Positions 1 through 64,000 of a DNA stretch of 64,000 nt are shown one piece after another (position 1 is the first letter of the stretch; each line of letters starts with the position of its first letter). The position numbers were made by a program, and so were the translations under genes. The notes beneath the pieces are model-generated. The model was not told where the DNA came from, made no database searches, and saw nothing but the letters and a program-made list of their open reading frames with translations. Source of the DNA: Paragordius varius (Eukaryota; Animalia; Nematomorpha); NCBI GenBank assembly GCA_964247055.1, contig OZ176052.1:3038001-3102000 (forward strand). The letters are read 5' to 3'.

Positions 1-423
1 TAAATGGATAATTTATTTGGACTTAATTGACATTATATTTAAAACAAATAGTATTTTTTTTAATTAATTGCCAATTATCCTTTTAAAAATATATATACAC
101 CTGTACAACCACAATGCGTTAGTTATAAAACGAATTCCATTAAATTATATTTTAATTATTTCAAATTTAATATTGAGTATTAAATAGTTAAACATTATTA
201 TATACCATTCTATAATATTTTGAAAACTCTAGGGTGTGATTTAAATTTTACAATTTTGTAAAGCATTTGAAATTTAGAAAAAAACGGTTTAAAAATTTTA
301 AATGTATAAAACTAACATTTTATTAATTGATAATAACCTGGTAAAACATAATTATTACGATATAAATACAGCCAAAATACAAGCGTTTTATACTATAAAA
401 TATAAGAATTTTACTCTTTTGAC

Positions 424-600
424 TGGGTATTATCAATATCTTGATTAATCAAATGTTTAATTGCATTTTGTCGAATATTATTGGCTTGAATCAAACTAGT
501 AGCTTTGTGAATTCTACCAAATCCACGTGGCTTAAGGGTAGGGTTTTGATTAGCCTTTGTCGTATTTAATTCATCATCGATTGAATCAGTATATTTATTT
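424..600 (-). CDS. Repeat exon: NKYTDSIDDELNTTKANQNPTLKPRGFGRIHKATSLIQANNIRQNA...
   Basis: tatag| acceptor and |gtcaaa donor, 177 nt, phase 2-2, open; closest paralogue of exon 6847-6671. Confidence 0.75.
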
Positions 601-3600
601 CTATACGGTAGTAAAAATTGGAACTATGAAAATAAAAAAAATAAAAGACAACGAACGATTCATTTACATTGTCTTGCATATACTTGTTTAAACCTTGAAT
701 TTTCCCTTATAAACTATAAATATACTTGAGTGTGACTAATATTATATTTTACAGTATGCATTTTAATGTCTGTTAAGTAATTTTATTGCCTGCCAAATAA
801 CATAAGTGGTTTATCAAAAGCGTAAAATACTGACCCACGAAATTATTTCGTAGTACACATATGAAAGAAGATTGACGTGAAAATTAACATAGGCTTTAAT
901 TTGATGGATATTTTGTAATGTTAAATTTTGGGAATATTATAGCAATTTATGTTAACATTTGTAATATTGTTGTTACGTATTTAGATGCGGAATTTTGTGG
1001 GTTTTTATCTTTGATAAATTAATAAATAGTAAAATACGTATTTTAAGATATTTTATGTTAATTATTCCTAAATTTAATAATAAATATTTTTCAACATGCT
1101 AAATACCTGTATTAATTAATCTTGGTATCATAATATTATATAGTTGTTATTACTAATTAAAAAAACACAGGTAAATATATATTTGTGAAAATTTAAGTAG
1201 ATTTTTGTCTTTTATGTTTTGCATTATTTTTATCAGGTAAAAATTGCGGTTTTTAATAAATTTCCTAAAAATTAAGTTTTTTTTTGTTTTTTAGGTTTTG
1301 CATTGTTAATTGAAATTAATTACTACATATTTTGGACATTATAATAAATAGAGGTAAAAATTGCGGTTTTTAACAAATTTCAAATGTAACATTTTTTGTA
1401 TCTTGTATCATTGTTATTTAATTAATTACTAAATATTTTGGACATTTAAAAAACTTGTGTAAATTGCGGTTTTTATTAAATTAGTAAATTTTATTTTTTG
1501 TTCAACCTTGCTAATTTATTTATCACTATATATTTGTGATACATTGATATATACAGGTAAAAATTACTATGACTTGCGGTTTTTTGAATTTTTTAAAATA
1601 TTTTTTTTACATTGATAACTTATATAATAAATATAGTTAACATATCTGAGTAGGTAAAAATGCATATTACGGTTTTATGTTTGACATTTTATTTTCCATC
1701 AACTATTTATATTTTAACAAACAACTTATGTCACCAATGATTGAAAATAAGATCAAGAAATATAAAACATCTTTTAAAGTACTGAATATCGCCAAATATA
1801 AATAAATTTATTTAAATTATAAATGTATAATTATACAAAATATTCATATTATGTTTGAAATTAACATTCTTCTTATTGTTATTAATACAGGTAATTTGTT
1901 TATATAATTGATGTACGATGCGGTGTGCGTTCATGATGATCATATGGATGGAAGAATAGTATAAGATGTAGATAATCCTGAAAATTTTAATCACCATCAT
2001 TTTTTAGGTAGATATCACCTAAAATATAAGATAATTGATATATTAGAAAATTGATACCTGGAAATATTGGGGGAAACATTCATAGTTTGAAAGGAAATCA
2101 AAAGGTTGACTTGGCTTTTTAACAACTAAATTTGCAAAAAAATATTTTCTTCATGATAAAAAATTCAAAAATGATACCTTATTTTACGTTTTCGTTTTAC
2201 CATCCTAAACTATAAATATAAAAAATTATTCTTCACCAAAGCAAACAATGTTAGTGTTGCCTGCTTTTGGAGTGCTGTTGCATTCCAAGCTTTTGAAAAA
2301 AATTATTTGTTTCTATTTTCTATTTGACGTCATTGGTATGGTGAAATCATATAAGCCTTTTCATATTTATAGTTTAGGATGGTGGTAGAACGAAAAAAAA
2401 CATAAAGTATCATTTTTGAATATTTTATCATGAAGAAAATATTTTTTTGCAAATTTAGTTGTTAAAAAGCCAAGTCAACCTTTTGAGTTTCCTTTCAAAC
2501 TATGAATGTTTCCCCCAATATTTCCAGGTATCAATTTTCTAATATATCAATTATCTTATATTTTAGGTGATAGAATCTACCTAAAAAATGATGGTGATTA
2601 ATATTTTCAGGATTATCTACATCTTATACTATTCTTCCATCCATATGATCATCATGAACGCACACCGCATCGTACATCAATTATATAAACAAATTACCTG
2701 CATTAATAACAATAAGAAGAATGTTAATTTCAAACATAATATGAATATTTTGTATAATTATACATTTATAATTTAAATAAATTTATTTATATTTGGCGAT
2801 ATTCAGATACTTTAAAAGATGTTTTATATTTCTTGATCTTATTTTCAATCTTTGGTGACATAAGTTGTTTGTTAAAATATAAATAGTTGATGGAAAATAA
2901 AATGTCAAACATAAAACCGTAATATGCATTTTTACCTACTCAGATATGTTAACTATATTTATTATATAAGTTATCAATGTAAAAAAAATATTTTAAAAAA
3001 TTCAAAAAACCGCAAGTCATAGTAATTTTTACCTGTATATATCAATGTATCACAAATATATAGTGATAAATAAATTAGCAAGGTTGAACAAAAAATAAAA
3101 TTTACTAATTTAATAAAAACCGCAATTTACACAAGTTTTTTAAATGTCCAAAATATTTAGTAATTAATTAAATAACAATGATACAAGATACAAAAAATGT
3201 TACATTTGAAATTTGTTAAAAACCGCAATTTTTACCTCTATTTATTATAATGTCCAAAATATGTAGTAATTAATTTCAATTAACAATGCAAAACCTAAAA
3301 AACAAAAAAAACTTAATTTTTAGGAAATTTATTAAAAACCGCAATTTTTACCTGATAAAAATAATGCAAAACATAAAAGACAAAAATCTACTTAAATTTT
3401 CACAAATATATATTTACCTGTGTTTTTTTAATTAGTAATAACAACTATATAATATTATGATACCAAGATTAATTAATACAGGTATTTAGCATGTTGAAAA
3501 ATATTTATTATTAAATTTAGGAATAATTAACATAAAATATCTTAAAATACGTATTTTACTATTTATTAATTTATCAAAGATAAAAACCCACAAAATTCCG

Positions 3601-6600
3601 CATCTAAATACGTAACAACAATATTACAAATGTTAACATAAATTGCTATAATATTCCCAAAATTTAACATTACAAAATATCCATCAAATTAAAGCCTATG
3701 TTAATTCTCACGTCAATCTTCTTTCATATGTGTACTACGAAATAATTTCGTGGGCCAGTATTTTATGCTTTTGATAAACCATTTATGTTATTTGGCAGGC
3801 AATAAAATTACTTAACAGACATTAAAATGCATACTGTAATCCCTCACTCAGTGGCGTACCGAGCATTTGCGGCGCCCGGGGCATAAAACTTTTATGGCGC
3901 CCCTCCCCCCTTTTTTTAAAAAAAAGCCAATAAAACAAATTAAAAAAAATACAAACGTTGTAACAACACCATAGATAAGACAGCACAGTTATATAAATTT
4001 TATATCTATTAAATATATATAATTATATGATACTAAATTTATTCATTTTTAAATACATAAATATTCTAATAAATTCCATAATATGGAAATTATATATAAA
4101 AATAATGTTTTTATTGCACATATTGAATCGATCTAATGATAATGGCAACAATGATGATTTAAAAAATTATTTAGGCGCCCCTAAATAACGGCGCCCGGGG
4201 CATGATACACCCCCTTACCCCCCCCCCCCCCCTCAATACGCCCCTGCACTCACTATGAAAACGTTAGGTTTGTTGAAAAAATAAGTATTTATAAATATGA
4301 TTGTCCGTATACAAATTAAGACCTAAAATTTAATAACAAACTTATTTAATAAAATTCAAACATAGGTATTCCTTATATCAATGATGTTTTCTTTTCCTTC
4401 AAAGCTATAGAATTATAACCATACATTGAACAACTAACGCATGAGCGAAAATTACCAAAATCAAATATATTTATTAGTGTATAAAATATGGATTCCGTTT
4501 GTACGTTTAAAACGGATAAAATATTTTGAAAATGGTTAGATTTAAATATGAAAAAAAGGGCATACCCCATATATGGCAAACACATTTGCCAAACTGCTTA
4601 TCATTGTCTAACCCATTACATTTGATTCGGTTATAAATTTATAAGCACATTAATTGTGTCAAAAAGTTAGATAAAATGTTATGAATATAATTTTTCATCA
4701 TATAAAACAATTTTTAAATGGTTCTTTGAACATAAAACTACGGAAAAAAGCAATGATACAAAAATTATTGGCTCAGATAGTATTATCATGAATTTTGGCA
4801 TGGTCCAATATGAATATGCTTTACGCTGGACGAATTAAGATGTGAACATAGATTTGCTAAAAATTTCAATTGCTGTTCCTTTTTAAATTAATTGGAAATA
4901 CAAGATTCTATTCACCCATTCCATTTGAGGCCTGCTATCAACATTAGTTACGTCCTTTTATATATGGTCACCTCATGATAGCCCCGGGTCTCTGTATTCA
5001 ACCTTTAAAGTTTATTAAATGGTTCTGCAAATGTGATTTATTAATGAAAATTCTATTTTTGAATGATAAGTCACATCCAAAAAAGTTTGATTCAACCAAA
5101 GGGTCTAATCCTGTCGTTTGTTAATTAAATTTATGATTACAAGAAATATGTTTGATTATACCCCCAAGTTTTTTTGCCAAAATTATGAATAGTCGTTTTA
5201 AAAAGGTATGGACGAAACTCTAAAAATGAAAAGGCACAAGAGCTTCCAAATGTAAAAGGAAGAACGTGGCATTGCTAGCAGAGCCTGGGATGTGATGGAT
5301 ATATGTAATATAATACCATTTTTGCAAAAAAAATTTATGCGAAATCTATGTTTACATTTTCATTCGTTCAATTTAAAAGATATATACATTTTTTTTTGGA
5401 TGATGCCAACAATCATGACACCATTTCCTGCCTCATAAATAAAAATCTTAAAATAAACCAATTGTAGCTGGTTGGTTTTGCTGAATTTATCTTTTATTCT
5501 AAGATATGTCTGACCCCTATTCAGACTGTGAAAGCTCCTCATTAACCCGTAAGACTCTAAAACGCGAAAGATGCAACACCGTATATAATGCATTAAGGTA
5601 TATAGATACGCCTTTTAGAAAATCCGGAATGTTGTCTGTTAAATTTTTAAATCATCATCAATCTTTTTAGTCGTACATCTCGTCTATTATTATTATTGAT
5701 ATTAAATTAATCAACCGTATAGTTAGCGCCTAATATCGGTCAGACTTGCTTTTACTACGACTGTTTTTTTGTGATAATAACGCATTTAAAAACGCTCCCT
5801 TCTTTTTTTACAATTAATAATAGTTTATCCAAAAATATTGACATTTTATTATGAATTTTGTGTTGTCCTATGACACCAAAAGAAAACTAACTATAAATGC
5901 TAAAAGATTAAATTTTAAATAAATACGTTAAAAAAAGCTCTAACCTATCTATAGCATGTTTGGACATATCAATTTTTGAATTAACATTCCTATTCCTCTT
6001 ATTTCTTAAGTGTGGATTAAACGATTGGCTTCTTTTGACTTTGGAAGCAAAGACATGGGTAGTCATACTTTTAACAAAAGTTTGTTCATTAATTATTACG
6101 TCTTTATCAGTGTCATCACTAAAATGTATATGAAAAAAAATTTAAATTAATAAATGTAGAGTTTTGGGTATAAAAATTGTTTTCAACCATATTTTTTTAT
6201 TTTTTTATATGAAAAAAAAATGAATATATCGGGAATGAATTACATGTATGACATGTATAAAAATGGTACTAAAGGTATTAATTAACATGACTAAATAATT
6301 TGTATAAACTTTTGATGTAATTATATATCTCTGTTGACTTATAAACGTAATTGCCATTCATCTAAAATCAAAAGTATATTTATACATTAAATAAAACACA
6401 TTTGCTATTCAAAAAGCCTTTTTGTGGTTAAAACCGTGACATTATTTTATGAGTGTGCGGATCGTATCTAAATATATTTAAATCCACAACCAAAGTATCA
6501 TCAATGATATAAGGTGGGGCATCTCCCTTATGAATGGTGTTTAACAAAAAATTAATTTTTTCAACTTATTTCAAATGTTTCATTTGTCCGTTAAACTAAC

Positions 6601-9600
6601 TGAGTATCCAAAAAAAACATGATAATGTTACAACACCAAGTCAAACTAATTATGTCAAGAAAAAAATTACCAATTAGGGTGTGTTTTTTCAAAAATAGCT
6701 TGATGTTGTTCGTTTGCATTTTGTTGAATATTATTGACTTGAATTTGGCTTTTTGTTTTGTGCATTCTACCAAATCCTTGTGGTTTAAGAGTTAGGTTTT
6801 TTGTGGTATTCGATTCATCATTATTCGATTCATTGCGTTTGTAATTTCTATATTAATAATAATATGAGAATTAAGGATATTATAATGAAAAAAAAGAAGA
6901 TAAAAACCTAAATTTCAAATTAACTAACATATTCATCTGATGGTTCTTTGAGGGATGCCATTTCTCATAGAATCAGACAAGGATGGGCCAAATTCAATCA
7001 ATTAAAATATATTTTAACTAATAAATATATCAAATCGAATCACAAGATAAAGATTTACAAAATGGGAATAAGACCAGCTATGACATACGCTACAGAAACC
7101 TGGGCCCTTACAGCAACAGACCTAAATAGACTTACTAGAGCTGAAAATCACATGCTCAAAATCTGCAACAATAATTTTGATAATACCATAGAAGAAGATG
7201 AACCCATAGCTTTATTCATCCAGCGCAATCGATTGCGATATTACGGACATATTCAACGTATGAATTCCGATAACTGGGTCCAAAAAATACAACATTTAAA
7301 TATACCCGGCCCAAACAGAAAAGGCCGCCCTAAGCTCACATGGTCCAAACAGCTGACCCAAGATCTATCACACTTCAATATTGAACACGAACAAGTCTTT
7401 GATAGGACATTGTTCAGGAAGTTGGTGCATGGAAACCCCAGATACCCTGGGACCTAAAATGAATGGATATTCATAAAATGCAAAACGACATCCCTGTAAC
7501 TAATGATGTTTACCCTTTGGAATATGTCACATATTTAACTATTTTTTGGTTGTGAGATTATTTCCATATATTTAGGCTAGGATAAGAAAAATTTTAAAAA
7601 ATTTATTACGAAATGTATTAAAATCAATCCTAATGTTGAAAACACTGCCATATAAAAATACTATATATTTCAATAAGTGAAAACTGACGTTTGAAAATTC
7701 AACATATCCTATAAAATTTAAATTTTTGTTTTAAAATTTATGTATAAATATAAATAATATATTTATATCATTAAAATTTATCTTTTTAATTTATCTAAAG
7801 ACCACTATTTCAATAATTTTCCAATGTAAGATAAAACGCATACTCGGTTGTTTGATTATCTAAATTCGTGTTTTGGTCTATATTTATGGCTAAATGATTC
7901 GATCGATAGGTAGTGTTATTAACTTTATGCATTTTACTAAATCGGCTAGGCTTTAAAAGCACATCTTGATAATTATCCGTATTAATTTCATCGATCAAGG
8001 AATCGCCTTGTATACCGTTTCTAAATATAGTATTGATATATATAAGGGCGTGAAACAAAAACAACCCAATAATATAAAAGTATTTATAATAAACTAAAAT
8101 TTGTTATTATTAATAATATTACAGTTATATTTTTAACCTATTTAGAATTTAAAACATTATTTTAACGTAAAGATCATCATTATGTAAGATTAATTAATCC
8201 CTGAAAAATAATATAAGGCATGACTCATAAAAAAGTATACGAAATAACAACAATTTTTTTCCCAAATGATTTGAGTTGACTATATATCTATGTTTACGAG
8301 CTATTTATTGGAATATTTAATTTTATTTAAAATTATATATAATTTTCATTTTCATCGTATGTCAAAACTTTCAAGCAATTAATTAGATATTAAAAGCATC
8401 CTGTTATGCCCCATTGTAAAAATAATATACTGTTATCCAATCAAATCAAATTTGGTGCTTAAATCAATTTTATCGCTATCACGCCGTTATAAAAACGATT
8501 CTTTTTATATATTTAGGAAACAAATTACTTCTTCTTTGATAAAATAGGGACATTTTCAACAATATTTTTGAGATGAAGAGCATTGTTTAATTTGTGCATT
8601 TTACTGAATTGACGTTCTTTGCCAATCAGGTTTTCATCAAAATTTTCGTCGTCGCTAATTTCATCATTGACAATATTGGAGCAATTTTGATCCCCTAATC
8701 TATTTTGATTTGATTTAAATTTTAAAAAAAATTTGGAAAAAATGATTTTTGCTAAAATATATATTTTGATAGCAAAGAATCATATATATATATATATATA
8801 TATATAATTTTAATAGAGCCATTGATTATTAAGATTTTTGTTATACATTAAACAATAATAAAACAAAAAACGGCTCCCATAATTTTGTCTAAAAAAACCG
8901 TAGAGAGCCTTAAATCTATTTTAAAATAGATAAAAAACTATTTTACAAAATAATTTTCATATAAATAACAAATGTTTACATGTATGTTTATAATCCTATC
9001 ATTTATATTTAACGCAAATGTTGCATTTTTTTGTTAATTTTGTTTTATTTATATCTTATTATTATTTTCTTTTGTTTTAGTTAATCCATTTAAAAAGATA
9101 CTACCATGTATATAATTTTGGATATCAAAAAATATTTTTATAAAACACCTATTTATTCCATACTTGGATTGAGTTGAAATCTCGTCCAATTTAATAACGG
9201 CGTCTATTGGATTAAGTTTTGTCATTTTATCATTATTTGAGATGTTTTTAGTTTTACGTTTTTCACCAAACGGGCGTAGAGTTTTGATGAGATTGCATTC
9301 CATGTTAGAAATATTTATTTCATCGTTAAGGGTTGTATTAACTTGATGATGGCTGTTTTTTGTAAGGAGTGTACGTACATAATAATTATTGAAACAAATA
9401 AAGTTTAAAAATTACAAAAAAAGATGATATCTAGCAATAACTTATTATAAGGAATATCATTTATAAACCAAATTTGAAAAAAAAAATAATTAAAATCTTT
9501 AGTAATAGGATGTATTATTAATAACAGATCATCTAAGATTTTTAAATATATACCATTTGCGAAATCACCCTTGAACAATTTAAAATCACCATAAAAATTT

Positions 9601-12600
9601 GTGTTTTTCGGGCTTATATAACTTATTATTTAAATGAAATATATCTTTATAGCTTAGTTTATAATCTTTTCCGTATTATTCAAATTTGAACAAAATTTTA
9701 AAATATAAAAAATTATAGGTTAAATCTTATTTTTAAAAAACACAAAATTTATTTTCGGGTGAATGTGAATTTTCAAGGGTATATATCGTTTCCTAAAATG
9801 AAAAGTTGATTATTTTTTCAATAGTAAAGGAAACACTTAAATTTAAACATAGCGCATTGAATTTTAAATCATATATTAATTTAATCACAGATTACACGGT
9901 TGACATAATATTATTACTTAATATTCTTGCTGGCAGTTAATTCAATATTGTTAGTATTGTTTTGTTTACTATTTTTTGATTTATGCACTTTCCCAAATTG
10001 GGGTTTCTTTACATCAATCGGATTAACCAAATTTGATTTAACATCATTTAGAACGCTAATCGATGAATTATCATGTTGATGATTTCTAATTATTGATGAA
10101 AAAAATTTTATAAAGTATTTTTGATAACAACATCTTATATATCTAAACTCTTCTTTTGATTAGTTAATTGTGCCATTTTTTTGTTTTTTGCCCATAATTT
10201 CGGTTTTGCATATTCAAAAAACGGCCTAATTGAATGGTTTTTTTCAGACAAAAATAATTTTGATTCCGGTTCTATTGTTGTTCTTATGATTGAGTTTTCA
10301 TCAAAACTAATCGGTTTGGGTAGAAAAAAGTGTCTATGTATCATTAACTGTCGATCAATGAAAATGTTTGATTTTTAGAAAAAATTGTTCATTATTGTAA
10401 AATTTTATTATTTCAGCCCAATGATATTTGACTTCATTTGTAATTATATTAATTGATTCTTAACTTTTTTAGGGCATTAATATCCATATTATTCGAATAA
10501 TATTTGGATGTATTGGCTAAGGTTGTTCCATATTATGCCTTTTAACCTGTTAGCTTTTGCAAAAAGATTTTTTACATTATTTAATAAATCTTTTTATTCT
10601 GTCAATAAATCGGTAAAGTAATAATGTTCTTCCCATATAATAACGATAAAAATAATATGCTGATATTAAACATTTATTAGTTTGATAATTTTTACCGCAT
10701 TTTTAGCCAATTTCCTATACTTTTTGATAAAAATGAAAAGTTAAACCTTTTAATCAACAAAAAAAAGTTAAAAAGAAACTAAAAAATACTTTTTTGATAC
10801 GCTAATAACAGCATTTTTCGATTGTTCCATATTATAGGTTTGATTAATATCATTTGTTTTATGCATCTTTCCAAACGGACGAGATTTCACTGTAACAAGA
10901 TTTTGATCAAAGTTCAAATTATCTGACTCAACACTATTTCTGTTCACAAAATTATGAAATAATTGTAATCTAATTTATATTGCAAATAAAATTTTAAGGA
11001 AGAAATACTTATATATTATAAAACAAATAACTGTTATTTAAGCAAAAAATTCATGCTTATATAAAAATTCAGTTTTCTATTTCCATCAAAATGATTAATA
11101 AACTAGAGGTGTAATTATTATATAGAATTTAAGACAAAGCGTTAATTTAAAATAAAAGTTATATTTTTATAGCATACTTAAAGAGTAAAACACTCTCAGC
11201 CAAGCGTATTTAGAAAAATTTTTACCTAATTAAAATTAGAGATGTTTAAGCCCCCCCCCCCCAATCCTACATTTTACAAAACTAATCATATAATTTAAAT
11301 AATGATAAATAATATTGACACTATTTATTAGCATAAATTGCGGTTATATATATATATATATATATATACCATTTACTATTAAATTTACCCTCAAATAAAT
11401 TATATGTTTTTTAAGATTAAAAATTACCTATTTATATATTTCCAAAAAATAAAATTTTGTGTTGTAAATTAAAATAATACTGAAAAAATAAACTTTGCCA
11501 TAATGATATATTTCAATCAGTTATATAAGTTCGAAAACACATAATTTTATTTTTAGGGTCAATTTGAATTGTTCGAGGATGAATTGTTCGAGGGTGAATT
11601 TGAACTGTAAATGGTATACATATGCGCACTCGGACTCTTGCATATATTTAATGTTCACCCAATTAGATTGAAAAAAGGACCTACTCTGTTATAAATGGTG
11701 TTCCCAAAACAACATTGTTTTTGGGGATTCGTTGAGAAAAAGCGTTTTCTTTAGCTACTTTTTTATGGATTTTTCCAAATCGAGCAGTTGTTTTATGATG
11801 TATAATGGTATTTGGTTCAAATTTTGTTACATTTAATTCGTCGTTTAATGAATCATTTTGTTCTACACTGCCATTTCTATGTATAGTGGAGTCAAAATAA
11901 TTTTTTGTAATTTTTAACACAAGAATTATGCAATATCCAACAATTAAAATAAAATTATTACAAAAAAATTAAAAATAATACTCTTTTGAAAGGGCTCTGG
12001 TGGAAATGGATTGTTGCTGAGCAATTTTATTTAGATGCCTGATTTTGGGTATTTTGCTATAAGGCTTACGATTTTTGATTGTACTCTTAAGGGTTTGAGT
12101 ATCATTATTTATTGAATCAATAGATTTTTGATCTGATTCCAAATATCTATATTTTGAGAAATTAAAATATTGTTAAATAATTACTATTCATCTATTAAAA
12201 TACTCACCATACATAATTTTTTATATCATGTAAGTGTGCCCCTAACAAAACTTTGAGTACATTAAAATATTATAAAAACAAATAATGATAATATAATTAC
12301 ATTTAACAAGATATCAAAAAGCTAAAATATAAGCGCCTATAAATTGATTCATTCACCGGTTTTATTTCAAAAACTCACACCTTATTTTAAAAATGCATAA
12401 TAAACACCGAAGGCTGTTTATAAAAAGGATGTTTAAATATAAATTAATTTTTACTGTTTAGCATTATGCTTATCACATCCACCAATAATTTTGGGTATTT
12501 GAATTTGATTAAAGCGTTCATCCATCTTAAGTTTGTCTCTATTACGGGCTTTTCCCCATCCAAACCTACTTGTCTTTTTTATTGCATCAATATTTATTTC

Positions 12601-12669
12601 TGGCATATTGAAAGTACTATTATTGTTAATATTTGCCATAGTGACAGTTGAATTAGCTTTAGGCCTTAA

Positions 12670-12704
<35 letters not shown>

Positions 12705-14384
12705 TAAAGAGAAAGCTCAATTATATTTCATATATCTATAAAGACTGCTTTAAAAATAAAACCGGCATAACTACATTCCTTAAATCTCGTTTTACCGATT
12801 GAGGGTTATTGGACCCAGTTTAACAAAAAATACTTTTTTAAACGTTTGCGGTCTAGGCCTTGCTAAAAAAATGTTTTGCATAATATTATTAAATAGATAA
12901 CATATAATCTTACATTTTAAATCCAAAAAATGTGTTTTATGATTATTTCGCCAAAAATTATTAAAGTCATAAAATTTTTTCATATTATAAAACCCTGATA
13001 TTACGTATTATAGCCTTGTGATGAGTTGTAATTTACTTATATATAAACCTATGATAGATAATTATATAAAATATTAGTTTAAAAACATAAAATAAATTAA
13101 AAAGGCATCATTAATTGCTTAAATAAATAAATTTAGTAGAGAAACATAATTTACTACATATATATAAAAATACATATATTATCTATATATATATATACGG
13201 ACCTAAAATCATTGGAACTATTTTTGTTTTCTGGTTTGTTGATGTTTTCTAAAATTTGACCTCCTTTGATTTTTGACAAAGTTTTTGATTTGTGAGTTCT
13301 AAATTTATGTTCTGTCGTTTTTGTAAATATCTGATTTATACCGTCGCAATAAGAGAAATCTGTTGATATATTGTCATTAGATGTGGCAATGACATGTTTT
13401 ATTCTAAAATATAAAAAAAAGATAAAGACAAGCATACATTAATTTCAAACTAATTGACCATAATTTATTTTAGAGATATTTTTTTTAATTTTTTAATTAA
13501 AATATGAATTAATACCTATAAAACGTATATGCAGACAAATTTATTTTAGTGCATATTATTAGTATTTTAGCCATTTTTTACCTATTTTTGTCCATACATT
13601 CAAATTTTTCGATTTTTGGACAATCACAATGTTTAAATCGCCTTATTAAAATATAAAAAACTTTTTGCCGTTTTTTTTCGCAAAAAATATTATTATGTTA
13701 TTAAAATAGGGGTGTTCAACACAGATACTTCATAAGCTGCTTTGATAAATTTTTTGTTTTTTTATTGATATAACTTTAAATTAAATTTTTTTATCGAAAT
13801 CTAATTTTTATTATTTTAACATTTACAACCCCTTTTTACAAATTTATGCCGGTCAATGATATATGATGATATTTACATTTTAAAATTAAACAAAATTTTA
13901 AAGAATTTGTACGGTTCCTGTTTATTAGTAAAAAAGGTTTAACTTAATAAATAGGTGTTGTTTACTCTTTAGATTGTGCAACAAGGATATCGTTTAAATC
14001 CATATGTTTTGCAGATACAATATTTTATATGGATTGTATAAATTTGTATATTCATCATCAAATTTTAAATGTCTATTTAAATGTGTGAAAAATTCAAACT
14101 GTTAAATAAAATGAATTTTGAACTTTTAAAATATAAAAAACAATTTGGGGTCACCTAACAGTGAGAACAAACGATAAGCAAAATGTGCAATCTTAGCCCA
14201 TTATAAGTACTTTAAGTAGATGAAATGATTACATAGCATGGAAAAAAAGAAAAAAAATTAGCAACTATATATTAATTTATCATATTTATGCTAAATGAGT
14301 TTTTCCCTGTTAGCAACGTGCAAATATTTATTGGTTTCAAAGCGGTGTCTATGAATTTAAATTATAGCACAAATTTAGAAGTAC

Positions 14385-14423
<39 letters not shown>

Positions 14424-15545
14424 CAATATGGATTATGCAACAAAGTTTATTTAGTTGTTATGAACTAATTTATGGTTTTAAAAAGCGTTTGCGTAAATAA
14501 ATGTATATTTTAGAATTGGTCATAATAATTACAAATTAAAATATAATTCACTCGATAATGTAATGAAAGATGTTACCCATTTCTATCAAATTGCTCTAGA
14601 AAAACTACCATTGGATTACGTCTTTGGTATAGGGAAAAAATTGTAAATATACACGAATAAAACTAACAACAATATATTAAACACTGCAAAACATATGGAT
14701 TCGAACGATATCCTTGCACAAAAGTTAAACCTTTTGTGGTAAAAAGAAACCATACAAATTCTCCAAAATTTGTTATTTAAAATGTAATATCATCTAATAT
14801 CGATTGCCGGTATAAATTTCTTAAATCAGGGGTGTCCAACACGCTTTGTTTGGGGTCCTCAATAATGCTTTAAAAAATGTTAAAAAAATAAAAATTGGAT
14901 TTCAATGAAAAAATTTTGATTAAAAGATATATCATCCAAAATTAGGCTTAAAATAAATAAAAAAAACAAAAAAATTATCAAAGCAGCTCGTGAAGATATA
15001 TGTGTTGGACATTCCTGTTTTAAATAATATAATAATATTTTTTGCAAAAAACGGCAAAAAGTTTTTTATATTCTAATAAGGCGTTTTGAACATTGTGATT
15101 GTCCAAAAATCAAAAAAATTTGGTCTGCTATTTGCCTTTATAAAATGTATCGACAAAAATAGGTAAAAAATAGCTAAAATTCCGATAATATGCACCACAA
15201 AAATAAATTTGTCTGCATATACGTTTTATAGTTATTATTTTGTAATATTTTAATTAAAAAAATTTAAAAAATATTTTCAATAAATTATGGTCAATTAGTT
15301 ATAAATTATTGTATGCTTGTCTATGTCTTTTTTTATATTTTAAAATAAAACATGTTATTGCCGAATCTAATGACAATATATCAATCGATTTTTCCAATTG
15401 CGACGGTATAAATCAGATATTTACAAAAACGACAGAACCTAAATTTAAAACTCTCACAAATCATAGACTTTGTCAAAAATTAAAAAAAAGTCAAAATTTG
15501 TAAAACATCAATAAACCAGAAAACAAATATAGTTCCAATGATTTT

Positions 15546-15579
<34 letters not shown>

Positions 15580-16889
15580 TATTTGGGTTATTAAATATGT
15601 ACTTCTAAACACTTGTGCATTAATTTGAATTTAAGACCCCAGCTTTGGAAAATCCGAAAAATATTTGCACTTTTCATACAGGGAAAAACTGATTTAGCCA
15701 CGTTGATAAATATGATAAATTAATAAATAGATGCATACTTTTCCATGCTATTTAATCCTTTCGTTTACTTCAAGTACATTTTGGTTATTGTTTGTTTGTT
15801 CTCACATGGTATTTGACCCCATGTTTTGTCATTTTAAAAGCTTAAAATTTATTAATTTAAACGGATATTTAAAATTTGATTATAAATATAACAACTATAC
15901 AAATTTATATATATATATATACAGTTTAAAGTCTCTTTTTTCCTTTTTTTATCAAAGGCAAAAACTTAAATTGTATCCGGACATGTTAAGGCTTTAACAC
16001 TCGCCTGCCTGCCCAGGGCTGACAGTGATGATGAAAAAATTGCGTAGTTTCGGGTTTGAACACTGGCACGCAGTGGAAGAGTCCGGCGCCCTACCTAATA
16101 TACCATCATCCTTATATAAATATATAGAAATAATTTGAAATTCTATAAAAGTGATTGTATGAAATTTGTTTGTAAAAAATAAAAAAGGTAAACGGTTGGG
16201 TTAAAAAATACTTAAAAATATTATTTCCCATACATTTTATTGTTTTCGGGAAGTTTATCTGATTCATTAAACACAGGGATTGCTGATTTAAGTTTTGTAT
16301 ATTTGTTGTTAGCGATTTTGGTTTTAAATTTTCTATTGGCAATGGATGTAGTCATATTTTGCTTTTTTTCTTCAATTATATTGTTGGTCATGCGTTTGCT
16401 AAATAAATAATAATTTAATTACCTTTCAATAAACCAATATATTTTATTTAAAAATAAAAAAATTTTCCAGAAATAACTTAAATGAATCAGTATGGTTAGA
16501 TTTTTCCACTTCGCGGTTAAGATTGGTAAATTGCCTTAAATAAATATTGTTGACAGGGACATGGTGATATGGTTTAAAGTTCCGATGTCTTTTTGAATGA
16601 AACTTTTTATTTTTATGCAAATTTTCTGAAAAAGCATTTACATTTTCTAAATCAAATGAAGTTTCATTTAACTTTGCAGTATGATTGTAGACATGTTTGG
16701 TTCTGGTAAAAAAATAAAGAGTAGTGAAAAATTTTATGCAGGTTTTAATGTTATTATTAAATAACATACTTATCAATTTTAGATTTATCGACTAGCCGTT
16801 TAGCTTTCAATTTGAGGCTTTGCCACGGTGTTTTAGAGGTGTTTTTTGATTCCAAAAATTTATAGTATTGTTGGTGCAAATTATTGGGA
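424..16889 (-). CDS. Unknown multi-exon repeat protein (partial; >=~890 aa, N/K/S-rich, repeated F[GS][KR]xHK motif); both ends probably not captured
   Basis: Manual reverse-complement translation gives open exons, each bounded by AG/GT in phase 2 at both ends and of 3n length: 16889-16770, 16702-16478, 16398-16234, 13403-13203, 12664-12455, 12146-11982, 11876-11685, 10939-10790, 10085-9918, 9352-9164, 8699-8529, 8020-7844, 6847-6671, 6118-5945, 600-424. Two more (14072-13966, 10333-10149) are 3n-1. Seven exons contain an exact F[GS][KR][MIV]HK motif. Confidence 0.75.
752..3836. mobile_element. Foldback-type non-autonomous DNA transposon with ~1.47-kb inverted arms (Tc1/mariner-like TA|CAGT...ACTG|TA ends)
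   Basis: Arms ~752-2224 and ~2357-3836 are reverse complements (paired coordinates sum to 4588, including the mirror ORFs 1812-2000 and 2588-2776). Spacer ~135 bp. TA on both flanks. Internal subrepeats (caggtaaaaattgcggttttt) roughly every 110 bp. Confidence 0.85.
3849..4246. mobile_element. hAT-type MITE (~400 bp)
   Basis: TIR cagtggcgta / tacgcccctg (1 mismatch); 8-bp TSD ccctcact / cactcact (7/8); GC-rich subterminal ggcgcccgggg repeats. Confidence 0.8.
6671..6847 (-). CDS. Repeat exon: NYKRNESNNDESNTTKNLTLKPQGFGRMHKTKSQIQVNNIQQNA...
   Basis: tatag| acceptor and |gtaatt donor, 177 nt, phase 2-2, open. The track ORF 6591-6773 is a different frame. Confidence 0.75.
6948..7457 (+). mobile_element. 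5'-truncated non-LTR retrotransposon (RTE-clade-like) ORF2 C-terminal fragment
   Basis: ORF has RIRQGWAKF, KIYKMGIRPAMTYATETW, NRLRYYGHIQRM and GRPKLTW, typical of the post-RT region of RTE LINEs. Lies antisense in an intron of the repeat gene. Confidence 0.85.
7844..8020 (-). CDS. Repeat exon: NGIQGDSLIDEINTDNYQDVLLKPSRFSKMHKVNNTTYRS...
   Basis: tttag| and |gtatgc, 177 nt, phase 2-2; lies within track ORF 7810-8064. Confidence 0.75.
8529..8699 (-). CDS. Repeat exon: LGDQNCSNIVNDEISDDENFDENLIGKERQFSKMHKLNNA...
   Basis: aatag| and |gtaatt, 171 nt, phase 2-2, open; not in the ORF track. Confidence 0.75.
9164..9352 (-). CDS. Repeat exon: HHQVNTTLNDEINISNMECNLIKTLRPFGEKRKTKN...
   Basis: aacag| and |gtatgg, 189 nt, phase 2-2. 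Confidence 0.7.
9918..10085 (-). CDS. Repeat exon: NHQHDNSSISVLNDVKSNLVNPIDVKKPQFGKVHKSKN...
   Basis: attag| and |gtaata, 168 nt, phase 2-2; not in the ORF track. Confidence 0.75.
10790..10939 (-). CDS. Repeat exon: NSVESDNLNFDQNLVTVKSRPFGKMHKTNDIN...
   Basis: aacag| and |gtattt, 150 nt, phase 2-2; not in the ORF track. Confidence 0.75.
11367..11616. mobile_element. MITE with taccatttac / gtaaatggta TIRs inserted at a (TA)n tract; related ends near 9549 and at 55852-56485
   Basis: 10-bp perfect TIR plus a subterminal ttaccctc / gagggtgaa match; flanked by TA. Confidence 0.6.
11685..11876 (-). CDS. Repeat exon: NGSVEQNDSLNDELNVTKFEPNTIIHHKTTARFGKIHKKVAKEN...
   Basis: catag| and |gtaggt, 192 nt, phase 2-2; lies within track ORF 11681-11920. 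Confidence 0.75.
14827..15017. mobile_element. hAT MITE sharing TIRs with the 52448-54966 element
   Basis: caggggtgtccaac ... gttggacattcctg; TSD tcttaaat / ttttaaat (7/8). Decayed inverted copy at ~13708-13835. Confidence 0.75.
15320..15545 (+). pseudogene. Dead inverted copy of repeat-gene exon 13403-13203
   Basis: Acceptor AG mutated (tttag|aataaaa becomes ttttaaaataaaa); 2-nt insertion (aactcac becomes aactctcac) shifts the frame to an early stop; orientation opposite to the gene. Confidence 0.7.
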
Positions 16890-17908
16890 CTAAAATTATT
16901 TAAAACTATGTTGCCTGCCTTTCATTATCTTTTAAGGGGATCATAATGCTTTACGGTGATTTGTTAGCGGCTTCTTTTTTGAAAATTTCATATGGTTTTA
17001 ATTGTCAATGATTAAAATATGATTATATTTATTTAGAAAAATTTGGGGGAAAGCTTAACAAGGTCTAAATATAAATATTTATACCAATTTTAAAATTTGA
17101 TATTAAATATAAAATAATTTTAGAGTGTGAAACGTTTTTAAGATCTAATTAAAGTTTAATTGCTCTGGCCTTATTAAATATGGAGTTTGCATCAAGCTAC
17201 ACAGTGTCGAGGATAAGAAATTTACCTGGATGTATCAGGACATAATGGTGGTGTGTTTTACAAATAAGATATAAGAAAATGGAGTATTTACGAGTTAAGG
17301 TTTCAGAAAATGGAATATTTGCGCAATGAACGCTAAATGCATCTTTCGTAAAATATCACTCGAAGAAATTAATAAAAAAAAATATAAAAATTGATTTTAG
17401 ATGTAGTCATTATTTGGACACTTAATGGGCTAGTTATTAGTATAAAATTAAAAATTCTGAACTTTGCAATAAATTGTTTTTGTTGTACTAAATTATGACA
17501 TAAAAATTATTTTTTTAAAAGGGAATATTTTACTTAAACAAATTACGGTTTTGAAAGCTGTTATAGTCATCTTTTAATTATTAACACTTTTCTTATGGAT
17601 GAAAAGGTTGCATTTTTTGAGTTTTGTGACTTCTGGTCTAAAATTCGCATCCAAAACACGTTGAAACGAAATACTGATATTAAAATCAACTAAAACAAAT
17701 TTTTGCAGATAAAATGTAGACTCAAGCTAAAGTTATTTTTTTACATTTTCTAACCATGAAGGAGTTTATGCTGTTTTATTGGTGATTTAAAAATATCCAA
17801 CAATAGTAGAAAAAACGTTTGAGATAAGTTTTTTTAAAATTTACCTATTTAACACTGGCAATACATTCATTTTAAATTGGGGTAGTTAAATACCCCAGCC
17901 CTGTTTAA

Positions 17909-18483
17909 CACTTCGATTTAAATTGGGGTATCTAAATACCCCAGGCTAAATTTAAATTAATACTTATAAAATACTATTGAAGGAAACCATCCCAATTTAA
18001 ATTTATGCTTCTATCCTAATAAAAATTATATAAATATGCCAAAATATTTTAAAAAAATTTTGTTTTGAAAAAAAAGTTCCATGTCAAACTACATCGACGC
18101 CATTTTATTTTAACATTTTTTGCAAAATATCGTCTTATTTAATTTTAAGGGTAAAATTAAAGCTAGTTTTTTATTTCAATAACATCTAACATTGATAGAA
18201 ATAGAAAAAGATATATTTTGTATTATCTATTAATTTTACTATTTCACACATGTCACGTTGACGAAATTTTTACCGTTCGGTTTTAGCTTAAAATAAATAA
18301 TATCAAGTATTTTTGAAAATTTTTTTATATTTTTCGGTTTATTAATGTTATATTAGTGCAAAATTTTACCATTGTTATGATTCTTTCCACACTTTTTAAA
18401 ATATTTGATTCTGAACAGGCCTGGGGTATCCGACTACCCCAATTTGAATCGAAGGATTAAAATGAGTGTGTTGTATCCAAGTG
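17909..18483. mobile_element. 575-bp MITE flanked by TTAA (piggyBac-like target site), followed head-to-head by a second, truncated copy (~18490-18975)
   Basis: ttaa|cacttcgatt ... tatccaagtg|ttaa. Same family as 58352-59659 (1308 bp minus a 734-bp insert = 574 bp). Terminal fragments at ~17849 and ~23285. Confidence 0.7.
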
Positions 18484-19129
18484 TTAAATTAAATGCCTTA
18501 AATAGTATGGAAGGAATTGAAATGGCAAAATTTTGCACTTATATAATAATATCAATAAACGGAAATATATAAAAAAATTTATTCAATAATACTTGATATT
18601 ACTTATTTTAAACTAATAGTCAACGTGTCATGTGTGCAATGGTAAAATTCAAAAATAAACAGAATAAACCGTTTTTTCTATTTCTATCGATGTTAGATGT
18701 AATTTAAATAGAAAATTAGCCTAAATTTAACCCTTAAAATTAAATGAAGACGATATTTTGCAAAAAATTTTAAAATAAAAATGGCGTCGAAGTAGTTTGA
18801 GATGGAACTTTTTTTAAAAAACAAAATTTTACTTAGATATTTTGCCATATTTTTGTAATTTTTATTAGGATAGAAGCATAAATTTAATTGGGACCATTTC
18901 CTTCAGTAGCTTTTTAAAAATCATAAATCAAATTCTGGAGTATTTAGATACCCCAATTCGAACCAAAATGTTAAAAAATTAATTTATACATGCGCCTAAA
19001 TGAAAAAACATATTTCTAATCAATACCCTAACTTTTTAAGATATTCAAATACTAATTAGCTGCATACAATTAAAATCTAATTTATTTACCCTTCTAAAAT
19101 GGACTGGCATATTTTATAAAATTTAAATT

Positions 19130-20870
19130 AGAAGCGCACTTCATACTACTTTGTCATGATGGAAACGGTTAAAACATAGATATTGTAAAAAAACTATCTT
19201 TATAAATTGATGATGCCGAACATTTCTATGCTCCCGGTATTTTAGTATTTCACTTTGAAACATTGATGTTGATAAAAAAAATGCAATTTATATTGGACTT
19301 AAATTTAATATATATATATATATATATCAAAATTCTGAGGTGATAGAAATTTTCGCATCAAATTATATAGGGAAGGTGATTTTTAATATTTAAAAGCTTT
19401 TTTATCCTGCTTCCATCATGCCTAAAAATAGGATGAAGTGAACTTCAACAAAATTTTGCTAAAAATTAATTTTTATGCAAAGTATTCATTTTTTAAATAT
19501 TTTTTTATGTCATAATTAAACATAGATTTAAAAATTTTATCGCGGCCTGGCATTTTTGGGTTATTTTAAAGAACTAGTCCATTTTAGAGCCAAAAAATTT
19601 GGAATTTTCGGGGCCCACATCTATAAATTATAATATTTTTAAAATATTGTTTTATTTTTATAAGTGTTTATTATATATTCTAGTGATATTTTTTGAAATG
19701 AAGCATTTATTTTTCACAAAAAAATTATTTCAAAAAATGTGCTCAGATTTTCTATTTTTTATAAAGCACTCGCACAAGAGTATAATAACTTTCATATATC
19801 ACTCATAAGGGCCAAAACCAAAAGCACCAGGATAATTTTGGTACATTTTTCCATCAGAATATATATATTTCAAATGATTTTTATACCCCCGGACGCAGTG
19901 TTAGTTCATACTTCATGACCTTTTAGAGTACCCAGAGTGATTTGGAATTTGAATATTTTAAAAAGTATCCGGCTCATAATACAAATTTTTTTTAAAAAAA
20001 AAAATTAAAACGAATAAAATTCATATTTTAAACTCTTTAAATTTTTGAAATCGCTAACACTGCGTCCCGAATCGAGGGGTATTAAATAACCTGTAAAAAA
20101 TATACGTATATATATACTGGTAGGAAAATGTATCAGGATTATCATAGAGCTTTTGGCTTTGGCCCATATTAGTGATTAAAGAAAGTTATTACCGCTTTTG
20201 TGGTTACAATATATAAAAGTTTTATCGTGTTTGCTCAATAAGTTTAAAAAATATGGACAAAAATCTATTTCTAGTCAAAAATGAAAAAATGGAAGATTTT
20301 CATTTTGGGGCGCATTTTTGCCCCTAAATTTTTGGGGTCTCCTTTTCCAAGTGATTCTTATTATTCTAGATAAAACTCATGTTCGTTTATTTTTTTACCC
20401 CCCTTTTTTGCGCACAGTGTTAGTGCTCCATCATATCAGAAAATGGCGAAATTTGCGCAAATTTTTTTAATATTTTTTTTTTGGTAAGAGCTAGAGACTT
20501 CCTTCCAAAAAAACATAAATATATGACAAACTACACATACTAAGCAATATTTTCAAAATTTTAATTTTTAGATGGGGGTCCCAAAAGTAACAAATTTTTT
20601 GCATTCTAAAATGGGCTAATCCTAAAAAATTAAGCTTAAAAATGCGGGGATTGCGTGATAAGAATTTTAATTGATGCTAATTTTTGAACTAAATATTTAT
20701 TAAAAAATCTTACTTTTTTCAAAAATTTAATTTTTAGCAAAATTTTGTTAAAGTGTCTTTATACTATTTTGATCATGATGAAACGGTTATAAACGCTTTG
20801 GATATCATAAAATACCTTTTCTTTATGTTTCTATTATGCTGAACATATATACCTCTAAATTTTATTTAAA
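19130..20870. mobile_element. Two partial copies of the long-TIR 'CACTGCG' element family (right half ending 19900; left half starting 20058)
   Basis: Termini cgcagtg (19894-19900) and cactgcg (20058); arm sequence matches 62677-63916 and ~58200-60000. Confidence 0.6.
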
Positions 20871-23800
20871 TTATTTTTTTGTCTTCAAGTTTATATTAAT
20901 CAAATATTGTGTGTTTTATGTGTAATACAATAATCAACTTACTGGTATATTATGGTTTCCAAATATAATTAACTTTGGTGTGCTTTCAGGTTGCATTTTA
21001 CCAAAAAAACTTAATATTTAAAGATTTTAAAATCAGCTGTCAATCGAGTTTCGGAGCTGTCAATTTTAGACTTTGGAATTAACAAGGTTGGAAAAAATAG
21101 AGGCTTAGATGTTTGATAATTAAATTTTAACCAATAACTTTCAAAACAGTAGTACGATTGAACTTTGCGATATAAAACTATCAATATATTATCGCGGATA
21201 AAATGTGAAAGGTTCATAAAATGTTTGCAACAAGTCCTTGAAATTTTTTATTATCATTAATCTTTTAAGCCACTAAAAAGCTACTTTTGTAAGAAACCTT
21301 TTAACCAATTTTTGCCCAAGTATAAGACTGCATAATAACACTAATAGTTTCAGGTATTTCTCGTATAAAGGACAATGCTCTTCGCTTTAAACTCAAGGGA
21401 GTCATTAAAAGTCTAACGTTGAACTTAGTTAGGTTAATTATATTATGGTTACAAGAGCTATTCATCTATAAAAATATTTAAAACACCAATAGATAGATTG
21501 CCGTCTGATACGGGCAAAATAGATATTCATTACAGAAAAACGCTTATTGGAGACCAAGAGCTTAATTAGTTTAAGGATAATTATATAGATGAATGCGAAT
21601 CTCAGTATGTTAATAGCAAACGTTCATAGAGTTGTTCACTAATTATTTTACAAACTAAGTCACATCAACGGGTGACAGGGCTATGTAATAATATGAGCTC
21701 TAAATAATTGATATATTGTTGGCTCCATAGCAATTAACGAGGTTTTTTAAATAGTATCAATACCAATATCATAGTAAAACTTCTGATTAGCCGGTTGCCT
21801 AGACATCACACGTGTAATAGAGTTTTCACTAGCGACTAAAAATTCTTTTGAATCATTATCTGGATATCGTGAAGACATATATTAATTATTTTTCTATTAT
21901 AATTTCTTTTGTGCGAATTTTACCCTTAATATCAGCCCGCTTTCTAACAAATCTATAGAAATCAAGCTTCCCGGCACATTAATCTAAATTATTCATAAAT
22001 CCATTCATAACTGAATATACATAATGTTATATAAGCGATTTTTCATGATTAGGAAAAGGAAACCACATCAAATGGTTAATTCCATTGATTTAAAATATTG
22101 ACAGGAAGCTAGTATATCTGTATATTATGGCAGTGTGGAACTTAAATTTATAATTAAGTTTGTGCCTACACTTTCACAAATTATTTTTTATTTTTTTGTA
22201 AAAGATTAAATATAAATTCCTGAATACTCATATTTGCTTATAATAGTATATAAATAGACTCCATCATTCAACCCAATTATAAAGATTTTCTATCGACTCA
22301 AAGTTTAATATTAAAATAATATTAATAAATTGTTAGAATTTACTATATCCTTTTGGGGGTACTTTTTACAGACCAATTATAAATTCAAATATCTTAAAAA
22401 TTTATTGAAAGGTTAAAATGTAAGAATTAGTTCGCAAGCTAATTGAGTGTATACCCTGATATCTCAATCTTTTCTCCGATTTTTTCAAATTTTAAATTAT
22501 ATTACACCAATTTAATGTTTATTTATTTAAAAATCAGCGTTTCCTTCAATCGGGCTTTGTAACTATCCCAATCTCCGACTTTAATTAGAAATTTGCAAAT
22601 ATATAAGGGTTTTTTTATATCTAAGGACAATGTTTGATAATTAAATTTTAACGAAAACAATTTAACAGTTAATTTAAAAATTTTGATGTAAACCATCCCT
22701 AAATGTAAGCGTATACAGTGAAAATGTGTTAATCGAAAAAAAAAACAATTTATATCTTCAAAGATTAACCAAAATATTTCGTTCTTCTCTTACTATATAA
22801 TTATTAATAATATATGCTCCCTCTATTTTGATTTCACAGAGAAATATTTTTTCATTATACGCCTCAACATTTTTAGTAAACTAAAATAAATGAATATAAA
22901 TTAGTATTCTATATATATAACAAATAACTATTGACAATATAACATTCATAATATATAAATTAAGTTATTTCAAACTATGATGATAATGTTTTTAAAATTT
23001 ATATTAATGATGAGTGATAGTAGTAATGTAGCTCAGGTTCTTTGCATAACGTATAAATCTTTCGCCTTTTACTAAAGATTTCCGTGCATAGAACCAGTTA
23101 TGAGTCATAAATCCATTATTGGTAAATTTTTCTATCCTCTTTGAGGACCCCCTCATAACAAAATAAAATAATTTTACACAAGTCTACCCATTCATGGGAT
23201 ATCCTGTCAACTAACATCTGGAAATGGATAATATTATTGTTTAATTAACATTTTGATTCAACACACATTATTTCAATCCTTCGCTTCAAATTGGGGTAGT
23301 TAAATACCCCAGGCCTATTTAAATTAAATACTTTAAAAAACATGATAATTGACTTATATAAAATTAATGAAACAAAATAAATAAAAAACATTCAAAAATT
23401 ATGGTATTATTAATTTTATGGTTCATCCTTAAGGTAATATTAATTTTATGGTTAAACCTTAAAGTAATTTATCCAAGATGCATATTTGCACTAGCTAAAT
23501 AAAAAAGTAATGGAAAATAAACCACTTGTGTTTATTGCAGTGCTGTACACTTTTACTTAGCAATTAGATAAAAAAATTGATTAAGTTGTAAAAAATATCT
23601 GTTAATGAATGGAAATTAACAAGAGCTCTACGACGTCCTTCCCCCACACTTCTTTATATTTTTAAATTGAAACCATTATTATCATTAGTTTAAAAATGTC
23701 AAAGTTAGCCCAGTTTGAATCGAAGTTTTCCCATAAAATTAAAGATTCGTTATTTTTATATAAGGTCGTATTGTTATAAGGCCTCACACAAGTCTTAACA

Positions 23801-25009
23801 AATAGGGCGAAGAAGTTTGCCTTATAAAAATAACTGCCAAATTATTATAAAATATATATGGTCTTGGTTCTCTGAAATATATTTCAAGACAGTTTATTTT
23901 TTTGGGTGGTGTATTTTAAACTGGGTGGCACTTACTAAGCACCCAATTTAAATAACGAGCTGGACTAAAGATTTTGCTTTAATACAGAAATCACCCATTA
24001 CAATTATGGTTTATACAAAAGGTTGCTTCCAAGCCATGTTATTTATTAGCGGTGTCTTTTTGCATAGAGGTAAGTAAGCCCTGCCCAGTGTCCAATTTGA
24101 ATTTTGCATTTTACTTAAAATATCTAAAACAATTAATTTGTCAAATTCTGCTGACTTGGGGGATTTCAAAATTCTTTAATAATTCTCCGCATTAAATAAT
24201 TATGGGACGTTAAACATTTTTAGTGGTATCATTTTTTGTAAATATAAGTGACACTTTATGCAGCGTTTTTCATAATTACATAATTATTTTAAAAGGTAAT
24301 TTACGTTTTCATCGAATAATTTTTAATCGCGAAATTTGGTTTTGACGTTCATCGGGTTATAAACAGTATGGAAACCGACTTATTTCAAAAAACTTGAAAC
24401 TAAATTTTAACTTTTTAATATATTAAAAGGTAAATTTATGGTTTACGATGGGAAACAATATTTTGTCTACTCTTTATTTCAGGTAACTTCGCCATTTTGT
24501 TCCCTATTATAGGCTTTTTTAAATTAATTTATAAAAAGGTATAACTTTTCTTTATAATCCGTTATTAACACTTGTTACCACCTTTTAAGCTCCATACACC
24601 CAAAAGATTTTATTCAAATATTAGCTGGCCCTGGAACGCTTTGCTGTGACGTAGTCTCACTGATAATTCTTAATAATTTGCAATAAATAGTGGTAAGAAG
24701 AAAATAATAATAAAAAAATAGTGTCTTTAATTATTCTTTTACAGATTATTGTATAGGTTCAAATATTGATTATTCGAAATTGATATTTAAACTGCCCCTT
24801 AAAGTTAATATTCAACTATATTGAATCTATTTTAAGATTTTTTACGAAACCGTGGTTAAAAGTTTTATTCTGAAATTGTGTTCACACAGCTGGGATCAAG
24901 GGACATAAAAAATAAATCTTGTGGTCCCTTTTTAAAGGAAAGAATGATATTATTTGATTTCCCCAAAAATGTGTTTAACTGAACTCGTATGGCTTGTTAA
25001 GTTTTTTGA

Positions 25010-25960
25010 AAATTAGCTCCAAAATCCCGCCATTTTTGTATGGCGTCTCAGTTTTAAACCGGTAGACCCCTACCCATAAACCAATATGAAAAAAGCGCTG
25101 AGTTAAATTCCTTGCCTTTATAGGACAAGTTTTTTCGAAAAAATACCTTCGTTATATGATGGCGTATTTTTAGGACATAAAGGCCTTAAAACGGCTAATA
25201 AAAAACGCCTGACTCTTTTTACCTAGTTACGGGTAATATTTTAAGCTTTTAATGAGCTCATATGGCTTCATAAATTTTCTGTAAATTAGCTCCAAAACAA
25301 CGCAATTTCTATATAGTGGGGCAGTTTTTGGCGGGTAGCTTCTAACCCAGGGGCAGGTATAAAAAAGCGCTGGGCAAAATTTTTGCCTTTATATGGGGAA
25401 TATCTGAAATTATCATGGATTTCATATCCTATAAGATTTATATGTTTTAAATTTGGCTCTAAAGACATGATATTTCGATATGGTGGCGCAGTTGTTGGCT
25501 GGTAGCCCCCTACCCAGAAGCCAATATAAAAAAGACGTTCGAGAAAATTTTTTGCCTTCATATGGAATACCTGAAATCATCATTCATTCCATATGTTCTT
25601 AATAATTTTTGGAAGAATGGCTTCAAAACTAAATAATAGTTTAATTATAGCTCTTTTTTAGGGCGTAAGGGCCTAATTAACGGCTAATTTAAAAAAACCG
25701 TAAGACTTCAATTTTGCCTTGTTACGGGTAATATTTTAAGCACCTATAAATTCATATGGCCTGATAGGTTTTCTGAAATTTAGCCCCAAAGGCACGCTAT
25801 TTAGATATGATGGGGCAGTTTTTAGCAGGTATCTCACTACCCAGCAGCTATTAAAAAACGCATGACTAAAATTTTTACCTTTTAACAAGGAATATCTGGA
25901 ATCCTCATTGAATTTTTACGGTCTCATACCTTTGCGAAAAATAGATTCAAAAAACTATTT
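25010..25960. repeat. Diverged, GC-enriched tandem array (units ~100-270 bp)
   Basis: Recurrent aaatt(a/t)gc(t/c)ccaaa...ctaccc...aaaaagcgc...tttttgcctt block starting at ~25010, 25283, 25450 and 25776; gttacgggtaatattttaagc repeated at ~25227 and ~25720. Confidence 0.65.
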
Positions 25961-27431
25961 TTGTGGACGTTTTTTTGAAAAAAATGGCTTTTTACGGGGG
26001 GAGCAAGTAAAAAGATGACCTAAATTAAAAAAGCGAGCCGACCATGTCCGGCGCAATCGAAAATTAAAAAAATCTAATTTTAAATTAAATGGTCCAACAC
26101 GTTGTGCGGAAAATTGTCTCAATGACACGATATTTGTGGACTTCTGTTTTCAAAAGACCCGTTTTTTACACAGGGTGGGCCCGAACTGGGGGCCTAATTC
26201 AAAAAAAGGGCGAAGCTATTGTCGGGGCATTCCTTAATGGTTATATTTTTTCGACATTTGGATTTGAATGGAACCGGTTTTCCGGGAACAGATCACAAAG
26301 CCAGCATTTTCCATTTTTATAAATATATAGATTAATGGTTAAATATGCATTCTATGGCACAGCTTGTAATGCCTAGTTTCCGTTATATATTTTTCAAAGT
26401 TTTAGCCAAATGGGTTAGAAAAAATTACACCTTATATAACCTTTTAACTTTTAATTTATGGTTTGATACTATTAAAATTTTTTTCTTTCGAATGGTTTGG
26501 GGGGGGATTCACAGAGTTTACATGCGTAAAATTTATTAAAATTAAATTTTTAATATGTAAAATGAGCATAAATATTTGCCCCTGAAGGGATAATCCTTAT
26601 AATCTTAAAATTATTAACCTATTAAACTGAAGATGAACCCGCCGCTGTATTGAAATCCTCAGAAAAAAATAAACTTTTTTTACACGAAACACGGATTCGT
26701 TGAAAATTTTCTATTAAAAAATTTTTTTATGGCCCAATATAATATATTTTTATAATTTTAAATTATTAATGTTAAAAAATACGTAATTATCACTTAATTA
26801 ATGAATGGAGATCACACAGACAACACATATTTTTTGTTGAAATTATAATTTGTTTTTAATATATATATACACCTCCTCTCACATCCTTTCTTCTACTAGG
26901 CTGATGATATTTTTTTACAACATACTCTATATAATTTTACGCTTAAATTTTTTTAAATGCTCAATAATATAAAATATATACTGGAAAAAACATTCAGTTG
27001 TTTAAAATTTCTCTGCAACATTGTATTATTTTCCAATTTTCGGATACTGACTTATAAATTCTATACAGACGAATATGAATAATCTTTTGTAATTATTATC
27101 GATCATCATTGTGGTTTTTAGTAAAAAAAAAATTTTCTACAAACCATTACAAACGAGCTCAAAACGAGTTCGCTTTTTATCACTAGTAGTAGAAGTATTT
27201 AATTCTTCTGTTATAACCATCCAAAATAAATTTAATATCTATCTCAATTTTATGTGATTTAAAGAAGATTTTGAAAATAATATTTCCATTCACAGTTAGC
27301 GAAAATCCAATCCGTCTCTCTCTTTGTCTCTCTAAATATATTTCTATTTTTTTATAATTTTTATTAACTACGCGGCGGGTGTTGTGACCATTTTAATTCT
27401 AGTTACTATGGTAACACCATGATAAAATATT

Positions 27432-27554
27432 ATGTATTATCTCACTCGTTGGCCATTCAAACTTTTGCAGATATTGACTTTTTTATTCTTATACTCCTCT
27501 GCATATCAAAATCAAAACCAATCATCCAAAAAGCGTTCAGTCAAAAAAATTAAA
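27432..27554 (+). CDS. Possible signal-peptide first exon of the SMOC gene (MYYLTRWPFKLLQILTFLFLYSSAYQNQ...)
   Basis: Hydrophobic N-terminus with an S-S-A type cleavage context, ~3 kb upstream of the first TY exon on the same strand. Donor site ambiguous (a phase-1 option exists at 27535). Confidence 0.35.
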
Positions 27555-28493
27555 GTGACGAGAAAATCAAATACCTTACTACTATTATTAAATAATATAT
27601 TCTCATTATCATCTTTTATCATTCTACAAATTTTGATGGGCTTTTCCCCTTCCATATCTCGATATTCCATATGTTGTGCCGCCGCTGAACAGTTTGAATA
27701 CAAACCAGCATTACTTAACACAGATGAAAACTACAATAAGTTGTATCCATCGCTCCAAGTAACTTTTTTAAACTCATAAAACTTTATTTTTAAACCTTTT
27801 AATTTAAATATTTTTTTATTTGGTTGTTTTATGGCCCGATTTTAATATCGCAGTTTAAAATTTACACCCAATATTTATGTCCTTATATTAAAATATTTAT
27901 TACCATTATATGTTTTAAGCGCCTGAGAGTCTGTTATTTTTAATGTACACTTGAAAAAATGTAAAATATTTCTGACAATACTTGTTGTATCTTAATTAAG
28001 CATCACACATAAACAAACACTTGTCAAAGAACCACTTCTAAATACATATAATATTGATATGGATATTTCCGTATAATAAAGAGGTGTATAGTGAAAAAAT
28101 CACATCATTAATTAATATTGATTACAACTTAATTATTGTTTTAACCATTTGTAATTTTTTCTTTTTTTTATAATTTTAATGACTGAGTAATTTGTTTTTT
28201 TATATATATATGTTTTAAAAAAAATGTTCAAAGTATATGTTAACAGTGTGTGTCCCTTTAAGCTATGCTTAAAAAGCACGTAAATTTTCCCTGATAACTT
28301 TTATTACCTTTGTCTTTATTATATGTTTTTTTATACTTACTGAAAAAAGGTAGAATAGGGGATATTAGTGCTAAAAAACACTTTTGATTATATCATGTTA
28401 AAGCAAAATATCTGGCCTAGACATAGTGACGCCTATGATTGCTTATATTACTACAATATTATGTATATTTAACAGCCAAAAAAGTTACCTTTT

Positions 28494-28524
<31 letters not shown>

Positions 28525-30615
28525 TTAACCTTAAATAATTCCGCGTCCAATTTTTTTATAAGGCTCCACGATGTCTAAACGGAGGAGTAAATTTATTAGA
28601 AATAACATCTAAAAAAATACCATAAAATAGTAAATCGTGATTTCCTCACACAACCTAAAAGCAGTTAAAAGGCCTAAATTACGAACAAAACGTGCTTTGA
28701 AGACAAAATGTTTAAACAAAAAAAGTAGTTTTTTAATGTGTTTGCCCCCTTATAACTTAATAAATAATAAAAAAATCTTGCGATGTGATGTTTGATATTT
28801 AGTTATCTCCGAAATATTTTAGGTTTAATTTCCAATAAATATAATTATGTTTTAGATAAGCACAATTTATTTTTTATTAGTATATGCCGGAGAGTTCCCA
28901 ACAAAATTATTCAAGTTGGAAAAACTATTATAATGCTATAAATTATATTTATGCAAAAACATTTGTATTATCAATCGAAAATATTGATATAAACGTATTA
29001 ATATGTTATCCGATTTTTACCTCTAGGTTTTAGTTTTATATATGTGTGTTGGCCTCTTTTTACGTATATTTTCTTAAACAATTTTGACCATCAAACAGAC
29101 TAAATGATGAAATATTCAGCGATAAATTATTTGTGAAATTGCCTTTGTTATGATCTCAGTGCACTAAATAAATACAAATATAATTTGTTAAAAAAATGGA
29201 TTTTGCCAGAATACTAGCTAAGGAGGCTATCGTTTGTAAACACAGTGTTTAGGTTTTAATCCACACTTTTATCAATACTTCATAATCCCTTATTTATTAT
29301 TAAATCGTATAAATAAATATAACACAAGATTATAGTGATAAAAGGACCTAAATGTAACTCAATACGCATGAATATTTTTATATGGACGATAAATTTATGG
29401 AGGCTATTATAGGCTTAATGCCATAAAATATAAAACTAAAATATTTTGGCTATAATATTTAACTATATATATATATATATATATTGACCCTTTTTATATT
29501 TCCAGAGTTCTTAAACAAGCCGCTTATAAAATTTATAAACCACCGAAGCTGTCAAAACGTTATGTATTATAATATATTTTTAAACGGTTTAAACGAAACC
29601 CTTATAATTATTTGACGGCAAAAAATTTGATATGATATGAAGATTATTTTATTTAATATCATTATAATATTAATAATCAAAGTCCGAATGTATTATATTT
29701 GGCCCACTATCATAGATAATTATTTAAGTTTGCTCCCTCTGAGTCAAAAAACTACTCGAAAATGAACCCAAGCACTAATATAATAAATCAAAAACTATGA
29801 AACAACAATTAAAAATTGTTTTGATGTTTTATAAAATAGAATTTAATTACATATAATTCTATATTCGATGAATAAGTAGATATATCATTTAATTTAAGTT
29901 ATATATTTAATTGCCGCCATATAAAGCCACTCCATATGTTTTGCGCGCATTCGAACTATTGCACCTGAATGTAGTCTCACCGTTTTTCTCAGTAAAAGCT
30001 ATATATAAATAATCAATATAACTTATAAACTTTATAAGAAATAAGGTCTAATGTTAAACATGTATTGGCTAATATATCGATATTTTTGCTCATAATATCA
30101 ACATTTGTTAATTTAGGCCCTCCCAATTATAAATCGTTGGCAGCTTATGGTTATTTAAATTGCTCCTAATATTTTTCATCTAATTAGGATACCAAATTCC
30201 ATGCTTACAACTCTTACAGTCTGCAGCAAAATTTTGTCCATGTTAATTTAACGGCCAGGTACGGGGAATGCTTGTTTAAAGAAAAAATCACATCACCTCA
30301 ATTTAAAGAAACTATGGCTAATTTCATAAGTCAAACATGCAAAAGTATTATTTTAAGAATACTAAAATATCAAATAATATGATATTGTTTTTTGAGCTTT
30401 AGATTAATGCATGAATACTTTACAGTCTATAAGTATTTTTCTGATTTGAAAAAAAAACATTATTGGTATTGACAAAGATGTAATTTAAAATTATCCGTTT
30501 ATTAATATAGGTATTCGCCTCATGTATTACTACTTTTAATGTATTTAATTTTAGAGGAAAAACTTTATGTAAAAATTTCTTTGTAAAATTTGTAAAATTT
30601 AAATCCCTCAAATAG

Positions 30616-33600
30616 ATCAAGATCCAAAATGTGCCTGTGAGCAATCCATAATAAGTCAATTAATCCAACTTTGCCGTCTTGAGAACACATTCGTGCCTGA
30701 CTGCAAACCTGATGGTCATTATAAGGATGTCCAATGTCACACATATACCGGTTACTGTTGGTGTGTCGATCAGAATGGGAATCCGGTACCACGTACGGCT
30801 ACCACGATAAATAACCGACCCGTTTGCAATAGTAATAGATTTTAGTTAATTTTACGGGATTATTATAAGTAAAGCAATTTAAAAAACTTGTTAATATATA
30901 GTGTATGTAATAAGTGTAAGTTTTAAATTATTTAAATGCATATAATGGAAGTCAGGCTGATTTGTTTGGAGCGCTATCCTTACTTTTTTGGGAAATCTTA
31001 TATGGCACAAAAATATAAATAGATTTAGGCGCACTTTTTATTTATATAATATCAAAGCCATTATATATTTTTTATTTTTGGTTAAATCGCTGAGAAACTA
31101 ACAAATTAATGTATAATATAATAAAAAAACTAATTATGTAAAAAAGCATTTAACTCGGCAAAATTTATACTTATTTTTCTGTTTTTTTTTGTTAGCCAGA
31201 ATTGGCTCTAGAAGTTACAAAACATATAATTAAGAACATTTTTATCAAATAATTTGGGAGTCATAACAAAATATATTGATAGAATAAATTTTCTGATAGT
31301 TTGTACCTAATCTGTCAAATAAGTTAGATAATTCCATTTATAAAATAACTACACCTTATCAAAAAATCGCAAAATTCTAGACAAAAAAGTTTTGCATGGA
31401 AGCTATTGCTTCATACCAAATTTTTATATAGCATGTATAAAAAGCTAAAAAACATTTATATTAAATTAATTTTTATTACGCTTAAATGGGCCAGTTTTTT
31501 TTAAATAAACGCAAAATAACTGGGTGCGCGATAGTATATCTGAGGAATTCGAATATGGCATGCGTGCCCATAGTGTACGCATTTAATACTCTAATTATTT
31601 TACCACGCCTTTTTTTACTCTATATTTAACTAATTATTTGTATTATTACAGTAATGTATCCTTTATTTTATCAAAAAATCTAATATTTTCGTTAAATGGG
31701 TATAATTTAGTAAAGAATGGAAAAAACAAGAGCTCTATGGTAAATTTTATACTTTTTTGTGAATATGATATTGTTAATACCACAAAGCTCTTGTTTCCAT
31801 TCTTTACCAAATATTTATACCCATTTAACGGAAAAATTTTTTTTTGATAAAATAAAGGATACATGACTGTATAAATTTAAAAATTAGGATCATAAAAATA
31901 TATTAAATATATTTAAAATTAATTTTGTTTTTATATACCACAAAGTTAAAATCAAAATGGCACGGAATGTCAGAGGTAATAAACGGCGCCGTAAGCGGTC
32001 TTGTAACCGGAGAGATCGAACAATCTTTAACCGACGAGTCATCAAATTCTTCATTTATGAATATACGCAAAAAAATAAAAGTATGCGATAATTTCAAATT
32101 TATTTTTTTTAACGATATATTAAAAAATACATTATATACCATTATTTTTAACCAATTTTATTTCAAACAACAGATAAGATCATAACTTTCTCTCAAATAA
32201 TGTTTTATACATCTTTTTCAAGATTTCAACCAAACATTCATCTGGTCTAATATCAATAATAAAAATAATAATCCCTCGAAAGCCAAAATTTTAAATACCG
32301 ATCAAGAGAATAATCCAGGGCGTCGTACAGGCCATCGTTTCAATAAAATAACCCGTAAAATGGCTATCAGGTGGAAATTTGTTTTAGCAGATATGGATGG
32401 TGACTCTTTCATATCACTCCGGGAGGTGAGAATCCTGAAAAAGCAATTGAAACGCTTCGTCAAGCCTCGGAGTTGTGCCAAAAGTTTTGACATTGATTGT
32501 GACATGGATAAGGATTCGCGAATATCTTTCAAAGAATGGAATTCTTGCCTAAGCATCTATCAATCAAGTAAAATTAGATGAATTATTCTAAATAGACCCC
32601 TTCTCCACCCTACCTTGTTTTAGAAAACTTAAATTTGATGTAAAAGTAGCAATAATATCAATTTTTTAGCTAAACACTTAATCTTTAAGGCAGTGGTATC
32701 ACTAGAAAATTTTGAAGGGCCGAAATTATTTTTTTAAGGCCCGCGCACCATAAAATATTGACAAATATCCCATAGTTCTTTGACACATAAGCAGATACTT
32801 ATAATCTAAATAAGCACATCAAAATATTGTAACACTTTTAGGGCCGTATGCGGTTCGTGGGCTGCGGTTTGAGTATTACTGTAATGAAACCATCTCGGCT
32901 CATAATAAAAGATCTTAATATTAATGACAATTTTAGTTATTTAATCCCATTTTAACATCATTTGAGAAGATAATCCGCAGAGAGATAAAAAAACGATTAA
33001 TTTTGATTTACTCAGCCTTGATATAAAATTTAACCGTATGATTCATTTCTAAATTCTGTCGTAAATGGGTGATAAAGAGTTATCTCATTCTCTTATAAGG
33101 CAATAATGCTTTTACAGGACGGTTACTATTTACTATTAGTGTTTTATCATTTTTTTATGGTAAGAAATTATGGCTAATATGTTTTATACAACTTATATAG
33201 TATCATTCAAATTATTTCTTTCGCTCAATACGGAGGAAGATGATTTTGAAGCACGCTTGGACCATGATAAAAGTACTATTTATATATGTTTTTTTATGTA
33301 ATAACAAAAAATGTTAAACATATAATTTAAAATTGTTTAAAAGTTAATTGATATATATTTTATATCTAACTTATATTATACCTATTTGAACATTAAAAAT
33401 GCAGATTCTTTGCGAGGGCCTTCACTATATAACAAACAACTCAATTTTGAATCCCTAACATCCAAAAAATCAATCCTTATGCCTAACATCATCAAATCAA
33501 CCGATTCAAAAAGTATGCCATCCATAATATATGTGTGATGAGTATAATAATTCTATTTCATACGCAAAATTTTTTAATTTTCATCCGAAAAAAATGTTAG

Positions 33601-35192
33601 ACATATTTTGTAATCGATCAGTCTAAAAATAAACCATATAACTAAAAATTATTAATGCCCTGTATAAAGGTTTATACATTTATATGGCTTCCATATATCT
33701 ATACTTTTTACCGTATTTAAATACTTAGCCTAGTTGTTTTCTAATTATTTCGAACCATTTGTTGTGTATAACATAAAAGCATACATTTTATTGAAAGAAT
33801 AAGACAAAATATCTATAGAAATACGGTTACATGTTTTTATACTAGTTGTTAAACCAAATTGTTTCGCTGAACGAGACAAAGCTTTGTACGATGATAGGAA
33901 AGATCCGAATGCTGGCATTTTTATACCCAATTGTACTATAACCGGTTATGCTTCAGTCCAATGCCACAAGGCTACGGGCTATTGTTGGTGTGCCAACACT
34001 GAAAATGGAAAACCCATACCAGGGACCTCAAGGCTTAATTCCCGCATCGATTGTGAACCCAAAACGGTCGGGCAAGAAGAGAAAAGGAAAATAAAAAGTA
34101 TGTGATATTCATTGCGTTTCCACTTAAAATATAACAAATATTTGGAAAGTAATTTAAAGCGTAACATGCAGAAAATATTTCGAATACATATTTTTGTGAA
34201 ATGTAGGCTTTAATACATATTTTCGTTTTAATTTCTAGACATTAAGCCTTTTTGTGAGCGTAAGATATAGTCCCGTCCATTCTTTACACCTATATCCACG
34301 GGCAATAAAATATTTTTTAAAAAGTATGGTCTTAAAGAAAAATATTAACTCATCATCATTTGAATATTTAAGATTTACAAATATTTGCTATATGATAAAG
34401 ATGCTTCTTGCTCTTATAAAAAACTTTTGCACTCTCCTACGATTAGATTGTCCTGAACATTTATTTACCCATTTCCTTCACAGACTGATTGACGATTTAT
34501 CGAAAGAAATGATAAGCGAATTTACCAAGCAACCCAAAAAGTAAATACTTATTTTATAAGTATCAATACCTGATTTTTCCATAAAAAAATATTAATGATT
34601 AAATGTGTTTAACCCAATATCATAGTTTATATAAACATATTTCGTCAAATTGTATAGCCCTTTATATGTTTTATATATATTTTTACATGTAGCCTTTTAC
34701 CATGGCTAAAAGATAATCAATCATTACAAGAAAAAGCCGTTAGGTGGAAATACTTCAATATCGATCAAAACAAAAATGGGGTAATTTTAAATTTTTTTAA
34801 TATAAATCAAAGTTATCTTAAAATATAATATTGAAAAAAAAAATATATCGATAGTTCATCATAAAAATGGCTATTTTACCAAGAATAATAATTAATTTAG
34901 CCGGATAATTTATTTTGAAATTTATACGAGAATCTGTTTAACTGTCGGCTATTTTTCAGATCATTTATATATTCCAGTTGTTTATTATAGCTTCGGCTAC
35001 AAATTAAACTGTATCACATGAAAAAAAAACTAGGTGCTAAACAAACCAGAATGGCGCCTCCTAAGAAAATCGTTTCGTTTACCGCGCGAACATAGAAAAT
35101 GTCTTCGAAACTTTCCTCGGTACTGCGACAAGAATATGGATAAACAAATTACCATGACTGAATGGTTAACATGCACGGGAACTCACCATTAA
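30616..35192 (+). CDS. SMOC: SPARC-related modular calcium-binding protein (SMOC / Pentagone-like), TY-EC-TY-EC
   Basis: Phase-consistent exons 30616-30831 (TY: QCHTYTGYCWCVD), 31946-32080, 32223-32567 (EF-hand pair: WKFVLADMDGD...CDMDKDSRISFKEWNSCL), 33201-33272, 33405-33512, 33846-34097 (TY: QCHKATGYCWCAN), 34447-34540, 34693-34780, 35034-35192 (PRYCDKNMDKQITMTEWLTC, stop). Confidence 0.85.
31649..31869. mobile_element. 221-bp palindromic MITE (TA|CAGT...ACTG|TA) in a SMOC intron
   Basis: ~95-bp inverted arms (cagtaatgtatcctttattttatcaaaaaa / ttttttgataaaataaaggatacatgactg); explains mirror ORFs 31638-31847 and 31646-31864. Confidence 0.8.
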
Positions 35193-37340
35193 AAATATTC
35201 AAAAATCTGAATCAATGTTGGGCACAAAAAATCTCTATTCCCTATAAAACTCCTATAATGACATATCTATGTCTGGATGTATCTTTAATATTTCAAAAAA
35301 AATATATATTGATAACTTTTAAAGTTAAATATAATTTATAATGATACATATATTATAAAAATAAATCGTTAACCAATCTCTTCAATTTGTCAGATATATT
35401 ACCCACACCACGGCCAATGCACCTCATGCGGCCCTAAACTTCTTTTTATGGCCCTGAACTTTTTAATTTTAATACAAATATCCTCAAATGAGTCACACTA
35501 AAATTTTATCGGATTATGGCCCTTAACATAAGATTTTTTTGTTAAAATTTTTAATAATCTGTTTAAAGTTTTTGGGCATAAATTTAAGTATTGCAGTTAG
35601 CAATGTTGGCTAAAATTTAGAGTATCAATGTTAAAATTTTTTTATTTTTTAGACTAGATAATTATCGATCTTAAATGCAAAGCAAAAAATTTGTAAATAA
35701 CACAATTTTTAATAAAAATAGACCAAATATTTAAACTCTGAGGTGATTAAATTGTTCAGCGTTATCGTATTATAGAGATAAAATGTTTTTATAATATTTT
35801 AAAGCATTTGTATACCGTTTAGGGCTCAAAAAAGTACGTTTTAATAAAATTATGCTTAAAATTAAATTGAAAAAAATGCTTTTTAATTTTTTTAGAAGAT
35901 ATTAAAATTTAGCATATATTAAAATTTTTATTTCATCCCGGAATTTTTGCGTTAATTTTAAGAGGAGTAGCTCATAGAAGAGCAAAAATTTAGGTATTTT
36001 AGAACCTACTTCTAAAATTTAATTTTTTTTAAAAAATATTGTTTTGCTTCTTTATTGTAGTTCATGATATATTTAGTGATTATTTTGGAATAAAGCATTC
36101 ACGAACGAAATTATATTGAATATTACAATACATTTTGGATTTATATCCTAGAGCCATTTTTAAATACCTTTAAAATCATTTAGATATTAAGCGGAATTAA
36201 AAAATAGGTTTACCTTATCTTTTAGGATATGAAAATTATCATAAATTGTGTAAAAATCCTTTTATCAAACTTTTTTGCCGCCATTTTTATTCTATAAATT
36301 TTTTATATCGCTAATGCAACAGGCAAATAAATGTATAAGGTTGAAATATAAATAATTAATTTTACAAAGCTTTTAGGCTACATTTTACCAACAAAAACTT
36401 GATATATTTTGATTTTATCAGCTATTGTCAAACGTGTTTGAGATGTCCTAATTTTAGGATCTAAAAGTCACAAAACTGTAAAAATATAAGTTTTTTTAGT
36501 ACATGAGAACTTTTGAAAATAACTTTCAAAACTGTAGTTTATTTACAAAATTGAGCTATGGGATATAAAACTACCCCAAAATGTTAACTATGATATAAAA
36601 TAAAAATGTAAGGACGTGTTAACGCTATTTTATTTTTTGTGTTGCAATATTTAGTAAGAATCCTAAAAAAAATACAATATATGTGTGAATATAAAAATTA
36701 GACAATATATTAATAAAGATTTAAGGTTGCTCCAAATTTTCAACCTCTCCCCCTTGCGGGGCATTGCCCCCTTTCCCACTGATCTTCCACATACTTTCTT
36801 AAATTACTCGTTATGCTCAAAGAACATAGATGATCTCGATGCATTTCTTATTAGAAAATATATATTTTCGCATTTCCACATTGTGAACATTTCGTAAGCG
36901 TAAATCTAATAAAATAATTTCAATGCATTCCATATTTTTTAATATTTTAATTTAACATTATCAACAATTCATATGTGTACCTGTACATGTGAATATGATA
37001 CGTATCTATAGATTAATATCGGTGCCAATTATATTAACATATAAAACTTTATTATATATTTAAATGAGTATATGTGGTGCAAAATATATAATTTTTTTGC
37101 CATTATAAATGTTTTATGATGATTTATAGCACACTTAGACCCTGTTTAATAGACTGATTTTTAACCCTAATGTAAATGTTATAATTAAGCCCCATGGTGA
37201 TTAGATAGACATTTTTTAAGTATTATTAAAAAATATATATTAAAGCTGAAAGTCATTTATTAACATTGATTAATAATATACATGGCTATAACATCCTTAA
37301 TATATTTTTTTTAAATATATCCATATGGTAAAATAAATGA

Positions 37341-40300
37341 ATGGAAAACATTAGGGTCGCCGTGAGGGCCCGTCCTCTTTTGAAAAATGAAATTTCGAAT
37401 AACGAAAAAAACGCATTAAAGGTATCTCATTTTTTATGTGAAGAACACAGATTCTACCTTATTAATTACAAATTACGTTAAAAACACTACAAAACAATTT
37501 ACTTTTGATTATATTTTTGGTCCTGACTACGATCAAAATAATTTATATGATACTGTAGCTAAACCACTGGTTGATAATGTATTGAGTGGATATAATGGTT
37601 TGATTTTATTTTAATGACAGGGACTATTATTGCATATGGGCAGACTGGGGCAGGGAAAAGTTTTACCATGTTTGGATCTTCAAATAAATATGGAATTATC
37701 CCACTTGCCTGTTCTCATATTTTTGATCATATAAATAAATCAGACAATAAAAAGTTGTTTATTTTGTATAATTATAGATTTCTAGTCAGAGCATCATATC
37801 TTGAGGTTTATAATGAAGAAATTAAAGATTTATTGTCCAAAGAAACAAACAAAAAGCTTGAAGTAAAGGAAAGACCTGAATCCGGTGTATATATCAAGAA
37901 TCTTGCGACATTTATTGTTAACAATAAAGAAGATCTTATTCATCTTATTCAACTTGGCAATAAAAATAGTATTTATATTTTTTATCAATAATTTAAATAT
38001 TTCATTTTCATCACATTTTATGAACAATTGTGTATCAACTCTTTTATAAAATGTTTAAATAATATAAATTTTAACGTTATTTTAAAGAAAACTTAAAAAA
38101 ATCGCGCAACAACTTAAATTTTTGGTAAAAACATTTAATTTGAAATATAACTTATAAATAGTAAAAAAATAGTTTAGTTTGAAGCATTTAGCTTTTTAAA
38201 ATATTCCCCTATATACGTATTCAAAGATTTTTTAGCTACTTACAAAAATTACATAATACCTTTTTGTGAATTCGATAACTATCCTAAATAAACCAGAGGC
38301 TATATATTTTTTCTATAAAATTTCTATAATAGCGCCTGTTTAAATTAAATAATTTTTACATTCAAATTAGATATAAATCATATATTTTCAATAACATAAA
38401 CTTTCCTTTTTGATGTTAAAATAAAAGGGGCCACAGGACTTACCAATATGAATGAACATAGTAGTCGATCACATGCAATTTTCAGCATAACTGTTGAATG
38501 CAATGAACAACTCTCGACAGTTCCAATCGATAACCCTGGTCATAAAAAAGGTCTTTATTGTTAATTTAAGGTTGTGATGTTAAATGTTTAAATGGGTATA
38601 ATAATGTATTAATAAAAATTGGCATTATATAGACAAAACGGAAAAGTACGACATATTTTTTTTATTTAAATAGCTATACTTTGAATCTTGATTTTTATAG
38701 AGCCTAAATAATTGCAATTGAGTGTGTTACTAATTTACATCTATATTCCCTATTTTAAAATTTAAAATGATTTTACTGTATATTATCAACAAATAATAAA
38801 AATTCTTTATTAATGTTAGTTTTTTACCATTTATATTTTAGATAGTTTTGACTGTTATTTTAAATGGTTAAAATTATGAATGCATCTTAAAATGCATAAT
38901 TAAACGGCGATACCCAACCACCTATTAATAATTCATAACATATATTAATATAGACTTAAACCAAATTTCATTGAAACAAAGTTTTTAACAATCAAAACAA
39001 TATTGATTGCAAAACATAATTTTTCCAATCAATTGTTGTTATATATTTATTTGTCTCCTCTAGACTCTTCACATACTTGGATGGGGAAATTACATTTGGT
39101 TGATTTAGCTGGTTCAGAGCGTCTCGATAAAAGTCAGGCCGACACACATGGCCAAAAACGATTACGTGAAACGACGAAAATTAATTTTTCACTTTCATGC
39201 TTGGGTAATGTTGTTTCTGCCATTCTTGGTGCTCAGCGCAATCAAAGTAACGTTGTAACATCTCAAACAACTCAAACTAGTAATGAGACCGACAAAAATT
39301 CAAATGGGTCAGTTTTTTATTTGCTTACAAAAATGTATTTTATGCTTTTGAAAAATGAAATTTAAATGATATTAAAATGTTAAATTAAATAATTGTTTCA
39401 AATGTGTATAGCTAGTTACAATCAAATTATAAAGAAAAAACGAAAATTAAACAGTAAATACTTTTTAAAAACATTTATATTGGTTAAATTTATTTTAATG
39501 CTTTGTAACTTATATTTGTTGTTAAATAAGGGATAAAAAATTGTAACACACATCATAATTAATTATTATTAGCATGTATATAATTGTGTGTAATTTTTAC
39601 GTTTATTTATAATTAAATTATTATAATTCCTAATATTGTTGCAAATACTTAGCGTGGGTCCATCAAATACCTGTCACATACCATATAGAGATTCAAAATT
39701 AACGCACATACTAAAGGATTCTCTGGGAGGAAATTCCAAAACCATAATGATAGCTAACATTGGACCGGCCGAATCCAATTATGAAGAAAGTATAAGGTAT
39801 AGAGTAGTATTTTAATCTTTTTGACCAATATATAAAGTTTTTGGTCATTTCATGGGGTAATTATTTACGCAAGTACTGAGTATTAAAGATTTAGGTTTCC
39901 CAATGTGTAAAAAATATGTTTTTGTATATATTGATTTTATTCGAATTTTTATACTGCTGCGAAACGTCCGCATATATATAAAATTAATTTTTTATTTTTC
40001 TAAATTTATTGTTCCTAGTATTTTAACAATTATTGACTCATTTATTCAAACATTAGCACCCTAAGATACGCACAACGTGTAAAATCAATCCAAAACAAAG
40101 CCATAATTAACGAAGATCCGAAAGATGCCCTGCTAAAACGATATCAGACTGAGATTGATGCCTTAAAACAGCTTTTGCAAACAAAAGATAATGAACCCAT
40201 TTTGACTTCAGATCAGTTTGATGGTGGAGAGAAGCAAGGTTTACTTGAAAATGATTCAATTCGTATATTAATTTATATTAAAAATAAAAATTGGGGGTCC

Positions 40301-43041
40301 CATTTTTCAAATTAAAAATAAGTTGTATCTTTATTTTTTCACATATCTAATACGATTTAAGCTGTTAAATACGGGCTATAAAATATGGTTGTAAGTGAGC
40401 CACATAATTTTAAACTCACATATATTGTGTGTAATAAATAATGATTTTAATGTATGGTGACTCTTGTCTTTTCCAATGCGTATTGCATCTTTGATTTACC
40501 AACTTTACTTATTTTACGTCATATCTAATAAACAATACTGTTTATAGAGAGGGATTTAAAGTATTAAAATAGTTACATGCCATGGGGACTATATGTTTTA
40601 TTATTAACAGACAATAAACTTAGATTTCAAAAAAACAGATAGCTTTCTTCTAATTTTAACGATATTTCAATTTCTTCCTTTTACCACGTTTTACTCTAAA
40701 ATGCATACCTTTTTTTGTCCCAAATATGGCAGATAAATCGTCGAGTAAAACAACCAAGAAGAAAAAATTATCATTAAAAACTTTGGAATTAAACTTGGCA
40801 CATGAACGTGACCTTATTACCCAACGCAAGGATTTACACGATGAGGAAAAACAAATCTTGGAACGAAAATTGGCTCAACGTGAAACTCAACTCTTGGATG
40901 CACGTTTGGAACGGGATGCCTTAACACAAAAATTAAATTTGTTGGAACAAAAAATTTGTATTGGTCATTCTAAAAACGCTTCTACTACCCTCTTAAGTGG
41001 CTCTATTGCAAAAACAGGTAAATCATGAAAATTGGTGTGGTATTTAGGATATTTCTGGAACAATATAGGTGTTTTACATATATTTTCCGCATATCAGGGG
41101 TGTCCAACAGATATATCTTTGCGACGGCTTTGATAATTGTTTTTTTATTATTTTGAACAATGACATATTTTCTAAACGTATTTTAATTTAAATCCAATTT
41201 TAAATTTTTATACCATTTTTTAGAGCGCTTTTACGTACAAAAAAATATGTTAAACATTTGAACATTCCTGATATCTCTATACAAGATGGACTTCTGTTTT
41301 ACAATTTCTAACTTAATTACATTATATTATTGTAGTTTAAACTTATTGACTTAAAAAAATTATACAAAATTCTAAATGTATATACAAATTAATTAGTTAA
41401 TACAGTAACCGACGACACGAAAAACGAAAATGGATATTACAAACCATATGATAATGATAAAAATTTTGGGATAAATGATGAAGGTATTATACTATTTATG
41501 CCTTAATTAATTTTGACATATACATACACATTAAATCATCAAACATCTGCATGTTTTTAAAAAAAACGCGACTAAACTTTTTTAAAAAAAATAAATTAAA
41601 ATCTTATTATATATAATTGGTATAAAATTGCAAAAATTATTTTGTGTCAATCCCAACTAAATTATATTTAAGGAAAAAAATAAGTTTGATAAAAAACTTT
41701 CAACTTGTATTTGAATATAAGGAAGTGTTTTGCCTGTTTTTGCGCATAGATGGTATTTAAGTGGCTGATACATAACAAAAAAAGTTAAAATACAGGCTAC
41801 TCAAAAATATTCCTCACAAATGTTGGTTTTACAGTTTTGATAAAAACAATTTAAATATCATTTTTGTTTATATATTTAGATCACCGCTTGGAAGAATTGA
41901 TAAATAGTCTTGAATATGGACCTGATATTGGAACCGATGTTGATGATCCCTTTAATTTGGCTAACATTGAAAGACAACTAAGAGCCACAGAGGCTGAGTT
42001 AGAGGATAGGTTGGTTTTAAAATATTTATATAACTATTTTCAAAATTGTCATTGTTAAATATATTTTTATGAGTAAAGTAAATAAATGATAATTTAGAAG
42101 TGTCGTTATCATAAGGTTTGGCTTTTATACATAAATTTGGGTATCCTAATATAATAACATTTTTTAATTTAAAGACCGATTTAGAAAATCGAAAATTTAT
42201 TTTGTTACTATAATTTTTTATTTTTAACTTAATCGGGATTTTATAAAAAATATAAGGTATTTTGGCCTGATTTTTTTAAAACAAATAGATTAAAACATTT
42301 ATTTTATTACAGAACTAAACGGCGACAAGAATTATCGACAGTTTTGCAACAAACTCAAGCCACTAAAATTTCGATGGAAATGCATTATGAAGCCCTTAAA
42401 GACCAACTCAAAACTAAAAATGAAAAATGTACCATATTATTGGAGGAGCTTGTTAATGCAAAATCTAAAGTATTTTTATTTTTTATGCTCTATTATTAAT
42501 AAAATATAGGTTTTCTGACCAGATATAGATATATTGAACATTATATATCTAAATTATTTGAAACATACAAATATACAGTCGAATATTTGTCTAAAAATAG
42601 GTCCGCACAAAAATTTAAATTTAAAATACAAAAATATGGTTATGTTTACCAAAATAGTAAATACACAATAAGAGGTGTGATTATTAAACAGATCCGAATA
42701 AAATATTTTTAAGAACCATCCTTATGATTTTTTAATTAAAACCTAAACTATTAACACATATTTATATGTTTTTGCTATTTATTTAAACGTTTTTCTTTGA
42801 ATAATTAATTTTATTATATTTTTTTATTATATTAACTATTCTTTTCTTTATTCACTTTTGGTTTCTTTAGTTAAAAGACATCAAGAGAGAACATGCGATA
42901 AAGGTTGAGAATTTACGAACGAAATTAGCCGAACTTGATAAGGATAACAAATTATATGCAGCTATTGTAGACGATTTTTTACCCAGGCCAGTCGCGACGG
43001 AAAATGAGTTTATATTATCTTTGGAAAGAGATTTTATTAAA

Positions 43042-43085
<44 letters not shown>

Positions 43086-44898
43086 ATTTCAATAATGTGT
43101 GATAATTCACATGTTGCCAATTTATTTGGTATAATATGAGAGAACACGGGTTTTTTTGAGTTTTTTTCAAAACCGTTCTGGTGGAGGAATATGTTTTTAA
43201 ATTTTTATTTTAATACAAATATATGCATTCTTTTAATCATATATCCTGAATAAATTTTTTGGCTTATATGTTTACTTTTATAATCGCTTTTCATCAAAAA
43301 TTAGCAATTTCTTAGCTTTTAAGATGGCTAAATCCAAACCGTTTGATCAAAAAAACGTTAGAACTGAAATTAAATCTTTTAATTAAATTTTTTAAACCAT
43401 GATGATCATTTTTGAAGCCGCTTTCCTAAAAAAGGGGAAATCAATTGAAACCTAATAAATAACATACTTTTAACTTATATGATTTAGCACTCAACACAAT
43501 ATAGATTATCAAGAATTAATACGTAAACATAGTACTTGGAATGCAAGCGATCAAACGTGGCAAGTCAAATGTATAGCTTACACTGGAAACCATTTAATCG
43601 ATTCTGACGAGGAGGATGCCCCTTACAATCAAATAGGGAACTCAGATTTTCAGGATACTTTGAATAATTATGGTTTCAACAATTTTTTCACATATCGTTT
43701 TAAATTTTTTACTTTTTTTGAAATAAGAAAGAGAGAAAAGGAATGAAGAGCACAGATTTTCAAAATAATGAGATAGACCCTCAATTTGTTCGTATATCGT
43801 TTTTATATTTCATATCTTTTATGAAACTAACGAAAATGACCTACAATCAAATAAGGAACTCAGATTTACAGGATATTTTGAATGATGGTATTCTTTTATA
43901 CCAATACGATAAAAAAATTTTTTTACTGCTTTTTGCAAGTAAAAAGTTGTTTTATGAAATAGTGATTTTTATTTAGTAATATAGGGCTTTAGAGATTTAT
44001 CAACCATTAATCACTACTATTGTTTATGTAATATTAAATTATATTTTCTTGAAAATGAAGATAAAAATTATTGACCCTTGAGTTAGTGAGAATTGAAACT
44101 CGTATAAATTTTATTTAGAAATATTTTAGTTAACATTTATTTGTTTTAAATGTCTTCTTGCCAACGTTTTCTTCCGTTGATAATATAAAATAAATTTTTG
44201 TAACGAGTGTGGTAGTTTTAAGTAGTTTTGTTTCATAAAAAACTCTTGATTTGTTTCAATAAAGTAATAGTTACTATGATTTAGTTTTTGACCCAAATGA
44301 ACGGCTGGTCAGCTTTTTAATTCCAGTCATTCAAAGTATAATCAGTTGAGAGTTACCATAAATGCAAATATGTCAAAGCCAAATAAAAAATGAATTTAAC
44401 AAATTAGAAAGCTTAATTATTGTCAACGAAATATGTATTCAAAGATCTAAATAATACAAAATTTTTATAGATGTGTCTACACCAATGTCATTGAATAGTT
44501 CATCTAATAATGAATTACCGTATGATGCAAATTCTTTCCCTTTCAAACTTTTTGATACGACAACGAAAGTTAATAAAATAATTTTTTTCCCTAATAAATT
44601 TTTTTTGTCAGGCAATATTTTAATCCTTATGGTTTTAACTTTAATCTATATTATATAGGAAAAAAGTCAATTTATTTCAATGAATGGTTACCTCATGCCT
44701 ATTAAACTTTACCAAATGGTAATATATTATTCAATTTTTAATTTTTTGGATAATGTTTAAAAAATATGGACTATAAAGTTTTTTGTTTTCAATAAAACAG
44801 ACTTATTTTAAATTTTATCTGAGAAATGGTTTATTTTTATGTGATGTAATTTTTTCTTTATCTAATAATAGATATATGGTCCAATGCCTAATTTGTGA
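37341..44898 (+). CDS. KIF3A: Kinesin-II motor subunit, KIF3A-like (3' tail exons less certain)
   Basis: Exons 37341-37421, 37444-37597, 37621-37753, 37778-37968, 38428-38550, 39064-39307, 39653-39796, 40057-40238, 40733-41017, 41406-41483, 41880-42009, 42313-42469, 42871-42986/43007, 43488-43672; tentative 44471-44568, 44659-44718, 44872-44898. P-loop GQTGAGKS, switch I NEHSSRSH, switch [19 protein letters not shown], neck NEDPKDALL. Tail [18 protein letters not shown] resembles the KIF3A tail motif. Confidence 0.85.
41096..41160. mobile_element. Terminal fragment of the caggggtgtccaac hAT MITE family in a kinesin intron
   Basis: Exact 14-bp TIR followed by sequence matching the reverse complement of 14960-15017. 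Confidence 0.6.
43045..43081. repeat. (TA)n microsatellite (other tracts at ~8782, 11345, 12675, 14391, 15548, 19310, 28496, 29465)
   Basis: Direct reading of the dinucleotide runs. Confidence 0.9.
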
Positions 44899-47800
44899 TA
44901 ATCTGATCGAGAATCCCATTTGATCATTAGAATACTCAGTTTTTATACCAAACTAATTTGTGCAATACTACTCCTTTTTATACAAAATTTTTAATTATAT
45001 TTTTAACATTCCATTTTCATATAATATAATAATGTTTTTTTCTATTCCATGCATTCCAATATTTAATTTAAAGATTCAAAGTGCAATAGTTTTATAATAT
45101 ATTAATTTATACATATAATTATATTTTGTCATGCTCTTATATTTTATAGTCACAACAAAACCACTTTAGTCACCAATAAATATAATACAAAAAATTAATA
45201 TCTAAAAATTTAACACTATTTTTTCATTGCTATCTTATGAAAGCCTTTTTTTGATAATTTTACGTGATAAAGTTTAGCTCATACCTTATATTATTACAGG
45301 AGTACAACAACATCTTTTTGCTCCATACTCTAATACGCGTTGGCCTATATTCTGATAATGAGATATTTAAAATATTTTTGTTTTTGCATATATCCTCTGG
45401 CGTTCCCAATTACAATATCTATTAAATAAAGTTCAATTCTCCCAAAAATAATCTACTATGTCATCGCTTATGTTGCATAGTAAATAATTCTTTTCAAATT
45501 CATTTAAGGCCAAGATCTATATAAAAACATTTAAACTTCTCTGATATAAATAATTATGTTTTCACGCAAAATAAATCAAGTTTTTTTCAAGCATAGACTT
45601 GTGACTAATATATTATTTATAGATTGTAAGGATGTTATAATACGTTATATTCCAAACATTTGAAAGTTTTTTAGTAGGTTTTTAACTGGAATAGTTGACT
45701 ACCTTAAGTGTGTTTAATCAATAATGTAAAAAATATGGAAATTATGTATATTGAAATACTTATTTATACCTTGTAATTTACTAAAACATAAAGGCGATTA
45801 ATCATAAACCATTTATAATTTATGGTTTGACGTGACAGAAAAAAATCCTTACAATCAAATAAATGGCTTGAATAAATGTAAAAATACTGCTCCTATAACC
45901 ATTTTTTGTTTTATTATTAATTATTACATATTTTTACTAATATAATAAAAATCTTAAGTTTCTAATTGTTTTTGAAAAAATGACGCCAACTAATTTGATA
46001 TTATTCCTTTTTTAAATCAAAATTATTAGTTGATGCCTAAAATAATTTTAGGTAAACAAAATTTAAATATGCAACTTATCACAAGAATTATAGCTACATT
46101 AACAACTTTACATATTTTTAGTACAATCTATATTTGTATTTAGGGTGGAGGAGTAGCCACCCAGATTTGCGATATTTTTTAAACTCTCGGGATAAATAAC
46201 ACGGTAGAAATAACAAATTGTTTTGAAATTTAACATATTTGATTTTTAATGCGCCGCTTATATTTTAACTTAAAGATAACGGAATCAAACGGATAACTTT
46301 GAATTAAATTCCTTTGCAAATAACAACTTAATTTCGTCGTTTTTAAAAATATAAACTAATTCGATATTAAAGCTGGGTTTCGTACCGCGTCGAAAAAAAT
46401 GGAACCGGGTTGGTTTCTTAAAAGTATAACGGTTTCTAAACCGGGTCTTTACGTTCATAACCCGGTTTCATTTTGGTTTGTGACCTTCTATCATTAATTG
46501 ATATTCATACAACATTTTTAATTACACATATAAATATGTATGATTAAGTATCACAACATTATATAAAATGGCGCGAGATCCTTGTTGTTTTTTATTTAAT
46601 TAGCACTAAATTATACATAATATTGTGTGGGCAGCTGGAATTTTAACCACCAATGTAAGTGTACATAATAAAATTTTTTCGTGAAATCTGTTACCAGAAA
46701 AAAACCGTTTTGAGTACCAATGATATATTTTTCACAATATGATATAGTTTATAGTTATGGTTTTGTTAAAATTTAGGGGTTGTAAAATTATTTAAAGAAG
46801 ATTCTTTAAAATTATAGAAGTATATAATATACAAAGGGATAACCTGGATAAATTTATCTCATTTTGCCTTTTCCTAAGCTAAGAGATTCTGATATTAATT
46901 TATGGTTTTTTCAGAACTTTGGTTTAATTAAGGTAATTATTTTTAATCCAGATAAAGTAATCTAAGTAAATAATTGTGTCTGTGGTTCTCCTAAACTGTT
47001 GCAAAAAAACTGTTTCAACATGCTAATTCCATATCACTCGATAACGAGATAAAAATGTTTAATTGATCATTCCGTTTGGATGAGAAACCAGAAAAAAATT
47101 ATCATACAAAATTAGATACTATTTTAACAATAAAATTTATGTTTTAAAGTAAAACATATGGAGTCACTTATTAAGAAGGTGGAACCGGAACCAAGATGGC
47201 TTCTATCTCACGGGTTCCGGTTTCATCTGGGGTCGGTTCGCTCTACACCAAAGCACCTTTTTTATAAAATTTTAAAACTGTTTAAATGAATAAACTGTTA
47301 AAAGCCGAATAGTAAAATCAGACATTTTTTAGTATCCTTAAATTCACAAAAGAATTTGACTAAAAATATTGATTTTTTAATTGATATCTGCTTATTTATA
47401 TGATTTTGATCCTCACGTAAAAGATAATATTAATATTTGAGCACAATTCATATTTATACTACATAAATATTACATTTAATAGAGGGGTTCATTTACTCTA
47501 AATTGTATCCAATAAATAATTTATAAAAATAAAATGTTTTATTAGATTTATACATTAATATGAATAAAGATTATATTTTCAAAATATGACTACAAGTAAA
47601 TAATGACATAAAAATATAAAAATGTTTAAATTCAAAATTAAACTAATTTTATTAATTTATTTGGGGAATATGCATATTAAAATGACAGTTTATTAATGTA
47701 CCCTAAAATTACCCTTAATCTTTTATAAATATTTGCAGTATTATTAATTTAAGGGAAAATAACGGAACTTCTTGTTTGAAAAATATTGGTATTATTTGTA

Positions 47801-48679
47801 AAAGGGCTGAGAAAAACTAATTCTTATAATTTAAATTTTTGAAACAACCATTGTAACTAAACTAAAAAAAATATTTAGGATTACTATGATATTATTATTT
47901 ATATTATAATTACAATTTTAATTATTGTTTAAAGTGTTATATTAATTAAAATTTTTTATTTTATTGGTACAATTTTCATCTCAAAATTTTGGAATCAGAC
48001 GGTTTTTATTATACAAGTCAGTAATAAACAAGCTAGTATTATTAATTTTATACATAGGACTAACATTAAATAGCGATATGGGTTTAATAATAGTGCAAAT
48101 AATTTACGCTTTTTCTTTCTAGCCAATAGAAATGCTCTTTACTGTATATGCTATCTACAAATATTAAATGAAAACGAGCAATGTATTTTAACTCACACTC
48201 TAATCTAAAGTAAATAGGATGGTTTGTGTTTATAATTCCATATGCCGTTTTCATAAGATTAAAAATGCGTATATTTTGACCACAAGAAGTTCTGATTTTT
48301 CCTTTTAAATAATTAACAACATATACTATATATTTTTGGATCCATGATATGTGACCCTTAATATGACATTTATTTTAATAATAAAAATAAGTAATTATAC
48401 AATAATTAATATGGTAAAAATGTGTTATTTTTCAATTTTGGATAAAAATAAACCTATATTAACATGCATTTAACATCACCTAACATGTTATTAATGACAA
48501 AAATAAAGGATTATATATTATATTAAATGCGGATGAGATTTCAGAGGTATTGAAAATAATTAATCTATTGCTAAATGATAAGGCTAAACAGTTAAAAATA
48601 GGTAAAAAAACTATTTAAAGTAAATTTTTGTTTAAAACAATATAAAAACAGCATAAGTTAAGGTAAAACAACACTTTTA

Positions 48680-49876
48680 TCACTTTTTAAAACTATATCT
48701 ACTCTTTGATCCCATACTAAATTTCATTGTATCTATAATCCAATTCCAATTACGCTGCAGAATTTGGCCAAACACTTCAGCTACCTTACGATCCGAATAA
48801 AGGCAAATTAAAAAGTTACAACAATTATCTATGACACTTAGGAAATACAAAATGGACACAAGGAAATTTATCGGACGCGTGAATTTGATTTGAGCGAAAT
48901 GCATCACTGTATACATTATGGATAGAGGCGATGAACATATAATGTACACTAAGATAATGGCACATGTCAGGTTAAGGATGCGTTTATTATCCTGTTTAAT
49001 CTTCAATTCGGCCGCATTGATTGCCATTCTATTGTGTTCAGATGTTAGAGCTGTTTTAGCCGACTCCAACGTTTTATGTTTAATGGCACGATAAAAACGA
49101 TTCTTCATAAAGTTTTTGACGTGATGAAAGATTTGTACATTAAGGTACACCAATATAATCAAAGGTATGTAAGAGGTTATAAATTCACAAACCACCAAAA
49201 AGTTATTAAGGTTAGGATATATGTGTGTAATTCTATACATATATTTCCCAGTTCTGATTTGTTTCCCTCCCACACATTCTAACACTTCAATGACTTGAAA
49301 ACGACATTCATGAAGTATGGTTAACACCAGGCTAACTCCAAAACAAAAGCCTAAAAGTGTCATTACGCGTTGTTTATTAACCAAAAATTTGTAACGGAGT
49401 CCATACTTTATCGCAATAAAACGATCGATAGACATGAGAATAATGATAAAATCACAAAACCGTTTAATGGTAAACATGATGCTTTGTATAAGGTAAACTT
49501 GGATAATGTTATATATTTTAGAGTGCATACACTTTTTACCAGAGTATAATACATAGAAATGGTAGGGATAAAATATGCATAATAAACATGTGATGATATC
49601 ACAATAACTCAATATCCGTATATAGAAATGGGCTAAATGTTTCGGTTTAATTTCATCCAATACACTGAGCATTATATAATTTCCGCAAAGTCCAAAAAGA
49701 CACATCATAAGACCCAACGTACCCCAAAGAACCAAGAAAAACTGGAGAAATGTTTTATCGGTGAAAAAATTGTGAGGATGTGTACTACCATTACATAGAT
49801 CAGAGGTCGATAATAGCACCGATTGAAGAGTCGATGATAGATTTGTAGCAGAAGGCAAATAGATTGAAAGATTCAT
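48680..49876 (-). CDS. Intronless class A (rhodopsin-like) peptide GPCR, FMRFamide/myosuppressin-receptor-like orphan
   Basis: 398-aa ORF with N-terminal N-glycosylation sequons (NLS, NGS), seven hydrophobic segments, TM1 GN, TM2 L..CD, TM3 MSIDRFIAI, TM6 C..P, TM7 DNCCNFLI. Confidence 0.9.
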   Translation of the reverse strand: MNLSIYLPSATNLSSTLQSVLLSTSDLCNGSTHPHNFFTDKTFLQFFLVLWGTLGLMMCLFGLCGNYIMLSVLDEIKPKHLAHFYIRILSYCDIITCLLCIFYPYHFYVLYSGKKCMHSKIYNIIQVYLIQSIMFTIKRFCDFIIILMSIDRFIAIKYGLRYKFLVNKQRVMTLLGFCFGVSLVLTILHECRFQVIEVLECVGGKQIRTGKYMYRITHIYPNLNNFLVVCEFITSYIPLIILVYLNVQIFHHVKNFMKNRFYRAIKHKTLESAKTALTSEHNRMAINAAELKIKQDNKRILNLTCAIILVYIICSSPLSIMYTVMHFAQIKFTRPINFLVSILYFLSVIDNCCNFLICLYSDRKVAEVFGQILQRNWNWIIDTMKFSMGSKSRYSFKK

Positions 49877-50969
49877 CGAATATAAATAAATTGTTTGAGG
49901 TTTTTGTACCTTGAAATTAATATGTGTGTGAGGTAAGAAATAAAAGAAAATTTGAATAAATTTTTTAGTTTTTTCTAAAGAGTTTTATACAGCTAGCAGA
50001 CACTTTTAGAAGGTTTTTGGGGGTGGTGTCTCGTTAAAAATCGAATCAATCATTTTTTCGTTCGAATAGAAAAGTTTTATTATCTAATCTAACAAAAAAA
50101 GTTGAGAAATTATGGTGTCTGGTTCATATAATATTATACGCATGTTAAATTTTGGCTCATATTTTAGGATGGATATGGTATTTCAATTACAATGATGTTG
50201 CTTAGGGCTATGTGAAATAAAATAAATTACATAAGCAAGTATATTTATCATATCAAACATTATGTTTTTAACATAATTCTAGCCTTTTCTAATCTAAAAT
50301 TTTATCTATAAAAGTGTACTTCCAAATTCATAAATTATTAATATCTTAACATCCATCTATTAGCAATGAGCTGCCCTTAATTAGTTTTTAAGTTAAATGA
50401 TAGCTATAAAACAAAAAACAACCCAATTAAACTTGCATTTTAGATAATTTAAATTCACCTTTTACGTAGATTTAAAAATTAATGTAATTTTATACAAAAC
50501 TCTTCGATTTCGAACTGATATTTTATCTAATTTTATGTACTATAATAATCACCTAATTCTATAAAAGGAGTATTTATTAATTTTTTGATTACACACCTAA
50601 AAACATTATTGTATATATCAAGATAGGTCTAAAATGGAACAAACATCTTATATATATCTTAAACTGGTATTAAACAGCTCTAGTTTATTTATCATTATAA
50701 AGGATAGTGTTAATAAGAACGGGAAATTATGGAATCCTATTATACAGATAAACGTTTACAAATAACTGCTCTTCTACCGTTCTGAAACCATTTTTAGTGG
50801 ACCGCGGTTCCAAAAAATATTATTTATGCCAATTTTTTATATTTGACACAATGTCAAGCTTATTCATACAAAATTTTTAATGTACACGGGGGCCAAAGAC
50901 AATTTCCAGTATTTAGTCATAAGTCTTTACCGGTTTTTCAGTAAAAGTAATTTTTAAGGGAATTCAATT

Positions 50970-51830
50970 TATATTTTAAAAATACTGCCCATAGGCTTTT
51001 ACGCATTTTCCACATCTCTCAGGTAATTTTAATTTCATGCCAAAAAAATTAATTCTCTTTTGCACAACACCATTCGCAATGCCATTTTCCAACGTCTATA
51101 AATTATTTTAAATGTTGTTTTGCAGGCATTTGCCGCATTGATGCGAAGAGAAAATAGTCAAATGGCGCCAGGTCAGGAAAGTACGGCGGAGCAGAAGAGT
51201 TTCCCATTAAATTAATATTTAAATGTTTTACACTGGTTTTACTATGTTAGACGTGGCAATGTTATGTGGCAAAATTATTATGTCATGTCTTCTGGCCCAT
51301 TCGGTCGTTTTTCGATTAATGCATCGTATTTAATTATACCGTTGTTTATTAAGGGTTTCACTGGCTTAGAGCCATTTCTCATTCCTGTCACAATTTCTCT
51401 GGATTTATTTATTTTTGCGAAGTGGCATGATTTCAAAATTCATTTTGCCTTTTTCGATTTGACGTGCATTCGAATTGTGTGGGACGTATCTAGCTAGTTT
51501 ATAGGTTTTATTGCTTATAGACGTCTACTGATTTGTCATATTTCTGCCAGTTACCGTTAATTTGAGTTAGATATCATCCATTAACTCTTGCATATTAACG
51601 TCCTTTCTGCGTGGTCTACCAGATCGCCTTTTTCACATAAAATTACATCCAAATTTTGTAATATGTTTCAGATGTTTTAATCGATGTAGCACACAATATG
51701 TTACTACCAAACGATAACTTTCAACAGCTTTTTTGATGTAAGAAAAGCATGTGTGCTACAAATGTTTTTTTCCAAGCACAAAATTCGACATTCTGACTGA
51801 ATGATACAAATAAAACATTAATTTTTGGCG
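50970..51830 (-). pseudogene. Decayed mariner transposase
   Basis: Reverse strand reads WET..PPYFPDLAPFDYFLFASM (mariner YSPDLAPSD motif), a PERCGKCVKAYGQYF C-terminus and an RSGRP N-terminal motif, with many stops and frameshifts. Confidence 0.75.
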
Positions 51831-52447
51831 GAATCGACTTGTGTGTGTTTGTTGTTTAATGGTACATAAAAATTTGCGTTAATGTCAATGTGCACTTTTT
51901 GCTGAAAACTTATCTTTGACTACAACAGTAAATAAAGTATTGATACCACCCATACTGCTCTTTTTTTACTATCGCTGATAACCCACCCCTAAATACGCAT
52001 TCTATTTCTTAGAAATTGTTTTAAATATCTCTAATATAGCATACGATTTAAAAAATCTGCATATATATCGCGTTTAATTTCAGCTATATTAAATTTGTTT
52101 TACAAAACTAATAATCGTTCAAGTGAAGAAGGATTTACAAAATGGCAATAAGTTTGGTTCCCAGCTTTCAATAACAAAAATCAATTCTCTCTATAGCAAT
52201 ATATTTATGCTACGCTTTTTAAAATAAACATATAAATGGATTAATATTAAATGTATGAAAAAATGTAGATTTGTTGAACACTATTACTTAAATGGATTTG
52301 TACCTAAAGGATTGAAAGATGGATTAATAATTATAAAGCGCATTATAAAATTTCATGTTATATATGTTATATAATTTAATATAAAATTTTTGGTCCCAAA
52401 GCCTAATTGAAAAAAATTTTATATTTATTAAATACTTCATTCTACAC

Positions 52448-54966
52448 CAGGGGTGTCCAACGGTGTACTCGCGAGCCACTAGTGGCTCATTGAAAATTTT
52501 GAGTGGCTCTTTAAAAATTTTGAAAATAAAAATAATTTCCAATTTTTTTTGAAAAATTTTTATATGTAAATTATGCATTTTTATTTTGACATTTAAAATA
52601 TTTTTAGAAACTTTTAATAAAATTCTTTATTATAATCTATCATCGCATTTATTTAATCATTTATAAAACACATTATTTCCTGCATGTTTTCCAACTTCCA
52701 GATGATAAATTTCACATTAAATTAAAATATTAAATTACTTGCAAAAAATAGGTATTTAAAATAATTTATTTAGCTTTCATACCAATACTGTGAATTATAA
52801 TTTGGGTCCATTGAAACATTAAATTACTTGCAAAAAAATAGGTATTTAAAATAATTTATTTATCTTTTATATGCATAAATCTAAAAAAGTAACTAGAAAA
52901 TACTATCCCGATTGGGAATTAAATTATGGGTTTACTCAAATTTTTAACAAAGCGGAGTGCCTTATTTGCAAATTTACGACAAACGGGTTTCGCGAATATA
53001 TTAAAAAGACATGCCAATACCATGCATTTGGATTTTATTTATATGACTACAAAAATGAAAATAATAAAATTAGAATCTTTAAAAAATATTAATAATCTCC
53101 AACAACAATTTCATTCACGCAACCTTATGCGATAGTAAAGGCAAGTTGTATTGTTGCCAACAATTTACTCGCCAAAGAAGTGAAGCCTTATTCTGATGGT
53201 TAGTTGCGTACTGGAAATTGTAATTTTGCCTAGTAAAGTCGAATTAATATCCAGTATAAGTCTTTCGCCCAATCCTATGTGTCGACGAATTACAGACATC
53301 GCAGAAGAAATTCAACTTTCCCAAAAATAAAGAATTTAAAATTTTGTGGCGTTTTCCTTGTCATTTGATGAAAGCACAGATATAAGCAACATATCACAAT
53401 TGGTAGTCTTTATTCGAGGGATAGATGAATTTTTTAATATACCAGAAGATATGTTAGGCTTATTTCCGATGAAAAATACAACTAAGGAAGATTATATGTT
53501 TCATGCAATTTTAAAATGTATTGAGGACAATAAATTAAATATGAGGGCGCTATCTTGTTTGACAATAGATGGTGCCCCAGCTATGATGGGAAAAAACAAG
53601 GGAACCGTGGAATATTGTTAAATAAGATGGAATCCGATGATATAAATATTGACCATATATATATTGCATTGCATGATTCACCGTAAAAATCTCTGCGCAC
53701 ATGCTCTGACAATGGACAATGTTATGACCGTTGTTATTAAAGTAGTTAATTTTAGAAAATCTTATGCTTTGCAGCATAGGCAGTTTAAGGAGTTATTCAA
53801 AGAAATTCATTCAGAATATGGAGATCTTATATTTTTTCAAATGTAAGGTGGCTTAGTCGAGGGAAATGTCTAAAATGGTTTTATTATTTATTAAAAGAAA
53901 TAAATATTTTTCTATCGCAGAATAATTATTTGGTAGAGGAATTAACCAATGAAGATTGGTTGTCAGATATCTGCTTTTCCGTAGATATTACCGAAAACTA
54001 AATCTATTAAATGAATCCTTGCAAAATCAAGATAATTTAATTTTTGATGTGAATAACCATATTAAAGCGTTTTGTAAAAAATGACGTTATTTGAATGCCA
54101 TTTAAAAAAATAATGCTGAACATTTTCCAGAATTGAACTGATTCAAAGCTGGTAAAACTAACGATTTTTCAAAATATGCAGATCAATTTAACATACTATC
54201 AAAAGCATTTAATAATCGATACGGGGATATGACAAAATATGAAAAAATATTTGATTTATTTTGTTGTCCATTCTACGTTGAAGCTATCAACGCTCCTATT
54301 AATTTACAAATGGAATTACTAGATTTGCAATCCAATAATGAATTAAAATTATTATTTGGGCAAACAAATAAAATTGAATTTTATAAAAAATATATAACGT
54401 TTGATAAATTTCCTAATTTAAGAATTTTTGCACAAAGATTAATTTGTGCTTTTGGGTCCACTTATCTTTGTGAAAGTTTTTTTGCTGAAATGAAATACAC
54501 AAAATCTCTTTCACGTATTTTATTAACTGATGAAAACTTGGAGAATAGATTGAGATGTGCTGTATCAAATATTGATATAGACCTGAAAGTATTAAGCAAA
54601 AAAATTATTAAATATCCCATTAAAAATTTATTTATGCGATGAAAAATATTTATTACTTTTATTTTTATTAGATAAAAAAAGGTTAAATTTTGGCGATTCG
54701 CCACAGTCTACTCTAGTCATACTTTCAAATTGCTAGAGTTTACCATATCCATTTTATTTTTTTACAAATTGATATAATTTAATTAGCAAAGCATTTTTAT
54801 ATTTATACTGTTTATTCTTTTTTTATATGAAAATTAGCACATCTCTATGTTAATATAATAAATTTATTTGTTACCAATGTCTTGATATAAATAAATAAAA
54901 AGTGGCTCTTTGGAGTTTTGAGTTCGAAAAGGTGGCTCTTCAAGCCATTTGTGTTGGACACCCCTG
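52448..54966 (+). mobile_element. hAT (Charlie/SPIN/GTF2IRD2-like) DNA transposon, full length but inactive
   Basis: Perfect 14-bp TIRs caggggtgtccaac / gttggacacccctg; TSD ttctacac / atctacac; subterminal gtggctc repeats. Confidence 0.92.
52871..54642 (+). pseudogene. hAT transposase, frameshifted
   Basis: Fragments: AECLIC (BED-like), FSLSFDESTD, LTIDGAPAM, HCMIHRKNLCA, FGSTYLCESFF..MK. Split over several frames with stops. Confidence 0.9.
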
Positions 54967-55609
54967 ATCTACACAATGCACACAAAAATATAATATGATG
55001 AAGTTAATAAATTTTGATAGATAAATATATCAGGATTATGGTGCTTTTGGTTTTGGATTTTAATTACATAGTCCTAACTGCTTCATACCAGAAAATCGCA
55101 AATTAGTTGGGATTCTGTTTAATAAATGTTTGGTAGAAGCTAAATGCGTCAATCACTAAAATAACGATAAATTATATATAAAAAATATTTATAAACATTT
55201 TATATTTTTAAATGTGTCTTCAAAAGCTTACACATCTGAAATGGGCAAGTGTCAGCTCATGAATGCCGATATTACGTGATAAATGTTTTGAATATATGAC
55301 AAAATTTGATTTGACATCCAAATAAGGATTTAGGAAAATATGTATTTTTTGCTTACAAATTTAATTAGCACAATTTTGTGACGGCTTTAAGGTTTAAAGC
55401 ATGGAAAATTATATAACTTGGATTTGTTGGCGAACCAATCTTTAAATCGAAATTCTGTGATGATGAAAATATTCAGCATAACCGAATAATATGTAAATAT
55501 ATATTAAGTGTTATTATAATATCCAAAGTGTTTTGATACTGTGGTAACCATGCTTTAGAATACCATAAAATTCGCTTTATCAGATTTTGTTATAAATTAT
55601 ATTAAACAA

Positions 55610-57142
55610 ATCCTAAACCCGGTTCCAACCGTTCAGGAGCCAGCCCAGTTTCGCTTCCACCTCCAAAAGGTGTGTTCTCCTATGGCTTTATTTTTTTTTA
55701 AAAAAAAATTATTATATAAGTTGTTATTTATTATTGATTGTATAATAACATTAATTTCAGTTTTATCAAATTAAAATTACCACAATCAATTTAAAATTTT
55801 GTTGGTTAATATTATTTTTAAATTTCGCTAAAAAAAATTACCATGTTGATATACCATTTGCACTTTTAAGAGTGCCCTTAGCCGTTCAATTTGGTCCTTG
55901 GACATTTCAAGTTGGTTCTTGAACGCTTTAAGTATTGGTCCTAAACACTTTAAGTTGGTTCTTAAATATTTCAAATTGGTATTTAAAACTTCAAGGATCC
56001 TTTGACTCTTTTGTTTTGTTTTTAACTTTTATCAGTCAAATCATATATCATTCATCTATTTTATCGTTTTTAACCTATTCTTTCTTATTAATAATTTTAA
56101 ATCAATATCAACTTTTAATCATTAAGAAACATTATATCAATAATTTTTTAAAATTTTTTGGATATTTATAAGATAACACCTAATTAAAAAATATAAGTTT
56201 TCTGGGTTTTTATAACAATTTTTCATAGAAAACATTTAAAAGTTAATAATTTTGTTGAATTGGAAAAAAATTTGAAACTAAACAGTGGTTTTGGAATAAA
56301 AAATTTTATTTTAAATGAATAAATATATAATAAATAAAAATGATAAAATAAAAAAATACATGCAAAAATTATGGTTAAATCAAATTTAAAATTTTTAAGG
56401 ACCAACTTGAAGTGTTAAAGACAAACTTAAAGTGTTCAAGGACCAACTTGAATTGTTCAAGGACACTTTTGAAGTGAAAATGGTTTATTTTTTAAAATAT
56501 TACTTTTATACTAGAAAAATTGATTAAAGTTACCTTATTTAATAAATCTGGGAAAATATAAAAATATATGGCGTCTATAATCTATTACATGCCACACTAT
56601 AATCTCGGCCCACGTGCATAAGGCTATCAAATTTTATTTTGGCCAACCATCTTGCAGAAATATTAGGTTTTATCCTATAAGGTACAGTGCATATTGCAGC
56701 TCACAACATAAAAAGATGCCTTTTCACGCTAAACTTTATATTTTGAGCAGGGGTAGTCTGACGACTGAAATACTTGGATGCATATATAAATAAAAACTTT
56801 AAACTTAATGCCTACCTTTGTACTTATACATTTGGTTTTTTATGATAAATTATGTTTTAAACAACTGTTGTCATTTTGGTTTATATTATTATAATAAATA
56901 TAATTAATTGAAAGCATTTGAGGAAAAGTCAGGAACCAAAATGAAACCGGTTACTGTAATGTTAAATGTTTAAAACCAATCCGGTTCCTGTTCCACCTGC
57001 TTAGAAACCCCCAGTTTGGTTCCAAATTATTCAAAACAAGCCCGTTTTCATTTTTTATTTTAGAATCCAGACAGATTTCGGTTAAACCCGTCCAAGAACC
57101 ATCTCAGTTCAGTTTCACTTTTTCAACCGGTTCGAAGCCCTA
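55610..57142. mobile_element. Decayed TAGGG-type hAT-like element rich in aaccgg subterminal motifs (related clusters at ~46370-46470 and ~47170-47240)
   Basis: Right end aaccggttcgaagcccta; clustered aaccgg/ccggtt motifs. Left end not found. Confidence 0.35.
55852..56485. mobile_element. MITE of the taccattt family with inverted ~21-bp subterminal tandem units
   Basis: taccatttgcactttt / aagtgaaaatggttt ends; arrays of ttcaagttggttcttgaac-like units at ~55890-55990 are mirrored at ~56395-56465. Confidence 0.6.
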
Positions 57143-58351
57143 AATATATATTTTTCAGAAAAATCTTTTTTTGATGTCATTATTTAGCATGTATATTTAA
57201 GATAATGTGATCAGATAGGCTGTTTTTCGCAGTACAGTACTGGGTTTTCAGAAAAAAACTGCGCCTGTACTGCGCCCACTTTTGTACTGCTTTTCGAAAT
57301 TAAAAAAAAATAATTTTATATAAATATATAATTACCTTTTATTTATTCAAAAAAGTATTTTAGAATTTAATATAGTAGGCTCTGTAAAAATAACCACATA
57401 ATTTGTAAAGAAATGGTTCATTTTGCGGTAAGAAACTAAGATTGGCCTATTTAAAATTGGTTGATATTTTATTTTCCACTCTTATTATACATAAAATTGG
57501 ATTTTGGATCGGTCAAACCGCTTAGAAAGGCAGCAGTGGCGAAACTATAAATCTCGCTTAAGATTCAGGCAAAGGCTCTTTTACTCAGGGCTTACGCAAA
57601 AAGAGGTGCCTCAACATTTAGAGTTAACAAAATTAATTCAAGATATTTAAAAAAAATGTTTGAGCAGGTTTAGAAATTTCATTTTTTTGTTATAATTATC
57701 AAGCGAAAAATTATATAGAAAATTGTTATTCCCGTAACATATTATATAAAATTTATTATATATGGCATATGATAACGAAATAACCTTTTTTTCGTAATAA
57801 AAAATTATTACTTTTTACGTCGATACTCATTAGTGGAAGGTATGATATTTCTTAATAATATTTATTAGTTTTCTTATTTTTTGCATAAACAAATTTGAGA
57901 TATTTTGTTGAACGCAAACTATTTTGAAGCAGAATGGAAACGGTATAAAGCTTTATGATATAATAAAACCCTTTTTCTAAAGAGTTAAATGATGTTGAAC
58001 ATTACTATAGGTTAAGAATTTTAATTTAAAGGTTTGTTTGCTTGCAGATTTTGGTGAATTTTTGCTAAAAACACAATTTTTATTTAAAACGAGCGAAAAT
58101 TTAAATCAAAATTCTGAGCGAGAAAAATGTTTAGCATTATCGAATTATATATATAAATGGTATAGCATCTCAACCGTTTGTATCGTTTCCATCATAATCA
58201 AAAACGCTTCAACAAAATTTTGCTAAAAATTAAATTTTTAAAGTATGCATTTTTTAAAAAATATATTTAGTCGATATCAAAATTTAGCATATGTTTGAAA
58301 TATTGCAAATGTTAAAATTTTTGCGTTTTTTAAGAGAACAGTCCATTTTAA

Positions 58352-59659
58352 CACTTGGATACAACTAGGGTTGTGCATTTGACTGCTTTTTCAAAAAAGT
58401 CCGGTCAGACCCAGTCAGACCATGGTCATGACCGTGGTCATGACCACTTTTTACTTAACTAAGTATCACGCGATATTGGAAAATAATGTTCGAATTACAC
58501 TTGCGTTTCACTAATAATGTCAGGTTTTTTCTAAAAAGTTTGTATTATACATTTTGTTGATATTTATTTACAAATGTTTTTAATCATATTTAATCAATTA
58601 ATTTGTTTTAAAATAAACTTTGCCACATGTCTGTGGCCTTCTAAATCTTCAAATACATAGCTTTTAATACTGGATATTTTAAATAAAATTTTACCAGTTT
58701 GTTTTACTATTTCTTTCATCATTGAATTATCCAATTATAAAATAATTTTTATTTTATTGGTTCATATATACGGAATAATTGCATATTTTGCAAAGTGCTT
58801 GATCGTTTTGTTTTTCGAAATAACTGGATATGCCTAAATGATAATGTTATAACGATGCATGTTTAACAATATTATATTGTTACATAAGCATATTTAAATG
58901 TTTAAAATATTTTTTTTAAAAAAATTATATTAAACAATAAAATTTAAATATCTATCTTACAAAAAAATTTACTAGCAATTTTTCAAAAAACAGCTCTTTT
59001 TTTTAATGACCATCGTCAAAAAATAAATAGTCACTGACCTGGTCATGACTCGGTCAATTGACCGGGTCATGACTTTGTCAGCACAGCCCTAGATACAACA
59101 CATCCATTTTAGTCCGATTCAAATCGGGGTAGTTAGATCCAGTCCTGTTTAAAATTAAATATTTCAAAAAATATGGAAAGAATTGAAACCATTGCAAATA
59201 TTTGCACATTTATAACATTAATGAACTGAAATATATAAAAAATTTCATTCATAAATACTAGATGTTACTTATTTTTAAGTAAACCTCAAAGTAAAAATTT
59301 AGTCAACATGACATGTGTGCATTAGCTAAATTTAAAAATAATACAAAATAAACCAATTTTCCTGTTTCTATCGATGTAAGATGTAATTTAAATGAAAAAT
59401 TAGCTTTCATTTTAGCTTTAAAATCAAATAAACACGATATTTTACAAAAATGTTTCAAAATAAAAATGGCGTCGAAGTTGTTTGATATGGAACTTTTTTT
59501 ACAAAACCAAATTTTATTTAGATATTTAGGCTCATTTATATAATTTATATTAGGATAGAAGCATAAAATTAAATTGTGACCGTTTCTTTCAGTAGTTTTT
59601 AAAAATTTTAACTTAAATATAGCCTGGAATATTTAGATATCCCAATTTGAATCGAAGTG
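58352..59659. mobile_element. TTAA-flanked MITE inserted in a CACTGCG-family arm and itself interrupted by a hAT MITE
   Basis: ttaa|cacttggatacaac ... cgaagtg|ttaa. The host sequence (gtccatttta...gag(g/c)caaaaa) is contiguous in the uninterrupted copy near 19575. Confidence 0.75.
58366..59091. mobile_element. hAT MITE (TAGGG TIR)
   Basis: TIR tagggttgtgc / gcacagcccta; perfect 8-bp TSD gatacaac (58358-58365 and 59092-59099); ggtcatgac subterminal repeats. Confidence 0.88.
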
Positions 59660-60379
59660 TTAAAAGAGGCAAAAAAATGGGACTTTCAGAGCCCACATCT
59701 AAAAATTTAAAATTAAAATATTGTTTTGCTTTTTATATGTAATTTATGTTATATTTTTTAGTAATATCTTTTGAAATAAAGCATTAAGCTTTCACCAAAA
59801 AATATATTTGAAAAAATTGCGCACCTTTTGCAATTTTATACGGAGGACTTATCACAAAAGTGTAAATAACTTTCTTTGATAACTGGTAAAGGTTAAAACC
59901 AAACCATGGTAATCCTGATATTTTCTTATTAAAATATATATATTTCATTTGGATATTTTTTTGTGACTGTGTAATATACCACACAGATGTTGTAAAAACA
60001 GGAAAAATATGTTTTAATTTTGTACTGCGTCAAAGTTCAAAATATCTGGTCACATTAATTTAAGAACTCATATCAGCCAAACTCGGCCTTTTTACGTTTT
60101 ATTTAAGTTAACTCGCCAATTTTTAAACAAATTTTACTTCAACTCGAAAACTTTAAAATATTGTTTTGTTTAGTGATAGTTTATGGTATATTTTGTGATA
60201 TAATTGTATATAGGCATTTAGCTTTCGCCTAATTTTTTTTTGCAAAATATGTCCATATTTTATTATTTTTGTAATAAGGACAACTTGCCAGAAAAGTATT
60301 AACAACTTACTATTATTTATAATTACATTATATGATATCAGTCTTTACGGTCATATTCGTAAACTTCGCCATTGAACCC

Positions 60380-61060
60380 TGTCTATGTGGTTTTCGCGTT
60401 AAAAGGTTCAGTTTGACATGTCCCTCTTAACCGTATCTATCCATCGCGTTTTAGGGCATTATATTCCCATCTTACCTATCACGATAAATTCATTAATTTT
60501 TTATCAATGTAGTTAGCATCTCTTCTTTATAAATGTCTAAACCACCTAAGACGATTTAACATTAATCTTTTGTATCGGTCTAATTTCCGTATATCCTCTA
60601 ATCTATAAATTCCTCATCGTTACACCGCACATCAATCTAAGCGTTTTCATTTGACTTCAAAATGCCTTTTAACGGATTTCTTTAATGCCCTGTCTGTGAG
60701 TTGTACATAATTGTTGGCCGTACAACAGCACTATAAATCTCATCCTTGATTTTAGAACAATATTCAGTGAGATCTTTTTATAAGCCCAACTATTTCAAAT
60801 TCTCAATATTTTTACCATCGTTAAAGAACCGTATGCTGCTGAAATTGCTCCTAAATATTTCCTTCTGATCTTTTTAAACCCAACCCTGGTTTTTTCCCAC
60901 CAAAATTTATAAGTTCCGTTTTCTCTTTATTAACTTTTAAACTGCACCGTTTAACATCAATCCATTTTCTCACCGATTCTTTCCATGCAACTCGTCTGAC
61001 AGTTTTATTAGGTCATCCGCATAAAGCAAATACCACCCACAACATTGTATCAAAATTTCG
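60380..61060 (-). mobile_element. Decayed RTE-like LINE fragment (RT end plus C-terminal region)
   Basis: Reverse strand reads LLYADDL (~61011-61030), then KVNKEKTE-like, IYSAVVRPTIMY, LNRLRWFRHL and KTRWIDTVKRDM segments, with stops and frameshifts. Confidence 0.75.
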
Positions 61061-61678
61061 TCCATGCATTAGACAAAAACAGATTTTTTTGAATTTAATC
61101 GCATAAATAAGGGGGCAAGTCTAGCTTTTTTTGTGTCTTTAACGAGCAATTTCGAAAATTTAGAACCAAAGGCACCATAATAATCCCGATATTTTTGATG
61201 AGAAAATGTATCTATCATTAAAATATTTTGTGTGCATTGTATTATGATTGAAAATAATTCGTTTAATATTTTGAGATTTAATAATTATATAACAATTTTT
61301 TTTAAATATAATAGATATTATCTGAATTTTATACTTTAATTGCACAAACCAAAAAAAGATAGTTTTTCGGATATACACAAGATCCATAAAAATATTGTGA
61401 CGAAATAAATATGATAGGAAAAGTATCTGTATTGCACTGTGTGCAAAATTTTTTTTAACAAAATAATTTTTTTCATGTAATAGCTTATGATTAGCGAATT
61501 GCCGTAAAAATATTTATTTGTTTAGGACCTAGTTTTTAATTGAGAGAAGATGAAAATCGAGCAAAAAGTAAAAATTAAAAATAATTAAGGATAATTCAAA
61601 AAATAATGATAAAACTTGAGATAGTTTACTATTATTATAGGGGATATTTTCAATATAAAAATAGCCTAAAATCATATA

Positions 61679-62390
61679 GGGTTTGTATAAAATCTTAAAT
61701 TCAAAAGATGGCGTTTAACATATTTGTAAGACAAAAAATTTTTTATGAAACTATATTAAAATATTTTTTTAATATATTTACTATAAAAAACCTTAACATT
61801 TATATTTTATTCCGAACATATATATCAAAATAAAATTAAAAAATATTGTTTTTATTTTTTCATTTATGTCATCTGGTTTATGATGTTTACAAAATTCACT
61901 GTTTTTTTTGGAATCTTACATAAGAGGGGATAAAAGTATTTAAATTAATACAAAATAGAATTTATAAGTAGTGGAATATGTACCAAAAATCCATACATAT
62001 CCAAGTAAATATATTAATTTTAAATAAACTTGTTACAGGGATTTGTAAGGATTGCTGGTTGATATTCCACTACTTTAAACTATTTTGCATAAATTATATA
62101 GTTTATAATACCCACTCATGTAAGATTCCAAAATAACAGTATAATTTTTTTATACCGTCATAAACCAGATGACAAAAAAATGAAAAAATAGAAAACAATA
62201 TTTTTGGTTTTATTTTGATATAGAAATTTATTTTACTGAATAAAATATGAATGTTAAGATTTTAATAGTGAGTATAGCTACTAAATAATTAAAAAAATTA
62301 TTTTAATATAGTTTCATAAAAAAAATTTGTCTGATAAGTGTGCTAAAAGAAAAACACCATCTTTTGAACTGAGATATTATAGAAACCTTA
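61679..62390. mobile_element. ~700-bp palindromic MITE-like element
   Basis: ~300-bp inverted arms (ttcaaaagatggcgttt...gtcatctggtttatga...ggaatcttaca / tgtaagattcc...tcataaaccagatgac...aaacaccatcttttgaa). Confidence 0.65.
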
Positions 62391-62676
62391 ACTAACATCA
62401 CAAATTATATTGAGAAAAAGTGATTCAAATATATAAAGCGTCATTGTATTTATCATCAAAATAGTATGAAGTTCGTTTCAATAGAATCCATTTTTTCAGA
62501 TAAAACTTATTATGTCAAAACTTAGCTTATAAATTAAAATTTTTATCACTCAATCTCGGAATTTTTGCGTAAATGAGAAAAATTGCCCATTTTAAAAGAA
62601 AAAAACCTTGAGACTTTCTTCATAAAAACTAAAATTTCATGAAAATAATTTGCTTTTATATGTATTTTAAAATATA

Positions 62677-63916
62677 CACTGCGTGCGAAATCGGTATACC
62701 TGATAAAATATATATAGATAGGAAAATGTATCCGGATTATCATGGTGCTGATTATGGCCATTAGGAGTGATATAAGAAGATCGTATACACTTTTGTGATA
62801 GGTCCTCCATATCGGAAAATGGCAGAATTTGCGCATATTTTTTAAAAATCTTTTTTGGGATGAAAGCTAGCGGCTTCAGTCCAAGCCTAAAAATTATCAT
62901 AAAAATATTATAAACTACATATAAAAAGCAAAACAATGTTTTTAAAAAAATTAATTTTTATATGTAGGATCCGTAAATTTTTTAGTTCATTATTGAGCTT
63001 TTTCTTTTAAAAGTAAAAGCAAAATTCCGAGATAAAATTTTAAAATATAAATTATTTATCAACTCAAAATATTTTTTAAAAATTGCATTTTTTCAAAAAT
63101 TTAAATTTTAAAAAATTTTGTTGAAGCATACTTCATACTATTTTGAGGCATGATGAAAACGTTATAAAAACGCTTATAGATATTATAAAACATCTTTCTC
63201 TAGAATTCGATGATGTGAAACATTTCTATCAGCTCAGAGTTATAATAAAGCTCGGTTTCTAATTATGGTAAATTATTAAAAAATCCAGCTTATATTTACA
63301 TACATTTAAAGACAAACGAATGTTGTAATCAAGAGGGGATAGAAATGTCCAGCATCATTTAAATAAAGTGTTTTATATTGTCTTAGATTTCTCAAAAAAG
63401 TATAAAGTACTTTTCAACATAATTTTGCCAAATCGGAGCGTTTTTTACCGTTTCCATCATGCCTCAGAAAAGTAAGAAGTACGCTTTAACAAAACTTTGG
63501 CAAAAATTGAATTTTTATAAAAAAGTATGCATTTTTTAAAAAGTTTTATTTTGTTATCAAAATTTAGTATATAATAAAATCATCCCGCATCAAAATTTTT
63601 GAGTTTATTTTAAGAGAAATAGCCCATTTTAGGAGCGCAAAAAATTTCGAACTTTTGGAGCTCACATCTAAAATTAAAAATTTTTGTATTGTCATGTTTT
63701 TTTAATGTATTATAATATATTTTAGTGATATTTTTTAAATCCTCTAGTTTAAAAAAAAATTATTTAAAAAAATTGCGCAAATTTCGCCATTTTTTGATGT
63801 GGAGCACTTTCCATAAAAATCGTTCTTTAATTCATAAGGGCCAATACCAAAAGTACAATAATAATATATATATTTATCGGGTTATTTAATTATACCCCTC
63901 AATATTAAACGCAGTG
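62677..63916. mobile_element. 1240-bp non-autonomous element with ~500-bp diverged TIRs (TA|CACTGCG...CGCAGTG|TA)
   Basis: Terminal heptamer inverted with TA flanks; internal arms mirror each other (aaaatggcagaatttgcgca / tgcgcaaatttcgccatttt; catgatgaaaacg / cgtttccatcatg). Confidence 0.7.
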
Positions 63917-64000
63917 TATATGGAGCAGTTACTGTGAGTGTAACTTTCTTATATCACTGGGGTCAACAAAAGCACCATGGTGATCATAATACTTTATTAC

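Follow-up and report, generated by a model that had tools for sequence, protein, structure and literature searches.

A candidate minus-strand gene of tandem, exon-encoded bipartite-motif modules in the horsehair worm Paragordius varius

The window analysed here, a 64-kb stretch of the P. varius genome, carries on its minus strand an array of predicted exons that each specify one copy of a recurring peptide module (Table 1). The seven exact F[GS][KR]xHK strings reported in the initial annotation were all recovered, at 504-521, 6757-6774, 7924-7941, 8591-8608, 9980-9997, 10858-10875 and 11762-11779, as were the quoted degenerate forms FGEKRK, YSKIPK, RFGWGK and HKFRTHK and the acidic blocks IDDELN, LIDEIN, VNDEIS, LNDEIN and LNDELN. 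Base shuffles gave 0.16 matches per six-frame translation and never more than two, against the seven observed; the whole 64 kb contained no match on the plus strand and no further one on the minus strand. A profile HMM built from the seven exact modules, a check proposed in the initial annotation, added two modules among 1346 open frames (9052-9411, E 4e-4; 11972-12172, E 1e-3), with all remaining frames at E>0.4.

The short basic motif singled out at first is real, but the conserved unit proved to be bipartite rather than a single motif, pairing an acidic block, D-S-[LI]-N-D-E-[LI]-N, with a basic block some 10-20 residues later, K-P-x-x-F-[GS]-[KR]-[MIV]-H-K. When the hexapeptide was removed, the N-terminal part carrying the acidic block ranked first among approximately 1100 frames for five of the nine modules (E 1.4e-5 for exon 11685-11876), and the C-terminal part was never significant among the same frames, which matches the earlier description of the rest of each module as poorly conserved. 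Modules are 49-63 residues long, one to an exon, and their remainder is N/K/S-rich and changes freely in sequence.

All nine module exons (150-192 nt) are in phase 2-2, have lengths divisible by three and are bounded by AG and GTA. Their common form is AG/A...[AG]A/GTA (slashes marking splice sites), as in exon 11982-12146 (acceptor AG/A, donor GA/GTATTA); exon 6671-6847 reads TG/GT at its donor. The exon ends implied previously (600, 6847, 8020, 8699, 10085, 10939 and 11876) coincide with AG acceptors in phase 2. Direct joining of exon 6671-6847 to exon 415-600 creates a TGA that either of two alternative junctions avoids. The chained predicted model is open over 611 codons in its supported part and 936 codons in its tentative full form; because open frames of at least 50 codons are common on both strands of the window, the openness of a segment alone proves nothing.

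Table 1. Predicted features of the module locus, in window coordinates.
Feature	Position	Strand	Details
Module exon 1 of supported array, YSKIPK	11982-12146	-	165 nt; phase 2-2; HMM E 1e-3
Module exon, LNDELN ... RFGKIHK	11685-11876	-	192 nt; after 105-nt intron
Module exon, PFGKMHK	10790-10939	-	150 nt; exact motif, phase-2 boundaries
Module exon, QFGKVHK	9918-10085	-	168 nt; exact motif, phase-2 boundaries
Module exon, LNDEIN ... PFGEKRK (degenerate)	9164-9352	-	189 nt; HMM E 4e-4
Module exon, VNDEIS ... QFSKMHK	8529-8699	-	171 nt; exact motif, phase-2 boundaries
Module exon, LIDEIN ... RFSKMHK	7844-8020	-	177 nt; exact motif, phase-2 boundaries
Module exon, GFGRMHK, paralogue of 415-600	6671-6847	-	177 nt
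Last module exon, IDDELN ... GFGRIHK	415-600	-	186 nt; exact motif, phase-2 boundaries
Possible degenerate module exon, RFGWGK	12455-12664	-	210 nt; phase 2-2; hhalign P 0.017 in register; hmmsearch E 0.37
Possible degenerate module exon, HKFRTHK	13203-13403	-	phase 2-2, 3n; hhalign P 0.48
Three possible upstream exons	16234-16398, 16478-16702, 16770-16889/16905	-	phase and position only
Candidate internal exon	5927-6118	-	phase-compatible; starts with T (TGT after exon 6671-6847)
Tentative first coding exon, ATG at 16991, MKFSKKKPLTNH	16955-16991	-	predicted; joined via 49-nt intron
Candidate 22-nt micro-intron GTAAAATTCTTATATTTTATAG	393-414	-	
Candidate terminal exon, D-IKR-LYFGCIYIVIIMFYQVIIN-stop, transmembrane-like tail	323-392	-	
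Candidate 25-nt micro-intron to mini-exon	6646-6670	-	predicted
Candidate alternative terminal mini-exon, C-LTWCCNIIMFFLDTQLV-stop	6591-6645	-	predicted

A gene of about 16.5 kb and at least 15 exons had been proposed; nine modules at 415-12146 are statistically supported, but the extent beyond them is not significantly module-like. The five open segments upstream (12455-12664 to 16770-16889) are all in phase 2-2 and divisible by three, and none matched the module profile significantly (hmmsearch E 0.37 or worse; hhalign P 0.017, 0.48, 0.11 and 0.63). Segment 13203-13403 falls within a 2.7-kb inverted duplication, on one of its arms, and has a decayed plus-strand copy at approximately 15309-15503, and the last three segments are separated by putative introns of 79 and 67 nt. 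The internal candidate at 5927-6118 did not resemble the modules significantly either (hhalign P 0.22). The tentative start at 16991 yields a single open 936-codon frame down to 323, with a basic, non-hydrophobic N-terminus.

In a blastn self-comparison, exons 415-600 and 6671-6847 were the only module pair similar at the DNA level, with the similarity confined between the splice sites. Their indels measure 3, 9, 6 and 3 nt and their differences at codon positions 1/2/3 number 7/12/24. The dN/dS of the pair, a test suggested together with the original claim of purifying selection, is 0.27, whereas the shifted frames give 1.24 and 0.97, in agreement with that claim; such a value across an old duplication (dS 0.84) implies continued constraint on both copies. 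Identity within the motif block is 0.71, 0.63 and 0.53 at codon positions 1, 2 and 3, and codons vary synonymously within the motif (GGT/GGA/GGG, CAC/CAT, TTT/TTC and AAA/AAG). In the diverged haplotypes of another individual, exon-dominated contigs had no gap letters and a single exon deletion, an in-frame loss of 3 nt at 7894 within exon 7844-8020, and in mostly-intron contigs the gap letters numbered 9 to 38. The 13 listed exon SNPs all fall outside the motif and acidic block; 11 of them are non-synonymous, thus most of each module is barely constrained. On this sequence evidence the modules are very likely coding exons under constraint, forming part of a real multi-exon coding gene.

At its 3′ end the gene may terminate in a hydrophobic, membrane-anchor-like tail. 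The tail LYFGCIYIVIIMFYQVII, which rests on the candidate 22-nt intron, has an 18-aa Kyte-Doolittle mean of 2.3; no other window exceeds 0.51 in the 611-residue supported model, the N-terminus being tentative. A TAA overlaps the donor of the candidate 22-nt intron at 413-415. AT-rich DNA readily produces hydrophobic frames, and equally hydrophobic ends were found in 15 of 1346 open frames (1.1%). In a kinesin gene of the same window, introns of 22-24 nt are needed if the motor-domain frame is to stay intact. After exon 6671-6847 there may be a duplicated alternative 3′ end, formed by the predicted 25-nt micro-intron and mini-exon.

As in the initial annotation, the family was not recognised: no known family, fold or homologue matched, and because the protein databases lacked even the window's obvious GPCR gene and appear not to cover this genome, this blank search cannot show lineage restriction. 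When 15 exon peptides were compared with Pfam, allowing E values as high as 10, neither a MORN repeat nor any recurring family emerged. The description of the protein as largely disordered is consistent with an AlphaFold model of the module, which is predicted to lack secondary structure (pLDDT 60, pTM 0.14), although the 12-row alignment of paralogous modules on which the model was built is a weak basis for it. The paired acidic and basic blocks probably represent a previously undescribed motif family within an architecture of a familiar kind.

Arrays of MELT-type modules in the disordered region of the kinetochore protein KNL1 keep short motifs between fast-changing linkers and provide multivalent docking. 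The P. varius array is similar in its tandem modules of about 50-60 residues, its retention of short motifs and a copy number arising from repeated duplication. A MELT array proper (M-[ED]-[ILVM]-[ST]) was nevertheless ruled out, since the blocks read DELN, DEIN, DELN, DEIN, DESN, DNLN and the like, with Asn in place of the phospho-acceptor Thr and Ser in one module only (VNDEIS); moreover, there was no Pfam match to KNL1 or any other domain, each module here has its own exon, and KNL1 lacks a hydrophobic C-terminal tail. In treacle (TCOF1) repeats and titin PEVK exons one repeat occupies one symmetric exon that can be skipped in frame. Tandem duplication of exon plus intron and repeat exons of equal phase and 3n length are shared with these genes, but the motif differs, there is no sequence relation, and alternative splicing is hypothetical here. 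The single predicted hydrophobic segment of approximately 18 residues at the extreme C-terminus after K-R, and the tentative N-terminus without a signal peptide, recall tail-anchored proteins as a class; both model ends, however, rest on predicted splice junctions, and no relative was found among the known ones. Schistosome-type micro-exon genes likewise string together symmetric, frame-neutral exons with one short motif each in a parasite genome, but were ruled out on exon size (150-192 nt here, 6-69 nt there with most internal exons ≤36 nt) and differ in phase (2 here, 1 there) and in having a signal peptide, which was not found here. MORN repeats of the junctophilin kind (G-K-x-H-G core, C-terminal anchor) were also ruled out: the MORN profile, Y-x-G-x-W-x-x-G-K-x-H-G-x-G, has a 23-residue period, compared with 49-63 residues here, and gave no match.

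We lean towards a single-copy, minus-strand, multi-exon coding gene with a multivalent, tail-held module array as the best explanation of the whole. Such a gene would have been built through tandem duplication of an exon-plus-intron unit, giving an unbroken series of nine or more phase-2-2 exons, from 12146 down to 415, that encode one module apiece. Its protein would act as a multivalent docking scaffold showing about nine copies of the bipartite linear motif to one partner, a reading that, judged from sequence, has roughly even chances. A tail-anchored version of this scaffold, in which the C-terminal tail encoded after the 22-nt micro-intron would keep it at the cytoplasmic side of a membrane, is tentative and somewhat doubtful. 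Since no module exon shifts the frame when left out, skipping could vary motif copy number, and the duplicated alternative 3′ end would be used after exon 6671-6847. The fullest version, a hairworm-restricted tail-anchored scaffold of at least about nine bipartite motifs (D-S-L-N-D-E-L-N as the acidic and K-P-x-x-F-G-K-M-H-K as the basic block) whose copy number and attachment are tuned by exon skipping and the choice of two duplicated 3′ ends, each made up of module, micro-intron and tail, we regard as unlikely.

With a signal-peptide exon further upstream, the modules could instead form the glycosylated ectodomain of an extracellular or surface protein, the C-terminus serving either to signal GPI attachment or as a type-I anchor that lacks a cytoplasmic tail. 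The hydrophobic stretch does reach the very C-terminus after a short polar spacer, four of 18 N-x-S/T sequons stand at the same place directly after the acidic block, and a signal-peptide-like start exon in phase 2 occurs at 27048-27109. That exon, however, is 10 kb distant and unsupported, and the nearest in-frame start is the one at 16991 with its basic N-terminus; the sequon count is not above shuffles (12.9, sd 3.0), a sequon is kept in only four of nine modules, and the would-be omega-site residues appear poor, making such a protein distinctly unlikely.

It is quite improbable that the locus is a decaying or never-expressed relic, a once-coding exon array that is still open but no longer a working gene. 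Consistent with a relic, no spliced joint was present in the four read runs mapped, all of them DNA, and runs marked as RNA under the same species name contained 0.00 of the sampled words, although inter-individual divergence of 4-9% alone would hide exons from a 31-mer index. The 11 non-synonymous changes among the 13 listed exon SNPs, the TGA created by joining exon 6671-6847 to 415-600, the large palindromes at 749-3839 and 13155-15860 and a LINE fragment inside the locus point the same way. Against this, the open frame, AG and GT are kept in all nine modules, exon indels are in frame or absent both between paralogues and between haplotypes, the paralogous pair has stayed constrained, and the TGA is removed by either alternative junction.

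The string x-F-G-[KR] also suggests a precursor of multiple amidated peptides, as in FMRFamide-like genes, with Gly as amide donor and K/R as cleavage site, and six of nine modules do read F-G-[KRE] with a basic residue 3-5 positions upstream. Such a precursor needs an invariant Gly, which Ser replaces in the other three modules, and this indispensable residue is less well conserved than the x-H-K that follows it. The cleavage sites would be monobasic, with the upstream K followed by Pro in three modules, and no signal peptide was found, the 5′ end being tentative and 16.9-32 kb holding three hydrophobic phase-2 start candidates. A protein of over 600 residues that yields a single peptide from each 170-nt exon would be unlike known precursors, and we consider the idea very improbable. 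The locus is repeat-rich, with a high-copy element at 9562-9786 and 11362-11585 besides the palindromes, but satellite or transposon fragments imitating the motif by chance are already contradicted and have a negligible probability, given exons at single-copy read depth against 10^3-10^6 for repeats in introns, a peptide kept through synonymous codon changes with DNA similarity in one module pair only, and a frame-specific selection signal.

Few animal phyla have been studied as little as the horsehair worms, for which gene catalogues are thin; if expressed, the locus would add an unannotated gene of approximately 12-17 kb and a new conserved, directly testable peptide motif. The architectural principle is already well known and no long-standing question is opened, but the locus cleanly illustrates how tandem duplication of exon plus intron builds a protein that is multivalent and largely unstructured. 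The way in which the 22-25-nt micro-introns of this genome serve to attach a membrane tail may also be seen here.

Translation of the 64 kb window in six frames yields seven copies of the hexapeptide F[GS][KR]xHK, every one on the minus strand, between positions 504 and 11779 and within an open frame of 61-97 codons, compared with 0.16 matches in shuffled sequence. A profile built from the seven corresponding modules identified two more minus-strand frames, and all of the remaining 1337 frames scored E > 0.4. The array of hexapeptides proposed in the initial annotation was thus borne out. Three features were evident in the aligned modules: an acidic block approximating D-S-[LI]-N-D-E-[LI]-N, a basic block K-P-x-x-F-[GS]-[KR]-[MIV]-H-K 10-20 residues past it, and a weak N-N-I-x-Q about ten residues past the basic block. 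When the hexapeptide was removed, leave-one-out profiles of the N-terminal parts ranked the left-out module at the top of approximately 1100 frames in five of nine cases, and the C-terminal parts were recognised in no such test. Conservation is therefore confined to two short pieces within N/K/S-rich sequence, accurately described at the outset as conserved pieces amid poorly conserved surroundings.

Homology in all nine modules opens at AG followed by A, mostly as AG/A-AAT (read in frame as R-N), and closes at [AG]A followed by GTA. The nine exons defined in this way are 150-192 nt in length, a multiple of three, and phase 2 at both ends, and when chained they give an uninterrupted reading frame; in six of them the stop that closes the frame is a TAA or TAG within the donor GTAA or GTAG. 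Open-frame length was rejected as coding evidence, since frames of at least 50 codons are equally frequent on both strands throughout the window, including outside the locus. Only one pair of modules, 415-600 and 6671-6847, can still be aligned as DNA. The similarity starts exactly after TATAG and ends exactly before GTAA, with flanks that align at chance level, and is interrupted by four internal indels of 3, 9, 6 and 3 nt. Differences at codon positions 1, 2 and 3 number 7, 12 and 24, respectively, and the codon-level comparison called for in the initial annotation, run on this pair by the Nei-Gojobori method, gave a dN of 0.227 and a dS of 0.839 (ratio 0.27), compared with ratios of 1.24 and 0.97 in the two other frames. 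Across the ungapped motif block of all nine modules, mean pairwise identity was 0.71 at position 1, 0.63 at position 2 and 0.53 at position 3, with synonymous variation in the Phe, Gly, Lys and His codons. On this sequence evidence the locus is well supported as an unannotated gene.

We compared four sequencing runs with positions 7500-13499 and found all of them to be DNA, with contigs that cross introns and no joint matching a predicted junction. RNA-labelled runs under the same species label contained a 0.00 share of the sampled words, and both run searches listed DNA-like runs only. Two runs from one sample under the window's own species label (X4 and X5) were considered as RNA on account of a share of words equal to the exon fraction, but their contigs continue through introns and represent the DNA of a diverged individual. 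Its haplotypes differ from the window by 4-9%, which suggests deep population or cryptic-species divergence. Exon-dominated contigs (records 15, 16 and 17; 715 nt in total) contain no gap letters, and contigs that are mostly intron contain 9 to 38 each. In this small and pre-filtered sample, the single exonic event among twelve listed indels is a 3-nt deletion at 7894, and the 13 listed exon SNPs (2 synonymous, 11 non-synonymous) all fall outside the hexapeptide and acidic block, a pattern consistent with conserved motifs joined by linkers that evolve fast yet keep the frame. Word depth in X4 is approximately 50-150 in exon bins versus 10^3 to 6x10^5 in intron repeats at 8900-9100, 9500-9900 and 11300-11700, thus the modules are single-copy and not a dispersed repeat. 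Two runs labelled as other organisms (X3 and X6, organisms B and C) yielded low-depth contigs identical to the window, with no other letters over 150-270 nt, which suggests infected-host or mislabelled samples.

At the 3′ end of the gene, exon 415-600 gives way at its donor to GTAAAATTCTTATATTTTATAG, a 22-nt GT...AG segment, behind which lies, in the correct phase, D-IKR-LYFGCIYIVIIMFYQVIIN with a stop at 323-325; if unspliced, the protein would stop at the TAA that overlaps this donor. An equally hydrophobic end is present in only 15 of 1346 open frames. Introns of similar size are required by the kinesin gene in the same window, the motor frame of which (37430-37790, plus strand) is kept only with introns of 22, 23 and 24 nt, as in the 23 nt after SGYNG, where GTTTGATTTTATTTTAATGACAG sits between GYNG and TIIAYGQTG. 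A candidate hydrophobic tail reached through a 22-nt micro-intron is therefore plausible. Exon 6671-6847 ends in TG, so that a direct join to 415-600 gives TGA. One route past this stop runs through a 25-nt GT...AG segment to a candidate mini-exon, C-LTWCCNIIMFFLDTQLV-stop, at 6591-6645, and would make 6671-6847, together with its micro-intron and tail, an alternative 3′ end that arose by duplication; the other uses a phase-compatible candidate exon at 5927-6118, the first base of which is T. At the 5′ end, an ATG at 16991 combined with a 49-nt intron would open a single frame of 936 codons that runs to 323. This ATG is compatible with an acceptor at 16905 and incompatible with the previously proposed acceptor at 16889. 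The gene extent of ~16.5 kb put forward in the initial annotation is supported across 415-12146; the remainder is hypothetical, and its candidate upstream exons (12455-16889) gave local module-profile matches in the right register, none of them significant.

Features of the locus and its surroundings (positions are those of the window).
Feature	Position	Strand	Remarks
Profile-identified module frame	9052-9411	-	E 4e-4
Profile-identified module frame	11972-12172	-	E 1e-3
Candidate upstream exons	12455-12664, 13203-13403, 16234-16398, 16478-16702, 16770-16889	-	Open; phase 2-2; multiple of three
Near-perfect palindrome, 3.1 kb	749-3839		Arms ~1.5 kb, 98% complementary; centre ~130 nt
Second, older palindrome	13155-15860		Arms 77% alike
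Dispersed repeat, very high copy	9562-9786 and 11362-11585		Two copies in opposite orientation
Open frame, 169 codons	6948-7457	+	In intron adjoining exon 6671-6847
Kinesin motor gene	37.4-41 kb	+	Animal gene
Rhodopsin-family receptor, intronless, 398 residues	48680-49876	-	Pfam 7tm_1, E 3.6e-14
hAT-type transposase remnants, domesticated or decayed	53346-54642	+	DUF4371, E 5e-4; hAT dimerisation region, E 2e-3, under Pfam cut-off

The profile search suggested in the initial annotation, which had added two modules within the window, returned no match at E 0.001 or better among 1.84 billion representative proteins when run with a 12-module profile, and a 97-residue open frame matched none of 5.8 billion proteins. 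The rhodopsin-family receptor, used as a control, also found no match at E 1e-5 among the 5.8 billion, itself included, so these blanks cannot prove lineage restriction. This genome's proteins appear to be missing from the word-indexed library, in which the phylum is probably barely represented; the receptor's own blank reflects either strong divergence or absence of the phylum from the database. No Pfam family matched the modules, even with the threshold relaxed to E 10, the PDB gave a single chance match by sequence (E 1), the ESM Atlas offered only unnamed or low-scoring look-alikes with low recognition, and the six hexapeptides were absent from all papers of the text library searched. The motif family appears undescribed; its architecture, in which each symmetric exon supplies one repeat and a disordered protein carries short motifs, is of a familiar kind. 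Run on the alignment of paralogous modules, AlphaFold predicted no secondary structure (pLDDT 60, pTM 0.14), which is weakly compatible with module disorder. Inspection of the nine aligned modules led us to reject readings as EB1-binding SxIP (only YSKIPK fits) and LC8 TQT (one instance) motifs, and likewise WH2 LKKV, PP1 RVxF/SILK, D-box, APIM and IQ.

We infer that the protein may act as a multivalent docking scaffold, presenting approximately nine copies of a bipartite acidic and basic linear motif on flexible linkers to a binding partner. The putative C-terminal anchor could tether this scaffold to a membrane, and skipping of frame-neutral exons could adjust motif copy number. The anatomy of the modules and the pattern of selection on them are demonstrated; binding to a partner, membrane tethering and splicing are inferred. 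In a rival reading, an upstream signal peptide would make the product an extracellular or GPI-anchored glycoprotein; however, N-glycosylation sequons are not enriched and the N-terminus predicted from ATG 16991 is basic and non-hydrophobic. A silent relic is a further rival. An amidated-peptide precursor is disfavoured, given that the essential Gly is replaced by Ser in three modules. Finally, a non-coding repeat, such as the satellite or transposable element lacking codon conservation considered in the initial annotation, is contradicted by single-copy exon depth and codon-level constraint.

Several repeats lie within the locus. The near-perfect palindrome occupies part of the long intron that separates 5927/6671 from 600 and contains internal direct repeats of ~100 nt at 1235-1565. 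One arm of the older palindrome holds candidate exon 13203-13403, and the other a decayed plus-strand copy of it at 15309-15503, with the frame lost past KTTEPKF. In the DNA runs the dispersed repeat, present within two introns, reaches word depths of 6x10^5 to 1.9x10^6, versus ~100-500 for exons. The 169-codon open frame resembles the C-terminal portion of a LINE reverse transcriptase, with Pfam blank at E 0.01. G+C content is approximately 25% across the whole window; that of the published Gordionus assembly is 26.9% (bioRxiv 10.1101/2023.06.26.546503), in agreement with a horsehair-worm genome. Elsewhere in the window, two plus-strand open frames at 32360-34105, judged by eye only, resemble SPARC/testican-type exons, apparently encoding paired calcium-binding EF hands (WKFVLADMDGDSFISL...) and a thyroglobulin type-1 repeat (CHKATGYCWCAN...).
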